Part shown: piece after piece, positions 1 to 64,000 of the stretch | How the letters are laid out: every line of letters begins with the position of its first letter | How positions within the stretch are numbered: the stretch's first letter is position 1 | Virus record (IMG/VR): IMGVR_UViG_3300017783_000006 | Location: 1 to 64,000 of that record | From: a virus | Reading direction: 5' to 3' (one strand) | Length of the DNA stretch: 64,000 nt | The notes under the pieces: generated by a model | Database searches by the model: none | Told to the model about the DNA's origin: nothing | Seen by the model: the letters and a program-made list of their open reading frames with translations, nothing else | Translations under genes and position numbers: made by a program

Positions 1-12
1 TCATTAGAAAAT

Positions 13-489
13 TTAGACATAACAATACTCTTTCCATTCAGGATTATTAGTTTTATCAAGTGATAAAGTTATTTTATTCAATGGTGTTGTTGGTTTCTTT
101 CTCAGAACCATATTAGTTTCCTTAAGAAGTTTTCCTCCCTTTTTACTATTACAACTAGAACATGCAGTAACTAAATTTTCCCAAGTATCTTGTCCACCTA
201 AAGAACGTGGATGTATATGGTCAATAGTCAAATTTTTTGTTGCTCCACAATACTGACACTTATTACCATCACGTTTATAAATCATAGACCTTGATGGTTT
301 ATGTGACATCATAAGTCGATATGGAATTTTAATATAATTTACTAGTCTAATAACAGTTCCTGATAGTAACTGTGCTTTTTCCTTCATCAACAATACAACT
401 GCTCTTCTCCAATTACAAAAGTTAATTGGTTCATAAGTTGCATTTAGAACTAAAATTGTATTATTTGGTTGAATCCGATAATAGTCCAT
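13..489 (-). CDS. HNH endonuclease
   Basis: RDGNKCQYCG...TIDHIHPRSLGG..WENLVTACSSCNSKK HNH/zinc motif; LVLNATYEP N-terminus typical of the McrA-like family. Confidence 0.9.
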   Translation of the reverse strand: MDYYRIQPNNTILVLNATYEPINFCNWRRAVVLLMKEKAQLLSGTVIRLVNYIKIPYRLMMSHKPSRSMIYKRDGNKCQYCGATKNLTIDHIHPRSLGGQDTWENLVTACSSCNSKKGGKLLKETNMVLRKKPTTPLNKITLSLDKTNNPEWKEYCYV

Positions 490-529
490 AGAAGGTTTTT
501 TATGAGTTTACCTCATAAGTATCTAGGTG

Positions 530-1111
530 TCAAAGAAATAATAATTGTCTTGGATTGAGTGAACCATCATCAATATTCTTTTGTAGATTTTTAGAATCTT
601 TATAAAAAAATGCTACAGTTGTTCTTAATAAATCTGTAGTTTGATTTGGTGATTGACCATAGTGTTCCCAATATGATGGTATTAAAGCACCACCATTAGG
701 AATATATGTAAAATACTCATAAGTATCTGTTATAGGATTTTTACAGATAAACTCTCCACCCCATTGAACATCCCAATGAGATTCTGTGAATAATATAAAT
801 GACCATTCATCTATCATATTATCACTATCTACATGAAAGGAACTATATTGTCCTCTCGTTTGTCCATTCACATGAATTCTAGTTAATTGAATTGGTTTTC
901 TGATATATTTTTGACATTTTAATTTAATAATGGTTGCTGCTTTGAACCAAGATAAATTATCATTTCTATTATTTTTAGAAAGTCCCCAACATAAACTATC
1001 ACCCTCATATGATTTATTTTCTAATTGCCATCCACAATAATTCCAATTATCCTGAAGGGTAAAAAATAATTCAGTTGGTAAGACGTTAGTTATTAGTTGC
1101 CCTTTATCCAT
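530..1111 (-). CDS. 2OG-Fe(II) oxygenase
   Basis: HVD...WGGEF...H...R pattern of the double-stranded beta-helix fold. Confidence 0.8.
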   Translation of the reverse strand: MDKGQLITNVLPTELFFTLQDNWNYCGWQLENKSYEGDSLCWGLSKNNRNDNLSWFKAATIIKLKCQKYIRKPIQLTRIHVNGQTRGQYSSFHVDSDNMIDEWSFILFTESHWDVQWGGEFICKNPITDTYEYFTYIPNGGALIPSYWEHYGQSPNQTTDLLRTTVAFFYKDSKNLQKNIDDGSLNPRQLLFL

Positions 1112-1334
1112 GTGGTTTATGTTCTTTCATTCCATCATGATTACCATCACCAGGAAGTCTACCAAATTCAATATATTGAACAACTTGCATAGAACCTTCA
1201 AGACGTTTTAAGTCACCTTCTATTTTTACATATTCATCATAAGATTCTTGCAACTCTTCAAGTCTTGTTTGAAGTTGCTTGGTTCTCTTTACAAATCTAT
1301 CAATTAGTTGTTGATTTGATTCTACTGGTTTCAT
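1104..1334 (-). CDS. hypothetical coiled-coil protein
   Basis: ORF abutting the downstream gene; heptad-like composition. Confidence 0.7.
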   Translation of the reverse strand: MKPVESNQQLIDRFVKRTKQLQTRLEELQESYDEYVKIEGDLKRLEGSMQVVQYIEFGRLPGDGNHDGMKEHKPHG

Positions 1335-1353
1335 TTTGATTATATGGTAAAAA

Positions 1354-1427
1354 CGTCTTGTGAAGGACTCGAACCTTCGACCGACTGCTTAGAAGGCAGT
1401 TGCTCTATCCATCTGAGCTAACAAGAC
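1354..1427 (-). tRNA. tRNA-Arg (anticodon TCT)
   Basis: Cloverleaf GTCTTGT...ACAAGACG; anticodon arm ACTGC-CTTCTAA-GCAGT; GGTTCGAGTCC T-arm. Confidence 0.95.
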
Positions 1428-1458
1428 AAATAAGGGGAGAAATACTCCCGTTTTAGAT

Positions 1459-1605
1459 TCAATAGTTTAGAGCATTGTCAAATTCAATTTCATAAGAATC
1501 ATCATTGAGACTATACTGCATGTTCACATAATCTTCATAATCAATACCAAGAAAACTTTTTGCGAAATTTTCGTAATCATCGTGTAAACGACAGGTGTCA
1601 ATCAT
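1459..1605 (-). CDS. small acidic hypothetical protein (48 aa, MIDTCRLHDD...; not in ORF track)
   Basis: AAGGAG SD and a TTGCGA...TATAAT promoter upstream; GGGAG...CTCCC hairpin downstream. Confidence 0.7.
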   Translation of the reverse strand: MIDTCRLHDDYENFAKSFLGIDYEDYVNMQYSLNDDSYEIEFDNALNY

Positions 1606-1674
1606 TGGGGAACTCCTTGAATCACATTAGTAATTATAACAGATTTATATTAGTTCGCAAGTTATAAGTAAAAA

Positions 1675-1983
1675 TTATTCTTCTTTCATATTGACATTAA
1701 AACGGTCAAGAACGTATGGGAATTGCTCATAACACTCTTTAACAATCATATCCTCCTGATGATATTCAACTCTAGAGTTTAGACTATTCAAAAGGATTTT
1801 TGAATATGCTTTAGCAATATCTTTTGGACTCATAGAGTCGATGATTTCATCAACATACTCTTGTAAAAAGTCATTTCTTACATGAGTATTATCTACAATG
1901 CTATCGATAAAATCTTCAAGATTCATGTTTGGTTTCTCGTATTCTAGAATTTGACTGTAAAGATCGTAGTTAAATTCAACCAT
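1675..1983 (-). CDS. hypothetical protein (start MVEFNYD)
   Basis: Start revised to the ATG overlapping the upstream stop. Confidence 0.65.
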   Translation of the reverse strand: MVEFNYDLYSQILEYEKPNMNLEDFIDSIVDNTHVRNDFLQEYVDEIIDSMSPKDIAKAYSKILLNSLNSRVEYHQEDMIVKECYEQFPYVLDRFNVNMKEE

Positions 1984-2203
1984 TTTCGATAAGTTTAGCA
2001 AGTTTTTTCTCTTCCCTCATTTCCTTTACAAGAAGTTTGAGTTGAGAGATGTCTTCATTCAAAATTGACAAATCATCATACAGAAGTTCTGCTTGATAAT
2101 AACTGGTACACTTTCTATACTGTTTAGAAAGTTTATCGAATTTTTTCTTTGAATCCTTCAGTTCTTTTTCGTATTGTTGAAGGGTTTTGCTATCGTAAGT
2201 CAT
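1976..2203 (-). CDS. hypothetical protein (start MTYDSKT)
   Basis: Start revised: the track's longer start crosses the promoter at 2248-2305. Confidence 0.65.
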   Translation of the reverse strand: MTYDSKTLQQYEKELKDSKKKFDKLSKQYRKCTSYYQAELLYDDLSILNEDISQLKLLVKEMREEKKLAKLIENG

Positions 2204-2247
2204 TTGACAGTTTAGAATCCAGTCCGTTATTGATTGGTTACTTTGTA

Positions 2248-2305
2248 AGTATAACAGGGTTTTGGGGGTTTTGCAAGTAGAACGTGCCAGAAAAAATACT
2301 GGCAC
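2248..2305 (-). promoter_or_regulatory. sigma70-like early promoter with upstream dyad GTGCCAG-N8-CTGGCAC
   Basis: TTGCAA-N17-TATACT plus a perfect inverted repeat at 2284-2305. Confidence 0.7.
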
Positions 2306-2328
2306 TTCACTCAACAATATGTAGTCAA

Positions 2329-2514
2329 TTAAGGTGTTGGGTCATAATAGACAATTTCCTCAATTCTTGGAATAATCTCATACTTAAGATCATCAAGATG
2401 AAAATGAATGAGACTCATATCCATCTGATGAAGTTTTTCTTCATGTTCTACAAGATCAATAAGTTGATTGTAGACATTCTCAATGATTTCGTATCCATTT
2501 TTTACCCTACCCAT
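2329..2514 (-). CDS. hypothetical protein
   Basis: ORF in tight minus-strand packing. Confidence 0.6.
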   Translation of the reverse strand: MGRVKNGYEIIENVYNQLIDLVEHEEKLHQMDMSLIHFHLDDLKYEIIPRIEEIVYYDPTP

Positions 2515-2771
2515 TGTCCTCTTTGCACAAGAATTTTACGCATTTCAAGATAGATAAATTCCCTCATACGAGGATTTTCTGTGGTGCCGTAAGCATCACG
2601 CAAACGTTGAAGATAATCATTTTGAGTAGTCATTTTCAAATTAGTTGCGTTAGTAACACCAATGTCCTTCATAGGAGAACCTGCATTTACTTTGTTTTTT
2701 CCAAAGTTACCAGAAACTCGACCATTAGTGCGAAATTTTGGTTTGATTTTAGAGAGATTGGAAAATTCCAT
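2502..2771 (-). CDS. hypothetical protein
   Basis: ORF overlapping the neighbouring start. Confidence 0.65.
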   Translation of the reverse strand: MEFSNLSKIKPKFRTNGRVSGNFGKNKVNAGSPMKDIGVTNATNLKMTTQNDYLQRLRDAYGTTENPRMREFIYLEMRKILVQRGQWVG

Positions 2772-2807
2772 CAGTCATTTGCTCTACCCTTCTAATATAC
2801 ACGATTT

Positions 2808-3008
2808 TCACTCCCAATCAAGTGCGTCTGTGCCACCTCTACGACCGTCCCTGAGGAGGATTTCGATTCTAGTGAGTCTATCTTCAATAAGGTCTAATCT
2901 GTGCTCTGTAATTGCCTCTCTCTTCACAGAATATGGGTCTATTGTTGCCATTGTTCCCTGAAGGGAATTAATTAGTGGTTCGTCAAACATCATAGTTAAA
3001 TCATCCAA
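2808..3008 (-). CDS. hypothetical protein
   Basis: ORF overlapping the upstream stop. Confidence 0.55.
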   Translation of the reverse strand: MDDLTMMFDEPLINSLQGTMATIDPYSVKREAITEHRLDLIEDRLTRIEILLRDGRRGGTDALDWE

Positions 3009-4783
3009 GTAATCATAGAGTATCTAGTTCCAGATGTAACTGGCATAATTTCATGAGGATACATGAAATTTGATGGAAATATAATACCATCACCCTTCTT
3101 TAATTTGTATATTTTTGTTCTTCCCCAGAAAGTAAGTTCTCCACCTTCATAATCATCGTTTAAATTAAAAATTATAGTTAAACTTCTTGGTCTGTCTTTG
3201 AAATGATCTGTGTGTTCTATGTACTTTCCACCAACAGAATATTTTAACAATGTATATCCTTCATCTTGAGCACAAGTTAATTGCATTTCAGGATATTTGG
3301 ATTCATAACGTTGATATATTTCTTTTACTTTTTGAAAAAACATGTCATCATATTCCTTTCTCTTTTCTTGATTTTTAGACATCACATCATCATATGAAAT
3401 ATCTATCGAGGAACAATTTCTAACGTCTATGTCAGGTTCTCCTGAAGAAATTTTAGATTGCTGCCATTCATCGAACCTATTATATTCTTCAATAACTTTA
3501 TCGCAAATTGAAGTATCAAGAAAATTATCAACATGATATATCATGTCACTATAATCTATTTTTTTCTTAGTTCTATCAAAATACCTATCCGCATACTCTC
3601 CATTTTTTCTTACATAATGAAGAAATATTTGTGTATAAGATTCTCCTTCATATGGTTCCCTCCAATGAGGTCTTTCAGTTCCTAAGTAAATAATTGCATC
3701 TCCAGATTCTAAAACTACTGATTTAGTTTCCTTATTTGGTGTTTCTACAAAAAATTCCCAAGGTTCATCACCTTCCAAATGAACTGTCAATGATATTTCA
3801 CATTCAGATCTATCTACATGCTTTGTTAATACAGATTGATTACAATAATTTCTTGAGTAGCAATAAGTTGGAAGTACATCCTCCTCGATAATTTTAGAAA
3901 CCTCTTCGTTTTTATTAACAAGTAATTCTACACCAACAATAGGATTGTACATAGCAGGAGCATTTGATACCTGAGTATCTTTAATACAATCCCCCAAACT
4001 TATTTGTTTTTTTAACTTATTACTGATAGATACTGCATCATCAATTTCAATAAAATTACGGATAACAGCATATCCATTTTCTAACAATTCATTATTCATT
4101 GTAAATCTTTTTTCTAAGAAATAATTTGTTTTAATAGTGTCTATTCCATCAGGAATATCAGTTTGAAGTATATCCCTATCCCATGAACTTAAAAATCTAT
4201 TTTCCTTATTATATCCGCAAACATTAAACTTATGCAAGTGGTTTGTTATATATTCATCTACTGGAATAATACTGTTCTTATCACCAATCAATTCTCTTGC
4301 TGCTAATGGTGTAATTAAGTAACCATGAGTGCAATATGGATATACTGGAAGTGATAGATAATCATTTATTTTTACCACATTAAATTGCTCCCTCCAGTCA
4401 AAATATATCAAGTCATAATCATTAATAAGATTATCAAGTTGATTGAATGGTATTTTATGTTTAAGTATTGCATCATCTTCAAGAATTATTATTGGTTTGT
4501 CTTCATCTAAGCATTTTTTCCAAAGATAATAATGTGATAAAAAGCAACCAACTTCACCTTTCAAAATAGGTGTTTTGAATTCAGGATCTCTCCAATTTTT
4601 ATCAATATCAAATCCTCTTTCCAAAATCCAATCATAATCTATTTCGTATCCATTTATTGCATCAAAGAAATTATATTCAATAAATTTACTATTAGTTTCT
4701 TCAAATAATTTTTTCCTATCTTGTCTACTTTTTAATGATATTACAAAAATATTTTTACTCAGGAATATGTCTTTCATCTTCAC
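2996..4783 (-). CDS. GT25 glycosyltransferase fused to two 2OG-Fe(II) oxygenase domains
   Basis: N-terminal VISLKSRQDR...GEVGCFLSH...IILEDDA (GT25); then HVDRSECEIS...HWRE and HTD...YEGGEL...FPSNFMYPH...GTRYS (two 2OG domains). Start may be the ATG at 4777. Confidence 0.85.
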   Translation of the reverse strand: MKMKDIFLSKNIFVISLKSRQDRKKLFEETNSKFIEYNFFDAINGYEIDYDWILERGFDIDKNWRDPEFKTPILKGEVGCFLSHYYLWKKCLDEDKPIIILEDDAILKHKIPFNQLDNLINDYDLIYFDWREQFNVVKINDYLSLPVYPYCTHGYLITPLAARELIGDKNSIIPVDEYITNHLHKFNVCGYNKENRFLSSWDRDILQTDIPDGIDTIKTNYFLEKRFTMNNELLENGYAVIRNFIEIDDAVSISNKLKKQISLGDCIKDTQVSNAPAMYNPIVGVELLVNKNEEVSKIIEEDVLPTYCYSRNYCNQSVLTKHVDRSECEISLTVHLEGDEPWEFFVETPNKETKSVVLESGDAIIYLGTERPHWREPYEGESYTQIFLHYVRKNGEYADRYFDRTKKKIDYSDMIYHVDNFLDTSICDKVIEEYNRFDEWQQSKISSGEPDIDVRNCSSIDISYDDVMSKNQEKRKEYDDMFFQKVKEIYQRYESKYPEMQLTCAQDEGYTLLKYSVGGKYIEHTDHFKDRPRSLTIIFNLNDDYEGGELTFWGRTKIYKLKKGDGIIFPSNFMYPHEIMPVTSGTRYSMITWMI

Positions 4784-5387
4784 TAATAGATATTTGTTTT
4801 TCTTGTTTCCATATCCATCCCGTGCATATGTATTTGACTTCTCTTTTAGGTGGATACCCTCTATGTTGATATGTCCAAGTTGCTGGGAATAACATCAACT
4901 TCCCGCACTCTGGTTGAACCCTTGTACCTCCAACAAACTCTGTATATCCATTTTCTTTAACATCATTCAAATACCACAGAAAAGTTACTATTCTATTTGT
5001 TGTTGTTGTCTCATCTACATTCCCAGAACAAAAATCATGATGCCATGTATAAAATTCATATGGTTTTGTTTCTTGAAGTTGGTATCCAGTATCATATACT
5101 CCATCACTACAGAGAGCACTACCCATACCTGGCAGTATACAATTTAAATATTCTGAATACCTTTTTATTGCTCCAAATAATACTTCACTTAATATTTTAT
5201 CTTCCTCTCCCCAATTATTAGCATCTGAAAGTGACATGTCTATGGATAACTTAGTATCTGGAGTATATCCCCCACCAGTTATTCCTTTTCTTCTATGTTC
5301 AGAAGTTTTAAATTTATCAATTACATGATTACAAAACTCTCTCGTAAGAGAGTTTTGTTCAAAATAAATTAACTCATCAATGTCCAT
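4755..5387 (-). CDS. 2OG-Fe(II) oxygenase, prolyl-4-hydroxylase-like
   Basis: WHHD...LWYLNDV..GYTEF...FPATWTYQHRG...KYICTGW. Confidence 0.9.
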   Translation of the reverse strand: MDIDELIYFEQNSLTREFCNHVIDKFKTSEHRRKGITGGGYTPDTKLSIDMSLSDANNWGEEDKILSEVLFGAIKRYSEYLNCILPGMGSALCSDGVYDTGYQLQETKPYEFYTWHHDFCSGNVDETTTTNRIVTFLWYLNDVKENGYTEFVGGTRVQPECGKLMLFPATWTYQHRGYPPKREVKYICTGWIWKQEKQISISEDERHIPE

Positions 5388-5406
5388 ATTTTAGTTTTAT
5401 CTTAAG

Positions 5407-5607
5407 TTATTTAACAAGTTCCCAATTATCATCATTCTTCGCATTCATTCTAAACTTATATTTTTTATTGATAGACGTAAGAGAAAAAATTCCATTATTC
5501 TCATCATCAACGTAGCAACTATGAAGTTTGTCCATGTCTAATTCAAACCGAATGTTTGCAATGCTAGTTTTCGGTTGAACGCAAATCATTTTTCTTTTAG
5601 TCATCAA
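5407..5607 (-). CDS. hypothetical protein
   Basis: Start overlaps the stop of the upstream ORF. Confidence 0.65.
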   Translation of the reverse strand: MMTKRKMICVQPKTSIANIRFELDMDKLHSCYVDDENNGIFSLTSINKKYKFRMNAKNDDNWELVK

Positions 5608-6044
5608 ACGTGCAGGGGAGTGTTAGAGATTTCAACGATTTCAGGTTTTTTTCTATGATCAAACTGATTCATATCATAGCATACCCATTCACCAGTTGGT
5701 GTAAAAATATAAGCATACTCTTCACCATCACTTAGATATTCTGCCACATTGTTATCGAGATGAGGAGGACAATCATCACCACGTTGTGCATAATATTGTG
5801 GACCATATTCTTCTTCTTCTTTAATCTCTTTTACATAAGGAGCAAGTTCTTTACCAGTCCAACGTTCTTTTGTCCATGCACAAGACATATCACCACCATC
5901 AATCAGTTCGGATACTTTCTCCTTCGTATTGTAGTGCGTCTTAAGAATCCGACCCAACCAAGTAGGATAACCATCCCAGTGATGATAAACAGAAAGAATA
6001 GAGTCATCTGAAAGTTGAATACCGATGCGTGAACGTGTTCCCAT
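5604..6044 (-). CDS. phage hypothetical protein (MGTRSRIGI...YHHWDGYP type)
   Basis: Motif recalled from T4-like phage early genes. Confidence 0.75.
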   Translation of the reverse strand: MGTRSRIGIQLSDDSILSVYHHWDGYPTWLGRILKTHYNTKEKVSELIDGGDMSCAWTKERWTGKELAPYVKEIKEEEEYGPQYYAQRGDDCPPHLDNNVAEYLSDGEEYAYIFTPTGEWVCYDMNQFDHRKKPEIVEISNTPLHV

Positions 6045-6075
6045 TATGTAGAAAAATTAGAGAGTTGAATAAAAA

Positions 6076-6237
6076 TCAGAGGTTGATGAGAATGTCATCT
6101 TGATTGCCGAACCAGTCTTCTTGCTCAGTTTCAATCATTGATTCCATATCTTTATATGCAATCTCATCAAAAATTTCATGTAAGTCAAAGTCATTGATCT
6201 CTTCAATCTGCTCCTTTTCAATAAAAATCCGAGTCAT
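6076..6237 (-). CDS. small acidic hypothetical protein (53 aa, MTRIFIEKE...; not in ORF track)
   Basis: First ORF after the dyad promoter at 6261-6316. Confidence 0.6.
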   Translation of the reverse strand: MTRIFIEKEQIEEINDFDLHEIFDEIAYKDMESMIETEQEDWFGNQDDILINL

Positions 6238-6260
6238 GCTTCTGTTTTGATTACTTCGTA

Positions 6261-6316
6261 ATCATAGCATGTCTCGGACTGTATGGTGGGTTTAGTGGAC
6301 AGTTAAACTACTGGTC
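6261..6316 (-). promoter_or_regulatory. early-type promoter with dyad (GGACAG-N8-CTGGTC on +)
   Basis: TGn-TATGAT extended -10; dyad 36 bp upstream; TTACnnnGTAATCAA leader. Confidence 0.65.
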
Positions 6317-6502
6317 TCACTCTTCCTCTGGTGCGGAAACTTCTGCTTCTTCAGCAACAGTTTCTGGTGCAAATACTTCTTCTTGTGCTGGTGCTTCTTC
6401 GGCAACAGGTGGAGCAACTTCCTCAACAATAGGTGCTGCTGCTGGTGCAGTCAGTCCATCGTTTTGTGCTTTTCCTTGAAATAAGTCTCTAAATCTTCCC
6501 AT
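6317..6502 (-). CDS. Ala/Pro/Glu-rich small protein
   Basis: Low-complexity acidic ORF. Confidence 0.6.
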   Translation of the reverse strand: MGRFRDLFQGKAQNDGLTAPAAAPIVEEVAPPVAEEAPAQEEVFAPETVAEEAEVSAPEEE

Positions 6503-6506
6503 GGTT

Positions 6507-6626
6507 TTAATTAATTGAAACTACTTGTTGTGATTGGTCATCAATTTCATATACAATGTGCATCCATTCCCATGTAATAATACTGACACAAGATGCAATC
6601 AAAGAAATAATAATAGTTTTTTTCAT
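6507..6626 (-). CDS. 39-aa putative membrane peptide (MKKTIIISLIASC...)
   Basis: Hydrophobic N-terminus; fills the gap between neighbours. Confidence 0.5.
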   Translation of the reverse strand: MKKTIIISLIASCVSIITWEWMHIVYEIDDQSQQVVSIN

Positions 6627-6627
6627 A

Positions 6628-6795
6628 TTAATGGTTATGACAAATGCCTTCAGTATGACAATGACTTGAATTTCCATTCATGTGAAATACCCCATGATAG
6701 AAACCAAATCCAATAATAGCACTAAAAACTGCTACTGTTGCTGCTGCTACAAATGGTGCAGAATTGGATGCACCCCTAAGTATTAAAGTTTTCAT
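6628..6795 (-). CDS. 55-aa membrane protein with His/Cys-rich C-terminus
   Basis: MKTLILRG...AIIGFGFYHGVFHMNGNSSHCHTEGICHNH; ATAAATA late promoter at 6825-6831. Confidence 0.65.
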   Translation of the reverse strand: MKTLILRGASNSAPFVAAATVAVFSAIIGFGFYHGVFHMNGNSSHCHTEGICHNH

Positions 6796-6837
6796 AAATT
6801 TATAAACTATATATTAACTTCGATTATTTATGAAAAT

Positions 6838-7100
6838 AGAGGGCATTACACCCCCCAAGGGTTATTGGATTAGAAGGATAACCTATCCCCCATCTCCCAT
6901 TTAGGCAGTCGCAAGTGTGCGAGTGCGGGAGAATGCAACGATATTATTCGCTGCGGAATCAGATGTGTTTGCATCTATGGTTTTGTTCCGTCAACAATTA
7001 CAACCTTTTTGCCCTGTCGAAACCATGGCACCCCCATGAATGGAGGTGAGGAGAATCGAACTCCTGTCCAGAACAACAGACTTTGCAACCTCTTGAACAC
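6838..7100 (-). ncRNA. ssrA: circularly permuted two-piece tmRNA
   Basis: T-arm and 3' acceptor GGACAGGAGTTCGATTCTCCTCACCTCCA, spacer TTCAT, then 5' end GGGGGTGCCATGGTTTCGAC; G3-U70 pair; tag frame 6972-6901 reads ANTSDSAANNIVAFSRTRTLATA*. Confidence 0.93.
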
Positions 7101-7108
7101 TGTATATA

Positions 7109-7705
7109 TTAGCATATTTTTTCCTCAAGGCAAGTCCAAATTATTTTCTTCGTACCAGATGTTACTTTTGTCCCTTTATGTATTGTTCTCATATCACAGG
7201 GAAATACCAAAACACTTCCCTTTTTGGGTTTAACTTTTACTTTATCATTCAAAAATAGTGTTGCACCACCATCAAAATCATCATTTAAATATATGATTAT
7301 AGAAAGTACGAAATTTCCATTTTTTGATGAGTCTATATGCCAATTATAATAATCATTTTCATCATAAAATCTATAGATTAATTTCATATTATAATCTTTA
7401 GATTTACTAGAAAACATATTTGAATACTTATTTACTAATATATTATCATCATAATAGTTGGTTATAGATTTGGAAATTAATGCACTTGCTTCCATATCTA
7501 CTATTTTTACAAATTTATATTCATTAGATAACTCTGTTATATTAAATGCAATATTATTTCTAACTTTATTTTTACCACTAGACTTGTTATTAGAAATAAT
7601 ACTATTTTTTTCCTTCTCAATCAGTTCTATGAATTGATCGCAGATTTCATCATCAACAAAATTTTCATATTCGTAAATGAAATTATTATGTTTAATTAAT
7701 TTCAT
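7109..7705 (-). CDS. 2OG-Fe(II) oxygenase, prolyl-4-hydroxylase-like
   Basis: WHID...IYLNDDFDGGATLF...HKG...GTK; start revised to MKLIKH because the track start lies inside tRNA-Ala. Confidence 0.88.
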   Translation of the reverse strand: MKLIKHNNFIYEYENFVDDEICDQFIELIEKEKNSIISNNKSSGKNKVRNNIAFNITELSNEYKFVKIVDMEASALISKSITNYYDDNILVNKYSNMFSSKSKDYNMKLIYRFYDENDYYNWHIDSSKNGNFVLSIIIYLNDDFDGGATLFLNDKVKVKPKKGSVLVFPCDMRTIHKGTKVTSGTKKIIWTCLEEKIC

Positions 7706-7720
7706 GTGTTTAGAGCAAAA

Positions 7721-7793
7721 TGGAGAATAGGAGACTCGAACTCCTGACTTCAACCTTGCAAAGGTTGCACTCTACCAACTGAGTTAATTCCCC
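7721..7793 (-). tRNA. tRNA-Ala (TGC)
   Basis: GGGGAAT...ATTCTCCA; anticodon arm CAACC-TTTGCAA-GGTTG; G3-U70. Confidence 0.95.
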
Positions 7794-7987
7794 TCTTTTT
7801 TAAGTTTAAAGTATAACTTATAATATGGTTTTTTCATTTCATCAAGGATTTTCATATCCTCTTCAAAACCCATATACTTACAAAGTTGATAAGAACCCTC
7901 TAACTCACTAATCAATCTTAGTATGTTAGCAGGATGCCTTTCAAGTCCTCCAAAATCATACTTATTATTCGGATACATAATCTTCAA
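7784..7987 (-). CDS. cyanophage hypothetical protein
   Basis: YDFGGLERHP.NILRLISELEGS motif; stop overlaps the tRNA-Ala 5' end. Confidence 0.7.
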   Translation of the reverse strand: MKIMYPNNKYDFGGLERHPANILRLISELEGSYQLCKYMGFEEDMKILDEMKKPYYKLYFKLKKEGN

Positions 7988-8132
7988 AAGTATTTACGTA
8001 ATTATAATGATTAGTCATAAGTTTTGCAAAAGCAATTGCAGTTGCATGATCATCAAAACATCTAATATCTTCTGGACCAACTTGACCAACAATGTGATTA
8101 GTCCATGTAACTACATAGATTTTTTTATTCAT
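7965..8132 (-). CDS. small hypothetical protein (55 aa, MNKKIYVVTWTNH...; not in ORF track)
   Basis: Intact ORF between tRNA-Leu and the next gene. Confidence 0.65.
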   Translation of the reverse strand: MNKKIYVVTWTNHIVGQVGPEDIRCFDDHATAIAFAKLMTNHYNYVNTFEDYVSE

Positions 8133-8156
8133 AATTTGTAGTAGTTAGAACTACAA

Positions 8157-8238
8157 TGTCGATGAAAGGACTTGAACCTTCACGTCTTGCGACACAAGAA
8201 CCTAAACCTTGCGTGTCTACCAATTCCACCACATCGAC
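8157..8238 (-). tRNA. tRNA-Leu (TAG)
   Basis: Class II cloverleaf; anticodon arm CAAGG-TTTAGGT-TCTTG. Confidence 0.93.
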
Positions 8239-8241
8239 AAA

Positions 8242-8313
8242 CTCCCCTTCCTGGGATCGAACCAGGGACCAAACGATTAACAGTCGTTCGCTCTACCGCT
8301 GAGCTAAAGAGGA
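8242..8313 (-). tRNA. tRNA-Asn (GTT)
   Basis: TCCTCTT...AAGGGGAG; anticodon arm AACGA-CTGTTAA-TCGTT. Confidence 0.95.
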
Positions 8314-8320
8314 TTGCTGC

Positions 8321-8932
8321 TTAATACTTTGTTCCAATATTAAATTGGCAAGTAATTTTTTTCCCCGATTCAGGTAGAACAAAGTGTTCTAAATGACATG
8401 GAAATATTACCACAGAACCTTCACCAATACTTTTTTCTTCTCTTGTATCGTATAACTGTTGACCAAATACTGGACCACATGTTAAAGGACTTCTTTTCCT
8501 GAAAACTGTAGTATTTTCTTGACCATCAGTATCAACTATGTATACAAAAGAAAAGGATGGTGTATATCCATCACGACCATCTGCAAGATGATCATGTAAT
8601 CCAATGTAATCACCTTTATCATATCTATTATACCAACAATTAAGTATAATAGATGACTCTGGATTTAACCAGGGAAACTCAAATTTTTCTTTCAATTCAC
8701 TAAGCATTTGCTCTAGTGGTTTCCAGACAACATTGTTTAAAATTTCTTTATCAAATAAAAAACTATTGTATTCATTTCCATTATAGTAACTTTGAAATAC
8801 ATGGTCAATAGAGACACATCCCTTCTCATTGTCTACTCTGGACTGAATTTCATTTAATATTTTATTCTTTATATTATTATGATTTTTTACTTTGTTGGAA
8901 TAAACAAAATCAATAGGAAAAAAATAAAACAT
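8321..8932 (-). CDS. putative 2OG-Fe(II) oxygenase (TIGR02466-like)
   Basis: WYNRY..GD...HDH...SFVY...IFP..LEHFVLP. Confidence 0.8.
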   Translation of the reverse strand: MFYFFPIDFVYSNKVKNHNNIKNKILNEIQSRVDNEKGCVSIDHVFQSYYNGNEYNSFLFDKEILNNVVWKPLEQMLSELKEKFEFPWLNPESSIILNCWYNRYDKGDYIGLHDHLADGRDGYTPSFSFVYIVDTDGQENTTVFRKRSPLTCGPVFGQQLYDTREEKSIGEGSVVIFPCHLEHFVLPESGKKITCQFNIGTKY

Positions 8933-8934
8933 TA

Positions 8935-9102
8935 TTACTTTTTATCTAAAAGATACTCAACAGTGTTGGCAACATCATTCATGGCATCTTTAAGAAAAGG
9001 TCTTTGACCTGATTCCATTTTTACTGGACTACTTTCTTCATCAGTAGTAAGAGTCCATCTCCACTGACCCATATCAGTGCAATACCATAAATTTATTTTC
9101 AT
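8935..9102 (-). CDS. small cyanophage protein (55 aa, MKINLWYC..QWRWTL; not in ORF track)
   Basis: Intact ORF with a CTATATA element upstream. Confidence 0.7.
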   Translation of the reverse strand: MKINLWYCTDMGQWRWTLTTDEESSPVKMESGQRPFLKDAMNDVANTVEYLLDKK

Positions 9103-9141
9103 AACATCATGTATTTTATTTGTTCCTCTATATAGAGGAAG

Positions 9142-9215
9142 TCGGAATGATAGGATTTGAACCTACGGCATCTCGCTCCCAAAGCGAGTGCTCTACCAAA
9201 CTGAGCTACATTCCG
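9142..9215 (-). tRNA. tRNA-Pro (TGG)
   Basis: CGGAATG...CATTCCGA; anticodon arm CTCGC-TTTGGGA-GCGAG. Confidence 0.95.
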
Positions 9216-9248
9216 AATTGGATAATATGAAAACCTGTCGATTTCCAA

Positions 9249-9320
9249 TGGGTGAAGAGGGATTTGAACCCCCGACTGCCTCCGTGTAAAAGAGGAACTC
9301 TACCACTGAGTTATTCACCC
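9249..9320 (-). tRNA. tRNA-Val (TAC)
   Basis: GGGTGAA...TTCACCCA; anticodon arm CCTCT-TTTACAC-GGAGG. Confidence 0.95.
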
Positions 9321-9325
9321 AATAA

Positions 9326-9357
9326 GACAATTATACAACATACAATATAATTGTCAA
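9326..9357 (-). promoter_or_regulatory. consensus sigma70 promoter inside an inverted repeat
   Basis: TTGACA-N16-TATAAT overlapping GACAATTATA...TATAATTGTC. Confidence 0.7.
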
Positions 9358-9442
9358 CGGAGAGGGTGGGATTTGAACCCACGGATGCTTTCACATCGCT
9401 GGTTTTCAAGACCAGTGCCATAAACCACTCGACCACCTCTCC
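9358..9442 (-). tRNA. tRNA-Ser (TGA)
   Basis: Class II; anticodon arm CTGGT-CTTGAAA-ACCAG. Confidence 0.95.
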
Positions 9443-9446
9443 AGCA

Positions 9447-9528
9447 TGGGTAGAGTTGGATTTGAACCAACGTAAGCATAGCTAACGGATTTACAGTCCG
9501 TCTCCTTTAACCACTCGGACACCTACCC
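9447..9528 (-). tRNA. tRNA-Tyr (GTA)
   Basis: Anticodon arm ACGGA-CTGTAAA-TCCGT. Confidence 0.95.
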
Positions 9529-9543
9529 ATATCCGATTCATTT

Positions 9544-9572
9544 ATCATACCAAAAAACATCTATCGTGTCAA
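9544..9572 (-). promoter_or_regulatory. sigma70-like promoter of the tRNA cluster
   Basis: TTGACA-N17-TATGAT. Confidence 0.7.
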
Positions 9573-10267
9573 GAAAATGGTGTAGAAATCCATGTTGATG
9601 GGTCTGTGCAAACATTCTCAACGTTACCAATTTCAGATTTTGCAGTTATCATAATATCAGCACTAACCGAATACCTCATAGAATCTCCTTCGTATTTTAA
9701 AACTTCATGTTCTATTGAAGAAGGAAAAATTATTATACTGTTACTACCCAAGTTATAATCAATATGATTGCGACTAAGTGACGTTTCACTAAACATACCA
9801 TGTCCACGAATAGGGAGTCTTCTCAAAAAATCGTCTCCTCTATGAAATCTTAACTTCCCAGTTTCACTATCTGTTTCTTTTTGAATGTAATAAACAGCAC
9901 TTAAATGTGAACCAATGTGGTTATGTGGTTTTATATACGAACCCTTTTCACAACAAACTGGCCAAGATTTTATAATATTTAAATCTACTTTTTCAGTATC
10001 AACTCCAAGTTCCCTTAAGTAACTAACAGTATGAAAACCAATAGCATGTGCTAAGTAATAAAAATCACCTGATGTTTTACAAACATTAGGTGCGGTTCCA
10101 TGTGTATCACCCGTTAAAGCACCATTACTTGTCTTTAGATGCTTATTAGTTTCATAATATTTTTCACAATATTTAAGCATTCTATCCTGAAAAACAGGAA
10201 AATAATCTATTTCTGATTCATAAATTGGCAATCCAAACCAACTGTAAATTTCTGCCTCTTTTACCAT
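9569..10267 (-). CDS. putative 2OG-Fe(II) oxygenase (TIGR02466-like)
   Basis: SW...PHNH.GSHLSAVYY...IIFPS..EHEV...RYS. Confidence 0.85.
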   Translation of the reverse strand: MVKEAEIYSWFGLPIYESEIDYFPVFQDRMLKYCEKYYETNKHLKTSNGALTGDTHGTAPNVCKTSGDFYYLAHAIGFHTVSYLRELGVDTEKVDLNIIKSWPVCCEKGSYIKPHNHIGSHLSAVYYIQKETDSETGKLRFHRGDDFLRRLPIRGHGMFSETSLSRNHIDYNLGSNSIIIFPSSIEHEVLKYEGDSMRYSVSADIMITAKSEIGNVENVCTDPSTWISTPFS

Positions 10268-10302
10268 AATAAAGAATAATTTTTATATAGATTAATTAGT
10301 TT

Positions 10303-10839
10303 TCAGGGTGCAGCAACAAATTCAATAATTTCATTTTTTTGCTCTTCAGTCATGATTGCCATCATTTCAAGTGACTCTTTCTCAGAATAACCTTCAGAAA
10401 CTAAGAAGTCGGATAGAAGATCAAACAAGTCTACTGAGTTATTAAGGTCTCTTCCCATATGCTGAACTTGTCCACCTCTCTTAACAGCACTTTGAGCACT
10501 AGGACGAGGAGTAGATGGTCCCTTGGTCATATTTGGAGGAATATTTTTCCTGGTTCTTTCTCTTGCACTATCAAAAGTACTCTTAACATTCTTAACTTTT
10601 TGCTTTAAGTATGCAGGTCCTGTTTGTATTGCTCTCTCAGCACCACCAACAACTCTTCCTGCGGTTCTTGCAACCCCATCAGCAAATTCTCCTACTGGTC
10701 CCTCAACAAGATCACTTTCTTCAGTTAGATAAGGTGCAGTATAGGGCCAACTATTCATGAAACTTTCTTGTCCTTGAGTAGACTCAGAAAGGATTCCGTT
10801 AGTTAGTTCTCTTAAATTTCTTAAATCTTGAGATTTCAT
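10303..10839 (-). CDS. putative internal head protein
   Basis: L/V-x-E sites; C-terminal DLFD..FLVSEGY motif. Confidence 0.55.
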   Translation of the reverse strand: MKSQDLRNLRELTNGILSESTQGQESFMNSWPYTAPYLTEESDLVEGPVGEFADGVARTAGRVVGGAERAIQTGPAYLKQKVKNVKSTFDSARERTRKNIPPNMTKGPSTPRPSAQSAVKRGGQVQHMGRDLNNSVDLFDLLSDFLVSEGYSEKESLEMMAIMTEEQKNEIIEFVAAP

Positions 10840-10869
10840 GTCTATTTAAAACTGCCTGAATATTTTTAT

Positions 10870-11712
10870 TTATAATGTCAGGTCTTGAAGATTATAGTTG
10901 GTAACTAATAACTCAGTCTTTACATTATCATTAGTTCCCTTCTGACCTCTATGAACCATGGAATAACGAAGTTTCCACTCATTCAAATTATACTCTTTAT
11001 ATCTATTCAACAACCACTCATTTACATTGTAAGTAATCATGAATCGATGTGGACATGAATCAACATCATCAGCAAACCTCTCATGACTAAAAGAAGAATG
11101 AAGTTTGCGACCAGTACCATATAGGAAATCTTTAATATCGTATGGAGGGTCAAGAAAAATAAATGCATTTTCCCCAGGAGCATTCATCACTTCTGCATAA
11201 TCAATATTAGTTATTTTCCAATCTCTGATAATATAAGAATACTTTGGAAGTTTATCAATACCAACCAAAGAAAAGTTAGAACGTGATGCTTGAACAGAAA
11301 ACGTGGAGTTTTCAGTCAAACCAGAATAAGAACACTTATTCATCACGAAGAAAGCAACTGCTTGTTCAAATGGTTCTAGAGTTTCAATATCACTCTGATA
11401 TTGTTTGAACAACTCTTTATGTGCTTCATCGTCACCATTTACTTCTTCTTTAATATTCCTCAACTTTTCAGATAATGCCAATCCATTATCACGAAGTTGA
11501 ATCCAGAAGTTATACAAATAAAAATATTTGTCATTCACCCAAATAGGTGTCTTGGTATAATTTTGACTGATGAGCAATGAGATACTACCACCACCCAAGA
11601 ATGGTTCTCTAAACTCTTTGAAGTCAGTAGGAAACCAAGGTGCAAGAGTTTTTAGTGCTTTACTTTTACCACCTGGATACCTCAAACATGTTTTAAGTGG
11701 AAATTGATTCAT
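10870..11712 (-). CDS. dam: Dam-like (D12 class) N6-adenine DNA methyltransferase
   Basis: YPGGKS, EPFLGGGS, LDPPY and ELLVTNY motifs. Confidence 0.92.
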   Translation of the reverse strand: MNQFPLKTCLRYPGGKSKALKTLAPWFPTDFKEFREPFLGGGSISLLISQNYTKTPIWVNDKYFYLYNFWIQLRDNGLALSEKLRNIKEEVNGDDEAHKELFKQYQSDIETLEPFEQAVAFFVMNKCSYSGLTENSTFSVQASRSNFSLVGIDKLPKYSYIIRDWKITNIDYAEVMNAPGENAFIFLDPPYDIKDFLYGTGRKLHSSFSHERFADDVDSCPHRFMITYNVNEWLLNRYKEYNLNEWKLRYSMVHRGQKGTNDNVKTELLVTNYNLQDLTL

Positions 11713-11870
11713 TCTAAAGTATTACAACTCCATAGAGATAATCTTGTACTTCTAATATAACATGCACCCATTACTTTGCCAAATGGTGATTTACAAATTA
11801 ATTCCATATCTTCAATAGTTAATTTACCCCAACGTGTGTAAGCAATACTTAGTTTTAATAAATTCAACAT
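11709..11870 (-). CDS. small hypothetical protein (53 aa, MLNLLKLS...; not in ORF track)
   Basis: Stop overlaps the methylase start (ATGA); start abuts the upstream stop. Confidence 0.6.
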   Translation of the reverse strand: MLNLLKLSIAYTRWGKLTIEDMELICKSPFGKVMGACYIRSTRLSLWSCNTLE

Positions 11871-12452
11871 TTACCTATTCCTAATCCAATTTACAATTGT
11901 GCTGTTGACTGTTTCGGACAATCGAACATTTGAAGATGGTAATGAGAAATAATCCAAATCAATGTTCAAAGTTGTCATATCTTTTGGAGTGAAAATAGAG
12001 AAAACACCATCACCCTTGCTTATGTAGCAACTCTGTGCAACTTCACGGGAAGCAACAGCAACCTTATAATTCTTGTAATCAATAATCATAACGAAGTCAA
12101 ACTTATTCTCTGTCTTATACCGATTAAATGTTGATTCACTTGTATCTCCTCGGTAATTCTTCATCTTCACTTGTTTACACTTACCATTTCCGTAAAAGAA
12201 ACCCTTTAGTGCTTTTTGCTCGATACGAATAGTTTCCCCATTGCAATCCATGTGGAAGTCTACACCATCTTCATCAACATACTTAAATGGTGAAAAACAA
12301 GATACTGCAAGTTCAAATGCCTTTGAACGAAAGAAGTTGTCAGAATTACTCTTCAAACCAGGGTCTTCAGAAACATCTCGAAATGTTCCAAATACTTTGT
12401 TCCAATCAATCTGAGTCTCACAGATTTCTTTGAACTGTTCTGTAGTAATCAT
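11871..12452 (-). CDS. putative PD-(D/E)xK nuclease, restriction-enzyme-like
   Basis: E...GVDF...IEQK pattern; start revised to MITTEQ because the track start lies inside tRNA-Leu. Confidence 0.55.
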   Translation of the reverse strand: MITTEQFKEICETQIDWNKVFGTFRDVSEDPGLKSNSDNFFRSKAFELAVSCFSPFKYVDEDGVDFHMDCNGETIRIEQKALKGFFYGNGKCKQVKMKNYRGDTSESTFNRYKTENKFDFVMIIDYKNYKVAVASREVAQSCYISKGDGVFSIFTPKDMTTLNIDLDYFSLPSSNVRLSETVNSTIVNWIRNR

Positions 12453-12468
12453 AATAAGATGAACAAAG

Positions 12469-12552
12469 TGCGAGTAGGGAGACTTGAACTCCCACGAGAT
12501 TGCTCTCAACAGATTTTAAGTCTGGTGCGTCTACCGATTCCGCCATACTCGC
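12469..12552 (-). tRNA. tRNA-Leu (TAA), intronless
   Basis: GCGAGTA...TACTCGCA; anticodon loop CTTAAAA. Confidence 0.93.
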
Positions 12553-12554
12553 AA

Positions 12555-12725
12555 GGCATTATACTTATCCGTATGCTATGTGGGCATTACACCCAACATA
12601 CTGACAGTTTATAATGGAGTAAGACACAATTTCCGTTGTGAATATCCAAGGGGGTTTACCCTCACCTACAGGGTTTCGGTATATCCGAACCGATGAGCAC
12701 CTTGGTTGGAACGTCTCAAGTTCCT
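12555..12725 (-). ncRNA. structured RNA, probably the manA motif
   Basis: Nested helices (GGAAC/GTTCC, CCAAGG/CCTTGG, TTCGG/CCGAA, CACAA/TTGTG, CATTATA/TATAATG) in an ORF-less spacer between tRNAs; resembles recalled manA RNAs. Confidence 0.65.
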
Positions 12726-12728
12726 AAG

Positions 12729-12800
12729 TAGGACTACCGGGAATTGAACCCGGTTCACACCGTTATAAGCAGTGGGCATTAACCAATATGCGATAGTCCC
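12729..12800 (-). tRNA. tRNA-Ile (TAT)
   Basis: GGGACTA...TAGTCCTA; anticodon arm CACTG-CTTATAA-CGGTG. Confidence 0.9.
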
Positions 12801-12805
12801 ATAAG

Positions 12806-12837
12806 AACATCCTAGAGGATAACCCCTAGAATGTCAA
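12806..12837 (-). promoter_or_regulatory. sigma70 promoter inside a hairpin
   Basis: TTGACA-N17-TAGGAT overlapping GACATTCTAGGGG-TTAT-CCTCTAGGATGTT. Confidence 0.65.
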
Positions 12838-12841
12838 GTGT

Positions 12842-13072
12842 TCAGACAGCAGTCAAAGTACCTTCTTTACGCAGTTGAGAAATAAACTTCCCAACACTCT
12901 CCTCTTCGGAGACAGTCTTATTCAGACTCTCAACAAATCCATCAACATTATCACATTGAAACATATAGTATTTTTCGGGATTAGACGTAAAAGCAACACC
13001 AACTTGAGACTCTCCTTGGTCGATACCAACTTTAGCAACGGCAGAAGAATTGGTGAACTCGATGACGTTCAT
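12842..13072 (-). CDS. KTSC-domain-like protein
   Basis: SSAV..VG.D...V.F....YY.F...SVGKF pattern. Confidence 0.55.
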   Translation of the reverse strand: MNVIEFTNSSAVAKVGIDQGESQVGVAFTSNPEKYYMFQCDNVDGFVESLNKTVSEEESVGKFISQLRKEGTLTAV

Positions 13073-13103
13073 TAGGTGCGACCCCTTTGTTGATTACTCT
13101 GTA

Positions 13104-13159
13104 ATCATAGCACCCATCAGGGGTCTTGGCAGGGATTAGGGACAGTTCCCAGACTGTCC
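13104..13159 (-). promoter_or_regulatory. early-type promoter with perfect dyad GGACAG-N8-CTGTCC
   Basis: TGn-TATGAT; dyad 36 bp upstream; TTACAGAGTAATCAA leader. Confidence 0.7.
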
Positions 13160-13318
13160 TCAGTCGTTGATAATGAGATTAAACCACATATCACTCATAC
13201 CCTCAATAACTCTATCAGCACCCTCTTTATCCGTAGAATATCCTTCTTTAATAAGATGTTCTACTACAACTTCATAGTGCTCATGAATTTTCTTTGCTTC
13301 TTTTGGAGTTGGTTTCAT
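13160..13318 (-). CDS. small protein with EGY motif (52 aa, MKPTPKEAK...; not in ORF track)
   Basis: HLIKEGYSTD..GA..IEGMSD.W resembles the C-terminus of 10303-10839. Confidence 0.65.
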   Translation of the reverse strand: MKPTPKEAKKIHEHYEVVVEHLIKEGYSTDKEGADRVIEGMSDMWFNLIIND

Positions 13319-13336
13319 CTTACTTTTTACTTTTAT

Positions 13337-14809
13337 TTATTTACTTTTCTTCTTAACACAGTTTGGATACCTTTTCCCAAACATAGTTTTCATACCTTTT
13401 TTCGTATAACCTGGCCAACACTTTTCACCAAGCATGTCACTACCAATACCTTTTGATGGTGTTAGAGGTTCTGCTTTGATAATATCAAAACTTTCAACTT
13501 CCAATGCAGAGAAATCATCTCTCCAATTAGAATGATTGTAATTTTCATCTACATTAGTCTCTTGCTTTTTCTTAGCAATCATCTTTCTATACTTTTCCAA
13601 TGCATCTTTACTATCAGGTGCATCCATATCTTTAGCACTAGCACCATATTTTTTAGATGGGGAATTATCAGAACCGGAATTATTAGTAATCTTATTAAGA
13701 GCATTAGATGCTACATTACCAAGAACATTTCTCTTTACTCCAGTTATTTTTTTTGCTTTATTTGCATTTTTGCCAGTTCTTGCTGCCTTAGATACTGAAT
13801 TTACTCTTCCTGCATTTCTTGCTGCTCTTGCTCCCTTTGCTACTTTTGCTCCTTTGCCAAATATACCAACACCAGGAATAGCACCAAGAGCATCTAAAGC
13901 AGCAGCACCATAATTTCCTTTTTGCAAATTCTTTCCCGCACTATAAGCAGAATATCCTGCCAATCCCGCACCAATACCTTTTAATGCCAAACCACCAAGA
14001 GCAAGTGGTGCAATTTCTTGAAGATTGCTTTCACCCAGTCCTCCACCATCACCACCGTCACCATCTCCCATATCGTTAACTTCGATATCATCATCATCTT
14101 CCCTTGAAAGATACCCACCACGTCCTACTGAATACCCTTTTGGAATCTTTTTGCACTTTTCATCATCAAAACACCAGTACTTCCCATCAGGGCAAGATTT
14201 TGCTTCACTACCCTCAGTTAACTTTTTTTTTTCTCTCATCTTCTTTGCTTTTGCAAGAAGTCGTGCTTTTGCTGAATCCTGCTCATCTTTAGGAACATTA
14301 AACATATCCCTATCAGTCTTCAGTTTCTCATCGGGTTTATCATAACCCTCATACATTCTTCTAGATCCTCCACCATAATAAGACCTATTCGTTTTATCTG
14401 CTGCATCTCTTTTAGCCTTAACTTTCTGTGCAGGAGTTGGTGCATCATTCCATGCTCTTTCCTTCTTCTCACCTTTTACTTTTTTCTTTCCTCTTGCGAG
14501 ACCTTCTTCTCTTGCACCAGATCCACCACCACCATGAAGATGTCTATGGGTTCCAGGAATCCTCTCAGTACCACGGGAATATGGATTGGTAGGATTATCC
14601 ATAGCCTGTTTCATTCTCCCCATTGCTGCTTTCATGGAGAGTGCTTTCTTCTCAGACTTCTTTACTTTCCACTTTCCTTCATCATCTTTAGTAATATGCT
14701 TTTTACTTAAAGTTTGATAAAGAGGTGTCCTTTTCTCACCTTTTACCTTATCTTCCTTACGCATCTCTGAGAGATATGACTTATCCAAAAATTGATTAAA
14801 AGTCTTCAT
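13337..14809 (-). CDS. mosaic basic protein, putative internal head protein
   Basis: KTFNQF..LSE N-terminus; LTE/LQE sites; CPDGKYWC and CWPGY..NCVK modules; a PT-TG-like segment. Confidence 0.65.
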   Translation of the reverse strand: MKTFNQFLDKSYLSEMRKEDKVKGEKRTPLYQTLSKKHITKDDEGKWKVKKSEKKALSMKAAMGRMKQAMDNPTNPYSRGTERIPGTHRHLHGGGGSGAREEGLARGKKKVKGEKKERAWNDAPTPAQKVKAKRDAADKTNRSYYGGGSRRMYEGYDKPDEKLKTDRDMFNVPKDEQDSAKARLLAKAKKMREKKKLTEGSEAKSCPDGKYWCFDDEKCKKIPKGYSVGRGGYLSREDDDDIEVNDMGDGDGGDGGGLGESNLQEIAPLALGGLALKGIGAGLAGYSAYSAGKNLQKGNYGAAALDALGAIPGVGIFGKGAKVAKGARAARNAGRVNSVSKAARTGKNANKAKKITGVKRNVLGNVASNALNKITNNSGSDNSPSKKYGASAKDMDAPDSKDALEKYRKMIAKKKQETNVDENYNHSNWRDDFSALEVESFDIIKAEPLTPSKGIGSDMLGEKCWPGYTKKGMKTMFGKRYPNCVKKKSK

Positions 14810-14826
14810 TTCTCGCACTTTTATTT

Positions 14827-15642
14827 TTATTTATCTTGGTTCTGTTTTCTTTGCTTTCTGAGTGCAGCATTAAGTAAATCTCTATGGGAAATAGCACTTT
14901 CTTTACTTCCCTTTCCAGAAACAAGATCTTTTACTTTACCTTCAATTTCATGTGCTCCACCCTTTCTATGATAGACACCTTTCTTTTCTTTAGGGTCAGT
15001 AGACTTCTTTGTTGCCATTAAATTTCTAGGTTGATGTCCATGATAGACACCAATCTTCTCATCTCTGTTTACTCTTTCTTTCCATTCAGAATCACTCATT
15101 GATGATTTCAACTTAGCAGAATGGTGTGTTGGAGTTATATGATGTGCTTCATATCCTCTTTTCTTTATCTTTGCTGTCTTTCTATCTGCCTTATCTCTTT
15201 GCTCAGATGAACTAAGACCTTGTATTCTCTCCTTTCTAGCAGCACGCTCTTTTGCACCACCAGACTTTGGTTTTAGTCTCCATTTAGGACTTTCAGTACT
15301 TCCTGCATTATTTGCATACATTCCATCAGGAATACCACTATGATACTTCTCTAGTTCTTCTCTAGATGAAAAATGCTTTTGTGCTTCAATTACAAATGCA
15401 TTAAATGTTTTTTGTTCTTTCTTTACCTTTCTATTTCTTGATCCTTTAGAGACTCTTTCATTATCAAGATTTCTATCTGCTTCCTTTCTTTTTCGCATCA
15501 TTCTAGACATGAGTTGATACCCAGGTGCCTCAACATGACCAGAACGTAACATTGCTTCCGGTGAAGATGCAGCATTAGCAGCAAATGCTAATCCTAGAAC
15601 AGCATTTGCTGCTTTATCTCTCTTTCTTCCTTCTTCAAGCAT
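14827..15642 (-). CDS. basic protein with HNH/AHH-like nuclease motif
   Basis: EAHHITP...RNL...HRKGGAH; ATAAATA late promoter at 15666-15672. Confidence 0.55.
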   Translation of the reverse strand: MLEEGRKRDKAANAVLGLAFAANAASSPEAMLRSGHVEAPGYQLMSRMMRKRKEADRNLDNERVSKGSRNRKVKKEQKTFNAFVIEAQKHFSSREELEKYHSGIPDGMYANNAGSTESPKWRLKPKSGGAKERAARKERIQGLSSSEQRDKADRKTAKIKKRGYEAHHITPTHHSAKLKSSMSDSEWKERVNRDEKIGVYHGHQPRNLMATKKSTDPKEKKGVYHRKGGAHEIEGKVKDLVSGKGSKESAISHRDLLNAALRKQRKQNQDK

Positions 15643-15683
15643 ATGAATACAAAAAGTCCTCTGACTATTTATCTAAGGACATT

Positions 15684-15998
15684 TTAATCATCAGCAGGAG
15701 TAATAGATTGAATCATTGTTCTTATTCTTTCACGATGTTCTATGACTTTATTTTCAAGATCAATTTTTGCCCAGTTTTTAATCATATCAATCGTTACATT
15801 GTCGAATGAAATAAATTCCTCCTCTGGTGGTCTTTCAAAGGTTACCGTATGAAACATATAAAGTGTTGGTTCTGGATGTTCTTCAATTTCAGCAGGGAAG
15901 GAAATATCCATACTCACACTTAAAATGAATCCATCAGAACCACCGAATCTAATATCCGAAATTTCACCTTCATATGGTGATGTAACTGCTTCAGTCAT
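15684..15998 (-). CDS. putative tail-fibre assembly protein
   Basis: FISFDNVTIDMIKNWAK motif; follows a fibre-like gene. Confidence 0.45.
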   Translation of the reverse strand: MTEAVTSPYEGEISDIRFGGSDGFILSVSMDISFPAEIEEHPEPTLYMFHTVTFERPPEEEFISFDNVTIDMIKNWAKIDLENKVIEHRERIRTMIQSITPADD

Positions 15999-16035
15999 TA
16001 TTTTTTCTTTTTAAAATTTATAAGTTTAATTTTAT

Positions 16036-17001
16036 TTATCGCATACCTAAATAAAATCCAGCACCACAAAATGGGCTTGTACCTTGACCCGTTGGATGAA
16101 GATTTGAAATTGTGGGTGCATGTGTTCCGTTAGTATTATCTTGAGAATAACTGATTAGTCTTGATATTGGAGCATTACCACCAGAATTCATTAAGCTATT
16201 AAAACTAGTAGTTCCTTCACCACTGTAATCTACACCAGTAGGAGATGTTGCAGTAGTCATTGTTGAAGCAAAATAAATTGCTGCCCATGCCCAATCATAT
16301 CCATAAGTATTACCAGGATGGGAAATTACGTTACCAGTTGGACTACTTGCCCCTGCTGTCTGTGATGCAGTCGTACTTGTAATTACCCATTCATGTATTC
16401 CCTTCTGATTACCATCAAACTGAAGTTCAACAAGTACATTCATTAAAGTAAACCCAGTATTTGTTCCATTAAAATGAATGTATAGTGGGTTTGTACTACC
16501 GTTCGCAGGACCGCATAGTGCATAAACATAACAAGAAGGACGTGCGGGACTATAATTACTTGTTGTTGAATTAACTACCGGTGTCCAAGTACTTGCAGTA
16601 GTTCTACTAACGGAAGTAAAATGTGATTGGGTAGTAGGAACATTAGTAGAACAAAAGACAAGTTGTAATTGATTACTAGTTTGGTTGTATAGTCCAGCAC
16701 CTACTCCTGTATTATTACTACTTAGTTCATAATCATAGTTATTAGCATTATACAATCTCCATCCCCAATAACTATTTCCTCTACATGACCCAAGGTCAGA
16801 TGTTCGAGAAGTTGTGTATGCTCCAGTAGAAGGATTCCGAAAACCAGAATGATTTGCAAGTCTCACACCTCTGGCGCTGAAATTCCTACTACTTGTCCCC
16901 GTCCAGTTTTCTAAAGTAGAAACACTAAATGGTGTATAACCAGCAGTAGAAATATCAACCTGACCATATGAGGGACCCTGACTTATAGCATTTACACCCA
17001 T
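16036..17001 (-). CDS. Thr/Ser/Gly-rich putative adhesin or virion protein
   Basis: Beta-rich composition; late promoter at 17027-17033. Confidence 0.5.
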   Translation of the reverse strand: MGVNAISQGPSYGQVDISTAGYTPFSVSTLENWTGTSSRNFSARGVRLANHSGFRNPSTGAYTTSRTSDLGSCRGNSYWGWRLYNANNYDYELSSNNTGVGAGLYNQTSNQLQLVFCSTNVPTTQSHFTSVSRTTASTWTPVVNSTTSNYSPARPSCYVYALCGPANGSTNPLYIHFNGTNTGFTLMNVLVELQFDGNQKGIHEWVITSTTASQTAGASSPTGNVISHPGNTYGYDWAWAAIYFASTMTTATSPTGVDYSGEGTTSFNSLMNSGGNAPISRLISYSQDNTNGTHAPTISNLHPTGQGTSPFCGAGFYLGMR

Positions 17002-17025
17002 ATTTTTTGATACTTAAGTTATAAA

Positions 17026-17187
17026 TTATTTATTGGTACGATTATTTTTTAATTTTTCTACAAGATACTCAGCAAATGCCTCCATCTTTTCAGGATGAAC
17101 AGCACTAATACCCGAATCTTCTACTGCACTTTCAATACTTTTAATTTCGTTTTTATTTAATTTTTGTTGCTTAGAAGGAAGTGTCAT
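17026..17187 (-). CDS. small hypothetical protein (53 aa, MTLPSKQ...HPEKMEAFA; not in ORF track)
   Basis: Intact ORF with promoter-like elements upstream. Confidence 0.65.
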   Translation of the reverse strand: MTLPSKQQKLNKNEIKSIESAVEDSGISAVHPEKMEAFAEYLVEKLKNNRTNK

Positions 17188-17273
17188 AACATCTTTACTG
17201 GTTCTCTAAACAGTCTAGCATAGATTTTGTTGAAACCCTGACTTATTTAGATTATCTTCAGATTTATATAATC

Positions 17274-17495
17274 TTACTCACTAATTGGACCCCAGGTTCC
17301 ACTATCACCTTCTGTTCTAGATTCAAGTTTATCTAGGATAACATCAAATGATTGGATATTCTCAAGTTTTTGAATAATTTCTGCAATGCTAGAACATACA
17401 AGTGGACGTTCTTGTCTAGCAGCAAATGCAAGTGCATTTCTAAGGTGAGATTCTGCTTCTTGGAGTGATGCTTCAACGGATTTGCTAAGTGCCAT
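17274..17495 (-). CDS. cyanophage hypothetical protein
   Basis: MALSKSVEASL.EA..HLRNALAFAARQE motif. Confidence 0.75.
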   Translation of the reverse strand: MALSKSVEASLQEAESHLRNALAFAARQERPLVCSSIAEIIQKLENIQSFDVILDKLESRTEGDSGTWGPISE

Positions 17496-17503
17496 AATAA
17501 AAT

Positions 17504-17926
17504 TTATTTAACTGGATATTTTTGAGTTTCACCAACCCGACGTTTTGTTACTGTTTTGCCATTATCAGGTGATTCATAAACCCACCCTCTTTCATAAGCA
17601 AGTCTTACGGGATCATTTCTATCAATGGTCTCATCCTTTGATGTTGCAGGAGTCCATTCATAACCACCTTGTGCTTTAATTTCATCAGATGTCAAATCAT
17701 CTAAATCCTTTTCAAAGTTTAATCTTCCACCACTTCTAAGATATGCTAGTAGGTCAGCAGCATATCCCATTTTTTGTTCAGACAAATTGCGTTCATCTTT
17801 TACAATATTAAAGATAGTATCAAATACTTCTCTTGCAGTTGCTCCAGATTGCATTGCATCAAAAATACTGTCTTCTAACCTAGAAAGAGAGTAATTTTTG
17901 TATCCTGTACTATTCTTCGTATCCAT
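17504..17926 (-). CDS. hypothetical protein
   Basis: C-terminal VYESPDNGKTV motif; start revised to MDTKNS. Confidence 0.65.
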   Translation of the reverse strand: MDTKNSTGYKNYSLSRLEDSIFDAMQSGATAREVFDTIFNIVKDERNLSEQKMGYAADLLAYLRSGGRLNFEKDLDDLTSDEIKAQGGYEWTPATSKDETIDRNDPVRLAYERGWVYESPDNGKTVTKRRVGETQKYPVK

Positions 17927-18095
17927 TTTCTTTGATGTAGTCATCAAGTGCTTCCTCTATCATAATCTTGATTTCTTCAGATGTCAACTCATTTAACCAA
18001 GTCCAATTAGGATCTTTAGAGTCCCACTTGAGACTAAAAGACCCATCATCATTTCTTTGAATATCCAGAGTATCTAATTGTAACTTATTTTCCAT
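17910..18095 (-). CDS. hypothetical protein
   Basis: NDDGSF.L.WD..DP.W motif. Confidence 0.7.
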   Translation of the reverse strand: MENKLQLDTLDIQRNDDGSFSLKWDSKDPNWTWLNELTSEEIKIMIEEALDDYIKENGYEE

Positions 18096-18097
18096 AA

Positions 18098-18301
18098 TTA
18101 TTCTTTGAATAAAGGACTATTTTCTCTATTAAATTTATCTATTTCATCAACCTTATCTTGAATTTCTTCCATACATGGTTTACAAAATGCCTGAAACTGA
18201 TTTTTATTTATTCTAGTAAAATTCTCCTCAGTTAAATCTTTTACTGTTTGGCACTGGGCACATAATAACTTTATGCACTTACTGCTTTCTTGATTTTCCA
18301 T
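18098..18301 (-). CDS. small zinc-finger-like protein
   Basis: CAQC...CKPC. Confidence 0.6.
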   Translation of the reverse strand: MENQESSKCIKLLCAQCQTVKDLTEENFTRINKNQFQAFCKPCMEEIQDKVDEIDKFNRENSPLFKE

Positions 18302-18326
18302 TTTTATAGAGATATTTCTTTATATA

Positions 18327-18506
18327 TCAACAGTCATCTTTTTTAAATAGTTTACGACATTTTTTTACCTCTTTGAGTTCATCTTTAATCATTTGGTATG
18401 CATCTTCAGCAGTTAATTTCTTTGCCATTTCCATAGCAGTAATAATTTCTACTCTAGTACCAAAGTGTTTGAGTGCTTCTTCAAAACAGTTTAGTTCTTC
18501 ATACAT
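18327..18506 (-). CDS. cyanophage protein (59 aa, MYEELNCFEEALKHFGTRVE; not in ORF track)
   Basis: Intact ORF overlapping the talC stop. Confidence 0.75.
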   Translation of the reverse strand: MYEELNCFEEALKHFGTRVEIITAMEMAKKLTAEDAYQMIKDELKEVKKCRKLFKKDDC

Positions 18507-19155
18507 GATTTACACTATCCCAATCTTTTTGAAATTGCTCTAAACCTTTATCAGTCATCACATTATTATACATTTTCCAAAAAACTTTTGGTGGCATAGT
18601 ACAAATATCAGCACCAACACCAGCACATTCTTCTACCTGATAAACCTCACGAACAGATGCTGCAAGGATATTACACATAGTGAATCTACCATCACCAGTA
18701 AATACATTACGAATCTTTTTAATTAGTTCAATTCCATCTACTGAATTATCAAACCATCTCCCCACAAAAGGAGAGATAAACGATGCTCCTGCATTTTCTG
18801 CAAGAATTGCTTGTGCAACTGAGAATACGAGAGTTACATTTACTTTAAATCCTTCTTCAGCAAGTTTTCTACATGCCTTAAGACCCTCCACAGTGCATGG
18901 AACCTTGATGGTAACATTCCATAGACCTTTGAATGCCTGTGCCTGCTCTACCATCTCCTCTGCGGTATCTGCAACGACCTCAGCAGAGATAGACTCCAGA
19001 GTAGTGAACTCAGCAGAAATTTCTTTAATGACTTCTACTGGGTCACGTCCACTCATTTTAATAAGAGTTGGATTGGTTGTTACACCAGCAAGGAGTTTTG
19101 TTTCATATGCAGACCTAATTTCATCAATTTCGGCAGTATCTAGAAAAATTTTCAT
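18499..19155 (-). CDS. talC: transaldolase TalC (auxiliary metabolic gene)
   Basis: FLDTA, GVTTNPTLI, IKVP (Schiff-base Lys), NVTLVFS, SPFVGR, LAASVR. Confidence 0.97.
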   Translation of the reverse strand: MKIFLDTAEIDEIRSAYETKLLAGVTTNPTLIKMSGRDPVEVIKEISAEFTTLESISAEVVADTAEEMVEQAQAFKGLWNVTIKVPCTVEGLKACRKLAEEGFKVNVTLVFSVAQAILAENAGASFISPFVGRWFDNSVDGIELIKKIRNVFTGDGRFTMCNILAASVREVYQVEECAGVGADICTMPPKVFWKMYNNVMTDKGLEQFQKDWDSVNHV

Positions 19156-19207
19156 AATTAATTGTTTTTGTTGCTCAAATTATATATTACTGGATGGATA
19201 ATGTAAA

Positions 19208-19966
19208 TTATGCATAATTATTTACTATCTTATCATGAACAGCATTTAGTTCATTCATCCGTCCATATTTTTTAACATGTATAACTGCATCTTTACCAGT
19301 AAACTCCTCATATAAGTTTATGAACATTCCAAAGTAATGCCAATGCTGTGGTGGTATGTATTGAGGTGATAAACAAACAAAAATATGATCGTAATTTACT
19401 TTTTGAAGATTATCTTTTATTTCACTCCTTGAATGCATATAGAATTCTTTATCCATACTATCATATATAAACTTAACTTTTTCATGATTTAAGTCAAATT
19501 TAATATTAGGATTATGTATCCAAAGAAAACTTTTTAATTTATTCTGTATTTTTAACCATGATCCCCAATTACCCTCATCTAGATAATTTTGATGCTCCGT
19601 AAAATAATATTCTTTTTCATAACCTTCATATCCATCTTTATGATATCTTCCGTTGATATAATCGTCATGGTGATCAATATGGTATAAATCCATATTTTTA
19701 TATTTTTCTTTTTCTAGTTCATATAAAATAGCATCATGCTCATACCCAAATGATACAGAGTGACAAGTTTTAATTGCCTTTAGGAAGGTATTAAAAACAA
19801 ACATCAAATTTCCTTGATCTATATTATATGTTCTGGTATCTGCCAGATTTCCAGAATCTTCCATTTTTTTCCACCTTCCAGTTGGATTTGGATCATATAA
19901 CATATTGTTATAGAAAGAAATATCTGGATACATTATGTAATCAAGATCGATACTTAATACATTCAT
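19208..19966 (-). CDS. UPF0489-like putative metal-dependent hydrolase
   Basis: LSIDLDY...EHD...IDHHDD...GNW...CLSP.Y.P. Confidence 0.55.
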   Translation of the reverse strand: MNVLSIDLDYIMYPDISFYNNMLYDPNPTGRWKKMEDSGNLADTRTYNIDQGNLMFVFNTFLKAIKTCHSVSFGYEHDAILYELEKEKYKNMDLYHIDHHDDYINGRYHKDGYEGYEKEYYFTEHQNYLDEGNWGSWLKIQNKLKSFLWIHNPNIKFDLNHEKVKFIYDSMDKEFYMHSRSEIKDNLQKVNYDHIFVCLSPQYIPPQHWHYFGMFINLYEEFTGKDAVIHVKKYGRMNELNAVHDKIVNNYA

Positions 19967-19981
19967 AATTAATTGCTTTTT

Positions 19982-20149
19982 TTAATATTTAACATCATAA
20001 TCAATAATAAATTTGTCTTTCAAGTGCCAATGAATGTCGTCATGCACTTGTTGCATTGCATTGTGTTTGATTGCCCAGTAATCATCATCATCATTGATGA
20101 GGACAGTGACTTGGGTTTTCACATCAACTCTAATTGCTTTCATTGTCAT
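19982..20149 (-). CDS. small hypothetical protein (55 aa, MTMKAIRVDV...; not in ORF track)
   Basis: ATGA overlap with the upstream stop. Confidence 0.65.
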   Translation of the reverse strand: MTMKAIRVDVKTQVTVLINDDDDYWAIKHNAMQQVHDDIHWHLKDKFIIDYDVKY

Positions 20150-20673
20150 ACCCAATTTGGTTTTCTGGATTGGTCACGAAGATAATTAGATGCAACCCAA
20201 GGTTTGCTGCTAATGTACATTTTGTAAGCAGTAAAAGTGTCGATGCTTGTGTCATGTTTAAACTCATCTGGCATCGCACGGGTAAAGTTTTCAGCAAGGG
20301 TATGGCAACTTATTGCTTTATCAGCATGTTTATGAAAAATTTTCTTTGCTTCAAACAGAGTTTTAGAACAAGAATGAATCTTACCATATCTATGATGATA
20401 CTCGGAAGAAAGAGCACATCCATGTTGAATCAACCATGCAAGATTGTAATGGTTTTTTGCTGCCCAAACAGTACATGGATGATTGCGGAAAGCACCTTTT
20501 TTAGTGCTATATGGGTCACCATCTTTCTTGTGAATTTCACCCCAATTTAGATACCACTTAGAGTAAATGATAGAAATCATTTGACAGCACTCTAAGGGCA
20601 TTTTCACAATATGTTTATCAGGAAGAACTCTTGCAGATTGCATAGGGTTATCTGAAGTAACAAAAATGTTCAT
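20146..20673 (-). CDS. pyrimidine-dimer DNA glycosylase (DenV-like)
   Basis: MNIF...A..LPDKHIVKMPLE..Q...NHPCT.W...EY..RYGK.H. Confidence 0.8.
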   Translation of the reverse strand: MNIFVTSDNPMQSARVLPDKHIVKMPLECCQMISIIYSKWYLNWGEIHKKDGDPYSTKKGAFRNHPCTVWAAKNHYNLAWLIQHGCALSSEYHHRYGKIHSCSKTLFEAKKIFHKHADKAISCHTLAENFTRAMPDEFKHDTSIDTFTAYKMYISSKPWVASNYLRDQSRKPNWV

Positions 20674-20888
20674 AATGTAAGTTGAATGATTTTAGATAAA
20701 TCGATACATGCGAAAAATGTTTGTATTCCTACAACATCCCACACTTTGATTTTAATAGCAAAGGGAAGCATTAACACTCCCCCAACAAGTCTAAAGCAAC
20801 ATCCTAGTAATACGTCAACATATAACAAAATGAAATATCCTGTTAATAGAAGAGCACTACCAGTAATTCTAAGTTTTGCTGGTGTCAT
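20670..20888 (-). CDS. small membrane protein
   Basis: Several hydrophobic helices. Confidence 0.7.
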   Translation of the reverse strand: MTPAKLRITGSALLLTGYFILLYVDVLLGCCFRLVGGVLMLPFAIKIKVWDVVGIQTFFACIDLSKIIQLTL

Positions 20889-21225
20889 CCTTTAAATGAT
20901 GAGGTTCGTGTGGTCTATCCATGGGTTGAGACTTGGTGTCATCATTCCTAGATAGATTTTTGATTACGATGAAGGCATCCTTATTATATTTGCGAGTACC
21001 GTAAGGGGTTGCCCACTTTTTATTATACTCTTCACCTTGGTGGATACCAGAGACTACTGTGCCACCAATTTCAACTACAACATCATCATAGCAATCCCAC
21101 CCCAGTGTAGCAATTACTTCACGAAGTTTTTCATTTACACCTTGATTGCAAAGTGCAGTTGCTTTGCGTGTAGAGAAAATACTCTCATCTAGAACTCTTT
21201 CTTCTGGGTCAAGTTTACCTGTCAT
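20869..21225 (-). CDS. cyanophage hypothetical protein
   Basis: EIGGT.VSGI...KW..PYGTRKYNKDAFIVIKN. Confidence 0.75.
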   Translation of the reverse strand: MTGKLDPEERVLDESIFSTRKATALCNQGVNEKLREVIATLGWDCYDDVVVEIGGTVVSGIHQGEEYNKKWATPYGTRKYNKDAFIVIKNLSRNDDTKSQPMDRPHEPHHLKDDTSKT

Positions 21226-21377
21226 TTACCAACTCCATAATCTGGTGCTTTAAGTTCTAGTTCTGCAATAGTTTTATGCAGTTTTCTAATTGCTTCTTTT
21301 GCTTCTGGAGTTTCATCCCACTCCCAGATTTCTTCACGACCTTTACTATCAGTTTTTTTAGATTGTTTTTTGGTCAT
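21222..21377 (-). CDS. hypothetical protein (start MTKKQS)
   Basis: Start revised to the ATGA overlap. Confidence 0.65.
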   Translation of the reverse strand: MTKKQSKKTDSKGREEIWEWDETPEAKEAIRKLHKTIAELELKAPDYGVGK

Positions 21378-21643
21378 AATTTTCCTGATACTACTCCAGA
21401 GTTTACCACACGGGTATATAGATGTAAAGTGCCATCTTGTTCGCACTTAAGATGCCAACGTGTCATTGTAATGACATTATCTTTATGCATACCAGTTAAC
21501 ATCTTTCTTCCCTGTTTTGTCATTGTAGAGAACAAACCAAAACGAGTCTCCCAGACATAAAATACATCATCAATAAGTTCAGCATTATCAGGTAATCCCT
21601 GTTCTTTACATACGGAAAGTTGATCTTTTTCTTGTTCGGTCAT
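21374..21643 (-). CDS. hypothetical protein
   Basis: IDD.FYVW.TRFGL..TRWHLK..VSGKL. Confidence 0.7.
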   Translation of the reverse strand: MTEQEKDQLSVCKEQGLPDNAELIDDVFYVWETRFGLFSTMTKQGRKMLTGMHKDNVITMTRWHLKCEQDGTLHLYTRVVNSGVVSGKL

Positions 21644-21649
21644 AGTTCT

Positions 21650-21880
21650 TTAGTTAAATTTAGTACACCAATAACCCCCACGGGGTTTGTCAGCACAAAT
21701 ATAGATATTTGATGCTTTATCATTCCAATGCCTTATGACATTTGCCACAATGGCAACATTAGTAACCATGTAAGCAACAACAACAAGGGTGCGTATGCCA
21801 GCAATAATATCTGCTTCTCTGTTATCTCGTCCATCTTTCCGTCCTAATGCTTTTGCCCAAATTCTCCAATAACTTTTCAT
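21650..21880 (-). CDS. small membrane protein
   Basis: WRIWAKALG.K..AD.IA.IRT plus a TM helix. Confidence 0.75.
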   Translation of the reverse strand: MKSYWRIWAKALGRKDGRDNREADIIAGIRTLVVVAYMVTNVAIVANVIRHWNDKASNIYICADKPRGGYWCTKFN

Positions 21881-22305
21881 TTCCTCTTCACCATTTTATA
21901 TTCAGACTTTTTTAACCCCAATCTCTCGATATACTTTAAGGCATAACACTCATCGGTAAAGGAGCAAACTTTTAAATCAGCAAAGTCTTTTCCTTCCATA
22001 TGAAACAACCTTACTGGAAACATTTCGTATGGAAACATTTTTAATTTCTCCTTCGGAATTTTTAACTGATTTGCCCTAGTTGGTTTTCTTACCCTTGTTG
22101 ATTTTTTCTTTCTAGTAGTTGTCGGTTTAGCAGAAGTTTTTTTAGGTTCTGCTGCTTTTCTAGTACTACTTGTTGTTTTCTTAGCAGTTGAAGATTTGTT
22201 AGTGGTGGGAGTTGGTTTAGCACTAGTAGTTTTCTTTGGAGTTGCTGGTTTCTTAGCAACAGGTTTCTTTGGAGTAGTTTTTGGTTTCTTCTTTGGTTCA
22301 GTCAT
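21877..22305 (-). CDS. protein with Lys/Thr/Pro-rich, histone-H1-like N-terminus
   Basis: About 75 aa of K/T/P/A/S low complexity, then a compact domain. Confidence 0.65.
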   Translation of the reverse strand: MTEPKKKPKTTPKKPVAKKPATPKKTTSAKPTPTTNKSSTAKKTTSSTRKAAEPKKTSAKPTTTRKKKSTRVRKPTRANQLKIPKEKLKMFPYEMFPVRLFHMEGKDFADLKVCSFTDECYALKYIERLGLKKSEYKMVKRK

Positions 22306-22610
22306 TCTTCATCCACCAAATTTTTTACTTTATCAAACACTTCATCTATTGAATAAGTTTTTACTTTACCAGTATCAATATCATCTACCATTTGCATTAG
22401 ATGTTCGAGAAATGCTTTAGGATAAACATCGTCCTCACCAAGAGTTTGCCAAAACCATTCTCTACATTCTGTATATGGGTCATCATAATCAAGCACAGTA
22501 TATCCATCATAGTTTGATGTCATAAGATCTACCCAGATGTTGAAGGCATGTCTAATATTTCTCCATCCAGTCACCCAACAATGACCTATCCAATACTCAT
22601 ACCAGTTCAT
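22302..22610 (-). CDS. hypothetical protein
   Basis: First gene after the dyad promoter. Confidence 0.7.
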   Translation of the reverse strand: MNWYEYWIGHCWVTGWRNIRHAFNIWVDLMTSNYDGYTVLDYDDPYTECREWFWQTLGEDDVYPKAFLEHLMQMVDDIDTGKVKTYSIDEVFDKVKNLVDEE

Positions 22611-22640
22611 AAGTAGCGGTCAGTTTGTTTTCCTATAGTC

Positions 22641-22697
22641 ATTATACAACAAAAATCCACTCTCATGGTGGAGAAGTGGACAGTTTACTGGGTGGTC
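22641..22697 (-). promoter_or_regulatory. early-type promoter with dyad (GGACAG-N8-GTGGTC on +)
   Basis: TATAAT; dyad 37 bp upstream. Confidence 0.6.
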
Positions 22698-22743
22698 TAA
22701 ATGGACAGTCACGACATCCAGCACCGCAACATCCTCTACTCAT
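22663..22743 (-). CDS. 26-aa Cys-rich microprotein MSRGCCGAGCRDCPFRPPSKLSTSPP
   Basis: ATGA-coupled to the upstream ORF; CCGxGCxxCP motif, DUF5522-like. Confidence 0.6.
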   Translation of the reverse strand: MSRGCCGAGCRDCPFRPPSKLSTSPP

Positions 22744-22955
22744 ACAAATGTCTCCTTTACTAGGGAAAAGCATACTGAATTAAATTTACCACATATACCT
22801 TTTAAAGATACTTTTGTGTGCTGAGAATGTACTTCTATTTTTTCAATAATATATTCTTTATCTACTATGCAGGGTGGAAAATCATTATTACCCCACCGTT
22901 TTTGCTCCATGGAGCAACCAAGATATCTTACAGTATCACCTACCTCAAATTTCAC
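22740..22955 (-). CDS. hypothetical protein
   Basis: ORF coupled to both neighbours. Confidence 0.7.
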   Translation of the reverse strand: MKFEVGDTVRYLGCSMEQKRWGNNDFPPCIVDKEYIIEKIEVHSQHTKVSLKGICGKFNSVCFSLVKETFV

Positions 22956-23152
22956 GACTCTTTGGTGACTTCAACTTTCCTTTCTTCAGTAAATAGATGT
23001 TTGATATCATCAAAATGAGGAAGATCTTCACGTACAAACAAATCCATAGCACCAAGAATTGCTTTTACGTCATCAATAGTCTCAATTTTGCTCGCATCAA
23101 GACCCCAAAAAGTTTGTACTTCAGTTTCGTTTGTCATGGATTTTAATTTCAT
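22952..23152 (-). CDS. hypothetical protein
   Basis: TTGACA-N17-TAAAAT promoter at 23161-23189. Confidence 0.65.
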   Translation of the reverse strand: MKLKSMTNETEVQTFWGLDASKIETIDDVKAILGAMDLFVREDLPHFDDIKHLFTEERKVEVTKES

Positions 23153-23203
23153 CTTTAGTTATTTTAAGTAATTTATAATTCTTTGTCAAGTCGGTTTTCC
23201 ACA

Positions 23204-23437
23204 CTAAAACATTCCAGATTCATTCATATAATGAAGTGTATCATGCATGTTACCAAGATGTTTGGCACCAATAGCAACCTGAGGATATGTTGCCTCAGGT
23301 CCAAACTCTGCTTCAAATGCCCTTTGAGTAAAGTGTTCGTTGAGATTATACTCATGAAACTCTCCACCCATTGACTTAAGTAGTGCTGCGATACGATCAC
23401 ACTCTTGACTACCGTTAGAATAGATTACTGCTTGCAT
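23204..23437 (-). CDS. glutaredoxin-like protein (single Cys, SQEC)
   Basis: VIYS..SQEC...TYPQV.IG..HLG glutaredoxin pattern. Confidence 0.75.
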   Translation of the reverse strand: MQAVIYSNGSQECDRIAALLKSMGGEFHEYNLNEHFTQRAFEAEFGPEATYPQVAIGAKHLGNMHDTLHYMNESGMF

Positions 23438-23628
23438 GTGTCTTCTTTGTAGGTAATGGTTATTTGTTTGTATACTTCATCTCGATTATCACTATTATAT
23501 ACGTTACAACGTTCGATCTTAGCATCTAAGATCTTCACTACATTATCTATCTGTAAATTAACTACGAACTCTTTGAATACAGGAGTGAGTCCTATCTTAT
23601 TAGATCCTGGTGTGTTAAAATCATCCAT
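23425..23628 (-). CDS. hypothetical protein
   Basis: ORF in tight packing. Confidence 0.65.
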   Translation of the reverse strand: MDDFNTPGSNKIGLTPVFKEFVVNLQIDNVVKILDAKIERCNVYNSDNRDEVYKQITITYKEDTCKQ

Positions 23629-23903
23629 TATTCAATACCTTTAGGAAATTCTTCAATCTCAGTCAATTCATAGTCCCAGTCTTCCATGACTGTATTGGCA
23701 TAGAAACGATCAGAAAGCATTTCGATTTCTTTCTCTGCATACTCTCTAGTCTCTGCTTCCAACCAAATATCAATCACCTTACCAAGTCTAAGTTTCTTGA
23801 TATCCAACTCAGACAATCGTCTACTACCATCTCTCACAGCATTACCAGGAGAGTCATCAACTTGTGATCGTAGTCGGATGAATACTAATGCTTTAAACTT
23901 CAT
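23628..23903 (-). CDS. purS: FGAM synthase subunit PurS
   Basis: V.IRLR..V.D.PG.AV...RLGK...ANTVMED.DY. Confidence 0.9.
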   Translation of the reverse strand: MKFKALVFIRLRSQVDDSPGNAVRDGSRRLSELDIKKLRLGKVIDIWLEAETREYAEKEIEMLSDRFYANTVMEDWDYELTEIEEFPKGIE

Positions 23904-24199
23904 AATGTTCTCTCAAGTCTATTTGTTGCTTGGTCTGGAAAATCTCTTGGTCTACTATCAGTAGCATTATCAGTTTTAGGTGAACCTTCATTCGCCTTCA
24001 TAGTATGCTGATAATTAGGTCTTGGATATCTAATACAGAATGGATCAGGCATCCAGTATGTTACCTGCCATTCTTGTTCAGGATTTAACTCTAGATGCTT
24101 CTCTACACTATGAGAGAAAATACCAATTTGAATGTATCCATCGTGACTAAGACATCTACCATTACCAATGTCAACTAGGAATAGCATCTTACTACTCAT
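23900..24199 (-). CDS. hypothetical protein (start MSSKMLF)
   Basis: Start revised to the ATGA overlap. Confidence 0.65.
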   Translation of the reverse strand: MSSKMLFLVDIGNGRCLSHDGYIQIGIFSHSVEKHLELNPEQEWQVTYWMPDPFCIRYPRPNYQHTMKANEGSPKTDNATDSRPRDFPDQATNRLERTL

Positions 24200-24327
24200 A
24201 GCACTTCTTGCTCTGGGTTGAGATTTTTCACGAATTGCACAGGATCCTTTTCTGACTTGTGTACCCAATGATAACGCATCATCTCGAAAATAGGATCCCA
24301 TGTGGGGATACAGACATAATCAGTCAC
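24196..24327 (-). CDS. small hypothetical protein (GTG start, MTDYVCIPTWDP)
   Basis: Start revised to overlap the upstream stop. Confidence 0.55.
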   Translation of the reverse strand: MTDYVCIPTWDPIFEMMRYHWVHKSEKDPVQFVKNLNPEQEVL

Positions 24328-24634
24328 GTTGCCTCCAATCTTCAGGTTTGTCCTGATGGAACCAATTCTTAATGTCGTCGGCACCATTAAACCCCGTTCT
24401 ATGATTAGATGGGTCGGGGTCTCCTAGTCCCATCTTATTCATAAAATCGTCAATACTGCCCTCCTGGATGTCCTGTGCTGCCTGACGACGTGCTTTGTTT
24501 AACCAGTCTCTGGCAGTTGTATGGGACTTGGCAAGTTTCTCAACCCATATCATATCGTCTAATTGCACTTCCTCCTTATTTGCAATCTTCTTACAGATAA
24601 ATTCCAGTCGTAGTCTGTATTTGGTAGAAAGCAT
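24320..24634 (-). CDS. cyanophage hypothetical protein
   Basis: MLST.YRLRLE.IC..I...GLGDPDPSNH...DWRQRD. Confidence 0.8.
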   Translation of the reverse strand: MLSTKYRLRLEFICKKIANKEEVQLDDMIWVEKLAKSHTTARDWLNKARRQAAQDIQEGSIDDFMNKMGLGDPDPSNHRTGFNGADDIKNWFHQDKPEDWRQRD

Positions 24635-24639
24635 ACGGT

Positions 24640-24840
24640 TTAGTCTCTAAAATCTAGTTTAAGTTCTAGGTCTTCTAATCTATGATATTCAGCATGTGCT
24701 TTCTCTTGACGATCACACACAATACTAAGAATATCATTCATTATTGTATCATTATCAATATAATCATCCAGATACTTGTCAATTGCTTCTTTTAAGTATC
24801 TGTATCTATGCCATTCTTGTGAATAGGGTTTATAGTTCAT
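24640..24840 (-). CDS. hypothetical protein
   Basis: YKPYS.EWHR.RYLKEA. Confidence 0.7.
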   Translation of the reverse strand: MNYKPYSQEWHRYRYLKEAIDKYLDDYIDNDTIMNDILSIVCDRQEKAHAEYHRLEDLELKLDFRD

Positions 24841-24859
24841 AATAAAGATGAATCTTTTT

Positions 24860-25108
24860 TTATTTAGTTTTATTATTTAAAGCTTTTCTTATTCTTTTTG
24901 CTGTTTCCATAGACCTTCTCCAAATAAAATATTTTACTATTGGATTTGAAGGGTCATTTAGTAACCACCATTTCCACTTGTTAAATTTAGTTTCGGATAA
25001 TTTTGAAACATATCCGATTGCTTTCATTACGTTCGGATCCATGATTGAAACATACAACACGAATCCAATTATAATTAACCAAAAATACTGAGAACTCATT
25101 AGTTCCAC
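24860..25108 (-). CDS. membrane-anchored hypothetical protein
   Basis: N-terminal TM segment. Confidence 0.65.
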   Translation of the reverse strand: MELMSSQYFWLIIIGFVLYVSIMDPNVMKAIGYVSKLSETKFNKWKWWLLNDPSNPIVKYFIWRRSMETAKRIRKALNNKTK

Positions 25109-25296
25109 CTTAGAGTTTGCAAATAATTAAGAACATCTTTCCTAACATCCATCAACTCATTATAGCACTCCTGATTGTGAGCACATTGCCTCAATTTTGG
25201 GTCTGGTTTAATTACAGATTCGATAAAAATATCGAGTCCACGATTCCATTTATCTTGTTTAGATTCGGGATCATCAATATTATTTTGATCGTGCAT
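25099..25296 (-). CDS. hypothetical protein
   Basis: KWNRGLD.FIESV.KPD..LRQCAHNQ.CYNELM. Confidence 0.75.
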   Translation of the reverse strand: MHDQNNIDDPESKQDKWNRGLDIFIESVIKPDPKLRQCAHNQECYNELMDVRKDVLNYLQTLRWN

Positions 25297-25314
25297 AGTA
25301 CTTCTCAGTAGGTT

Positions 25315-25578
25315 TTAATATTCAGAAAGATAGTCCTCATAGATTTCCCAATCTAGGTCTTGCTCACTAACATAATCAATGAGTTCATCTTCAGATAATG
25401 GGATTTCATCATCTTCACCAACATAAAATCCTGCTTTACATACTCCAGGACCATACTCTGGTGGGTCAAGTCTAGTTGCATTATGAATGATGCGAACATC
25501 TTCAACTACTGCTACAACTGTAGCATAACCTTCATCATCAATATCAAAATTGTAAATTAATGTTACATCGTTTGACAT
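25315..25578 (-). CDS. acidic hypothetical protein
   Basis: AT..DPPEYGP..C motif. Confidence 0.7.
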   Translation of the reverse strand: MSNDVTLIYNFDIDDEGYATVVAVVEDVRIIHNATRLDPPEYGPGVCKAGFYVGEDDEIPLSEDELIDYVSEQDLDWEIYEDYLSEY

Positions 25579-25581
25579 AAT

Positions 25582-25731
25582 TCAATAACCGTGCCTAGAA
25601 ATCATTTGTTCCATTTTATCTTCTCTATATTCCTGTTCATCTTCTTCTTCCGTAGTATCATAGATACCAGTGACATATTCATAAATGGCATCAGCATCTA
25701 CATCTAAGTAAAAATTAGAAAAATAAGGCAT
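25582..25731 (-). CDS. small acidic protein (49 aa, MPYFSNF...; not in ORF track)
   Basis: Intact ORF filling the gap. Confidence 0.6.
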   Translation of the reverse strand: MPYFSNFYLDVDADAIYEYVTGIYDTTEEEDEQEYREDKMEQMISRHGY

Positions 25732-25787
25732 TAGAGTAGTTGAAGGGGAGAGGACTTTACTATATATTCACAAAAACCAAGAGTACA

Positions 25788-26882
25788 TCATCCCTCTTGG
25801 TTTATTTGTGTTTGCTCAAATTCAGCATCAATTTTGTCATAAAGTTCAACAAAGGTTGATTTAGTTTCATCGTCGAAACGATTTAGACAAACTCTGATTG
25901 CTTTATCTTTTTTACCAAAGATAGAATATGCTTTGATAATATGAACAAGGCGACGAGTACTGATTACTTCATCAATACCACCATCATTAAAAGTCTTGCG
26001 AATAATATCAGACCAATTACATAGATGTGCAATGAAGTCAGTATGCTCACTAACCATAGGAATTTTAAGAGACTCTGCAATTTTAGTCAAGATTTTAGTC
26101 TCAGTAGCAACAGTTGGATATTGTTGCTCAAAAGTTACAGGAAACCTTTCTAGAAATGCTTCATTCAACACATTGGTGCCAATAAAACGACCATCATCAG
26201 AACCTTTACCCTTAGTGTTGGCAGTGGCAAATACATTGAAACCAGGAGAAGGAGTGATATGCTTACCAATCTTTTTCAGGAATGTACCTTTGCCTTCAAG
26301 AATACTTTGAAGACAGAGAATCTTATTAGATGCAAGGTCAATCTCATCGAGGAGGAGGATAGCACCTCGTTCAAGAGCCTCAATGACAGGACCATTGTGC
26401 CAGACAGTATTACCGTCAAGCAAACGGAAACCACCAATAAGATCATCTTCATCAGTCTCAATAGTAATATTCACACGGATGAGTTCTCTACCAAGTTGAG
26501 CACATGCTTGCTCCACACCGAACGTCTTGCCATTACCAGAGAGACCAGTAATGAACGTCGGATAGAACATATGTGACTGAATAACCTTTTTAATATCCGG
26601 GAAGTTTCCGAATGGTACAAAAGTACCATCTTTCTGAGGGATAAGGTTTTGAACAACAGTATTCATCGTAGAAACACCTGCAGAAGTGGAGTTATAATTT
26701 TCTTCTAGATCTTGAACAGTTTCTTCAAGATTCCACTTACCACGTCCAACTTTATATTGTTGAAGATATTTAGAAAGAGTTGCGTAAGATGTATTCAATT
26801 CCGATGCAACCATCTTCACAGCATCAGCACCAAATTCAGTACCATATTTTTGCTTGAGGATAGTCAGTGCGTTTTCGGTCAT
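25788..26882 (-). CDS. cobS: CobS-like / MoxR-type AAA+ ATPase
   Basis: Walker A GLSGNGKT, Walker B LLLDEID, TANTKG, LNEAFLERF, STRRL. Confidence 0.9.
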   Translation of the reverse strand: MTENALTILKQKYGTEFGADAVKMVASELNTSYATLSKYLQQYKVGRGKWNLEETVQDLEENYNSTSAGVSTMNTVVQNLIPQKDGTFVPFGNFPDIKKVIQSHMFYPTFITGLSGNGKTFGVEQACAQLGRELIRVNITIETDEDDLIGGFRLLDGNTVWHNGPVIEALERGAILLLDEIDLASNKILCLQSILEGKGTFLKKIGKHITPSPGFNVFATANTKGKGSDDGRFIGTNVLNEAFLERFPVTFEQQYPTVATETKILTKIAESLKIPMVSEHTDFIAHLCNWSDIIRKTFNDGGIDEVISTRRLVHIIKAYSIFGKKDKAIRVCLNRFDDETKSTFVELYDKIDAEFEQTQINQEG

Positions 26883-26905
26883 GGGGTTTGATTGATTACC
26901 TTGTA

Positions 26906-26962
26906 ATTATAGGGCAGAGTGGGGCAGAGTGGGGGGCAGAGTGGTCACCCCCCAAACTGGTC
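26906..26962 (-). promoter_or_regulatory. early-type promoter with dyad and a triple CACTCTGCCC repeat
   Basis: TATAAT; TTACAAGGTAATCAA leader; dyad 37 bp upstream. Confidence 0.65.
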
Positions 26963-29132
26963 AGGAAATGAGTTCAACAAAAGAACCAAGCATTTTTTTG
27001 TTAGTCTTTTTCCTCTTAAGCATTTTAGTAAATGCAGACTTAATTTGTGCCTTAGTTGCATCTTCAGGAACATTGAATTCTTCATCCTGAGCAAGAGAAG
27101 ATGCAGCAACCACATTAAACTGGTCAAATCCAGTGTCTTTAAATTGAACACAACTCTGCTTTCTGTAGATAGCAGAAACCTCATCATAAGAAGAATTTCC
27201 AGATCCATACCAGCTCCAGCAAGTACGGAAATCCCGAGAAGGAGTGATACGGAAGTTGATGAAATTTACTGTAGAAAACTTATCCTTAAGAGTTTGTAAA
27301 AGAATTTTTGCATACTTAGGGAAATTATCATACTCAAATGGTGCATAAACACGACCAGTCTTCCTATCACGAATCGTTGTACGATTCCTTCTAGTAAAAC
27401 CAACATACTTGTGGTCAGGGTCACGATATGAAGTACGTTCAACAGTAATTGCATTCTGATAACCTTCACCATCAGTGAGAAGAACAACATTTACTTTTTG
27501 AAGTTTGTTCTTCTTTTGAAACATCGGAATAACTTCATGCATTACCATTAAAGTTTCACCCAAAGGAGTTCCCGAAAGTTCCAAATGTGGAGGAGCATAT
27601 CCACGATGATACTGATAAGAGTATGCAACAGCCCAGATATTTTTAAGTTGCTCTTCAAGAACACGGTTGTTAGTAGTGCTAGTAAAGTAATTCATCAAAC
27701 GAAAGGATTCTTCTGGGGCAATAATTCCAGCAACCTTTTCATAAGTAGGGAGATGATCTTTCTGATGATTAATGTAAGAAGAAGGGTCCATAGTGAATGC
27801 GTAAACCTCAAATGGAATGTTCACTTTACGGCAGAACCAAACTAGGTTCAGAAGTTGCTTGTAAGCATCTAGAAGGAAGTTACCCATAGAACCAGACCAA
27901 TCCATAATAAAAATTAGTCCATGGTTTTTGCCGTCAGGAATGACAGAAACTTTCTTGAATAGATCTTCATTGTACTTGTAACTATGAAGTTTAGATGTAT
28001 CAATAACACCAGTACGAGCAACAGAAGAACGAGCATATTGATCAGCAGACTTTTTACACTCAAACTCCTTTACAAGATAAGAAACTTCTTTCTCTGCACT
28101 TTTCTTGTACTTAGTATACTCCTGACAAGCAAATTCAAAATACTCCTTGATGTATTGATTATCAATATTGTAATAAGCAGTTGCTGCCTGATGAATATAG
28201 TCGTTAGGAATAATTGTATTGTCAAGATTCCACTTAGGAAGTTCAACATAGGTTGTATCAGAAGCATTTCTATTCACCAATTCTTGTGCTTTTTCATCAA
28301 AAGAACGAGAAGTAGTTGACTTCAGTTCGTCATTTCCATCTCTTGAATGGGATGTTCCACCACCACCAGAAGATTCCTTAGAAGTAGTATCAGAAGACTC
28401 ATTTTCCGAGTCAGAATTATCAGATTTACCTTGACGTTGAGAAGAATTATCACTTTGCTTCTGAGTATTTTCGGAAGAATCATTTTCTTCACTATCACCT
28501 TCAGTCTCTCCATTATCATCGGAGTTGGATTCATCACTGGTTCCAGAAGGGAAAGGAATATCAGCAATTTGTTGTTCTTCTTTCTTATACTTTACATATT
28601 CTACAATTTCCCTAGAAAGATTCAAAACATCTACAAAAGATTCAGTCTGAATTGCACGGGTCAAAAACTCGTTCTCTTCGTCAGAAAAAGCAATGTTATG
28701 AAATGCACCAATTTTATAATAAAGATTGATACGATCAATGAAAGAAAGTTCATCAAGGTTTTCCTCATTAGTAGAAAAGAAATCCTCAGTATTTAATTCA
28801 TTATAACCGTTGTAAAAAGTTCTAGAAAGACCAGGATACTTATGTTTCATAAGACGTTCAACACGAACGTCTTCTAGGACGTTTACGAAATCCATGGGAA
28901 CTTCAGGATAATCGATAGTCCAATCGATATTATCAGTAAAAAGAGCATGACCAACTTCATGACCAACGAGGAGGTCATAAACAATTGGAGATGCTTTATC
29001 CCAAGTAGGGAGAACCAACACACGACGGTCAACATCAAAGGATGCAGTTGGAACTTGCTTATGCTCAATGATGAGATTTTCAGTTGCCAGACATTTGGCA
29101 AGAGAACCTTTGACTTCTAGGTTGACGGACAT
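26961..29132 (-). CDS. metallopeptidase-like plus vWA (CobT-like) protein, partner of the AAA+ ATPase
   Basis: HEVGH zincin motif, acidic Ser-rich linker, MIDAS DWSGSM...GTPL...LTDGE. Confidence 0.85.
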   Translation of the reverse strand: MSVNLEVKGSLAKCLATENLIIEHKQVPTASFDVDRRVLVLPTWDKASPIVYDLLVGHEVGHALFTDNIDWTIDYPEVPMDFVNVLEDVRVERLMKHKYPGLSRTFYNGYNELNTEDFFSTNEENLDELSFIDRINLYYKIGAFHNIAFSDEENEFLTRAIQTESFVDVLNLSREIVEYVKYKKEEQQIADIPFPSGTSDESNSDDNGETEGDSEENDSSENTQKQSDNSSQRQGKSDNSDSENESSDTTSKESSGGGGTSHSRDGNDELKSTTSRSFDEKAQELVNRNASDTTYVELPKWNLDNTIIPNDYIHQAATAYYNIDNQYIKEYFEFACQEYTKYKKSAEKEVSYLVKEFECKKSADQYARSSVARTGVIDTSKLHSYKYNEDLFKKVSVIPDGKNHGLIFIMDWSGSMGNFLLDAYKQLLNLVWFCRKVNIPFEVYAFTMDPSSYINHQKDHLPTYEKVAGIIAPEESFRLMNYFTSTTNNRVLEEQLKNIWAVAYSYQYHRGYAPPHLELSGTPLGETLMVMHEVIPMFQKKNKLQKVNVVLLTDGEGYQNAITVERTSYRDPDHKYVGFTRRNRTTIRDRKTGRVYAPFEYDNFPKYAKILLQTLKDKFSTVNFINFRITPSRDFRTCWSWYGSGNSSYDEVSAIYRKQSCVQFKDTGFDQFNVVAASSLAQDEEFNVPEDATKAQIKSAFTKMLKRKKTNKKMLGSFVELIS

Positions 29133-29166
29133 CTGGTGTGGTTCTGAACTCCCTGTATTATGGCAT

Positions 29167-29263
29167 AAAAAAGGGGGGTCATCACTCCCCCTCAGACACT
29201 AATAAAACCGTCTACCACCAAAGACGGATCTTGGTTCTCAAAGATACAAAGAAACCTCAAGAC
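29167..29263 (-). ncRNA. candidate ~95-nt small RNA
   Basis: Promoter TTGACA-N17-TACTAT (29298-29270), two hairpins, GC hairpin followed by T7; no ORF. Confidence 0.4.
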
Positions 29264-29329
29264 AAAGATATAGTATCACTTAATCTTGAGGTTGTCAATG
29301 TTGACAAATATAGTGGTTTTTCAGTAAAA

Positions 29330-29500
29330 TCACTCTGTTGGGTTTGAAGGTTCATCTAGTTCATTAAGAGCTTCTAATGCACCTTGTACTTTTAAAAATT
29401 GTTCTTTCTTTGAATTAAATTCAGTTTCAAGTTCAACAAGTCTGTCACGGAGTTCTTCTGCACTTTTTTTCAGAGTCTCCTTCATTTGTGTGGCATCCAT
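29330..29500 (-). CDS. small coiled-coil protein (56 aa, MDATQMKE...NPTE; not in ORF track)
   Basis: Perfect TATAAATA late promoter at 29531-29538. Confidence 0.7.
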   Translation of the reverse strand: MDATQMKETLKKSAEELRDRLVELETEFNSKKEQFLKVQGALEALNELDEPSNPTE

Positions 29501-29538
29501 AGTGTTATTATTATAAAATTACTACGAATTTATTTATA

Positions 29539-32500
29539 TCACCAATTTTTAGTGGTTTTTGGACCAACATAATATGCTTTAATAACAGGAAGAAGTGCAA
29601 GCCATGGAGTATGTAAAGGAATTTTAGTTTGACCTGCTCCAGCACCACCATAAGTTCCAACTGTGTGATTATGATTTGCTACTGGTCCAGTTTGTACTGT
29701 ATGATTGTGTTTACCACTATCACCAACATCATGATTATGATTTCCAGTTGGAGCAACATCAACATTATGACTGTGAGAACCACCAGTATTTACACTCAAT
29801 GGGTGAACATGTCCACCATCAGCAATAATATTATGCGAGTGATTTGCTATTGGTGTTAATGCTAATGGGTGTCTGTGTGAACCATCACCATCCACTTCAA
29901 CCTGGTGAGCATGATAACCATTTTCATTTAAAGTGATTCTTAATGGGTGTCCATGTCTACCATTCAGTTCAGCAGATGCATTATGACCATGATATCCGTT
30001 TTGTTGAACTTGTATTTGGTGAGAATGTTTACCATTTTCTTGCACAGAAAGATTATGTCTGTGGCTACCATTCGATTCGACGGATACACTTGGTCTATTG
30101 TCTGAGGTATTGTAAGTTGGATCATTGTCATCTCCAGCAGCCTCATCACCATCACCACCTTTACCTCTCTCATATCTATATTGGTGACTATGGTCACCAA
30201 CTCTTGTACCATGTCCATGATATCCTTCAGTATTAGTCTCTCCACCATGAGCATGTTTACCATTTTGAGTAGTGGATCCTTGGTGAGCATGTTTACCATT
30301 TTGTACTACTCTTACATTATGAGTGTGACCAGCATCTGGACCTAACTCTTTAGTTGCAGTGCCATGATTATGTTTACCATTCTGCTTAGTTCCTGAACCA
30401 GGGTGTCTGTGATTTCCTATTGGACCCATATTATATTCATGAGTATGCCCACCTTGTGCTCCTGTTTCTCCATTATGGGAATGACTACCTTGAGTTCCTA
30501 TATTATGTTGGTGAGCATGTCCATCATGTTGTGAAACACTAGTTGGGTGTTCGTGAGTACCATTACTAGATAATGGGTGTTCGTGACCATTGTGGGTTGA
30601 GACAGCAGTTGGGTGGTTATGAGTACCATTTTGTGATAATGGGTGGGCATGTGATGGAACATCATTAGCATTAATTTTATGCTCATTCTTACCACCAGTT
30701 TGTCCAACATTATGTCCACCACCACTAATAGGACCATTTCCACTACCCATAACATCCTTTTCTCTTAGATCAGGAAGTTTTCCGTTTGCACCAAATGTAT
30801 TTCCTAGAATTGAAAATAAATGCGAGTAATCAGCAGTTCTTCCTTGAACATTTCCTGTTCCATTTGGAACTATAGAACCATCGCATATTAAGTATCCTTC
30901 AGGAGCTTGTGCTGCAGCAAAATAATGAACAGATCCAATTGGTGGTTGCTGTTGCATCCACATCCACTTAACACCAAGAGTTTGACTGCTATTTGCAACT
31001 AATACTTGGTCATTAGAACCAACATTAAGCATTTCTGCTCTATTTTGTTGCTTACCAACAGCAATTTGTCCCTTTGCAGTCCATCCTTCATCATCAAGGA
31101 CCATACCTTGACCACCAAGAGCAATAATATGACAAGATTTGCCTGCTGATGGAGCAACAATAAATTGAATCTGTGGATTATAATTGAAATTGGGTGAAGT
31201 CCCAGAGAATGGAATGATATAATCAGCACCAGGTTCTAATAAAGTATCACCATCTAAGTATACGAGTAAGTTTGCTGGACCTTCTGGTTCAAATGCAGCA
31301 CCATCTGGAGCAAATAAGTTAAATGTTCTTTTAGATCCATTAAACTGATTTGCAATAGAATTCAATCTTACAGAGTTACCCTTAGGGTAACCATTCATTG
31401 TAATAGGTGGTTGTGGAACGTATGTAAGAGTATTAATGAAGTCTTGCTGTTGGAGAATGGTATCAGTACCATTTGCTCTCAAGAAGTGGGATTGTCCATT
31501 AGTCGAACCACCACCCTGTTTGATGAATGACGCAGCAGTAATATTCCCTTTAAATGTTGAATTATTTTGAACACATAGTCCTTGACCAATTGAAACGTTT
31601 TTAGCAATACCAACACCACCATCAAATTGAACAGAACCAGTATTAACATTACATAATGTATTGTTAGTAGTTTTAGTGAAAGTAGTAGTACCGTCAATAG
31701 TGACGTTATCCTCTAAGGTTAGTGTACCTTCAATTGTTACAGTACTATTAAATACTGCTGGTCCAATTTTTCCACAAACATAAAGGTTCTTAGCAATACC
31801 AACACCACCCGCAACTCTTAAAGAACCAGTTGTGCAAGAGGTTGCTTGTGTAGTTCCTCTAATAGATACGAATGATGATGCACTATTATTACCCATGGTA
31901 ATAGAGGAAGCAGTCTTAGCAAAATTAAGTGTGCTAATATTCGTATTAACTAAATTAAATGTTGTTGTGGTAGGTGTTGAAATTGTATTACCACCAACAT
32001 CCAAAGTTCCTAGGATATTAGTATTACCACTTGTGTCAATCTTTAATTTTGTTTCACTTGCTCTATCAAAATCTTCATTTCCAGCAGCAGTTGTTGTTGC
32101 TGGATTTGCAAGTTTCCAAGAATTTCCATCACTAGCATCGATACCCGAATACCAACGAACATTTGCATTATTTTTTGACCTATGCCAAGAGAGAACAGCA
32201 TCACCGTTTCCTTTCTGGTCTATTTTTAAGTGATTTCCCTCAAGTTCTTTACCAGAATTGCTTTGTTCAAAGTGGAAATGTCCAAGTGGTGTGATGTGGA
32301 AGTTTTGATTAGTGCCGACAGTAAATATCATGTCAGCACTTGGATCTGGTGCTTCAATTTTTAATGTACCACTAGATCCTCTCTTAGTGATTGTAGCATC
32401 ACCATTTGCCAGGTCATTGATGATGAATGTTCCATCAGGATATCCAGTATCATTAGTATGTAATGCTAGTTTTGCAGATCCAGAATTATTTCCGATACCT

Positions 32501-35500
32501 AGGTCTAATGAAACAATATCTTCAGCAACATTAATTGTATTGATTTCTAATGCAGCAGTGACAGCAGTACCAATTCCCAATCCATCTCTAGTTGACCAAG
32601 TTTGATAAACATTGGCATCAGTATTGGAAAGAACTTGAAAATTATCTTCAATTCTTACAATACCATTTCTATCATTAGGATCACTATCTAATACTAGAGC
32701 ACCAGTTCCAGAAACTTTAGTAATTGCATTATCGTTGAAGATACCAACATTAATATTACCAAATCTACCACCAATTCCATAAACATTAGATAAGAAGTCA
32801 ACCCTACCAGTGAATGTAGTGAAACCGACAACTTCTATATTAAAGAATTCCTGAGTTCCACCTTCACAAAGAATAGTTCTATATGGTGGTAAACCAGTAA
32901 TAGGATCAATCTTGGAATTGGTAAAGTATCCAGTTCCTCTTACTGTAATATCTTGGAAGATAACATCACCAAGTTCCTGTCCTTGGTCTAGTGTTAAAAC
33001 ACCAGTTACCTGTAAGTTTTCAACAATTGTTTGGTCACTTACTCTTAATTTTATTAAGTTCTGAGGAACAGGAACATTGCCGATTCCCAGATGGTCTATC
33101 ATTAGAGTCTTTTCATCGGCAACTGCACTAATGAATCCCCACTGTCTCCATTCACCTTCGGTATAAACGTGACCAATGTAACCATCAATTGGGTTAGAGA
33201 TAAATTTGATGTCACCAGGAGTTTTTGCACTAGAAGTTGGAGTAGAAATACCAACTGTTAGTAGTTTTGCTTGCTGTGCATTTCCTTTTAAGAATAAATT
33301 CTTAGTCTCAATACCTAATTCTGAAGTATTGGTTACTTTGTTTGTAAAGTTTACTGGACCATAGAATTGTGATGTCTGGTTGGTATTCTCACCACCCTCA
33401 ACAGTAATTCTTCTTCTTACTAGAAGTTCGTCAAAAATTCCACTTGAAAGGTTTGTATTTTCACCCTCAGCATCATCACCAGTGTATGTGATAACAGGTG
33501 CATCAACTACACTTTCCTCACCAGTTGCAGAACTTAGTTTCTTACTTCCAGAGAAAAATTCACCAAGGTCATTCATACCAGTGTAAACAACTGAACCACC
33601 TCGTTGTTCTTTAGACTGAGACTTAAGAACTTCCTGCTCAGATAGAATTCTATTCTGCTTTTGAGGCATACCAGTTGAATAGTTACCTGGACCAAATCCA
33701 AGATATTCAAATGTATGTCCAGATGCTCTCATGAATGATGGTCTTCTCAATTCTGAAGGAATTGGGAAGATTTTTCTTGCTAAAGTATTTACTAATGCCG
33801 TAGTTTTTATAGTTCCAAACTTACCACGTAATACACTAAATGGATTTGATGAACCTGAGATTCTTACAATTTCATTATTAATCTGATAATACTCACCTCT
33901 AATTACTGAATCTGGATCAGAGAAATTAATTGTTGTAGATGTATTGTCAAATGCCGAGTTTACATAATTTATTTTTTTATCATAAAGTGTAGTTGCTCTA
34001 GAAGCAATATTTTCCTCACCTCTACCAAGAGTTTTTGCATTAGATGAGAAAACTCTTTTTATAACTTTTCCTGTTGAACCAAGTGCTGTTGAACCAACAC
34101 CTAAAATCTCAACAGTAAATGTAGTTAGACCAACAACACCCTTAACTAATACACTTGCATCAAATGCTGTAATACCCGTGCTTACGATATTGATATTGTT
34201 ACCTGCAAATAATCCATGACTATTTGATGTAGTAAATGTTGCAATACCAGTTTCGGTATCCGACATTTCAAAAGCAGAAATAGATACAACATTTCCAGAT
34301 GGAATTACATATCCAAGTTCACCACTACTATTAGGATCATTTGTACTAATACCTAAAGGTGCATTTAGTACAATTGATTTTGCTGATGGAATACTATTAA
34401 TTTCAAATGCATCATTTAAGTCATCAACATAATATCCATTGAGTTCGATAGCATCAGTAGTATTGTCATTAATTCCAGTAATTGATATAGTGGCATTTAC
34501 TGTTCCACCAGGAATACTTAAATCATCACCAACTGCATATGCAGAACCAGGGTCAAGAAGTTCAACATTAGAAATACCACCAGTAGCATCTGTGGTTACT
34601 TTTGCCGTAGCACCTTCACCATTTGATGAAATTGCGGTTAATTGTACTGAAAATAAAGTAGAAGATGGTGTATAACCAGAACCAGCAGTATTTGTGAAGG
34701 TTTTAATTGAATTTAAATTATGTTCAACATCAGTGAATACAGTAATTGTTGAGTTATTAGTTCCAGATAAGTCTAGTTGAGTTACTGCATAACCAACTTT
34801 AGTTCCTTTAATGAAATAATCTAGACCTTCTCTAGTGATAGAGTGACGTTTATCATTAGTAATGACATCACCAATAACTTTTAAGTCGGAGTAACTTACT
34901 GATGATTTTGGATTAGTATTTAAGTTATCTCTATCTTGTTGAGGGTAAAGGTTTCTTACGTCCTGTGAGAATTGTTTTGTATATAATCCATATCCCACAT
35001 TGGAATCAGGTGATACCGATGAGTTTAAACAAACTAGATGATAAATTCCGTCTTGTCCATCATCACCAGGTACATGCTTTTTAATTTGATTGACACGATA
35101 GATGAAATATGATTCTTTATATTCATCTCTTGAAACTACTGGTAGTGCTTCTCTCTGTTGTCGTGTATTCCTTAAATTGATATCATTGGTAAATGTTCCG
35201 GGTTCTACTTTTACACCATCAGTAATATATTGGAATTGCTTACTATTAAGGATATTTGTAATAGTATAAATTCCATTATAAGTTGAAACAATTCCAACAG
35301 ATAGTGGATTATTTGTACTTCTAATTTTTTGTACCTTTACTTCATCACCTTCGATAAATCCGTGAGGTAACTCGGTCGTTAAAGTAATAACTTGTGAATC
35401 AGCAATTACTGGTGCTGCAACTGCATTAACAATAACTCTTTCGTTTCTTAAATCTTTTGTATTCGTTAGTACATCATTCGTATATGAAACACTAGTTACA

Positions 35501-37977
35501 CCAACAGTTTTTGATTCTTGAACTACATATCCTGCTTCAGGTGGTTTAGCATTATCGTATTCCTTGGGGATTACATAACGTAATCTATATACTTTATCAT
35601 CAATGGAACGATTATCTGACTTTCTTCTGAAGAAAGCTGCAGATGTTTCTTCACCTAAGGTTGCAAGACCAGTAGTAACGATTGCTGTGTAAATTTTGTT
35701 TACACTACCATCATTGTCACTAATTAAATACCAGTTATTTTCTACTGGGTCCCATTGTATTGGGTGCCCAAGTTGACCAGGAACTTTATCTGATACTCTA
35801 CTTACAATTTTTAGAATACCACCATTATTATTGATTCCTAAAACAGGGGTATCTGATATCGCATCATTTAGGGATTGAGCAATCTTTAACTGATTTGAGC
35901 TAAGTCCACCACCAGTAATAGCATAATAAATTCCCTCATTATCCAAACCATCGGGAGTTTGTCCAGTGTCACTAAAGACTCTAATTCTCTCACCATTAAG
36001 GAACTGGTGAGTTTGTGTTAGATTGATAGTATTATTACTAATAAGGTTTTGACCATTATTTCTACTTACTTCATATTCTTTTCTTGCGGATACCCTGTCT
36101 CCAAATGGTACAGGCATTAAAATAGGTGCAGTATATGTTGTCTGTGCCGTACCTACTGTAACTGTTAAACTTAAAGTATCACCATCTCTAGCACCAATTC
36201 TAAATCCATCAATTTGATAAGGTGGGATAGTATCTTCGTTAGTTTGGTCGAAAATATAAAGTCTTGATGGATCTGATGAGTTGATTGTCTTCTCTACATC
36301 AAGAGACAACCAGTTTACTTCGTTCTCATCACCGAGTAGACCTCTAGGTGGAACAACGTGTGTAATATAACCAACATCATCTCTGTCAAATGATTCTGGT
36401 TTGAAACTAACTGCTTCTAATGATGTATTACCGAAGTTGGAGTTGGAGTTAGTAATTGATTGGTCTCCACCAGTCTCTGCCACAAAGTGTTTTGCAAAAC
36501 CGATAGCAAAGATAGAAACACACTGAATAAATGCATTATTTGAACACTTGATGTGGAAGTTTTCCCAATCTGGTTTAAATATTGCCCTTGAATTAGTGTG
36601 TAGGGGTTTCGATAAACTATTTGCTGGAAGAGTATTCTCTTCATAGAAGGTGCCATTATCATATAGAATGAATGCATTATTATCTTTCTGAAGGCTAACG
36701 CCAGTGAACTGAGCGGTCACCATTGACTTGAATCCAGTGGCTTTGCTACCATCAGCGTGCATACCATTCATACCAAAAACTGATCTCAGTGAACAGTTAA
36801 AGATATATGGTGATGCAGAACTTACAGTATCAGAACCAACTGTAACTGTTGCAGTATCGAAGAATGATACGTCAGGTAAGAAGTCGAGTGGTGTTTGGTT
36901 AGCTGTATATTTGAATGTATTGATACCAACAACATCACTTACTGTGTATGAACCATTATATGATTCACCATCTATTGTTACTCCACTAATTAAGAATGGA
37001 CTATCAACATATAGATTGTGGGGTGCAGTATCTCCCGTAAGTTTGTTTGAAGTTGTTACTGTAATCTCATTTAAATCACCAGTTCCATTACCGTTACCTG
37101 CTTTAATGCTAGTAATTCCTAATGGGTTTGCATCAAGTGAACCAACAATTCTAAATTCATCGACAGATGGTTCAAAGTCCTCTGTTACTGGGAAGTCACC
37201 AAGACCTCTACCAGTAATATCACCATATGCCTTTGCGACCTTGTAGTAATACATATCAAGGTCAGATAGGTATGTCTGGTAATCTGCCAGAGCAACCATA
37301 TTTACACCGTCACCATACTCAAAGCAGGTTACTTTATGGTGTGAGTAGTTAGGAACTACTTGTGTTCCAGAATAGTCTTTATATACACTCTTTGTTGGGT
37401 CTGCGTCAAATATACTAAAAGCAGTAAAATAACAAGTACCTGTTACGTTTAAAATACTTGTGGTCTCAATATTATCGTCTTCTGGATCGGGAACATATAA
37501 TGGACGAATTTTGGTTTTTCTTAGGTCCAAACCAATAATTGAAGTACCTCTAGGCAGTATAGCACCACCACTTACAGAGTTGTACTTGTATAAGTCGTTT
37601 GATGGACTTAGAATATCAAAATTGGTAAGTTCATTAAATTCTGTTAGTGTTGTTTGTTCCCAAATGTCTGGAGCAGTTCTTCTTTTATATACTGCAACTC
37701 CACCAATCTCTTCGATAGAATAACCAGGTCTGTTATCAATATAGTGAGTTCCAGGATAAACTAGAATAGTCGTTCTATCTATTCTATCATTATTCTCACC
37801 TGTTTGATATGAGAATCTAGCTGCTTCTATTAATGCTCTCTGAATTGTTTTGAATGGTCTCGTCAGTGAATTACCTTGATTCTCAAAACTATCGGTAGCA
37901 TCAAAATCCGATGGATTCACATAAAGAATATTACCTTCAGCATTCTTAAGAAAATTCTCTAGTCTTGATAATGGCAT
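29539..37977 (-). CDS. giant tail fibre (2812 aa) with tail-collar domain and His-rich needle
   Basis: MPLSRLENFL N-terminus, beta-rich repeats, collar PIGSVHYF..PEGYLICDG..LF..LG..LPDLR, 26 HxH motifs; late promoter at 38008-38014. Confidence 0.88.
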   Translation of the reverse strand: MPLSRLENFLKNAEGNILYVNPSDFDATDSFENQGNSLTRPFKTIQRALIEAARFSYQTGENNDRIDRTTILVYPGTHYIDNRPGYSIEEIGGVAVYKRRTAPDIWEQTTLTEFNELTNFDILSPSNDLYKYNSVSGGAILPRGTSIIGLDLRKTKIRPLYVPDPEDDNIETTSILNVTGTCYFTAFSIFDADPTKSVYKDYSGTQVVPNYSHHKVTCFEYGDGVNMVALADYQTYLSDLDMYYYKVAKAYGDITGRGLGDFPVTEDFEPSVDEFRIVGSLDANPLGITSIKAGNGNGTGDLNEITVTTSNKLTGDTAPHNLYVDSPFLISGVTIDGESYNGSYTVSDVVGINTFKYTANQTPLDFLPDVSFFDTATVTVGSDTVSSASPYIFNCSLRSVFGMNGMHADGSKATGFKSMVTAQFTGVSLQKDNNAFILYDNGTFYEENTLPANSLSKPLHTNSRAIFKPDWENFHIKCSNNAFIQCVSIFAIGFAKHFVAETGGDQSITNSNSNFGNTSLEAVSFKPESFDRDDVGYITHVVPPRGLLGDENEVNWLSLDVEKTINSSDPSRLYIFDQTNEDTIPPYQIDGFRIGARDGDTLSLTVTVGTAQTTYTAPILMPVPFGDRVSARKEYEVSRNNGQNLISNNTINLTQTHQFLNGERIRVFSDTGQTPDGLDNEGIYYAITGGGLSSNQLKIAQSLNDAISDTPVLGINNNGGILKIVSRVSDKVPGQLGHPIQWDPVENNWYLISDNDGSVNKIYTAIVTTGLATLGEETSAAFFRRKSDNRSIDDKVYRLRYVIPKEYDNAKPPEAGYVVQESKTVGVTSVSYTNDVLTNTKDLRNERVIVNAVAAPVIADSQVITLTTELPHGFIEGDEVKVQKIRSTNNPLSVGIVSTYNGIYTITNILNSKQFQYITDGVKVEPGTFTNDINLRNTRQQREALPVVSRDEYKESYFIYRVNQIKKHVPGDDGQDGIYHLVCLNSSVSPDSNVGYGLYTKQFSQDVRNLYPQQDRDNLNTNPKSSVSYSDLKVIGDVITNDKRHSITREGLDYFIKGTKVGYAVTQLDLSGTNNSTITVFTDVEHNLNSIKTFTNTAGSGYTPSSTLFSVQLTAISSNGEGATAKVTTDATGGISNVELLDPGSAYAVGDDLSIPGGTVNATISITGINDNTTDAIELNGYYVDDLNDAFEINSIPSAKSIVLNAPLGISTNDPNSSGELGYVIPSGNVVSISAFEMSDTETGIATFTTSNSHGLFAGNNINIVSTGITAFDASVLVKGVVGLTTFTVEILGVGSTALGSTGKVIKRVFSSNAKTLGRGEENIASRATTLYDKKINYVNSAFDNTSTTINFSDPDSVIRGEYYQINNEIVRISGSSNPFSVLRGKFGTIKTTALVNTLARKIFPIPSELRRPSFMRASGHTFEYLGFGPGNYSTGMPQKQNRILSEQEVLKSQSKEQRGGSVVYTGMNDLGEFFSGSKKLSSATGEESVVDAPVITYTGDDAEGENTNLSSGIFDELLVRRRITVEGGENTNQTSQFYGPVNFTNKVTNTSELGIETKNLFLKGNAQQAKLLTVGISTPTSSAKTPGDIKFISNPIDGYIGHVYTEGEWRQWGFISAVADEKTLMIDHLGIGNVPVPQNLIKLRVSDQTIVENLQVTGVLTLDQGQELGDVIFQDITVRGTGYFTNSKIDPITGLPPYRTILCEGGTQEFFNIEVVGFTTFTGRVDFLSNVYGIGGRFGNINVGIFNDNAITKVSGTGALVLDSDPNDRNGIVRIEDNFQVLSNTDANVYQTWSTRDGLGIGTAVTAALEINTINVAEDIVSLDLGIGNNSGSAKLALHTNDTGYPDGTFIINDLANGDATITKRGSSGTLKIEAPDPSADMIFTVGTNQNFHITPLGHFHFEQSNSGKELEGNHLKIDQKGNGDAVLSWHRSKNNANVRWYSGIDASDGNSWKLANPATTTAAGNEDFDRASETKLKIDTSGNTNILGTLDVGGNTISTPTTTTFNLVNTNISTLNFAKTASSITMGNNSASSFVSIRGTTQATSCTTGSLRVAGGVGIAKNLYVCGKIGPAVFNSTVTIEGTLTLEDNVTIDGTTTFTKTTNNTLCNVNTGSVQFDGGVGIAKNVSIGQGLCVQNNSTFKGNITAASFIKQGGGSTNGQSHFLRANGTDTILQQQDFINTLTYVPQPPITMNGYPKGNSVRLNSIANQFNGSKRTFNLFAPDGAAFEPEGPANLLVYLDGDTLLEPGADYIIPFSGTSPNFNYNPQIQFIVAPSAGKSCHIIALGGQGMVLDDEGWTAKGQIAVGKQQNRAEMLNVGSNDQVLVANSSQTLGVKWMWMQQQPPIGSVHYFAAAQAPEGYLICDGSIVPNGTGNVQGRTADYSHLFSILGNTFGANGKLPDLREKDVMGSGNGPISGGGHNVGQTGGKNEHKINANDVPSHAHPLSQNGTHNHPTAVSTHNGHEHPLSSNGTHEHPTSVSQHDGHAHQHNIGTQGSHSHNGETGAQGGHTHEYNMGPIGNHRHPGSGTKQNGKHNHGTATKELGPDAGHTHNVRVVQNGKHAHQGSTTQNGKHAHGGETNTEGYHGHGTRVGDHSHQYRYERGKGGDGDEAAGDDNDPTYNTSDNRPSVSVESNGSHRHNLSVQENGKHSHQIQVQQNGYHGHNASAELNGRHGHPLRITLNENGYHAHQVEVDGDGSHRHPLALTPIANHSHNIIADGGHVHPLSVNTGGSHSHNVDVAPTGNHNHDVGDSGKHNHTVQTGPVANHNHTVGTYGGAGAGQTKIPLHTPWLALLPVIKAYYVGPKTTKNW

Positions 37978-38031
37978 TTTATTACAACAATAATACTTTA
38001 TCTAACTTATTTATCAAGACTCACAATAGAC

Positions 38032-38592
38032 TTATTTAAATTCTGGACCAGTTGCCCAAACAACCAAAACATCACGAATTCCAGATGACACTGAATGTGC
38101 CTTATGGGGTGTTTTTGAGTTGAATATTACTGTATCACCATATTCTTTTCCTAAAAATATATGTTGCCCATATTGATTTATTAGTTCCAATTCACCATCC
38201 CCATAATCTGAGGAATGACTAAATTGAACACTTAAACTCAATTTTCTTACAGAACCTTCAATATGACTTGAACCGTAATCACAATGCCATTTATAATTTC
38301 CATTCGGATAATATTTAAGCAATTGGATATCCAAATGACCATCTAAATCATAGTTAAAATATATATCATTATATTTTTGTAGATATTTCTGAATTATTCC
38401 ACTTACTTTTGAGTAATTTTCAGCATCTAAATGATTCGGATAAGCAATGCTAGTTAAACGATATTGTTTATCATCCTCATAAGATATCTTTTGCTCAGTA
38501 TAAGGTAAATGTAAGCAAGAATTTTTTATATTTTTTATATCTTCTTCTTCAAATTTTAAGAAATAGTTTGACTTTACTACTTTATGTATCAT
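38032..38592 (-). CDS. 2OG-Fe(II) oxygenase, PKHD-type
   Basis: WHCD..RKLSLS..Y.DGEL..H.A..V.SG.R.VLV.W..GP; start revised because the track start lies inside tRNA-Thr. Confidence 0.9.
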   Translation of the reverse strand: MIHKVVKSNYFLKFEEEDIKNIKNSCLHLPYTEQKISYEDDKQYRLTSIAYPNHLDAENYSKVSGIIQKYLQKYNDIYFNYDLDGHLDIQLLKYYPNGNYKWHCDYGSSHIEGSVRKLSLSVQFSHSSDYGDGELELINQYGQHIFLGKEYGDTVIFNSKTPHKAHSVSSGIRDVLVVWATGPEFK

Positions 38593-38607
38593 AATAACAA
38601 AATAAAA

Positions 38608-38679
38608 AGCCTTCGACAAGATTTGAACTTGCGACCTGAGCTTTACAAAAGCCCTGCTCTACCACTGAGCTACAAAGGC
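38608..38679 (-). tRNA. tRNA-Thr (TGT)
   Basis: GCCTTTG...CGAAGGCT; anticodon arm GGGCT-TTTGTAA-AGCTC. Confidence 0.93.
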
Positions 38680-38680
38680 A

Positions 38681-38944
38681 TTAATCTTTAGGCATTTCCT
38701 CTGGATTTTCTAATTCTAATTCATAAATGAGTGGATGACACTCTTCCATAATTAAATAATTTGACCAGTTGTACATGTCTTTGGATTCATAAGAAACGTT
38801 GTCTTTTGCTTCCATTATAACATAAGGGTCATCTTCCATTATTGTAGTTATAGAATCAAATGTAAAAGGTATTCCGTTTATGAAATACATATCTACTATA
38901 GTGCTATTGTGAAAGCAATAATTTGAAGTGATTTTGTATGTCAT
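38681..38944 (-). CDS. hypothetical protein
   Basis: MYFINGIPFTFD...YLIMEECHP. Confidence 0.7.
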   Translation of the reverse strand: MTYKITSNYCFHNSTIVDMYFINGIPFTFDSITTIMEDDPYVIMEAKDNVSYESKDMYNWSNYLIMEECHPLIYELELENPEEMPKD

Positions 38945-38968
38945 AATACAATACCATGTTATTTTTAT

Positions 38969-39178
38969 TTATTTTAAAATATTACTTTCATAACTAGGAG
39001 GATTATACTTTAGGTATTCCCAAAAAGTCAACTTCATTTCCTTTAAAGTCATTCCACAATGCCTTGCTGCTGCTGGGAGATTCATTGTAGCATGAAACAG
39101 TGCTGTATTTGCTTCCTTAACATTTGTTGGGGTAGTTTTTACTCTTTTTTCGATTTCTACTTTATTTGCTTTATTCAA
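38969..39178 (-). CDS. hypothetical protein
   Basis: KTTP.NV.EAN.ALF..MNLP.AA.HCGMT. Confidence 0.7.
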   Translation of the reverse strand: MNKANKVEIEKRVKTTPTNVKEANTALFHATMNLPAAARHCGMTLKEMKLTFWEYLKYNPPSYESNILK

Positions 39179-39342
39179 ACTAAAAGTTCTCCCTTAAGTT
39201 CTGCAAGTTTTGCTTCTGCCAATGCTTGAATACATGTCCAATAAAGTTCCCCACTAACTGGAAAATTTTCATGACAAAAATATTCAGCTGTATCCTCATG
39301 CAACTCAGTCAGTTGACCAAGTGTGCTTCTAGAAATGTTCAT
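39175..39342 (-). CDS. small protein (55 aa, MNISRSTL...; not in ORF track)
   Basis: First ORF after a strong promoter; stop overlaps the next start. Confidence 0.7.
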   Translation of the reverse strand: MNISRSTLGQLTELHEDTAEYFCHENFPVSGELYWTCIQALAEAKLAELKGELLV

Positions 39343-39364
39343 GGTAAATTTTTCTTACCAACGT

Positions 39365-39421
39365 ATTATAGCATAGACTTTTCGGCATGTCAAGAGTCTT
39401 GTGCCAGACTTTGAACTGGTT
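39365..39421 (-). promoter_or_regulatory. consensus sigma70 promoter with upstream dyad
   Basis: TTGACA-N17-TATAAT with TGn; GTGCCAG-N8-CTGGTT. Confidence 0.75.
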
Positions 39422-40016
39422 ACACGTAACTATTGCACTCCCCCTCTATGAAACTCGTCAAACAATATTTTACTCCACTAATTGGTTTTTGTCCTCTATG
39501 TGTAAATATAGGACCTGTAGGAAATATTAATACACTTCCCTCTTTTGGAGATACTTTGCGCCCAAATTTAAATTCTGTACAACCACCTTCATCCACATCA
39601 TTTAAATATATTATTATTGCCAAAATTCTACGTGTATTTCTGGTTAATATTGTGTCATCAGAATGCCAACCGAACCATGAATCATTTTGAACATATTTTT
39701 TGAACATATATCCAGTATCAGATAAATTATCGGGAAGTATTTGATAATTACCAAATTTTTCATACATTAAATTAATATATTTTGTGCATGATAGTTTTAG
39801 TTTTGAGTAAACAAGATCTTCTATGTCACCTAAATTTTTACAATGCTTAACTGGAACCTCTAAAGTCTTTTTCGCATTATTATATTCTGCACCATTTAGA
39901 CCAGAACACATCCCTGGTCTTAAAAACTCTGAATTTTCACACCTGTCTATTATTCTTTTACAATCTTGTTTAGTATACGTGTTGTCAAAAACACATATGA
40001 AGTCATTTAAGTCCAT
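39420..40016 (-). CDS. 2OG-Fe(II) oxygenase, prolyl-4-hydroxylase-like
   Basis: WHSD...IYLNDVDEGG.TEF...FP...HRG..P.SG.KY. Confidence 0.9.
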   Translation of the reverse strand: MDLNDFICVFDNTYTKQDCKRIIDRCENSEFLRPGMCSGLNGAEYNNAKKTLEVPVKHCKNLGDIEDLVYSKLKLSCTKYINLMYEKFGNYQILPDNLSDTGYMFKKYVQNDSWFGWHSDDTILTRNTRRILAIIIYLNDVDEGGCTEFKFGRKVSPKEGSVLIFPTGPIFTHRGQKPISGVKYCLTSFIEGECNSYV

Positions 40017-40030
40017 GAATATAAAAATAA

Positions 40031-40594
40031 CTATGTTTGGAAATATGAAACCGTTTCCGTATCAAAGTCTATAATTGACCTTGCAATTCTTTGACCTTGT
40101 GTTTGTGCGTTCTGGGTCTGAAAAGAAATAGTATTAGTAAATGAACGTGCAGCAGGGAATGTATTTGTTGCAGTGGGATTTTCCCAAGAGACACCAGACT
40201 CTACCATACTACCACCCTGATAAGCATCCATGTTTACGACAATAGGGTTTACACCTATAGTGTAATACCAGAAACCACGTAAATCAACTTCTATCTCAGT
40301 AATTGTTGGATATACACTAAAAAGTGCTGACCTATCAATATAAACCATTTCTGTTCCTGTTCCCGTGTTATCACCTGCCCAGAATGCAACGTCAACACCA
40401 TTGACTGTGAGTCTATCTTGAGCACCCCATCCCAAATATCCAGAGACATTGGGATTTAAGAAACCAAATCTAATATCTAAATCATTTCCATCACTAATTT
40501 TGTAGTTGAATACAAAGTAATCACCATAGATAACTCCAGGGTCACGGAAATCAGCAGTCTTGAAGTTTTTATATAAACCAAATGAAACGGGCAT
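40031..40594 (-). CDS. putative virion protein
   Basis: Beta-rich; DLD...GDNTGTGTE; follows a fibre gene. Confidence 0.55.
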   Translation of the reverse strand: MPVSFGLYKNFKTADFRDPGVIYGDYFVFNYKISDGNDLDIRFGFLNPNVSGYLGWGAQDRLTVNGVDVAFWAGDNTGTGTEMVYIDRSALFSVYPTITEIEVDLRGFWYYTIGVNPIVVNMDAYQGGSMVESGVSWENPTATNTFPAARSFTNTISFQTQNAQTQGQRIARSIIDFDTETVSYFQT

Positions 40595-40603
40595 AATTTA
40601 ATA

Positions 40604-42922
40604 TTAACTGAAGTTGAGTGATGATGTACCGTAAACTCTAATTGCTCCTGTTGAATCTTTGAGAAGAGCAAAACTTAGAATATCTTCATTATTTGTTGGG
40701 TTTGGTGCAATACCACCTGGCCAACGTACTCCACCTGAAACACTAGTTCCATTGATACTGCACTGCTCACCATAAGTAATTAATGAGTCTGAATCAATGA
40801 TAAGAGTGATTGTAGTTGATTTAGATGTTTCTGTATTGATGCCAGTAAATGCCCACTCCGAAACTGTTGTTGTTAGGAATCCAACTGCAATAGTTGACGT
40901 AGAAACATCAATAGTTAGTTTACCAGAACCATTAGGAACAAATTCATCAGCAAAATCACCAATGATGTTCTCTGTTACTGCACCCTCAAAGTGTGCATAT
41001 CCAGCAAGTCTAGCATCACCCAATAAGTCCAATGATGACCTAGGTGTTGTTGAACCGATACCAACTTTATAGTTGCTATCTACAATAACATCACCTTCAA
41101 ATTCACTTCTACCTTGTACTAATAGTTGTGCCGCATAATCACTTGTTACGGTTGTACCAATGCCAACCTTACCATCAGTCTTCCAAATATTTTCATTGCC
41201 ATCCTTCTCCCAGTTTGATGCAATATAAATTTCACCATTTTCGTATAATGTTCCAGTGAAATTAATATTACCATTAACATCCACATTAAACTGAGGAACT
41301 GTATTACCAACTCCCAAGTAATTTGAGGAGGGGTTATAAACTAAGTTGCCATCATCAACTTGTGGAGTTCCTGTATCATCTACAGTCTCCGTAAACATCA
41401 AATTGAATAGTTGATCTGTGGAGTTATCTAAAATACTAACAGATGCAGCAGCACCAACAGTAACATTTTGTGCTGGAGACCACCTTGCTGGATTTGGACC
41501 TTGTGAGGTTAAGACTTCACCAGAAACACCTCTTCCATTAGTTGTATAAATTAAACCGTTGAATTGAACATCACCATTAACATCTAATTCATATGCAGCA
41601 TCAGTTTTAATTCCTATTCTATTTGTAACTGAAATATCAGTTGCTGCTATGCTTGCAACACTTAATGTATTTGCAATTGAAATATTTCCTGTTCCACCAC
41701 CTTCTAGATTGACATTAATTGCAGTGAGATTTGCAATAGTTGCTACTCCAATATAACCATAAGTTACAGTTGAAACCCCAACAGTTGCAATTCCTACATT
41801 AGAGAATTCAACATCTTCACTTGTAATATCTGCATTTGATATAGTTGCTAATCCAATATTTGCATCTACTGCATGGACATACTGAATAGTTGCTACACCA
41901 ATATTTGCATTGGTTGTAGTTGTGTATCCAATAGTTGCAAAGTCTATATCTGCTTCAAAAATACTGGTAATGCCAGAAAAACTTTGATTGGTTGATTTCA
42001 ACTCAGTGATAGTTGCTAAACCTACACTTGAGTATGTACCAACCTGACGATAGACGGTAGATATACCAGTTACATTCTCATTTTCCGTTTCAAATACTGT
42101 TGACTCTAATGTTGATGATGTAGTTACTCCAGAATTAATGTAATCAGCATTAAATCTTGTACTAACTAGGGAATCAATAAGTGATGTGTTAACACCAGTA
42201 GCATCAGGGGCACTTATTGTATTTGCGTTAATATATCCTGCTCTTAATTTTCCTATCTTACTGAAAGTTGCTTCATCATCACCTGGACGAAGAGTTGTTG
42301 CGCCGGTAATTGCTTCTGGATTTCCAATAAAAGCATTTGCTCTTACTTTCCCTTCTGTTCCTACTCCAGAAACGTGTAATCTTTCTGTTGGTACGGTTGT
42401 GCCAAATCCAACGTTACTTACATCTGCATAATAAAAGAGTTCGGGGATTTCTTCTAAGAATCCATCTGCCCCTTTCATTTGGAACTGCCCAAGGTCACCT
42501 TCGGCAGCACTGTCTACAATAATTGTTGCAATACCTGTTTGTTCAGATGATGACGTACCAACATATGCTACTGATACACCAGCACCAACAAAGTCCAAAG
42601 TAAAGAAACTACTTGCTGAACCAACAAGAATTCCTTCATCTCTAATAGTAACAGCACCAGGAACAGCACCTAAACCAAGACCCGAAAGTGCATTAGTTGG
42701 AACCCAGTATCTACTAGGTCCAAATGATGTTCCACCATACGATGCAAGGATATATGCATCACCTTGAGGAAATGGTTTTGCCCCAATTGATGATGGTCCT
42801 ATTATTGGATCACCAAGGTCTGGTTCTGCCTCTGGTAAACTTAGATACTGATACCGACTAGTCGATAATGCATCTTGAGCAAGTTTTATAACTCTTTTAC
42901 TTTGAAAATCAGGTACGCTCAT
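40604..42922 (-). CDS. tail-fibre-like structural protein
   Basis: GIAT/GVAT repeats and VGIGTT.P...L.V.G repeats. Confidence 0.75.
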   Translation of the reverse strand: MSVPDFQSKRVIKLAQDALSTSRYQYLSLPEAEPDLGDPIIGPSSIGAKPFPQGDAYILASYGGTSFGPSRYWVPTNALSGLGLGAVPGAVTIRDEGILVGSASSFFTLDFVGAGVSVAYVGTSSSEQTGIATIIVDSAAEGDLGQFQMKGADGFLEEIPELFYYADVSNVGFGTTVPTERLHVSGVGTEGKVRANAFIGNPEAITGATTLRPGDDEATFSKIGKLRAGYINANTISAPDATGVNTSLIDSLVSTRFNADYINSGVTTSSTLESTVFETENENVTGISTVYRQVGTYSSVGLATITELKSTNQSFSGITSIFEADIDFATIGYTTTTNANIGVATIQYVHAVDANIGLATISNADITSEDVEFSNVGIATVGVSTVTYGYIGVATIANLTAINVNLEGGGTGNISIANTLSVASIAATDISVTNRIGIKTDAAYELDVNGDVQFNGLIYTTNGRGVSGEVLTSQGPNPARWSPAQNVTVGAAASVSILDNSTDQLFNLMFTETVDDTGTPQVDDGNLVYNPSSNYLGVGNTVPQFNVDVNGNINFTGTLYENGEIYIASNWEKDGNENIWKTDGKVGIGTTVTSDYAAQLLVQGRSEFEGDVIVDSNYKVGIGSTTPRSSLDLLGDARLAGYAHFEGAVTENIIGDFADEFVPNGSGKLTIDVSTSTIAVGFLTTTVSEWAFTGINTETSKSTTITLIIDSDSLITYGEQCSINGTSVSGGVRWPGGIAPNPTNNEDILSFALLKDSTGAIRVYGTSSLNFS

Positions 42923-42927
42923 TTTAA

Positions 42928-43284
42928 TTATTGATTAAATGTTTCTAGGATACTAGTTACAAATTTTAAATTACCAGCACTACTTGCACTAATAGAAATA
43001 GTATCGGATGTTTCTAATACCAATTTACCTGCAAGAACGTTAGCAGTATCATTAGGCAGAATTGTAAAGTCTTTTAGTAATTCTGTAGTTACTGTTCCAA
43101 TTCCAGCAACGTTTCTATTATGGTAAAAACTGAAAGTATGTGGTGTTGAATCTATATTAGCAACCTGTGCTAAAAGAGTAACACCAACAAATCCAACTGG
43201 TGCTTCATATACAACTTCAGTTGAAATACCAGCTACTTTAGTAACTGTCCTAAAATTATTAACCGCAGCGTTTGCAATAGCCAT
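42928..43284 (-). CDS. virion structural protein
   Basis: YEAP.G...AQVAN...GKLVLE..D...SILET. Confidence 0.65.
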   Translation of the reverse strand: MAIANAAVNNFRTVTKVAGISTEVVYEAPVGFVGVTLLAQVANIDSTPHTFSFYHNRNVAGIGTVTTELLKDFTILPNDTANVLAGKLVLETSDTISISASSAGNLKFVTSILETFNQ

Positions 43285-43303
43285 TTTCTTTTAAATACTC
43301 CTA

Positions 43304-46300
43304 TTAGTCTGTTAGTGCTAGGATGAATGGTGTCATCGTTGTGAATAGTGCTTTAGTGAAGTCTCTACCAGAAATAGAACCAGTTGACTGATTAATAATA
43401 ATTCCATCACCGATTCTAAAATTACCTGCTTGGTCTGTGCTTGTGAATACAACAGAACCACCATTATTTTGAACAACTTCATTTTCTTGTATAGTTACAC
43501 CACCTTGTGCAGGTCGTGCTCCATTAATGTCGTTGCCAGCACCAATAAATTCAAAAGCATGAGATGAAGTAAGTTGTAAACTCAATCTCGACAAGAATGC
43601 TGTACTACCAGCACTTACGGTATTATTTAGGTTCTGTGCTAAGGATACAGTAGATAAACCAGAAACTGGTTTTGTTGCTTCAAGAATTGTATAATAAATT
43701 GGTTCCATAGCAGTTGCGGAAGCAGTTGCAGTCGTTCCTGCACCTGTAGGTCCAGCAATTGTTATATTTGGTGCTCCAACATATTGTGTTCCATTGGTAA
43801 CAACATTAATTTCAATAACAGAACCATTCTCTATAGTTGCAACTGCCTGTGCGGTAATGCCATTTGGACCTGTTGGTGCATCAATCGTTATTCTTGGTGG
43901 AACATCATAACCAGAACCACCATCAGTTACTCCAATAGTCTCAACAATTTCATATAAAGTATCGAAGTAAAGTGCTTGACCATCATATGGTCTTTGTGTT
44001 CCTACACCAGAGATTTCAATAACATTCTGTCCTCTTGATGCTTCTGCATTTACTTCACCGGTATATCTGTATATTGACTTAGATAATGGACCACCAACAC
44101 CTTCAGAAACAAGACCAAAAGTACCAAATGATGAGTTGGAGTTGGTTAAATCGCATTGACCACCAGACTCAGTATAAATTGCAATGTCGGTACAGATAGT
44201 GAAGATAGAAACTAACTGAGCATATGCACCATTAGTAACAGAAACTCCGATACCACCTTGATTGTATTGAGTATAAGAGTCAACTGACATTGAACCAGTG
44301 ACACCAATATCATCTTTATCACCAAGTTCTGCATCAAAACCGTTAATTCTCATTCCAATACTCTTTGGAATGAAGTTTGTGCAGTTTCTAATATATGGAC
44401 CTTGTGTGATTGGACCAACCCCAGGTGAGAATGAAGGATCATTTGGATTATTACTTCCAGCACCATTATTGCCAGGATATGTGGTATTGATACCAACACC
44501 TAGAATTGAGGGACCATTATCAATAATTAGATTGATTCCACCAATGCAAGAATAAATTGCCGAAACCACATTAGTACATCCACTTGGATGATTGTTCATC
44601 CCCGTGGATGAATCTGCTTGAATTGATAAATCTCTAACTTGAGTATATTCTGACTGATAATTAATTCGTTTTTGTACTTCTCCACCAGATGAATATGTAT
44701 GTGGAATTGTTGAAAGTCCAGTATTTACTTCAAATTGATTTGTATTTCCTACACCTAAGACTTCAAATGTATATCCATAATTTCCACTTGGATAGTAATA
44801 AGTTCCAACTCCAGTTGAGCAAGTAAATCCTAAACCACTTAGGGTTACAATATCACCAGTTTGCAATCCATGACCAACAGAAGTAATCGTTGTTATTCCA
44901 GTTCCACCATCATAATATGCTTGGATAACTGGGGTTGCAGCACCATCGGTTTTTCCTGCCCAATGTGAATTATTAACAATGGAACGACATACACTTGCTG
45001 CATATGTTAATGCATCCATAGTTTCTGTCTTAACTCCAACAATATGCTGAAGTGCATCACCACTATAATAACTCAATCCAGCACCAACACACTTAGAGTT
45101 TCCTCCTCTAGTGATATCATGCATTACTGCCTTCAGAACATCCTTTACATCGTCTCTGCAATTTTGAGAATCATCTGGATTTCCCTGTGCATCAAGAACT
45201 TGGAATGGTGGGTCTTGATAATCTGTGCTAGTTAAATATCCTACAGTTTCATGTGCAATAAAATCAATGTTATTGCGAATCAATCTTGCCCCATCAAAAA
45301 ATGCATTACCAGCAACTCCTAGTAATGGTTGGAATGCAATAACAGCAGCACCATCTTGTGCTTCTTGTCCTTGGAAACTTAAATCTGTAATATGACAAGC
45401 ATTATTTACATAGAATAAATCGTTGGCAGGATTTTGTGGACTAATTATACAGTTACGTAATTCTGCACCTTCTACAGCAACATTACGTCCTAAAATAATT
45501 GGATTATCTTCTACATAAATTCCAGGGAAAACTTTAATCGTATCACCTTCTTCTGCAATCAATGATGCTGATTTTACTGTTCTCTTAGTATCACTTTCAC
45601 TTAAACCAGAGTTTGTATCATCACCACCCTGTGAAACATAAATTGTTTTTCCAACTGGTTTAAATGCGGAAATAGTTACTTGTCCCTTTCCATTAGATGG
45701 ACTTAGAGTAATACCAATACCAGCAACAATTGTTGTAACAATACCACTTAAGAATTCACCACCACCAACAAATTGTGCTGCTGTTACAACACCAGTCACA
45801 TTCAGGTCATTAAAAGTTGCACCCTCAAGAGCAGAAAAGTCAATATTCGAGAATGTAGCAACACCTGCAACTCTTAAGTCTTGAACGGTAGAACCAGCAG
45901 AAACGTTAATACCATTAGTAACGTCTACTCTACCGACTAATGTGCCAATACCATTTGTCTCTAAGTTTTCAAAGAAATCAATTCCTAATGCTTCTTGGAA
46001 TGCATCTTTGGTGAAATCATCAATACCACCAATATTTCTTAATTCTGCAACACCAGTTGTACCGACACCAATAACTCTCTCTGAACCAACACCAATTGCT
46101 GCGAATGTACCAAATCCAGTTACATTTAGAAATTCGGTTTCAATACTTGGAGCAATAATTGAACCAGCACTGTCTTGGAAAATAACAGTATTAAAAATAG
46201 CAGTTCCAGCAACTGCTACATTAGTGAAATCTGCTTGACCAGAAGAATATATGTCTGAAAATGTAGAAAATCCACTTACATTAAGTGCATTTAAATTTGA

Positions 46301-47077
46301 AATATCCAAAGATGATAGTAATGTATCTCTTGTATTACTATCAATACCTCCTAAGTTACTAATCAATGTTGGTGTAATATCACCAACTGTTATAGAACTA
46401 ATCCCCAAGTTACCAGAAATATAAGCATTTCCTTCAACATGTAAATTCCATTGGGGTGATGCTGTACCTATACCAAAACTAATAGTATCAGGAATATAAG
46501 TCAGTTCAAGTGAATCTGTAAAGACACTTGTATCTGTATCTGTAAACTTAACAAAAGTTAAATATTGTACATCGACATCATCTGGATTATTTTGAGCACT
46601 GATTGAAACCGCAGCACCAACAGATGCAAATGCAGTTCCAGTAATATCAATATCATAAGCACCAGTTAATCTTTCTGATGGGATAATACCATCAGTAATT
46701 CTAGAAGCATCACTTAAAGAATTTGCAGTCTCTGCAATACCAGTGATATTGGCATCATACGTTCCATCAAGTCTTCCTCTAGGAACAGTTCCTCCAGTTA
46801 TTTCATCTGCATTTGTTAGTGCATTAGCAGATGCAACAGAAACATTATAGAAACCCGACAGTCTATCTGCAGGAACTGTCCCTGAAACAATATTGCTTGC
46901 ACTTGCTAGTATTGTTGCAGTCGTAGCAGTACCAACTAAATCACCTTTAAATTGATTTGCCGTAACCGTAGTTGCTCCAACAATTCCATTATCTGTCAGA
47001 TTTAAATTATCACCAGGTTGTATTTCCTGTATCTGACCAGATTGGGAATTTGCTATTAATGGATATCTATCTGCCAT
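43304..47077 (-). CDS. large virion structural or fibre protein
   Basis: A..IT.GT.P..RL.G.Y repeats, beta-helix-like segment, G.GY..P.I repeats. Confidence 0.75.
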   Translation of the reverse strand: MADRYPLIANSQSGQIQEIQPGDNLNLTDNGIVGATTVTANQFKGDLVGTATTATILASASNIVSGTVPADRLSGFYNVSVASANALTNADEITGGTVPRGRLDGTYDANITGIAETANSLSDASRITDGIIPSERLTGAYDIDITGTAFASVGAAVSISAQNNPDDVDVQYLTFVKFTDTDTSVFTDSLELTYIPDTISFGIGTASPQWNLHVEGNAYISGNLGISSITVGDITPTLISNLGGIDSNTRDTLLSSLDISNLNALNVSGFSTFSDIYSSGQADFTNVAVAGTAIFNTVIFQDSAGSIIAPSIETEFLNVTGFGTFAAIGVGSERVIGVGTTGVAELRNIGGIDDFTKDAFQEALGIDFFENLETNGIGTLVGRVDVTNGINVSAGSTVQDLRVAGVATFSNIDFSALEGATFNDLNVTGVVTAAQFVGGGEFLSGIVTTIVAGIGITLSPSNGKGQVTISAFKPVGKTIYVSQGGDDTNSGLSESDTKRTVKSASLIAEEGDTIKVFPGIYVEDNPIILGRNVAVEGAELRNCIISPQNPANDLFYVNNACHITDLSFQGQEAQDGAAVIAFQPLLGVAGNAFFDGARLIRNNIDFIAHETVGYLTSTDYQDPPFQVLDAQGNPDDSQNCRDDVKDVLKAVMHDITRGGNSKCVGAGLSYYSGDALQHIVGVKTETMDALTYAASVCRSIVNNSHWAGKTDGAATPVIQAYYDGGTGITTITSVGHGLQTGDIVTLSGLGFTCSTGVGTYYYPSGNYGYTFEVLGVGNTNQFEVNTGLSTIPHTYSSGGEVQKRINYQSEYTQVRDLSIQADSSTGMNNHPSGCTNVVSAIYSCIGGINLIIDNGPSILGVGINTTYPGNNGAGSNNPNDPSFSPGVGPITQGPYIRNCTNFIPKSIGMRINGFDAELGDKDDIGVTGSMSVDSYTQYNQGGIGVSVTNGAYAQLVSIFTICTDIAIYTESGGQCDLTNSNSSFGTFGLVSEGVGGPLSKSIYRYTGEVNAEASRGQNVIEISGVGTQRPYDGQALYFDTLYEIVETIGVTDGGSGYDVPPRITIDAPTGPNGITAQAVATIENGSVIEINVVTNGTQYVGAPNITIAGPTGAGTTATASATAMEPIYYTILEATKPVSGLSTVSLAQNLNNTVSAGSTAFLSRLSLQLTSSHAFEFIGAGNDINGARPAQGGVTIQENEVVQNNGGSVVFTSTDQAGNFRIGDGIIINQSTGSISGRDFTKALFTTMTPFILALTD

Positions 47078-47127
47078 TAGATGTCTGATTACTTTTTTCC
47101 ATATAATATATAGGTTCCCAACAAGAA

Positions 47128-48849
47128 TCAGTTTTCATATTCAGAATAATCACTATTTTTTAAAGTACTTAATCTATCTTTAATATCTTTGATGTCATCT
47201 CTAATAGATGCTGCTGCTTGAAGTAAAGACCAAGCAAATAATTGAAGTCTATCCTTTTCTTCTTTTAATGCTCTAGACTCGTCAATTATCCTTAGTGTTG
47301 GTTGTTTATATTTAGAGATAGCATTAGATAAATCATCCAAAGCATCATCAATATCATTGTCATAACCACTACATCCAGATCCTCCACCTGGTGGTGATGA
47401 AGTATATCCATATGTTGCTGTACTTTGTGTTCCCCCAATGGTTACTTTTGTTCCGAGTGATGCATATACTGCAGAACCAGGGATAACTTGGTTAAACTGA
47501 CCATAAGTATTAGATGTTACTGTTGGCCATTGTTGATTACCAATCCAATAATCTGCTCTTCCAGCACCAACTCTAGGTTCTTCAACGGCATCAATTATAA
47601 AGTCATCACCTGGACGACTAATTCTTATTTCTTCAGATGCAGTAAATGGATTCCATGACGCAGAGGATTGACATCCGTTATCTGTATATTCAACACTATG
47701 CCCTGCACCTAGATTTCCATCACCTCGTCCTTTAATTGCTTCAATTCTTTCGGGGACATATGGATTTCCAATAGGATTAAAATTTCCTATACGATCATCA
47801 TCATTTTCAACATCAATTACATAAAATCTTTCACTTGTCGCAAAACCACTTGAAACAGTTGAAAGATAAAAACCAACTGTTTCTGTAATAACACCTACCC
47901 TAAAAGCACCTTCTTGGAAAGCATTAATAGCAGGTTTATCTATTGTTAGTGTCGGTACAGTAATTGTTGAAACACTTAAAACACCATCTGAATTGTAATA
48001 GTATAGTTCATAGTTGTCTGTGCCAAAACCAGTGATAGCAGTATATCCATCAGCAGACAAATATTCACCAAATCCAGCAGTGGCACCAGAACCAATTGGT
48101 TCTAACAAAATCATTCCAGTAGTTAAATTGCTACTATCACCTCCTCCAAAATGGTAAAAAGTATTACTACCTGTCGTAATACCACCAATAATTGAAGTAC
48201 TAATTCCTATTACTTGTGTTGTTCCAATGCTTACAATTTCTGGTAAATTTCCAGGTTGAAAAACTTGAGGATTACTTAAGTCATCAGTAATAATATTTCC
48301 AACTTTAATTTCTCCTGGAGCATTTGGGGTTTCATCACCAAATTGACCTAAGTCCATTCCTACTGCTAAATCACCAGAATTTATGAATCCAATAAAATCA
48401 CTTATTAATTCTGAACCATAATCTCTATCCATTGGTCTTTGCCAATACTTTATTCCATGATAATTAGTATGTCCATGTACACCATCATCTCCATTGCATC
48501 CATCTGGACCACCATTTATTACAACTTCATAAACTTGAAAACTCTCTGAACTTTGTACTCCACCTTGACCGGAGTTAGTTACAGTGTAGGAATCCACCAG
48601 TTCCCATATCAAATTAGTTCTACAACCAGCATTAAATCTATCAGTATATGCCTTTTTAACTTTATTTACGGCATCATTAATCCTTTCTACATTATGAGCT
48701 CCATCTCTGTCCATATTGACTACGACATCATAAACTTCATCAATTTGAACATCGATTAAAGTTAATTGATCTAATACCCCCACTTTTTGTTTTTCTTTAC
48801 TTTCTAACTCCTCTTCTAATCTCTCAATAATACGTTGAACTACAGACAT
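47128..48849 (-). CDS. virion structural protein with coiled-coil termini
   Basis: Position in the baseplate cluster; late promoter upstream. Confidence 0.6.
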   Translation of the reverse strand: MSVVQRIIERLEEELESKEKQKVGVLDQLTLIDVQIDEVYDVVVNMDRDGAHNVERINDAVNKVKKAYTDRFNAGCRTNLIWELVDSYTVTNSGQGGVQSSESFQVYEVVINGGPDGCNGDDGVHGHTNYHGIKYWQRPMDRDYGSELISDFIGFINSGDLAVGMDLGQFGDETPNAPGEIKVGNIITDDLSNPQVFQPGNLPEIVSIGTTQVIGISTSIIGGITTGSNTFYHFGGGDSSNLTTGMILLEPIGSGATAGFGEYLSADGYTAITGFGTDNYELYYYNSDGVLSVSTITVPTLTIDKPAINAFQEGAFRVGVITETVGFYLSTVSSGFATSERFYVIDVENDDDRIGNFNPIGNPYVPERIEAIKGRGDGNLGAGHSVEYTDNGCQSSASWNPFTASEEIRISRPGDDFIIDAVEEPRVGAGRADYWIGNQQWPTVTSNTYGQFNQVIPGSAVYASLGTKVTIGGTQSTATYGYTSSPPGGGSGCSGYDNDIDDALDDLSNAISKYKQPTLRIIDESRALKEEKDRLQLFAWSLLQAAASIRDDIKDIKDRLSTLKNSDYSEYEN

Positions 48850-48892
48850 AATATTATTTTCTAAAAAATCTTTTTATAATGGTATTTATTTC

Positions 48893-49576
48893 TTATAACT
48901 GCTTCCATTGAGATGGGTGAGTGCATCCTTGGTGATGCTTATAATATTCTGGTTTAAGTGTGACTCTTAAATCACCAGCAATTGCACATCTTTCATTTAC
49001 TCTTGGAATTGTCTTTTTTGTATGATGATAAGTTCCTGTTGGCATCAATAACACTGTTCCCTCATGTGGGGTTATGGTATAATGGTTGCAATTAAATTTA
49101 TTAAAACCAGTCATAACATTATGCTTATCCGCAACATCAAACCAACCTTCGCATACTTGGTTATGATTATCATCTGGCATTCTACTTACAACGAATTTAT
49201 CGGAACTGTCGTCAGTATTTAAGTAATATACAAAACTTATATTTGCTTCGTTATGTTTATGAAATGCTAATGAGGGGGTAGTATCATCACGATGATATAC
49301 TACCCAAGATTTTACAATATGATAATCCATCAAATTATAATTAATTCCAAGAACTTCTAGATATTCATTTAATGCTTCTTTTAGTGAAACAAAGAAATCA
49401 GAATATTCTTCTTTTAGATGTACAAAGATTCTAGAAGATGCTTCTGGAGATTCGTATTCATATCCATTAAACCAATATTGTTTCAAACTTTCAAAATGTT
49501 TTTCCTTGAATTCAGAATGACATTTTATTTCAGTCTGATGAACTGCTAAGGGAAAAACCTCATGCGTTTTGCTCAT
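48893..49576 (-). CDS. putative 2OG-Fe(II) oxygenase (TIGR02466-like)
   Basis: SW..HKH..NISFVYY..P.EG..P...H..R..IAGD. Confidence 0.8.
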   Translation of the reverse strand: MSKTHEVFPLAVHQTEIKCHSEFKEKHFESLKQYWFNGYEYESPEASSRIFVHLKEEYSDFFVSLKEALNEYLEVLGINYNLMDYHIVKSWVVYHRDDTTPSLAFHKHNEANISFVYYLNTDDSSDKFVVSRMPDDNHNQVCEGWFDVADKHNVMTGFNKFNCNHYTITPHEGTVLLMPTGTYHHTKKTIPRVNERCAIAGDLRVTLKPEYYKHHQGCTHPSQWKQL

Positions 49577-49582
49577 ATTATA

Positions 49583-50476
49583 TCATAACTTATATTCACT
49601 ATTATCTCCTGGATAATCTTCTGCTGTCAACCCCTTGTATTCTGGAATATTTTTAGCAACATCTTTTCTTTCAGCAGTTATTGTGTAGTAACAATCAATC
49701 TTTGAACCATTATTGTTTTTTATAATTATAGTTTGACCCCACTCTATCCTGTCAAAGTATAATTCCTGATGCATTTTAATCGGAGTCAATTGAACTCCTA
49801 GAGTTTCCATATCAACCAATCCCTTCCAATAATCTGGTATTTCTATTTTATTATTATTTGTTAGTCTTCCCCTAAAATAAACCTCTGCTGCTGGTCCTTC
49901 AAGACAGACGTAACGTAATCTATGATCTTTTTTAGTGGGATGTAAAATATCAAATGGTTTTTTAGAAACTGCAATCGTAAACGCCTTCGTTGCAACCTTA
50001 AAGGTTGCATTTAATGAAGCAGCAGAAGAAAGAACGTCAGCAGCCGATACAATTCCTCCAACAGTTAATTTACCTGCAACAAATGCACCTGCATTATCAA
50101 CAGATGTTCCATTTCCTATATTAATAGCATTTTTTAAGTCAACACCATTCTTCAAACTCAATGCATTCTTAATTGTGGTTCCCAACTTTGTTGTTAATCC
50201 AGTAAATGTACTAATAGCAAATACATTTAATGTTCCGACGATGTTTGTAATTCCAGTTACTTCCAATGATGCGGGAGCTGATAGACCAGGGAGAGGTGGT
50301 CCAATCATTACTGTTGCTCTAGCAAGACCAACTTGTAGTGTTGCACCACAGTAAACTGGTCCATTTAAAACTGCTGTTCCAGGACTAACTCTACCAGTAC
50401 CAGATAAAAATGAAGTATCTACTTGTCCAACTATAAGTTTATCTCCTACAGTGGAAATAGATGAAAGTGCTGGCAT
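49583..50476 (-). CDS. baseplate or spike-associated structural protein
   Basis: KPFDI.HP.K...RLR..CLEGP...VY.RG...PDYW..LVD C-terminal domain. Confidence 0.6.
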   Translation of the reverse strand: MPALSSISTVGDKLIVGQVDTSFLSGTGRVSPGTAVLNGPVYCGATLQVGLARATVMIGPPLPGLSAPASLEVTGITNIVGTLNVFAISTFTGLTTKLGTTIKNALSLKNGVDLKNAINIGNGTSVDNAGAFVAGKLTVGGIVSAADVLSSAASLNATFKVATKAFTIAVSKKPFDILHPTKKDHRLRYVCLEGPAAEVYFRGRLTNNNKIEIPDYWKGLVDMETLGVQLTPIKMHQELYFDRIEWGQTIIIKNNNGSKIDCYYTITAERKDVAKNIPEYKGLTAEDYPGDNSEYKL

Positions 50477-50478
50477 AA

Positions 50479-51036
50479 TTAACCACCTATAATTTTCAAG
50501 AATTTTTTAAGATTTCCTAAACTATTCAGAAGTTGTCCAATAAATGAACCTTGGAATATATCAACCAAAGAAGCACTAGACTGCTGAACACCAGCTGCTG
50601 ATTCTACATAGTTACCCAATAATGATGTAGAACTAGTTGCAGCAATATCAATATTTGTTCCTCTTACTCTACTTGCAGGAGCATCCATTTCAACGATTTT
50701 TCCTGCTTGAATGGTTACTTCACCATCACCTGCCTCACCCATTATACGAATACTCTTTGCTTTTAATGTAATTTGACCATTTGGTGCTTCAAGAACAATA
50801 TCACCATTTTTTGCTTGTATTACTTTTGCTGGTTCACCTTCTTGTGAATTGAGACCACAAACTTCTGTTGAATTTTTTAGAGCAATATCTGATTTATCAC
50901 CATCTTGATAATAAGTAAATCCAGTGGCCTCATCAGTAATGACAGAATAAGAACATTTTTTACCACCAATTACTGTTCCAGCCTGAACTCTGTATCCATA
51001 ACCTTGTTGCCACCATTCCTTTTCCTGTTCTGCCAT
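50479..51036 (-). CDS. gp5 C-terminal-like spike protein
   Basis: I.A.NGDI.L.A.NG.I.L.A beta repeats, downstream of gp5. Confidence 0.55.
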   Translation of the reverse strand: MAEQEKEWWQQGYGYRVQAGTVIGGKKCSYSVITDEATGFTYYQDGDKSDIALKNSTEVCGLNSQEGEPAKVIQAKNGDIVLEAPNGQITLKAKSIRIMGEAGDGEVTIQAGKIVEMDAPASRVRGTNIDIAATSSTSLLGNYVESAAGVQQSSASLVDIFQGSFIGQLLNSLGNLKKFLKIIGG

Positions 51037-51065
51037 TTAATACACAAACTGGTTTTCTTTATTTA

Positions 51066-54000
51066 TTATACACAATCGACGAAAGAAACAATACCAACTT
51101 GGTTGACCGTTCTGATCTTTGTATATAGTGGAGTATATTTAAGGATTGGGTATATAGATGCACCATCACCAGTATTGGTAATTATTTCTATAGTAGGATA
51201 TTCTGAAAATCTAGAATTACAAGTAAGAGAAGTTACTCCAATTATAGAACCATTAGGTGCAAGTAATGGAATATATGAACATGGACCTATCACAACTCTA
51301 TCACCAGAAGTATATCCAATACCTGGAGTTACTGGAACGACAGAGGTAATTATACCAACACTGGTAGTTCCAACACCTACTGGTCTATCAATTAATGGAA
51401 TATTGACTAAACCTTTTCCGTTATTCAACGATAAAGATAAAATATTATTTTCATTTGGGAAGTTATCTTCAATTGTTTGAATTTGTAGTGTACTTATGTT
51501 GGATTGTACAATAAACTCTCCTTGTAATTTAGTACCTGAAGCCAAATCATCTGGAGTTACACCACTGATAGTATATCCAACTTTTTCACCATCATCTATG
51601 TTTTTCGTAGACAATGTAACAACAAATGATTCCCCTTCACTAACTCTAGGTTTATTACTAGACAATTTATAAGTAGCACCAGGAACTACAGGTTCTCTTT
51701 TATTAATTAATGGAACCTGAATTGAACTCCTTCCATTATTCAGTGTTAATCGAATAACTTTATCTTCTTCAGAATTATTTCTTAAAGTTTTAATTAAAAC
51801 TTGACTTTTATTTGAATTAACAACAAAATTTCCAGTTAAAGAACTTCCAGCAAATAAGTCATCAGAAGTTACACCACTAATTGTGTATGAAACTCTTTGT
51901 CCATCATCAAGGTTAGTTGTTGATAGAGTAATTAATACATTTTCACCTTTAAGAACTGTTGGTTTATCACTAACCAGTTTATACCGAACACCAGTATCAG
52001 GATCTGGTCCTGGTGTAGGTCCAGGAGGAGTAGGGGGTCCAGGTGGTTGTGGTGTAGGAGTAGGACCAGGAGGTTGTGGAGTAGGTCCAGGAGGAGTAGG
52101 GGGTCCAGGTGGAGTAGGGGATGTATCCGTAATACTAACTGATGCAAATGCTCTCCCATTATTTAAAGTCATCTTCATGACTTCAAATACTTCATTTAAG
52201 GAATCTAAAGCAGTTTCAATCGTGACAGTTGCTTGTCCATTATTTCCGATAGTAAACACACCAGTAGTATTTCCACCTACAACATCACCACCAGATATTC
52301 CAGATAGTGAATATCCAACTGAAGTATTACTGGGGACATTAGTTGTTGTTAAAGTAAATGTTACAGAATCTCCCTCATTTATAGAAGTTTCAGATGCACT
52401 AAGAGCATATGTAGCATTTACTGGTGGGGTTGGCTCTGGAGGTTGTGGTGGAAGAATAGGGGGAGGAACAGGAGTAGGTGGTGTAGGTCCAGGAGTAGGT
52501 GGAGTAGGAGGAGGAGTAGGACCAGGAGTAGGTGGAGTAGGAGTGGGTGGAGTAGGACCAGTATTTCCACCACCAGGAGGAGGTGGTGCAATACCAGGAG
52601 GTGACTCACTAGGATCTGTTGGTTCTGGTACTAGTAAAGGAGTAGCCAAATCATTTACAAACACTAAAGTATTTGCAACTAATGTTCCATCTTTATCAAA
52701 AAGATTAAAGAACATTGTTTCAACTGCTTCTGGTTCACTATCTTGTTCTACTTTGATAGTCAACGATGCAGTATTATTATTAATTTTTATTTTTTTATTT
52801 AACTGTTTCAAATTAACATCACTTAAATTGATGTCACCACTAATCTCATATTCTAATTTTGTACCATCAGGAATATTTGTCGTGTTAATAGTAAACTGTA
52901 CGGTATCACCTTCAAATACTGTATATTTGTTTGCTGTAACAAGATATGTTGGAGGTGATACTAGATTTGTATAATCACCTTTACAAAATCCACTTCCTGC
53001 ATTAACAACATATATTCCACTAATACTTCCGTTTTCTATATTTACACCAAGTTCTGCTCCAGTACCATGATTTGTATTATCAATAATTACTGCTGTTGGT
53101 GCTTTCTTATATCCTTTACCCGCATTAAGAACTTCAACAGTTAAAATTGAACCATTATCAGCAACAATAGGAACTGCCGATGCCTGTATTCCATCACCGT
53201 ATATTCTAATTTCTGGTGGTATACATATTGCTGCTTTTATTCCTGGTGGTAGTGGTGTTATGCTGTCTTGTCTTGATGGATTAATTGATTCTTTAGAACA
53301 ACTCTTAAATGGTGAATTTCCAGTATAACCAAATAATGAAGTAAAACCCATTGCTTGGTCAATGTCATCATTGACACCTTTAAGAAGATCCAATTTACTT
53401 AATGTTCTTGCCCAACTATCTTTATAATTTCTAAGTGGTCCAGTCAAAGGACTCCATGTTGATGCGGGTTGACACTTTAATTGATCGCAACCTATGAAAT
53501 TTAAAATCTGCTGTGCAACAGCAGATACTTGACTTAATACACTACTAATCTGAGATAATCCACCCAATAACCAGTCAAGTCCAGACATGATTGGTTCTAG
53601 TAAATCATCAAGAAATTCCATCATTTTTCCAAGAATACCAGCAGTAAACTCCTCAGCAGCACAAAGAGGTGCATTGATAACTCTGCCAACCATATTGGTT
53701 AGTAGATTTTCAATAAATTGTAAGAGTTTTGGTAATAAATTTTCAAATAAACAAAAGATAATATTGATGATATTTTTTGTTGCTTCTGCTACTGGAGCAT
53801 GTTGTGGTAATGGTAAAACTTTTGCAATAAAATCCCTAAACAGTGATGTTACAAGATTTATAATTGCACTTCTCATATTATTGACAATGAATTTCACAAT
53901 GCCAGCAATTCTGTTTGCAAAACCCTTTATTGATTGTGTAATATCAACAAATGTATTTGCAATTGGGTCAATGTAACTTCCTTGGAATTCTTGTATAACA

Positions 54001-54743
54001 GAAATGAATCCAATAAAGTCGTTCAATACACTAGAAATTTTTCCAATTAAATTATCATTACATCCATTTTCTCTAACTATCGTGACCGTAGATAAAATTG
54101 CTGCATGTTTAGCAGATGCTTTGTCTTCTCTTGTTAGTTTATCTGCACCAGAAGGTTTAGATTCTGTTTGAGCAGGTGGTATTTTACCAGGAGTTGCACT
54201 AGAACCTGCGTTTGGCAATGGGTTTGGTGATGTATCTGCACTTCCCTGTGTAGCAGTACTTAATGCTTTTTGTTGTGTTGGTCCTTGAACTAATTTTCCT
54301 CTACTAGCACTAAATGGTTTTAGTTCATCTTTTATTGATTCTAATGGAAAACTACCAACACTTTCATTTCTATGGATACAACCAACAACTACTGGTTGTT
54401 GTGCTTCTTCCCCATCAATGAAAAATCCGAAAGCAGTTTCACCACCAGTTAAACGTAATGTTTGTCCAACACCACCCTGAGCAGCACCATCAGCACCAGT
54501 TGTCATTACATGTGCCCAAGGTAAGTCGTTATCAGGCAATACATCCCTATCAAAAGGATGATACCCAATTACCCTTACCTTGCATCTATATGCCCAAGCA
54601 GTTCCTAATGGATTTTCAACAGTTGTGGTATCTGGATCGGTCATTTCGGTTCTCCAGACACTTGCTGGAGCAATTTGACCTATCCACCAAACAAATCCGT
54701 CTTTTCCAATAAAATTTGATTTTAGTAAAGAACCTTCAATCAT
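51066..54743 (-). CDS. gp5-like baseplate hub with four Calx-beta/Ig-like repeats and Pro/Thr linkers
   Basis: GKDGF.WW.GQ...R.KVRVIG.H...LPWA...GFF.DG..AQQP OB-fold. Confidence 0.85.
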   Translation of the reverse strand: MIEGSLLKSNFIGKDGFVWWIGQIAPASVWRTEMTDPDTTTVENPLGTAWAYRCKVRVIGYHPFDRDVLPDNDLPWAHVMTTGADGAAQGGVGQTLRLTGGETAFGFFIDGEEAQQPVVVGCIHRNESVGSFPLESIKDELKPFSASRGKLVQGPTQQKALSTATQGSADTSPNPLPNAGSSATPGKIPPAQTESKPSGADKLTREDKASAKHAAILSTVTIVRENGCNDNLIGKISSVLNDFIGFISVIQEFQGSYIDPIANTFVDITQSIKGFANRIAGIVKFIVNNMRSAIINLVTSLFRDFIAKVLPLPQHAPVAEATKNIINIIFCLFENLLPKLLQFIENLLTNMVGRVINAPLCAAEEFTAGILGKMMEFLDDLLEPIMSGLDWLLGGLSQISSVLSQVSAVAQQILNFIGCDQLKCQPASTWSPLTGPLRNYKDSWARTLSKLDLLKGVNDDIDQAMGFTSLFGYTGNSPFKSCSKESINPSRQDSITPLPPGIKAAICIPPEIRIYGDGIQASAVPIVADNGSILTVEVLNAGKGYKKAPTAVIIDNTNHGTGAELGVNIENGSISGIYVVNAGSGFCKGDYTNLVSPPTYLVTANKYTVFEGDTVQFTINTTNIPDGTKLEYEISGDINLSDVNLKQLNKKIKINNNTASLTIKVEQDSEPEAVETMFFNLFDKDGTLVANTLVFVNDLATPLLVPEPTDPSESPPGIAPPPPGGGNTGPTPPTPTPPTPGPTPPPTPPTPGPTPPTPVPPPILPPQPPEPTPPVNATYALSASETSINEGDSVTFTLTTTNVPSNTSVGYSLSGISGGDVVGGNTTGVFTIGNNGQATVTIETALDSLNEVFEVMKMTLNNGRAFASVSITDTSPTPPGPPTPPGPTPQPPGPTPTPQPPGPPTPPGPTPGPDPDTGVRYKLVSDKPTVLKGENVLITLSTTNLDDGQRVSYTISGVTSDDLFAGSSLTGNFVVNSNKSQVLIKTLRNNSEEDKVIRLTLNNGRSSIQVPLINKREPVVPGATYKLSSNKPRVSEGESFVVTLSTKNIDDGEKVGYTISGVTPDDLASGTKLQGEFIVQSNISTLQIQTIEDNFPNENNILSLSLNNGKGLVNIPLIDRPVGVGTTSVGIITSVVPVTPGIGYTSGDRVVIGPCSYIPLLAPNGSIIGVTSLTCNSRFSEYPTIEIITNTGDGASIYPILKYTPLYTKIRTVNQVGIVSFVDCV

Positions 54744-54749
54744 TGTTTA

Positions 54750-54977
54750 TCAATCTTCGTAAACTAAACACTCTGGCTCTGATGGGTTAGCATCACAATA
54801 CAGTTCTAAAGGAGTAGGGTCATGATGATCACCTGCTTCAATCTCTTTTTTATGATTCTCTGCATAATCCTCTAAGTCATGCAGTTCACCCTCAATGTGA
54901 CGACGTTGTTGTGGAGATATAGTTGAGTTATCTAAAATCTCTTTATCAACTTTTATATGCTTTTCGATACTTTCCAT
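54750..54977 (-). CDS. cp12: CP12 Calvin-cycle inhibitor (auxiliary metabolic gene)
   Basis: C-terminal LELYCDANPSEPECLVYED. Confidence 0.93.
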   Translation of the reverse strand: MESIEKHIKVDKEILDNSTISPQQRRHIEGELHDLEDYAENHKKEIEAGDHHDPTPLELYCDANPSEPECLVYED

Positions 54978-54986
54978 ATTTACCTT

Positions 54987-56303
54987 TTAAGTAGATGTGC
55001 CATATACACCGTAACTATCTCTAATAAGTTTTAAAGAAGTTACCATTTGAGAACCTTCTATGTGGTGCCTTAATTGACTTATCAAATAATTTCCACTTTG
55101 TTGTTCATCAATTTTGTCAGAACCACCTTTAATTTCTGGAAATTCGCAATAAACGATATCACCAGCTTTTAAATTAACATTACATGGTACTGTCATATTT
55201 AGGGACTGAGTAAAGAGTAAATTATATCTTGCTGCTGCTTTTGCCATATCTGCAGCATCTCTTCCTGATGGGTTTGAAATGTCCTCAGTATTATCTAGAA
55301 CACCAGTGTCGGCAATTCTTACCATCTGTCGAGTCCATCCTTCACCCAATTCTTCTGATAATGCAATATCATTATCAGTACCTAAAGTTAACTGAATTTG
55401 TTCTTTTAATTTATAAATATATGTTTTGCAAATTCCACTATAGTAATCATAGAAGTATGTTTTATTTACATACATGCCCACTCTTAGTGCTTTTAACAAA
55501 TCAATATTTTTTTCAATCTTATAATTTAAGATTCTAAATTCAGCTCTAGTATCATCATATGATGTTGCTCCTGTATAAGTATAACCCGGAATCTCCGTAT
55601 TGTCAGCTGACCCAGAACCAATTTGTGTGTTTGAAACCAAACTTTCTATACTTTTAAAGTTAAATCCATCTTTATTCTCCCAGAAAAAGAATCCAGCAGT
55701 TCCTTTTGCTTCACCTTCTGTACTTCCATCACCAGTATTTCCCCCACTACCATTTACTACTGGTAACCCCTTTGTTCCTAACCAAGTAAGAACTCTAAAT
55801 GGTTTTCTTATGTTTCCTATAAAACTATATGAATTGGAAGTTTGTTCAATATTTTCTTCTTCATATTTTGTCGTCCCTAAATCTTCTTCCAATATCTTCT
55901 CTACGGTAGTCTTTAGATTACCTGTATATTTTCTTAAACACCTTGATTTTTCATTATTTACTCCTTCAAATGAAGTAAAATGAATGGTGAAGTATTCATT
56001 AGTATCTCTAGGATTAATATTACTAACTTTAAATACATACATTGAGTATTCCTCATCCAATGTAAATTCACCACTAGGAGTATTAACACTAAATACAAAT
56101 TTTTCACCACCCCTAATGGGTAGAAAATTATATAATGATGTTGTGTTAACAACAGTTACTGACATAGTTACGCATGGAGACAAAATATCCTCATAGTAAT
56201 CAGAATGAATAATTATATTGGATATATCCACTTCATTCTCACCATCTAGAGAAGTTATGACGGCATAATTAAATTGTAAACCACTTACTGCTTCGTTTGA
56301 CAT
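54987..56303 (-). CDS. baseplate hub protein (gp27/late-control-D-like)
   Basis: YYEDILSP..GGEK..FWENKDGFNFKS..L.AGD..SG.YLI..L.H..L.RDS.G. Confidence 0.7.
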   Translation of the reverse strand: MSNEAVSGLQFNYAVITSLDGENEVDISNIIIHSDYYEDILSPCVTMSVTVVNTTSLYNFLPIRGGEKFVFSVNTPSGEFTLDEEYSMYVFKVSNINPRDTNEYFTIHFTSFEGVNNEKSRCLRKYTGNLKTTVEKILEEDLGTTKYEEENIEQTSNSYSFIGNIRKPFRVLTWLGTKGLPVVNGSGGNTGDGSTEGEAKGTAGFFFWENKDGFNFKSIESLVSNTQIGSGSADNTEIPGYTYTGATSYDDTRAEFRILNYKIEKNIDLLKALRVGMYVNKTYFYDYYSGICKTYIYKLKEQIQLTLGTDNDIALSEELGEGWTRQMVRIADTGVLDNTEDISNPSGRDAADMAKAAARYNLLFTQSLNMTVPCNVNLKAGDIVYCEFPEIKGGSDKIDEQQSGNYLISQLRHHIEGSQMVTSLKLIRDSYGVYGTST

Positions 56304-58501
56304 TAGGTATCGTTTAGATTAGTTAAGAATATCTTTTTCATTAAACTATTTACCAAAGCACTGTCGGAGATTCCACCAGGAATTATTTGCGAAGGAGATC
56401 CTCCCCCACCAATTGATGGTGCTCCACCCACCCCTCCAGGAGAAGATGTGCTTGGTAATATTACAGGTACAATTGTAGTTGAAGAACCTGGTTTATCATA
56501 AGATGGGTATTGTCTAATACTTTCTGGTGACCTTTGTAGTCCTCTTGAATCTAATTCAAATCCACCTTTAGCATTGGGGTCTATTTGTCCTTTTGGTGCT
56601 ACTGTTCCGATGGCAGTAGATAGACTTTGAATAAACTCATCAAATTTTTTGGTTTGTGTAAAATTCTTCCCATAATGCTTTTCCCAATCAACCATAACAC
56701 CAAGTTCAACTAATGCTGTGGGTGATGCAGCACCAGCATTTACTGTTGCATTTCCCTGAGTGCTTGTTCTAAAACTTCCAAGTTCGGGATTAGAAGATGA
56801 AAATTCACTCAACGCAGTATTGATAGGTGCGGCAAGATTTGAATCTTCATCATCTCCGGGTCTTGTTATGGTCATAAATCCAGTGCTTCCTTTGGCATCA
56901 AAATGAAGTGGTAGAACTCGAACACCCTTTTTAGATTGTGATTTAATATACTTATCATATGCTTGATATGAAGAAAATGACTCTGGTTTTACAATAGCAA
57001 CATTATATCCCTGTGCTTCTAACTTTGCTTTTAATTTTTCTGCAGCAGGATCTTGATGCTCACGCTCTCGGCCATCAGCACCAGTATATGTTGATTGTTT
57101 AAATGATGTTTTGGCATCAGTATCTGGAAATTTTCCAGATAAAGAAGATGGAACATGGTCTAAAGGAATAATAATATCATGTGATCCTGTAGGAGAAATA
57201 CCTGCGATTTTCTCTTTTTTAACCACATTTGGTGATGATTTTGAACCATGTGCTCCATGACCTACAAATGCTTGTGTTCCTGAAATTTTTCCTTGAATCC
57301 CAAACCCATTAGGAATCTCTTTCACATCTTTAATACCAGGAATTGCCGTTCCTTTTGGTGCTGCAATATCAAGTCCACCATGAGAACTACCAGAAGATCT
57401 AGTCATATGAGCATTCTGTTCTTGCTCGATATATTGCTTTAATGTTGCATCATCTGGGGGATTTTCAGCATCCACATTAATTTGTGCATTTGTAAATGTA
57501 AAAGGTATCTTTCTTGACAACAAATTCTTAGCAATTTTATATGCACCTTTTCTCGCAGCAGGTAAACCCTCTGGTTTACCATAAACTTCATGATCTGGTC
57601 CAATATGAAAATGGTCACCACGAGAATTTCCAGTATTACCTTGTATAAAAGTATTTTCTCCTTCTAATCCTTTATGTAGATTATCAAGCATTGATGATGA
57701 GGATTCATCTGAAACTGGTGCTTTAGGTAATAATCCAAAACCAGTTAAGAATTTAGTGAACTGGTTGGAAAATCCTTGGAATGATCTTAAAAATCCGTCA
57801 TAAGAACTCTTATCTTTTGTATTTTGTTTTTGTTCCTTTATTAATTCTTTTACTGCAGTGTCTTGTTTATTTTGAACAGTTGATTCATATGCCCTGTCAC
57901 CACCGTAACCACCCAAGAAACTACCTGCTGTACTACCCAAGACAAATCCAACACCAGGAATAGGTATGAGAGCTTGACCAATCATACCTCCAAGAATTCC
58001 CCCAGCAAGAGAACCACCAGCACCTGCTGCTGCTTTTCCTACACTCTCACCTTCCTGCAATCCAGTAGCAAAATCAAGTCCCGCAAATATTGAATTTAAG
58101 ATACCAATAGATCTTAATGGGCCAAACTTTATTTTTGTGCCAGATACTTTAGGTGCTTTTGGTTTTCCACTGGGTTTCTGTGGTTTTCCTGGTGTTCCTT
58201 TCTGTGGATACATTCCCCCAAGTAAACCAGCGGTATCTACAGCACCAGATGCGAAATTACTCAGTAAACTACCGGGATTACCAAATAAACCACCGACATT
58301 TAAATTTTGTAATTCCTTTATCTTTCTCTTCTTTGGAAGATTTATTGCATCCAAAGCATTTTTTTCCTTATCAATTAATAGAGAAAATGATTCATAATCT
58401 TGCTGCATTTTTGGCAGTTCTCTTTTAGTTCTGCTATTGAATGCGGCAATATTATTAAATGCCGATACTAATGGTGATGATACTGCTTTTGTTTTTGCCA
58501 T
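56303..58501 (-). CDS. virion protein with permuted M23 peptidase and Amidase_3 domains
   Basis: TGNSRGDHFH precedes HGGLD; amidase motifs IPLDH..E..LPLHFDA..LVELG. Confidence 0.7.
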   Translation of the reverse strand: MAKTKAVSSPLVSAFNNIAAFNSRTKRELPKMQQDYESFSLLIDKEKNALDAINLPKKRKIKELQNLNVGGLFGNPGSLLSNFASGAVDTAGLLGGMYPQKGTPGKPQKPSGKPKAPKVSGTKIKFGPLRSIGILNSIFAGLDFATGLQEGESVGKAAAGAGGSLAGGILGGMIGQALIPIPGVGFVLGSTAGSFLGGYGGDRAYESTVQNKQDTAVKELIKEQKQNTKDKSSYDGFLRSFQGFSNQFTKFLTGFGLLPKAPVSDESSSSMLDNLHKGLEGENTFIQGNTGNSRGDHFHIGPDHEVYGKPEGLPAARKGAYKIAKNLLSRKIPFTFTNAQINVDAENPPDDATLKQYIEQEQNAHMTRSSGSSHGGLDIAAPKGTAIPGIKDVKEIPNGFGIQGKISGTQAFVGHGAHGSKSSPNVVKKEKIAGISPTGSHDIIIPLDHVPSSLSGKFPDTDAKTSFKQSTYTGADGREREHQDPAAEKLKAKLEAQGYNVAIVKPESFSSYQAYDKYIKSQSKKGVRVLPLHFDAKGSTGFMTITRPGDDEDSNLAAPINTALSEFSSSNPELGSFRTSTQGNATVNAGAASPTALVELGVMVDWEKHYGKNFTQTKKFDEFIQSLSTAIGTVAPKGQIDPNAKGGFELDSRGLQRSPESIRQYPSYDKPGSSTTIVPVILPSTSSPGGVGGAPSIGGGGSPSQIIPGGISDSALVNSLMKKIFLTNLNDT
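56522..56586. repeat. 65-bp direct repeat, copy 1
   Basis: 62/65 identical to 58735-58799. Confidence 0.9.
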
Positions 58502-60627
58502 TATCCGTCAACAATATTGTAAGTTAGTTTTGAATACATGGTTAAAAAGTTTTCAGTATCACCAGATGCTAACTGTGGAACTGTCGGTCCTTCATTTTTA
58601 CCTGGAAGAATAGTAGGAGAACCCCCTCCAGATGCTTGCTGTTGTGGTGCCGCACCAGACAAATCTAATGGAACAACACTTGACGACCCACTACCAGAAC
58701 CTGATGGTATTGGTTGAGATATTGATTCTATTTGTTCTGGTGACCTTTGTAGTCCTCTTGGATCTAATTCAAACCCACCTTTGGCATTGGGGTCTATTTT
58801 TGCAACTGGAAGTTTTCCAATTTTACCACCAGAATCAAACAAATAATTTCCTCCAGGACCTCTTCTCTTACCCCGTCCAGCATAACCTCTAAATGAAATT
58901 AAATCACCAACAAAATCACGAGATTGTGCTGCTACTGCAGTATCATTTTTGAATTGCTTTAACACATTTGATGCCGGTGCTGCTAGCTCTGGTCTTCCGA
59001 TAAAATCAGCAAAGTTTTGTATACCATCAGTACCACTAGATAATTCTTTTATTTTTTTAATTCTTTCTTCTGGTGTTTTTCCAAGTTTTGCTTTTATTGG
59101 ACCATATACACGTTCTGCATCAGGGTCTTTACTTGGGATATCATATATCATTGATGATATTGGACTAAACTGTTCTCTCTCAGTCATCTGTCCAAATAAA
59201 TCACCATAAGGTGTGAGTGGATTATTAACACGATTTAACGCTACTTGCATAACATCTGCTTGATTTTGTAATCCAGTTGCTTCCAATGTTGATGTAACAG
59301 CAGCCAGATTCTCACCTGCTACTGTAGAACCAGTAGTATCCCCGGATGGTCTTGATACTGGTTGTGGTCCACTTGGTTTGGGGTCATCATCATTTTTATC
59401 TTTATTTAAAAATCCAAATATCGTTCCCGCAAATCCATCAACAATACCCTTTAATGAATCTAAAAAATTAAATTTGTTATCTTCTTTTTGTATTTGTGGT
59501 TTATTTTCCAAGGCATTTACTGTGGCTGCACCACCAACTGCAAGAGCACCCATACCAAGGGCTGGTAATGCCATTCTTCGCATAAGACCACCCACTCTTC
59601 CACCTCTTGGTTTTGCTGCATTTGGTCCTTTGCGTGGCATTCTAACATCAAGGTTAATTCCACTACCTCTACCAGGAGATGCTTTCGGTAGATTTGATAA
59701 TTGTCCAACTATTTTAAATAGTGTTTGCCTAACTAACTTAGCAACTTCAAAACTTTCAGTAAATGAAGTAACAAGATTCTTTAAATTTTTTCTTAATCCA
59801 TCAACATTCTTTTTATTTGCAAAGAACTGTAAGAAACCTAAAGCATTATTATATGTGTCTAAGAATTTATCTAAGATATTTGTTGGTTTAGCCGCATCAA
59901 TATCTTTAATTTTCTTTTGATAATCACCTGTTAATTTCTGTACAATATTATTTGTTTCTTGTCTTACATTTTGAAGACTATTCTGTACTTGAGTTACCTG
60001 AGAACCCTGTGATTGTCTAACTTGCTGTATCTGAGTACTTAATCCTGTACCTACATCTTTTATCTTTCTATCAACACTTCTATTTGTGATATTGGTTGAC
60101 TTATCAACCAATTGCTGCACTTCATTCATAACATTGTAAGAACCTAAGTCCCCACCCAAAGGAGTATTTGATTTGGATTCTTTTACCAAATCAATTTGCC
60201 TCTGTAAGTCACCAGTTACATTCTGAACTAGTTTATTATTTTCTTGAGTAATATTTCTAACAGAATTTTGTAAATTAGTTATTGAAGAATCTTTTCTTTC
60301 AACAATATTTCCAATTTGTCTAATTATTAATTTATTATTATCTTTGATTTTATCACTAACATTTCTATTAACAATATTCGTTACATTTTGTAGGGTACTA
60401 TTCAGTTCATTTTGAATATTGCTAGAAATTGTATTAACAATAGAGCTTATATCTGGATTTACTGCCTTAACAGATGCTCTTTGAAAACCAATATCTTGTT
60501 GTCCAGAAGCAGATACTGTAGATTGCCCTACTGATGATCCACCAGAAATAAAATTTTGAAATGATTCAAGACTTGCAGGTGGATTGCCCGTTATTGCTTC
60601 TGGATTTAGTGGTGATCTAACTGGCAT
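58501..60627 (-). CDS. virion protein with coiled coil and SleB-like cell-wall hydrolase domain
   Basis: LEA...ADV.QV.LNRV...QFSP. Confidence 0.65.
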   Translation of the reverse strand: MPVRSPLNPEAITGNPPASLESFQNFISGGSSVGQSTVSASGQQDIGFQRASVKAVNPDISSIVNTISSNIQNELNSTLQNVTNIVNRNVSDKIKDNNKLIIRQIGNIVERKDSSITNLQNSVRNITQENNKLVQNVTGDLQRQIDLVKESKSNTPLGGDLGSYNVMNEVQQLVDKSTNITNRSVDRKIKDVGTGLSTQIQQVRQSQGSQVTQVQNSLQNVRQETNNIVQKLTGDYQKKIKDIDAAKPTNILDKFLDTYNNALGFLQFFANKKNVDGLRKNLKNLVTSFTESFEVAKLVRQTLFKIVGQLSNLPKASPGRGSGINLDVRMPRKGPNAAKPRGGRVGGLMRRMALPALGMGALAVGGAATVNALENKPQIQKEDNKFNFLDSLKGIVDGFAGTIFGFLNKDKNDDDPKPSGPQPVSRPSGDTTGSTVAGENLAAVTSTLEATGLQNQADVMQVALNRVNNPLTPYGDLFGQMTEREQFSPISSMIYDIPSKDPDAERVYGPIKAKLGKTPEERIKKIKELSSGTDGIQNFADFIGRPELAAPASNVLKQFKNDTAVAAQSRDFVGDLISFRGYAGRGKRRGPGGNYLFDSGGKIGKLPVAKIDPNAKGGFELDPRGLQRSPEQIESISQPIPSGSGSGSSSVVPLDLSGAAPQQQASGGGSPTILPGKNEGPTVPQLASGDTENFLTMYSKLTYNIVDG
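58735..58799. repeat. 65-bp direct repeat, copy 2
   Basis: Encodes IDPNAKGGFELD(P/S)RGLQRSPE in both genes. Confidence 0.9.
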
Positions 60628-60799
60628 TTTTTTGCTGCTGTTGTTTTAACTGTTCCTCTTCAATATGCTGCTTCAAAAGTCCAACATAAACATCTCTTTC
60701 CCAAGGAATCATATTTTCTACCTCAGTCAAAGAATATTTATGAAACTGTAGCAAAGCAAAATTTATTCTATAGTATGCCTCAAGATCCATATGAGACAT
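60617..60799 (-). CDS. baseplate hub assembly catalyst (T4 gp51-like)
   Basis: YY..NFAL.Q.HKYSL.E.ENM.PWER..Y. Confidence 0.85.
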   Translation of the reverse strand: MSHMDLEAYYRINFALLQFHKYSLTEVENMIPWERDVYVGLLKQHIEEEQLKQQQQKNAS

Positions 60800-60801
60800 A
60801 A

Positions 60802-61533
60802 TCAGCCGAAAAAACTCGTTAATCCCTCCAACGTAACTGTATTTAAAACACCAGTTTTAGGATTCTTCACTGATATTGTGTGAGAAAGTTTTGGCATGGT
60901 CTGGAAAAACTTTTCAATTTCCTTGAATTGTTCTGATGTTAAACCTTCAACAAATTCTACAAGTTCTTGCTTCGTGCAATCAGCAGCAGCCCATGCCTCT
61001 TCTGCATTAAAAACAGTATCAATACACGATGCAATAATATTAAATGACTTTTCGATATTACTTTCATCCTGAACATCATTAAAATCAAAATTATTTTTAA
61101 TAAATTGATCCAATGATGGATACTTCATTCTCATGATTAAATCAGAACCTAAATTAATATCAGGATTGTGGTCTTTATTTTTCTGTACTTTTACTTCATC
61201 AACAAACACAGTTACAGGAACTTGTGTATTGCTATCATCATCATAACATGTAACCAAAAGATCAATTGATTCACCTACAGATTTTCCTCTAACATTTAGG
61301 AAAACATATTCAATATCAAATGTTGGCAATTCATCCACTTTAATGCCTTTTGTTAAAATGCACTCGGATAATACTTGTTTAATTGCACTTGTAATTTGCA
61401 TTGCATCTCTTGATTCTAATGCAATAATTAATACTTTTTCTTCTCTAACTAGAAATGGTCTATATTTAATCTTTTTCCCATTAGAAGGCAATTCCAACTC
61501 ATAAGTTGGGGTAGATATTTTTGGTAAAGGCAT
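60802..61533 (-). CDS. baseplate hub subunit (T4 gp26-like)
   Basis: MPLP...YRPFLV.EEK...FDIEY.FL..R.KSVGE...LEGL..FF. Confidence 0.9.
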   Translation of the reverse strand: MPLPKISTPTYELELPSNGKKIKYRPFLVREEKVLIIALESRDAMQITSAIKQVLSECILTKGIKVDELPTFDIEYVFLNVRGKSVGESIDLLVTCYDDDSNTQVPVTVFVDEVKVQKNKDHNPDINLGSDLIMRMKYPSLDQFIKNNFDFNDVQDESNIEKSFNIIASCIDTVFNAEEAWAAADCTKQELVEFVEGLTSEQFKEIEKFFQTMPKLSHTISVKNPKTGVLNTVTLEGLTSFFG

Positions 61534-61561
61534 AATGTTCAGTGAACCTCAGTAAAATTAT

Positions 61562-62419
61562 TTAGAATAGATTTCCAATCGTGTTAAATATTTCTTCAAA
61601 TGTCAAATTATTTGCGGATGGATTGGTTATTCCAAGTACTTGTCCAGCACCAGTTGGTATAGTTGTTACATTACCACCATGCTTTTCATAAACATATCTA
61701 GAGTATGAGAACTCTACACTAACTTTTGTTATTGTGGAACCTTCATATGATAATGGAATTGCTGATATATTTGTTGGAAAGGCATCAATAAGTCTGTAAG
61801 TTATTGTTGGAACACTTTGCAGATTATCACCACCTTGTGATGGATTTTCTCTGAAATTTCTTTCAAATTTAACTATTGAAATAATCCTCTTATAAGTATC
61901 AGGATATCTCATCCTGAAAAATTGATTTCTATCTTTTTGATTACCAAATCCTATTGCTGACGGTGCTACTGGTCCACCAGCAGATTGTAACGGGTTTATA
62001 TAATTCATCCATTCTTCAAATACTCTCATAATTTTATAGTCGTTATCGACATAAAATGTTAATTGAACAGGAGCAAAAATTCTTCTTGTTGGAATTCTTT
62101 CTATTATACCCTGACGAGAACCCATTTCCTCTGCAACATCAAAAGTTGCTCCTGGAATTATTGCTTCGGCACAGAAAAAATCATAATAAGTATTCATTGC
62201 TGCATCAATAGTTATACCACTTTTTTGCATCCAATCTAACAAATCATTACCTGCACTACCATTTCCCAGATGCAATGCAACTTTAAATTGACTACTGAAA
62301 GATACGTTACCTAGTATGTCCATCCCACTAGCAAGTGCGACACCCCCCTCATCTCTGGGAGTGGTCATCTTCATATATAATGGACCTACGTTTGGTTGTC
62401 CAGCATTTTGATCTGCCAT
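61562..62419 (-). CDS. tail-tube initiator-like protein (gp54/gp19 fold)
   Basis: LTFYVD..Y....FE.W...DAFP..I...LSY...V.FSY. Confidence 0.7.
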   Translation of the reverse strand: MADQNAGQPNVGPLYMKMTTPRDEGGVALASGMDILGNVSFSSQFKVALHLGNGSAGNDLLDWMQKSGITIDAAMNTYYDFFCAEAIIPGATFDVAEEMGSRQGIIERIPTRRIFAPVQLTFYVDNDYKIMRVFEEWMNYINPLQSAGGPVAPSAIGFGNQKDRNQFFRMRYPDTYKRIISIVKFERNFRENPSQGGDNLQSVPTITYRLIDAFPTNISAIPLSYEGSTITKVSVEFSYSRYVYEKHGGNVTTIPTGAGQVLGITNPSANNLTFEEIFNTIGNLF

Positions 62420-62420
62420 T

Positions 62421-62428
62421 TATAAATA
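62421..62428 (+). promoter_or_regulatory. T4-type late promoter TATAAATA
   Basis: Exact consensus upstream of the gp4-like gene. Confidence 0.7.
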
Positions 62429-62456
62429 TATTTTATAGAAGATTCCTATACTATGT

Positions 62457-62924
62457 ATGCCACATAAAGACGACTCTGGTTATAGACAAGGTAAATTTAA
62501 ACCACAAAAACCAGAAAAATATAAAGGTGACCCAACAAAGATCATTTATAGGTCATCATATGAATTGAAGTTTATGCGATATTGTGATTTGACTGAAAGT
62601 GTAAACGAATGGAGGTCTGAGGAGTTTTTTATACCATACCGTTCACCTTTAGATAACAAATTTCACAGGTATTTTCCAGATTTCTTTGTAAAATACAAAG
62701 ACAAAAATGGAATTATAAGAACTATGGTTGTAGAAATCAAACCACAAAAAGACTTAAAAATGCCTGAACAAAAACCTAAACGTAAAACAAAATCTTGGGC
62801 ATATAGTGTGAAAACCTGGGCAATTAATCAGGCAAAGTGGGAAGCAGCAAAAGAATGGTGTGCTGATAGAAAATATGAATTTAAGATACTTACCGAAAAA
62901 GAACTGGGAATAAAACTAAAATGA
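62457..62924 (+). CDS. head completion nuclease (T4 gp4-like)
   Basis: KY.GD...I.YRSS.E...YFPDF...EIKP...NQAKW.AA. Confidence 0.92.
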   Translation: MPHKDDSGYRQGKFKPQKPEKYKGDPTKIIYRSSYELKFMRYCDLTESVNEWRSEEFFIPYRSPLDNKFHRYFPDFFVKYKDKNGIIRTMVVEIKPQKDLKMPEQKPKRKTKSWAYSVKTWAINQAKWEAAKEWCADRKYEFKILTEKELGIKLK

Positions 62925-63121
62925 ATGATGAAGAAAATTATTACGATTATCAAGTAAGCTTGACAATAGAGGATATACGTCTCTTACATCATTGTGTGAT
63001 TAAAAGATTAGAAATGTGGGAAGGATATCCAGCACGACCAGCAGAAGAACAAGAGCACCTATGGGTAATGAGAGATTCTCTTTTCCGAATGATGTTAGAT
63101 TATAATTTTAATAAAGGATAA
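62921..63121 (+). CDS. hypothetical protein
   Basis: ATGA overlap with the gp4-like stop. Confidence 0.7.
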   Translation: MNDEENYYDYQVSLTIEDIRLLHHCVIKRLEMWEGYPARPAEEQEHLWVMRDSLFRMMLDYNFNKG

Positions 63122-63124
63122 AAT

Positions 63125-63622
63125 ATGATTGCGGAAACTCTCAATAAATCTGCTGGTAAAAAATTTAGAAGTGGTAATTGGTGGACCAATGCACTTATGA
63201 ATGAACTTTTGAATTATCAAAAGAAAGATATTAGTCAGTCTGACACTGGATTTATTATTCCTGGGGATCTTGTGTTTTTTATGTATTCGGCAAAATATCC
63301 ACAAAAATACCCTTATTGGGATATGCATCCATTATCATTCATAGTAAATGTAAATCCTAGAGAGGGAAGTTTTACAGGTATTAATCTCCATTACTTAAAT
63401 CCACAGTATAGAAAAGGATTTGCTAAATCTCTCATAAATAAAACAGGAATAACTAATGCACCTAAAAAGACTATACATAAATATCTTTTCACTGGTGTAA
63501 TGAGTGATTTAATGAAAGTTCCCAAATCAGAATGGGGTGAAGTATCAATATTACCTACCGAATCTTTTGTAAACAAAGATGGTAGAAAAGTACCTAAGTA
63601 TAGAGTTTGGGACGCACCTTAA
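63125..63622 (+). CDS. DNA end protector (T4 gp2-like)
   Basis: F.Y.AK...YWD..PL...G.NLHYL...HKYL. Confidence 0.8.
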   Translation: MIAETLNKSAGKKFRSGNWWTNALMNELLNYQKKDISQSDTGFIIPGDLVFFMYSAKYPQKYPYWDMHPLSFIVNVNPREGSFTGINLHYLNPQYRKGFAKSLINKTGITNAPKKTIHKYLFTGVMSDLMKVPKSEWGEVSILPTESFVNKDGRKVPKYRVWDAP

Positions 63623-64000
63623 ATGGCATATCAAGTTGTAGAAGATAATTTACATACATGTCCAACTTGTGGACCTTTTGGTATTAATTTGGGATTAAGA
63701 TACGATCCAGTAACAGGAGAATATCAACTAAAAGAACAAGGATTATTAGGATACGATACTCCATTAACTGCTATATTTTATCAGGATGGCAGTTGGGCTA
63801 TGGACGCTATTCAAGACCCACAATTATTTGTAGATGGAGACCCAAATCAACCAACACCACTAACACAATCTTTAAGCATATTACTAAGACAAAAAACCCA
63901 ACAAGCACATGTAGCAATAGGTGGTAATGCTGGTGGTAATAATCTGCATCCAACTGCACAAGTATCTCAACATACTGCTGTACCAGGAGTTTTAAATCAA
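63623..64000 (+). CDS. 5' part of a gene, probably gp48-like tail-tube cap (cut by window end)
   Basis: ATG right after the gp2-like stop, open to the window end; identity from synteny only. Confidence 0.45.
   Translation, partial: MAYQVVEDNLHTCPTCGPFGINLGLRYDPVTGEYQLKEQGLLGYDTPLTAIFYQDGSWAMDAIQDPQLFVDGDPNQPTPLTQSLSILLRQKTQQAHVAIGGNAGGNNLHPTAQVSQHTAVPGVLNQ

Follow-up and report, generated by a model that had tools for sequence, protein, structure and literature searches.

The window analyzed here, the first 64 kb (64,000 nucleotides) of a 78.8-kb IMG/VR virus record (IMGVR_UViG_3300017783_000006) with an estimated completeness of ~40%, represents part of a T4-like cyanomyovirus genome; its DNA has matches in hundreds of Synechococcus and Prochlorococcus myovirus records, including the CpeT, PurS, glutaredoxin, and tRNA regions. 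ARAGORN identifies 11 tRNA genes in the window. Between positions 2996 and 10267, on the minus strand, at least four 2OG-Fe(II) oxygenase-like genes are interleaved with eight tRNA genes and with the gene that is the subject of this study, a transfer-messenger RNA (tmRNA, ssrA). The neighbors of the tmRNA gene are 2OG-Fe(II) oxygenase paralogues, tRNAs, and small ORFs, all encoded on the same strand, and 2OG/JmjC genes are likewise paired with the tmRNA in phage Sf-FS3. An original prediction, made from the sequence of the window alone, had placed the tmRNA next to a tRNA-Ala; this tRNA (7721-7793) is in fact separated from it by ~600 nt on the upstream side, an interval that holds a 2OG-Fe(II) oxygenase gene.

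The cyanobacterial tmRNA model RF01851 (cyano_tmRNA) matches the minus strand at 6839-7115 over its full length (model positions 1-288), with a score of 123.3 bits against a gathering score of 70 (E = 6e-33), and the general permuted-tmRNA model RF04321 scores 85.5 bits (vs. 47). ARAGORN calls a permuted tmRNA with a 23-codon tag at 6810-7130. The minimum free energy (MFE) of the predicted fold has a z-score of -4.24, and none of 200 shuffled sequences folds equally well. Covariance models, ARAGORN, and covariation (below) support the identification of this feature as a phage-encoded, circularly permuted tmRNA with the alanine identity pair and without an encoded CCA, in agreement with the two-piece permuted form that had been predicted. 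A spurious ORF of 46 aa overlies the gene (6975-7115, minus strand). Within the window, no riboswitch exceeds the Rfam thresholds.

The permutation, also flagged by ARAGORN, is apparent in the order of the parts: the acceptor 3' strand (ending at 7041) precedes the 5' strand (starting at 7035), with a 5-nt spacer, UUCAU (7036-7040), between them. The acceptor piece (7041-7097, minus strand, as are all of the parts below) comprises, in the Rfam alignment, a short leader, the 5' strands of helix P2 (7090-7069), the T-arm AGGAG/CUCCU (7065-7049), the acceptor 3' strand CACCUCC (7048-7042), and the discriminator A at 7041. Its 5' end would fall near 7097, as judged from the promoter-like element upstream. 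Cleavage of the precursor into its two pieces presumably eliminates the spacer; spacers are 5-7 nt long in the phage copies and 5-6 nt in Prochlorococcus hosts, and because such short spacers occur in Prochlorococcus genes, the 5-nt spacer is natural and presents no obstacle. The start of the coding piece (6996-7035) holds the acceptor 5' strand GGGGGUG (7035-7029), in which G3 pairs with U70, directly followed by the D-loop analogue with the motif GGUUUCGAC (7028-7017), and then by the P2 3' strands (7016-6996). The features of a tRNA-Ala-like domain are thus all present: a 7-bp acceptor stem with G3-U70, the discriminator A, and a T-arm with a GUUCGAnUC loop. The P2 pairings drawn by the Rfam model (CAGGGCAA with UUGUUCUG, and UUGU..AUU with GGU.GCAA) are those that had been read from the letters alone, and the inverted order of the ends, the spacer, G3-U70, and the lack of an encoded CCA were all found at the minus-strand coordinates originally given for them.

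The tag reading frame called by ARAGORN (6901-6972) consists of 23 codons and a UAA stop codon (6903-6901), with the predicted translation ANTSDSA-ANNIVAFSR-TRTLATA. A phage-specific, in-frame insert of about 21 nt (roughly 6967-6947) follows the first two codons in the alignment. The predicted MFE fold includes a hairpin at the resume codon (6960-6977), formed by UAGAUG (6977-6972) and CAUCUG (6965-6960) around the loop CAAACA, and the Rfam structure places a second hairpin, UCGCA/UGCGA (6909-6922), just before the stop codon. Downstream of the tag lie a covarying pseudoknot (6860-6891) with two stems, GGGGGA (6891-6886)/UCCUUC (6878-6873) and the loop sequence GGUUA (6883-6879)/UAACC (6864-6860), and a terminal G+C-rich hairpin followed by UUUU (6833-6857), which is the last helix of RF01851; both had been anticipated in the original prediction.

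Based on sequence context, we conclude that the first GCA (6972-6970) is the probable resume codon, because its distance from the preceding small hairpin equals that of the host resume codon and because the upstream context is kept: an A occurs at -4 in every phage and host copy examined, and the window has U-A-G at -5 to -3, which is the arrangement in Escherichia coli too. A second Ala codon (GCG at 6951) was considered as resume codon and rejected, as it has no A at -4; the first GCA, instead, aligns with the host resume position.

Evidence for coding comes from the variation in the tag frame among 52 distinct phage copies. Third codon positions vary freely (AAT/AAC 27/25, GTA/GTT 32/19, ATC/ATT 38/13) within a conserved core, ANNIVAFSR, whose Ser is specified by both TCN and AGC and whose Arg is specified by both CGY and AGR; the variation within these nine codons is almost all synonymous, and the tag is therefore probably translated. 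Differences in the length of the tag region (15, 18, 21, and 24 nt) are multiples of three, which preserves the frame up to the conserved stop codon that follows the tag-end hairpin.

A promoter-like element, recognized by its conservation in relatives, extends from 7133 to 7106 and combines an extended -10 (TGC plus TAATAT, 7114-7106, with TAATAT at 7111-7106) with a weak -35 (TTGCCT, 7133-7128) across a 16-nt spacer. The upstream 2OG oxygenase ORF runs into the -10, where its stop codon (7111-7109) is located. In S-CAM1, S-CAM3, the IMG/VR loci L012, L013, L054, and L097, and the second phage clade described below, the same place is occupied by TTGACA, 17 nt, and TA(A/C)TAT; the window keeps the -10 half only, and its -35 is degraded. 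The element, which may function as a promoter, is absent from a generic promoter scan because it matches at only 8/12 positions. Where relatives have the canonical TTGACA, the window has the 3' end of the oxygenase ORF, and this replacement points to a recombination breakpoint immediately before the tmRNA gene. Since the promoter-like -10 sits at 7111-7106, the gene reaches a little past 7100, the upper limit of the predicted extent (6838-7100), with the promoter-like element continuing to about 7133. At the other end, a terminator scan finds three overlapping sites at the terminal hairpin (0.6 expected), and this hairpin is thus both the last tmRNA helix and an intrinsic-terminator-like site. 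Given that the putative promoter is of the sigma-70 type, early expression of the phage tmRNA is plausible.

Profile searches for SmpB (PF01668), the CCA-adding enzyme (PF01743), and ClpP (PF00574) detected these families in control genomes and found none of them in the 78.8-kb record or in the complete genomes of the tmRNA-bearing cyanophages S-CAM1, S-CAM3, Sf-FS3, and S-SSM7. The processing, CCA addition, charging, and delivery of the tmRNA, and any proteolysis of its products, therefore need host factors, in keeping with the earlier expectation of a phage tmRNA that uses host SmpB. The absence of smpB from the phage leaves the membership of the tmRNA in its RNA family unaffected.

Structural conservation was assessed on a MAFFT alignment of the 52 distinct phage copies, using the structure of the Rfam alignment with the extra helices added. 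Overall, 79.5% of the cells are paired vs. 71.6% in shuffled alignments and at most 55% with slid partners, and the covariation score is 0.287 vs. 0.170 in shuffles and at most 0.141 with slid partners; for neither measure do any of 500 shuffles reach the observed value. The acceptor stem is fully paired in 52/52 copies with G3-U70 invariant throughout, and its pair 5:68 occurs in four types (C-G, U-A, A-U, and G-C). The T-arm is likewise 100% paired, with changes on both sides at four of its five pairs. For the inner P2 helix, pairing amounts to 92.7%, and 6/10 pairs show compensation. The motif GG(U/C)UUCGAC is invariant across the phage copies. Stem 1 of the pseudoknot is paired in 86% of cells, and the tag-end hairpin in 65% over the 52 copies, partly because of the alignment; in the latter, the nearest relative of the window copy (L097) has UCGCG/CGCGA, a compensatory change. 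The poor pairing of pseudoknot stem 2 in the MAFFT alignment (39%) was discounted as an alignment artifact, since direct parsing with a pattern that fitted 22 of the 52 copies finds at least five contiguous pairs in all 22, in 11 sequence combinations. Some phage tmRNA lineages (L025, L028, L055, L070, L039, L078, and L095) have neither the 3' pseudoknot nor the terminal hairpin, and a tRNA gene follows almost directly after their tag region; in such lineages, tRNA processing would set the 3' end of the coding piece.

Homologues of the window tmRNA were found by BLAST in 18 phage records. The most similar, in S-CAM1 and S-CAM3, are 91-92% identical, with flanks that are not alignable; AG-345-P14 and Sf-FS3 follow at 78-79%, and S-SSM7 and S-SSM6a, as well as S-CRM01, at 74%. 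All six homologues that were fetched pass RF01851 and are called as permuted by ARAGORN, and wherever annotation exists, they lie in or beside a tRNA cluster. Several hundred cyanophage records share other DNA of the window vs. the 18 with a homologue of the tmRNA, and the gene is therefore dispensable for the group. As the original prediction had supposed, annotation misses the gene: over the fetched homologues, GenBank shows nothing or a spurious 'hypothetical protein', such as those in S-CAM3 (T040910_205) and S-SSM7 (SSSM7_025), at L003:3002-3142 and L006:2986-3204. On the practical side, several GenBank cyanophage records thus carry spurious protein calls over a tmRNA. In S-CAM1, a wcaG RNA motif (RF01761, 83.5 bits; L002:5609-5705) lies ~2.3 kb downstream of the tmRNA, beside a tRNA-Gly.

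A wider survey used a pattern for the permuted junction (T-loop, acceptor 3' strand, 2-30 nt spacer, acceptor 5' strand, and GGYUUCGAC), which matched 90 IMG/VR stretches and at least 120 genome contigs. The genome matches listed are almost all from Synechococcus, Prochlorococcus, or Cyanobium, consistent with the use of the permuted form by marine picocyanobacteria on which the prediction had drawn. ARAGORN calls permuted tmRNAs with a cyanobacterial-type tag at 72 of the viral loci, each on an IMG/VR contig, and at 109 host loci among the matches listed. Six further permuted tmRNAs from IMG/VR (L014, L060, L036, L037, L077, and L094) are of non-cyanobacterial types, with tags ending in AAAA, QMAA/QLAA, or ALAA, and one of these types has a 29-nt spacer. 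Standard-order 'tmRNA' calls by ARAGORN in L005 (2613-3030), L040, and L050 were rejected as false positives that overlap three tRNAs (annotated in L005).

We analyzed the phylogeny of 166 unique sequences with FastTree, rooting the tree on a few betaproteobacterial-type matches. The 105 host sequences (among the matches listed) form a clade without a viral member, with weak support (0.64). The window copy falls within a clade of 41 unique viral sequences (support 0.993) that has no host member among the matches listed; its closest relative is the IMG/VR locus L097, followed by S-CAM1 and S-CAM3. A second viral clade, containing S-CRM01 and others, branches separately. By this phylogeny, the window tmRNA belongs to a phage-specific lineage and is not a recent capture.

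Phage and host tmRNAs differ most clearly in the tag, which was compared between the 72 viral loci from IMG/VR and the 109 host loci among the matches listed, the latter being a sample. All 109 host tags among the matches listed end in PVAA vs. 5/72 phage tags, and these host loci encode 13 variants of AN[NK]IV[RSA]FSRQxAPVAA vs. 27 distinct tags among the 72 phage loci. The other phage tags end in TVAA, LATA, TALV, AVAV, LATV, LVTA, and similar sequences, and phage tag ends consist throughout of small, non-polar residues (A, V, L, and T). The tag of the window is a unique variant of the LATA group (TRTLATA), and its nearest relative, L097, has TRELATA. Whether host proteases would recognize a tag that lacks the invariant PVAA end of the host is uncertain. 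In addition, a seven-codon extension ahead of ANNIV, the result of the 21-nt in-frame insert, occurs in 47/72 phage loci and in 0/109 host loci among the matches listed, giving a tag of 23 residues vs. 16 in the host.

The insert also bears on the RNA structure around the resume codon. In host tmRNAs, positions +1 to +6 pair with +13 to +18 in a 6-bp hairpin with a 6-nt loop, fully paired in 95 of the 105 unique host sequences (L098-L217, among the matches listed). A compensatory switch between GCG with CGU and GCU with AGU within this hairpin would explain why residue 6 of the host tag alternates between Arg and Ser. The host-type pairing of +1 to +6 is lost in insert-bearing phages because codon 6 is GCA. 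Instead, all 36 unique insert-bearing phage copies have a hairpin of 4-6 bp between -5 to +1 and +8 to +13, with a loop of usually 6 nt, in three compensatory variants (UAGAUG/CAUCUG, UAUCUG/CAGAUA, and CAGAUG/CAUCUG). The insert re-forms the hairpin at the resume codon in a shifted register. The residues encoded in the insert vary (TSD, TDT, SSD, and DID) while the RNA pairing is kept, and the insert therefore seems to be selected as an RNA structure whose length is divisible by three.

We consider it likely, with a probability of roughly 0.8, that the window tmRNA is a functional ssrA gene of a lytic T4-like cyanomyovirus and would work through host SmpB. Host RNA polymerase would transcribe a single precursor from the sigma-70-type promoter to the terminator hairpin, probably early in infection. 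Host RNase P would then cut before G1 (7035), the 5-nt trailer after the discriminator A (7041) would be trimmed, and a host enzyme would add CCA, yielding two pieces of about 60 and about 200 nt held together by helix P2. Once charged by host AlaRS via G3-U70, the tmRNA would be brought by host SmpB and EF-Tu to ribosomes stalled on broken mRNAs, where translation would resume at GCA (6972) and append the 23-residue tag with its LATA end. The phage would most likely benefit through sustained ribosome recycling while host mRNA is degraded and transcription of host ssrA falls, a benefit that would parallel that of the phage's own 11 tRNA genes in the window. Counter-defense and a takeover of ribosome rescue, the roles offered in the original prediction, find no support in this analysis and are speculative.

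A functional tmRNA could also have been selected for its re-designed tag and not for extra rescue capacity. The seven-residue N-terminal extension and the non-host C-terminus would then send tagged proteins down a route other than that of host-tagged ones (degradation at a lower or higher rate, or by another protease), and the new resume hairpin could tune the timing of tmRNA use. The near-absence of PVAA in phages, the larger number of distinct phage tags than host tags, and the phage extension, each relative to the host matches listed, are in line with this, as are the persistence of the LATA-type end over several divergent sublineages and the retention of pairing in the insert though its amino acids vary. 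However, the phage tag ends are small and non-polar, like ordinary ssrA degrons, and their variety could equally mean relaxed constraint; moreover, the host end is retained in some phage copies (L009, L026, and L051), and the record and the four complete genomes encode no phage ClpP. We regard selection on the tag, in place of rescue, as a rather doubtful account of the gene as a whole, and the narrower proposal that the altered tag has a selected role of its own as possible, if tentative.

Two further readings would deny the gene its ordinary function. One is that the tmRNA acts mainly as a decoy that titrates host SmpB or blocks host trans-translation, a role that has been proposed for the tmRNA of mycobacteriophage DS6A, which consists only of the tRNA-like domain (TLD) (PMC4131195). 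A phage without SmpB must compete for that of its host, and the resume codon is partly sequestered in a hairpin, which could fit such a role; nevertheless, this codon lies in a hairpin in host tmRNAs too, and the mRNA-like domain is complete, with its stop codon, the A at -4, indels that preserve the frame, and variation of the synonymous type, none of which a decoy would need. The synonymous variation of the core and the in-frame indels point to a functional messenger domain and argue against a pure SmpB decoy, which we judge improbable. The other is that the gene is a mere passenger: a recently captured host ssrA, a functionless attachment-site remnant, or an assembly chimera. Although integration at ssrA is common and fragments of ssrA are frequent in prophages (PMC9004378), the gene described here is full length, is flanked by phage genes and tRNAs, and belongs to a well-supported clade that is purely viral with respect to the host matches listed and has phage-specific features; structure-preserving changes have accumulated within phages, and the gene is present in complete genomes of cultured lytic isolates. 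This is the least probable of the explanations, and we give it very little weight.

Within the preferred reading of a functional phage ssrA gene, it is conceivable, though far from assured, that a cyanomyovirus lineage has re-engineered the messenger part of its tmRNA by gaining the insert, forming the resume hairpin in a new register, and moving the tag end off PVAA. If true, rescued proteins would bear a virus-specified tag with a different proteolytic fate or timing, which would amount to viral reprogramming of protein quality control rather than the carriage of a spare part. Annotation of phage-borne tmRNAs is rare, and experiments on them are very few. Since selection clearly acts on the gene in a lineage made up of phages alone, trans-translation appears to matter in cyanophage infection, and the hosts are some of the ocean's main primary producers. 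The contrast in tags poses a testable question, namely whether the virus tops up ribosome rescue or alters the fate of rescued proteins, and the cultured carriers S-CAM1 and S-CAM3, on Synechococcus WH7803, make this question experimentally tractable.

Phage-borne ssrA genes have been described previously: the list of Hudson et al. (2014; PMC4131195) was confined to mycobacteriophages and Bacillus phage G, and a two-piece tmRNA in the OM43 phage Melnitz was described by Buchholz et al. (2022; PMC9004378). In an ARAGORN screen of 18,146 phage genomes, the latter authors found a tmRNA in 402 phages and counted 53 unique two-piece forms, of which 50 were marine or aquatic; as roles, they proposed either upkeep of the translation machinery that the phage has hijacked or the use of tags to recycle amino acids. 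The novelty implied in the original prediction is not borne out, as S-CAM1, S-CAM3, S-SSM7, S-CRM01, and AG-345-P14 are already given as 'Permuted' in Table S1 of that study, along with S-CBWM1 (PMC9004378). The permuted cyanophage tmRNA is thus on record for sister phages, and the window adds another copy. What goes beyond the earlier listing is the phage-only lineage, the diversification of its tags vs. the invariant host tag, and an in-frame insert that rebuilds the resume hairpin. A literature search, with subscription journals mostly outside its coverage, found no paper on the tags or structure of cyanophage tmRNAs, and the host-phage tag contrast seems to be unreported in the literature searched.

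The closest known systems are the RF01851 tmRNAs of Synechococcus, Prochlorococcus, and Cyanobium, which share with the phage copies the permuted order, the TLD, the P2 helices, the core tag ANNIV.FSR, the tag-end hairpin, the pseudoknot, the terminal hairpin, the lack of an encoded CCA, and short spacers. They differ from the phage clade, which has the 21-nt insert after codon 2, the longer tag of 23 residues instead of 16, and the -5 to +1/+8 to +13 hairpin in place of the host one (+1 to +6/+13 to +18), and from the window in particular, where LATA stands at the end of the tag instead of PVAA. The upstream hairpin of the Rfam model is also absent, with the promoter-like element in its place. 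Direct homologues, 74-92% identical, are the tmRNAs of S-CAM1, S-CAM3, Sf-FS3, S-SSM7, S-CRM01, and AG-345-P14, of which all but Sf-FS3 are named as 'Permuted' in the published table (PMC9004378), and all but S-CRM01 are among those with the insert. In comparison with these cyanomyovirus homologues, the window copy has lost the canonical -35 and an abutting tRNA-Arg. Melnitz and the pelagimyophages are likewise lytic marine myoviruses that carry a complete permuted ssrA without smpB (PMC9004378), but their tmRNAs are of the alphaproteobacterial type, and that of Melnitz is linked to a glutamine riboswitch. Finally, the ssrA genes of Bxz1-like mycobacteriophages, Bacillus phage G, and DS6A (PMC4131195) depend on host SmpB, as here, whereas the tmRNAs of Bxz1-like phages and phage G are one-piece molecules in the standard order, that of DS6A is restricted to the TLD and has no tag frame, and all of these phages infect hosts of different phyla.

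Follow-up and report, generated by a model that had tools for sequence, protein, structure and literature searches.

Among conserved degrons, tmRNA tags are a standard case, and a few upstream bases are considered to fix the resume codon. The canonical ssrA degron is a C-terminal Ala-Ala-COO- (C-motif 1 of ClpX), of which weaker versions (ASV, AAV and DAS) have been engineered. In Escherichia coli, U85 and A86 set the tmRNA frame (PMC2481249). An earlier census knew phage tmRNA only from mycobacteriophage and Bacillus phage G (PMC4131195), and a 2022 survey lists S-CAM1, S-CAM3, S-SSM7 and S-CRM01 as permuted-tmRNA phages in its Table S1, with their tags undiscussed (PMC9004378). The gene class considered here is already catalogued; what the present sequence comparison adds is an analysis of the resume site, two hairpins over the tag start, a mosaic of tag-end cassettes and a comparison of ClpX. 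The exact tag strings gave no match in the searchable literature, and we found no paper that describes this tag design.

The tmRNA gene that we analyzed lies in a 64,000-nucleotide stretch of DNA (the window) from a T4-like cyanomyovirus (a 78.8-kb IMG/VR virus record, about 40% complete). With the two-piece tmRNA of picocyanobacteria from marine and fresh waters (Synechococcus, Prochlorococcus and Cyanobium; Rfam RF01851) it shares the permuted order, short spacer, G3:U70 pair, T loop and helix 2, as well as the hairpin of the PK1 region, U/C-A at positions -5/-4, the ANNIV.FSR core and, ahead of the stop, a helix 5. The picocyanobacterial genes form a separate clade and encode different tags: of the 112 species among the matches listed, 110 have a tag of 16 codons and 105 one that ends in PVAA, and none carries the insertion described below. 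The tmRNAs of S-CAM1 and S-CAM3 have the extension, core and acceptor piece in common with the window, but their tags are of 21 codons and end in ..STVAA, whereas that of the window ends in TRTLATA and its 3' domain is nearer to that of another phage contig (L080). Compared with the resume determinants of E. coli (PMC2481249), the first candidate site of the window likewise has pyrimidine-A at -5/-4 followed by GCN AAN; unlike in E. coli, a conserved hairpin of 5 bp can take up the A at -4 together with the initial base of the resume codon, and 21 nt further on the tag start recurs in a second copy that lacks the context. The tag resembles the canonical ssrA degron in having a non-polar C terminus on an unstructured tail, but its penultimate residue is Thr instead of Ala.

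Our best explanation is that the locus encodes a functional two-piece phage tmRNA, which would depend on the SmpB, alanyl-tRNA synthetase and proteases of the host. Resumption would most likely take place on the first GCA (6972-6970), and a rescued polypeptide would gain the charged alanine plus 23 encoded residues, comprising a seven-residue polar spacer (ANTSDSA), the core ANNIVAFSR and a phage-type cassette (TRTLATA). The spacer would go back to 21 nt inserted in frame after the resume codon, perhaps by tandem duplication of the start of the tag, and the Thr-Ala end would remain a non-polar degron that binds host ClpXP more weakly, leading to slower degradation or to another protease. To this joint explanation (functional tmRNA, resumption on the first GCA, 23-residue tag, weaker Thr-Ala degron) we give somewhat better than an even chance.

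Architecture of the gene and its tag frame

The Rfam model RF01851 (cyanobacterial tmRNA; gathering cut-off 70 bits) matches the minus strand of the window end-to-end with 123.3 bits (E 6e-33; model positions 1-288 at 7115-6839), the general permuted-tmRNA model RF04321 reaches 85.5 bits (cut-off 47 bits), and ARAGORN reports a permuted tmRNA ('tmRNA*') at 6810-7130 on the same strand; the gene sits within an array of eleven tRNA genes. The permuted order is confirmed by the succession of the T arm and 3' acceptor strand (7065-7041), the 5' acceptor strand and the tag frame (Table 1). The 7-bp acceptor stem is present with its discriminator A and G3:U70, the identity pair of alanine acceptors; the T loop is preserved, and CCA is absent from the encoded acceptor piece.

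Table 1. Features of the tmRNA gene, in window coordinates
Feature	Position	Strand	Remarks
Whole two-piece (circularly permuted) tmRNA gene	6839..7115	-	Rfam RF01851, ARAGORN
Acceptor piece	7041..7093	-	Helix-2 5' strand, T arm 7065-7049; Rfam alignment and sequence
Acceptor 3' strand CACCUCC plus discriminator A	7048-7041	-	Discriminator is A7041
Intervening segment UUCAU, 5-nt spacer	7036..7040	-	Probably removed on maturation, judging from the sequence
5' acceptor strand GGGGGUG, coding piece	7029..7035	-	G7033 pairs with U7044 (G3:U70)
Hairpin UUGUU-GACGG-AACAA, PK1 region	6983..6997	-	10 nt upstream of first Ala codon
Frame-setting context UAGAU (-5 to -1)	6973..6977	-	A6976 is -4
Tag frame, 23 codons plus TAA	6972-6901	-	ANTSDSA + ANNIVAFSR + TRTLATA
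First Ala codon GCA, favored resume codon	6970..6972	-	Preceded by AUAGAU
Seven-codon extension ANTSDSA	6952..6972	-	21 nt in all 73 extended copies listed
Hairpin 1, AGAUG/CAUCU	6961..6976	-	6976-6972 with 6965-6961; spans -4 to codon 4
Second Ala codon GCG, alternative resume point	6949..6951	-	Seven codons past GCA, same frame
Hairpin 2, GCAGCGA/UCGUUGC	6935..6954	-	6954-6948 with 6941-6935; over second Ala codon
Host-like core ANNIVAFSR	6925..6951	-	Variation nearly all at third codon positions (40 unique phage sequences)
C-terminal cassette TRTLATA plus stop	6901..6924	-	TAA 6903-6901; helix-5 hairpin 6922-6918/6913-6909 (RNAfold)
Outer helix UCUCCCG/UGGGAGA	6893..6932	-	6932-6926 with 6899-6893; encloses cassette and stop
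3' terminal hairpin then U run, terminator-like	6837..6857	-	Terminator scan; last helix of Rfam model

The tag frame begins with an Ala codon that has A at -4, and its stop codon stands behind the 5-bp hairpin of helix 5. A preliminary description of this DNA had placed a canonical-looking context ahead of a 23-codon frame, and the tag returned by ARAGORN (23 codons plus stop) is identical to it. The description was also right that a host-like ANNIV.FSR core begins seven codons downstream in the same frame, with the GCG codon opening ANNIVAFSR, and that the frame ends in ..LATA instead of (V/L)AA. The resume codons that ARAGORN assigns in this tmRNA family call for caution, since it sometimes prefixes 'VT' to host tags, starting two codons early.

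A near-identical form of the PK1-region hairpin (UGUU-GACGG-(A/G)ACA) stands at the same distance from the resume codon in the unextended phage tmRNAs L098, L016 and L030. Genes for SmpB and ClpP, which might have accounted for a private tag, were found neither in the phage record (about 40% complete) nor in four complete relatives, and host factors must therefore act. On these structural features, the tmRNA gene looks intact and working.

Matches to sigma-70 promoters around the gene were no more numerous than in shuffled sequence. A pseudoknot of the loop CGGAA (6990-6986) with UUCCG in the extension, which would make the extension part of PK1, was rejected because UUCCG is limited to the window and S-CAM3-like copies, unrelated bases standing there in other lineages.

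Extension and tag ends across phages and hosts

Two pattern scans of IMG/VR yielded at least 84 phage contigs with this tmRNA type (contigs may include host DNA), and a scan for the core-codon pattern, with one genome per species, yielded at least 112 cyanobacterial species. The seven-codon extension is present in 73 of the 84 phage copies among the matches listed (46 unique sequences; 11 copies are without it), always in frame and always of exactly 21 nt, and in 0 of the 112 host species among the matches listed. Among cultured relatives (ARAGORN), the tags consist of the seven-codon front, ANNIVAFSR and a variable end, the sole exception being the freshwater phage S-CRM01, which is without the front part. 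The window tmRNA is 91-92% identical to those of the Synechococcus phages S-CAM1 and S-CAM3, with more distant relatives in Sf-FS3, S-SSM7, AG-345-P14 and S-CRM01. By this distribution the extension appears as a lineage feature of most marine cyanomyovirus tmRNAs among the matches listed.

A phylogenetic tree was built from the coding piece without the tag (a first tree on the region upstream of the coding piece was discarded because nested tRNA-Tyr spacers, in L080 and L099, meant that non-homologous DNA was being compared). Host tmRNAs form a clade separate from all phage copies (support 97/98), and the window gene is of phage-lineage and not host-lineage ssrA, being on a T4-like contig, outside the host clade and with a tag unlike those of the 112 hosts listed. 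A host tmRNA with the same tag, which would speak against the view that the tag is N-terminally extended and altered at its end, was looked for and found in none of the 112 host species listed; alignment with hosts and phages upholds that view, with both traits absent from these hosts.

Some phage copies read ANNIDTA before ANNIV, which is suggestive of, though only suggestive of, an origin of the extension by a 21-nt tandem duplication of the tag start; the ANNIDTA-type copies are confined to one sub-clade and could be secondary. The tag start is apparently duplicated in form, with two in-frame Ala sites, each in a compensatory hairpin and only one with canonical context, and a tmRNA family of this kind, natural and widespread, would be a ready-made test of frame-selection rules.

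The tag peptide itself bears signs of selection. Over codons 8-16 (ANNIVAFSR), 40 phage sequences differ from one another nearly exclusively at third positions (slight variation is seen in two columns of first or second position), indicating that the core peptide is under selection in phages. Within the extension, codons 3-6 show variation at each of their three positions while the residues remain small and polar, and the extension would accordingly be described as a loosely constrained spacer. Frame 0 is open in all 40 unique phage sequences, and frame +2 is interrupted by a stop in 29 of the 40; downstream differences in tag length are all multiples of three.

The longest tags were seen in the S-SSM7 type (31 codons; L005:1444-1795 and S-SSM7-like contigs), where an in-frame perfect hairpin pairs the FSR codons with an inserted complement that is read as ..TRE, a second F-A/S-R following the hairpin; here an inserted RNA helix is translated as extra tag residues.

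The ends of the tags are far more varied in phages than in hosts. Among the 84 phage copies listed, the last two residues are TA in 32, AA in 27, TV in 9, LV in 6, AV in 5 and others in 5, whereas AA ends the tag in 108 of the 112 host species among the matches listed. Both ..TVAA and ..LATA cassettes occur side by side in near-identical phage tmRNA backgrounds. The window falls in a clade of eight (support 100/100) made up of six copies ending in ..STVAA and two in ..TRTLATA, and another supported pair in the tag-less coding-piece tree also mixes the two ends. Relative to the S-CAM3 isolate KU686198, the window is identical in the acceptor piece and in the 5' half of the coding piece and diverges from the end of the extension onward; 3' of the extension it matches contig L080, with identical cassette codons (the stop of L080 being TGA). 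We tentatively read this cassette mosaic as recombination. A third form (L013 and L107) joins the extension to an end module with 33 nt identical to a host gene (..QAAPVAA), which suggests exchange or recombination of ssrA between phage and host.

Two alternative ends on near-identical RNAs amount to a natural experiment on whether the proteolytic half of trans-translation is needed by a virus or ribosome release alone. Marine Synechococcus and its phages are ecologically important, which lends practical interest to how stalled ribosomes are handled while host mRNA decays.

The consequences of the Thr-Ala end for proteolysis can be approached through the ClpX of the host. In the ClpX of Synechococcus WH7803 (isolation host of S-CAM1), the pore-1 (GYVG), pore-2 (ITRDV) and RKH stretches are the same as in E. 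coli ClpX, for which a chain of the ssrA recognition complex served as reference. Mutation of the penultimate or last Ala in E. coli raises KM with Vmax little changed (PMC7652416), and in Synechocystis the stability of a reporter depends in graded fashion on the last three residues of its tag, in the same order as in E. coli (PMC2860132); more generally, the last residues of engineered tag variants grade stability in both organisms (PMC7652416, PMC2860132, PMC8512704). Cyanobacterial Clp degrons are otherwise little known (PMC7966870). Because penultimate-Ala mutations raise KM and the host ClpX pore loops are identical, it is a fair inference that the Thr-Ala end would be a weaker ClpXP signal than Ala-Ala.

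The preliminary description had gone further, proposing that the phage tag decouples ribosome rescue from proteolysis, and this proposal is unsupported: the 15 distinct last-four motifs listed for phages contain only A, V, L, T, P, S, F, C and M and no charged residue, S-CAM1 and S-CAM3 end in ..VAA, and AA and TA ends are mixed within tight clades. Endings that are all non-polar point to a degron that would have been retained and not to escape from proteolysis.

The same mixture lends itself to another explanation, in which ribosome release alone is needed, the tag end drifts or recombines under relaxed selection so that TA versus AA is inconsequential, and the odd tag length is a by-product of in-frame RNA helices. 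Ends of both kinds in near-identical phages could indeed mean that the end hardly matters to the phage, the phage motifs are many where those of hosts (among the matches listed) are near-invariant, and the long S-SSM7-type tags are visibly in-frame hairpin insertions. Relaxed selection would be expected to be less choosy, however, than the restricted, uncharged residues of the last four positions suggest, and every insertion is a multiple of three and stop-free. Thr-Ala or Thr-Val also recurs in several divergent phage lineages that retain the Thr codon (always ACU, apart from one synonymous ACC). The last three codons of the tag in the window lie in paired regions (helix 5 and the outer helix), and we considered whether RNA pairing forces the Thr codon; this was rejected, since its first base pairs with U, so that G (a G-U pair, encoding Ala) would be tolerated too. 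We regard relaxed selection on the end as possible but rather unlikely.

The strands of the outer helix differ among relatives and yet remain complementary (UUGCCC/GGGCAA, UCACUC/GAGUGA, UCUCGY/GUGAGA). This helix joins the F-S-R codons (6926-6932) to bases after the stop (6893-6899); relative to the 3' hairpin of the Rfam model, it is either a competing structure or a pseudoknot partner.

A more elaborate possibility, which we consider doubtful, is a modular, recombining tag in which the duplicated front would mark rescued polypeptides and the AA and TA cassettes would set the rate of destruction or the host protease. If it were true, the phage would tune the fate of truncated host and phage proteins in infection separately from ribosome release.

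The resume codon and RNA structure over the tag start

The preliminary description named two possible resume points, and this ambiguity is reproduced by two Rfam models: RF04321 aligns the resume codon with the first GCA and RF01851 aligns the ANNIV codons with the second site, the models disagreeing because one tracks the upstream context and the other the ANNIV codons. Conservation of the frame cannot separate the sites, because both Ala codons share one frame. We measured position relative to the invariant landmark GGYUUCGAC, which in hosts is separated from the resume codon by 51-53 nt. For extended phage tmRNAs whose body is host-like, the distances are 49-51 nt (first site) and 70-72 nt (second site); for the short body type, to which the window tmRNA belongs, the first site is 42-43 nt away, as is the resume codon of unextended phage tmRNAs of the same type (42-43 nt). 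In the window itself the distances are 43 nt to GCA and 64 nt to GCG. By these distances the upstream GCA is the positional counterpart of the host resume codon.

The bases ahead of the two sites tell them apart as well. In front of the first site stand C/U at -5, A at -4 and U at -1, without exception among the 46 unique extended phage copies listed. All 84 unique host sequences listed show U at -5 together with A at -4; at the second site, -4 is C/U in all 46 unique copies listed and never A. The first two bases of codons 1 and 2 never vary (GC-N, AA-N), and most of them (C16, A18 and A19) lie in the loop of hairpin 1. Taking position, context and these invariant bases together, we infer that translation quite probably resumes at the first GCA, giving the 23-codon tag.

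The tag start is also structured as RNA. In a gap-free alignment of 40 unique phage sequences, two base pairs of hairpin 1 are changed on both sides in 10 sequences (G-C to U-A and A-U to C-G), and seven further sequences appear, by eye and uncounted, to keep a 4-bp version shifted by one base. Hairpin 2 has 100% of its cells paired in the 40 sequences, with a U-A to A-U swap in 8 and G-C to A-U in 1, all at synonymous third positions. The covariation score exceeded all 500 shuffles and all slid controls, although the relatedness of the sequences inflates such figures. The residue at codon 4 (Ser or Asp) follows the compensatory changes of hairpin 1, which indicates that RNA structure has at least some part in shaping this stretch of the extension. 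The A at -4, single-stranded in the E. coli model, is paired in hairpin 1. Both points count against our best explanation. In host tmRNAs, a 6-bp hairpin (GCGAAC/GUUCGU) starts on the resume codon and is fully paired in about 60 of 68 (host loci L127-L246); whether tag position 6 is Arg or Ser is explained by the one compensatory change in this hairpin, the GCU/AGU variant.

These hairpins bear on the alternative that translation resumes at the second Ala codon (GCG), giving a 16-codon tag of host length, with the upstream 21 nt an untranslated insertion that forms hairpin 1. An untranslated role would fit the compensatory changes in hairpin 1 that alter the encoded residue and the free variation of codons 3-6, and the fully conserved hairpin 2 over GCG would match the hairpin that begins at the host resume codon, in line with the RF01851 alignment. 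Resumption at GCG would, however, have to do without the A at -4 found at every host and first site listed (0 of 46 second sites have it), would place the resume codon 21 nt beyond the landmark distance of hosts and unextended phage tmRNAs, and would leave the invariant GC-N-AA-N of codons 1 and 2, partly in the hairpin loop, unexplained by pairing. We judge second-site resumption to be quite unlikely, and prefer the first GCA. That the RNA instead serves as a decoy, sequestering the SmpB of the host or obstructing its trans-translation, as proposed for the tRNA-like-domain-only molecule of mycobacteriophage DS6A (PMC4131195) and as might be imagined for phage records in which no SmpB was found, is most improbable given that a full coding piece, open tag frame, stop, helix 5 and codon-periodic core conservation, all needless for a decoy, have been kept.

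Neighboring reading frames and public annotation

Four open reading frames on the minus strand (7109-7753, 8321-8932, 9569-10267 and 4755-5387) interleave with the tRNA and tmRNA genes and, from motifs recognized by eye, may encode 2OG-Fe(II) oxygenases or prolyl hydroxylases. That at 7109-7753 ends with its stop codon inside the 5' leader of the tmRNA gene. In L080, a complete tRNA-Tyr gene (13582-13664) occupies the spacer between the tmRNA pieces (tmRNA at L080:13490-13894), and L099 is similar in the alignment; the tRNA-Tyr gene of the window lies at 9446-9529, away from the 5-nt tmRNA spacer.

The tmRNA is un-annotated in the following public phage records. The KU686xxx and NC_031906 records of S-CAM phages have a 'hypothetical protein' CDS over the tmRNA (detailed for KU686198), and HQ634177 has no feature there. 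Such CDSs, over or against the gene, include L001:1502-1642 (KU686198), L005:1486-1704 (GU071098) and one in L004 at about 1731, and the matching spurious open reading frame in the window is 6975-7115 on the minus strand.

Follow-up and report, generated by a model that had tools for sequence, protein, structure and literature searches.

A giant tail fibre of a probable cyanophage ends in a long, regularly periodic array of histidine pairs

Results

A giant fibre gene with two runs of HxH motifs

The window analysed here, a stretch of 64,000 nucleotides corresponding to positions 1 to 64,000 of IMG/VR record IMGVR_UViG_3300017783_000006, carries a giant tail-fibre gene on its minus strand. The gene, its parts and its immediate neighbour are listed below.

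29539..37977, minus: giant tail-fibre gene (2812 aa), an open reading frame whose first ~1650 aa are 38-51% identical to cyanomyovirus 'tail fiber' genes
30757..30936, minus: N-terminal part of a tail-collar domain, aa 2348-2407 (Pfam PF07484)
30184..30651, minus: outgoing run of the putative needle, aa 2443-2598, with 14 HxH rungs, or 15 if the overlapping motif in HAHQH is included (regular expression, shuffling)
30064..30183, minus: tip insert of 40 aa (aa 2599-2638), rich in Gly and acidic residues, where a hairpin presumably has its head or turn
29665..30063, minus: returning run of the putative needle, aa 2639-2771, with 12 HxH rungs (regular expression, shuffling)
29542..29664, minus: C-terminal tail, aa 2772-2812, which is conserved (70-100% identity, nine homologues) and includes the hydrophobic stretch LLPVIKAYY
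29743..30758, minus: stretch that blastn did not align to the related contig L007, the putative needle cassette, swapped or hypervariable
29330..29500, minus: conserved 56-aa helical ORF directly 3' of the fibre gene, possibly fibre-associated

The sole Pfam domain detected in the 2812-aa protein was the collar PF07484 (E = 5.1e-9, 36.4 bits against a cut-off of 24), which lies immediately N-terminal of the histidine motifs. When overlaps were allowed, a regular expression found 28 HxH motifs across the protein, 27 of them within aa 2443-2771, where they are split around the tip insert as 15 before (with HAHQH counted twice) and 12 after; counted without overlaps, the needle holds 14 + 12 = 26. 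Successive motifs are 9-15 aa apart, 12 aa being the commonest spacing. The first-pass annotation of this DNA had described a collar followed by 14 HxH motifs, an acidic Gly-rich loop and 12 further motifs at intervals of about 9-15 aa, all within positions 29665-30945. The motif search and Pfam agree on each of these parts, the measured spacing is the same, and the boundaries fit a last rung that ends at 29665 and a collar that starts at 30936. The 40-residue tip insert contains nine Asp or Glu, four Lys or Arg and six Gly residues.

The array exceeds chance, since shuffled sequences never reached the real count. When aa 2436-2775 were shuffled with all 55 histidines kept (n = 5000), HxH motifs numbered 8.6 on average and 18 at most, compared to 27 in the real needle, while in shuffles of the whole protein (n = 2000) the mean was 2.7 and the maximum 9, compared to 28. 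The composition of the needle is biased toward H, G, N, S and T. Its rungs also share a signature, with Gly at position -2 in 20 of the 26 and V, L or T at positions +4/+6. Among the open frames of the 78.8-kb record, the giant fibre alone is rich in HxH, the runners-up having two motifs. Because no other open frame has more than two, the virus appears to encode more than one fibre type and a single histidine needle; two further large fibre or structural genes lie in the same block, at 43304-47077 (1257 aa) and 40604-42922 (772 aa), both on the minus strand.

The virus and the genes around the fibre

The IMG/VR record that holds the fibre gene is estimated to be 40% complete. Residues 1-1659 of the fibre match 'tail fiber' genes of 459 cyanophage records, all at <60% identity, with the best matches to this shaft (S-SCSM2R, Sf-FS3 and S-SSM7) at about 50%. 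The genes around the fibre encode baseplate, tail tube and other fibre proteins according to PHROGs, and one tail protein of the record has the same cyanophage relatives at 38-43% identity. Based on the shaft matches, these neighbours and the relatives of the tail protein, the fibre appears to belong to a T4-like cyanomyovirus, itself uncultured and at a fair distance from cultured cyanomyoviruses, whose host is putatively cyanobacterial.

Three 2OG-Fe(II) oxygenase-like ORFs (PHROGs) are found amid the fibre and baseplate genes, at 38032-38619, 39420-40016 and 48893-49576, all on the minus strand, with one of them directly upstream of the giant fibre. On the other side, a CobS-like gene (phrog_249; 25788-26882, minus) adjoins the gene for a 723-aa protein (26961-29132, minus) that contains an HExxH motif as well as a long stretch that is acidic and rich in Ser and Asp; this protein matched a PHROGs 'peptidase' family (phrog_459, E = 1.6e-250) and no Pfam family. 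The 56-aa ORF directly downstream of the fibre is acidic and helical and precedes terminator-like hairpins at 29208-29227 and 29174-29191. Its best match was phrog_580, to which no function is assigned (E = 1.9e-6), and its other matches were sub-threshold coiled-coil Pfam families and two uninformative phage hits. Its resemblance to small fibre chaperones is one of size and position only.

Histidines are retained where other needle residues vary

A homologue search of 5.8 billion proteins returned 16 matches, nine of them full-length (2782-2815 aa), and conservation was scored in a 10-sequence alignment that included the window protein as reference. The first 500 aa of the fibre (35881-37977 in the window, minus) are 92-99% identical to the window protein across the nine homologues, and this N-terminal part is common to hundreds of cyanophage fibres. 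In the five most distant homologues, identity fell to 30-43% in the needle and was back at 70-76% over the final 37 aa. Of the 55 histidines in aa 2436-2775, 46 were invariant in the 10 homologues compared to 14 of the 285 other residues, and 11 of those 14 were glycines.

The tip insert has conserved features of its own. A GGDGD-type Gly/Asp stretch, which we take to resemble calcium-binding Gly-Asp loops, is kept in 7 of 10 homologues, and G2610, G2608, T2624, P2629 and V2631 are invariant or nearly so.

Rung number also differed within the family, in that three homologues (P0008-P0010) have 13 + 11 rungs, with one rung missing from each run beside the tip. We extended this comparison to 42 proteins with at least 6 HxH motifs each. 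The outgoing and returning counts differed by at most 2 in 37 of the 42 (tips 32-53 aa, tails 24-42 aa), a figure that hinges on locating the tip by the largest gap between motifs and that includes 12 rows from this one fibre family, which are hence not independent. The largest-gap rule failed in five of the 42 (P0013, P0051, P0143, P0022 and P0018), where the tip was misplaced or the protein was a fragment, and the Pearson correlation between outgoing and returning counts over all 42 rows was only 0.28. Rung numbers that co-vary on both runs fit a needle that goes out and comes back.

The needle behaves as a cassette between related phages

Two IMG/VR contigs, L007 and L008, shared the fibre in a locus search that used an alignment as query; the same search with the single fibre protein confirmed no loci. 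Compared to the window, L007 is 97.9% identical in the downstream genes up to 29742 and 87.1% identical upstream of 30759, while L008 is 96.1% identical downstream and 80.8% upstream, with a needle gap as in L007. Between these flanks, the ~1 kb of needle DNA (aa ~2407-2745) gave no blastn alignment to either contig. The needle thus seems to have been replaced, or to have diverged far faster than its flanks, while keeping 26 or 24 rungs. Because the needle DNA is unalignable between otherwise near-identical contigs, it behaves as a swapped or hypervariable cassette with a probable role in host range. The 56-aa downstream ORF is almost unchanged in L007 and L008 despite the differing needle next door.

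Tandem Repeats Finder reported no repeats in 29400-31100, so the rung array is an old one, diverged at the DNA level, rather than the result of a recent expansion. In a megablast search of 50,697 phage records, the tip DNA had no match.

The order of parts is that of the T4 gp37 tip

The solved structure of the T4 gp37 receptor-binding tip, comprising collar, needle and head, is presumably PDB entry 2XGF. In the last 226 aa of T4 gene 37, we found the collar PF07484, three HxH motifs, a 34-aa tip, four HxH motifs and a short hydrophobic end. This order of collar, rungs, tip insert, rungs and hydrophobic end is identical to that in the window protein, which supports the proposal of the first-pass annotation that the needle shares the out-and-back design of T4. 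The tip is 40 aa here compared to 34 aa in T4, and the tail after the last rung is 41 aa compared to 26 aa. The Gly at position -2 that marks most rungs here occurs in six of the seven in T4, and small or beta-branched residues follow the second His of the rung in both proteins. Several features of a T4-type tip are thus present at the level of sequence, namely the collar PF07484, rungs in two runs with the shared signature, a small tip and a conserved C-terminal tail.

The two proteins differ mainly in scale and regularity. The outgoing and returning runs are 156 and 133 aa here and 49 and 35 aa in T4, that is, 3.2 and 3.8 times as long in residues, in agreement with the original estimate of about 3-4 times. 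Whereas the seven T4 rungs are irregularly spaced at 9-32 aa, the 26 here are mostly 12 aa apart. The full fibre is 2812 aa compared to 1026 aa for T4 gp37, and the Pfam Phage_fiber repeat PF03335 is found in the T4 tip but was undetected here.

Outside the collar, the sequence relation to the T4 tip appears weak. Pairwise BLASTP aligned the two tips rung to rung with an E value of 2e-4 for a single comparison, a similarity that may largely reflect composition, and hhalign of alignment A2 with the T4 gp37 tip gave a probability of 79.7% over 23 collar columns only. A phmmer search of the PDB with the last 553 aa returned no matches at E <= 1. The sole match in a profile search of the PDB (alignment A1) was 8kec_A, the long fibre of Anabaena phage A-1(L), at E = 1e-3; this match spans the collar to the first rungs, and the T4 tip was not retrieved. 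Histidine rungs are not mentioned in the available portion of the paper on the A-1(L) fibre.

Structure prediction added nothing to these comparisons. An AlphaFold2 monomer model of the last 473 aa, built with a 10-row alignment, had a mean pLDDT of 31.7 and a pTM of 0.19 and was unusable, showing almost no structure after the collar. A trimer prediction of three copies of aa 2505-2730 with four Fe ions and the 10-row alignment, run without controls, gave ipSAE values of 0.30 and 0.30 against a mark of 0.42 and counts neither way.

A rung count of 26 is high but not unique

The first-pass annotation had proposed that the fibre is possibly an extreme case, and we compared its number of motifs to the counts in other phages. 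Among cultured phages, T4 and Sinorhizobium phage phiM6 have 7 HxH motifs, POR1 has 12, S-T4 has 17 and Sf-CH8 has 19; POR1 is a Pseudomonas phage from sewage (activated sludge) and phiM6 is a soil phage. Overlapping counts in the search of 5.8 billion proteins were 10, 11, 12, 14, 14, 24-28 and 39. An exhaustive search of 1.84 billion representatives gave 4930 matches at E <= 0.001, mostly through the collar; among the best 150 of these 4930, 15 proteins had at least 10 HxH motifs in one cluster and three had at least 17 (18, 21 and 26). The long arrays are strictly periodic, with a 12-aa period in P0013 and P0021 and a 10-aa period in Sf-CH8 and S-T4. The count of 26 is indeed high, being the top value among the cyanophage-type fibres compared, yet it is below the 39 of P0013, and counts of 17 and 19 in cultured phages and of 21, 26 and 39 in metagenomic proteins show that a long array is not peculiar to this fibre. 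An array of 26 rungs is therefore at the high end of a continuous range, uncommonly long though with parallels elsewhere.

Close cultured counterparts of the needle are in Sf-CH8 (PV340853, 1959 aa) and S-T4 (MH412654, 1949 aa), which have cyanomyovirus fibres with a collar and a long regular needle of 10 + 9 and 9 + 8 rungs, tips of 33-34 aa and a C-terminal end of a similar kind. They differ from the window protein in having 19 and 17 rungs, a 10-aa rather than a 12-aa period and 25-29% identity (tblastn). Both are annotated merely as 'tail fiber protein', and our literature search found no paper on either needle. These 17-19-rung needles, unremarked so far, appear to foreshadow the 26-rung array.

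The metagenomic proteins P0013 (39 HxH), P0051 (26) and P0021 (21) likewise have the collar PF07484 followed by arrays with an exact 12-aa period, and a tip and C-terminal end of the same kind as here, while the rest of each protein is unrelated. The longest array is that of P0013 (1867 aa), where aa 1308-1843 hold 39 HxH motifs. The 12-aa interval is exact over 22 successive rungs of this array, and some rungs of the outgoing run are degenerate, retaining a single His.

Shorter needles have been described in two other phages. The gp12 of Alteromonas phage R22Y, with 6 HxH motifs, and the gp267 of Citrobacter phage CkP1, with 8 His-X-His motifs, were both read as T4-like iron-binding needles on the basis of sequence and AlphaFold models, as far as the accessible parts of the two papers go (PMC11705849, PMC10175313). 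Their rung counts are a quarter to a third of 26. In the literature that we covered, which did not include Bonnain 2016, a paper that possibly lists cyanophage motifs, no long HxH arrays are described for cyanophage tail fibres. We also considered Gram-positive phages as carriers of such arrays and dropped them, as the one Microbacterium phage match inspected, gp37 of YellowPanda, has a collar but one HxH motif.

The giant fibre of S-SSM7 (GU071098, 2328 aa) is orthologous to that of the window, with 50.5% identity over the first 1633 aa, but ends in a Peptidase_S74 chaperone module; its tip is without HxH, and the whole protein has one such motif. Since the tips differ in this way on related shafts, the shaft appears to be conserved and the ends modular, and the needle would be one of several interchangeable tips.

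Discussion

What we have described appears to be a known kind of fibre tip in a long form with a regular period, common to a small lineage of uncultured cyanophages. The array of motifs, the collar, the rung signature of T4, conservation confined largely to the histidines, matched rung numbers in the two runs and the cassette-like behaviour of the needle DNA are all observed. Together they make it likely, in our judgement, that the fibre ends in a trimeric tip of the T4 gp37 type with a much longer needle, in which each rung holds one metal ion and the surfaces that vary, at the tip and on the outside, serve recognition. What we infer is the formation of a trimer, its hairpin fold, the single metal per rung and the identity of that metal.

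In such a tip, the last ~470 residues would form a T4 gp37-type receptor-binding module in which an insertion interrupts the collar domain. An outgoing run of 156 residues would lead to the 40-residue tip and a returning run of 133 residues back from it, and the C-terminal tail presumably rejoins the collar, like the end of T4 gp37. At each rung, the HxH pairs of all three chains would point to the axis, where their six histidines would bind a single divalent metal ion, so that, if every HxH forms a His6 site as reported for T4, a trimer would have ~26 metal sites. These ~26 stacked rungs may hold six thin strands together as a rigid rod about 3-4 times as long as that of T4. The role of the metal would be structural. 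Host recognition would fall to the parts that vary, namely the tip and the outside of the rod, and the rod would be swapped or diversified as a cassette. The suggestion made at first pass that the acidic loop is the receptor-binding tip is reasonable by analogy with T4, but almost all non-histidine residues of the needle vary too.

The same residues might instead form no needle at all but a tail that is rich in histidine, flexible and disordered, with a role in metal binding or pH sensing and no fixed trimer fold. Such a tail would account for the AlphaFold2 monomer being nearly structureless after the collar and for the bias toward H, G, N, S and T; however, prediction of an obligate trimer as a monomer is expected to fail, and a disordered tail is hard to square with the strict 12-aa period, with invariant His pairs beside freely varying neighbours, with the paired loss of rungs on both runs or with a conserved C-terminal tail that would complete the collar. 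We regard this explanation as highly improbable. The identity of the metal is a separate matter, since the same needle could have its His6 sites filled by nickel, cobalt, zinc or manganese rather than iron. Sequence alone cannot distinguish the ion, and six-imidazole octahedral sites accept several divalent ions. Moreover, ~26 iron ions per fibre would presumably be a real cost in iron-poor water, and the scarcity of iron in the habitat of such phages could leave the sites to other ions. On the other side, the rung signature is common to T4 and the window protein, and T4 gp37, the sole module of this kind to have been measured, is reported with seven iron ions on paired histidines in the available text of the source (PMC11705849). 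A metal other than iron is thus a possibility to be taken seriously, if the less probable one.

The first-pass annotation had also linked the needle to the Ferrojan-horse hypothesis, in which the irons would be recognised by a siderophore or iron receptor of the host, making the needle both an iron bait and an oceanic pool of iron. The phage is probably a marine cyanomyovirus, its motif is that with which T4 binds iron according to the part of the source available (PMC11705849), and the hypothesis is repeated for T4-like cyanophages in excerpts of two further sources (PMC11724200, bioRxiv 10.1101/674382). The pool effect would come from any iron-filled needle, regardless of the receptor. None of our results, however, bears on the receptor or ties the needle to siderophore receptors, and similar needles are found in non-marine phages, with 7 rungs in T4 (gut), 12 in POR1 (activated sludge) and 7 in phiM6 (soil). 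In the T4 structure reported by Bartual in 2010, the irons reportedly lie enclosed along the axis, each with six histidines as its full set of ligands, and hence would not be exposed to a receptor. Near-identical phages differ in the non-histidine residues and the tip, as recognition of a receptor through the protein surface predicts. Components of FhuA-type hydroxamate uptake are largely absent from picocyanobacteria according to the available sections of a genome survey (PMC3475125), the host of this phage being itself inferred. Recognition of the irons by a host receptor therefore seems very unlikely, and this part of the first-pass proposal finds no footing here.

If the rungs of the T4 gp37-type needle that we favour are metal sites, the lineage would show how far such a needle can extend, as a periodic rod with ~26 ions. 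Whether these ions are iron is more speculative. It is conceivable, though we hold it only tentatively, that the rod carries ~26 iron ions per fibre, that a virion with an assumed six fibres locks up some 150 or more iron atoms, that the metal of the fibres is both a real cost and a colloidal iron pool, and that the number of rungs is a selected trait. If this were true, the ~150 or more irons per virion would be several times the T4 figure, and fibre metal would form a measurable colloidal iron pool in the iron-poor ocean. The number of rungs, at 24-26 in this lineage, 17-19 in cultured relatives and up to 39 elsewhere, would then trade reach or stiffness against metal cost.

The metal content of such fibres can be measured without the uncultured phage, because Sf-CH8 and S-T4 carry 19- and 17-rung versions of the needle. 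The array would thereby offer a high-signal test case for iron in marine phage fibres, the element of the Ferrojan-horse idea that lends itself to measurement. With its histidines frozen, nearly all other residues variable and the needle apparently exchanged as a cassette, this tip may serve as a natural scaffold for changes of host range in marine cyanophages.
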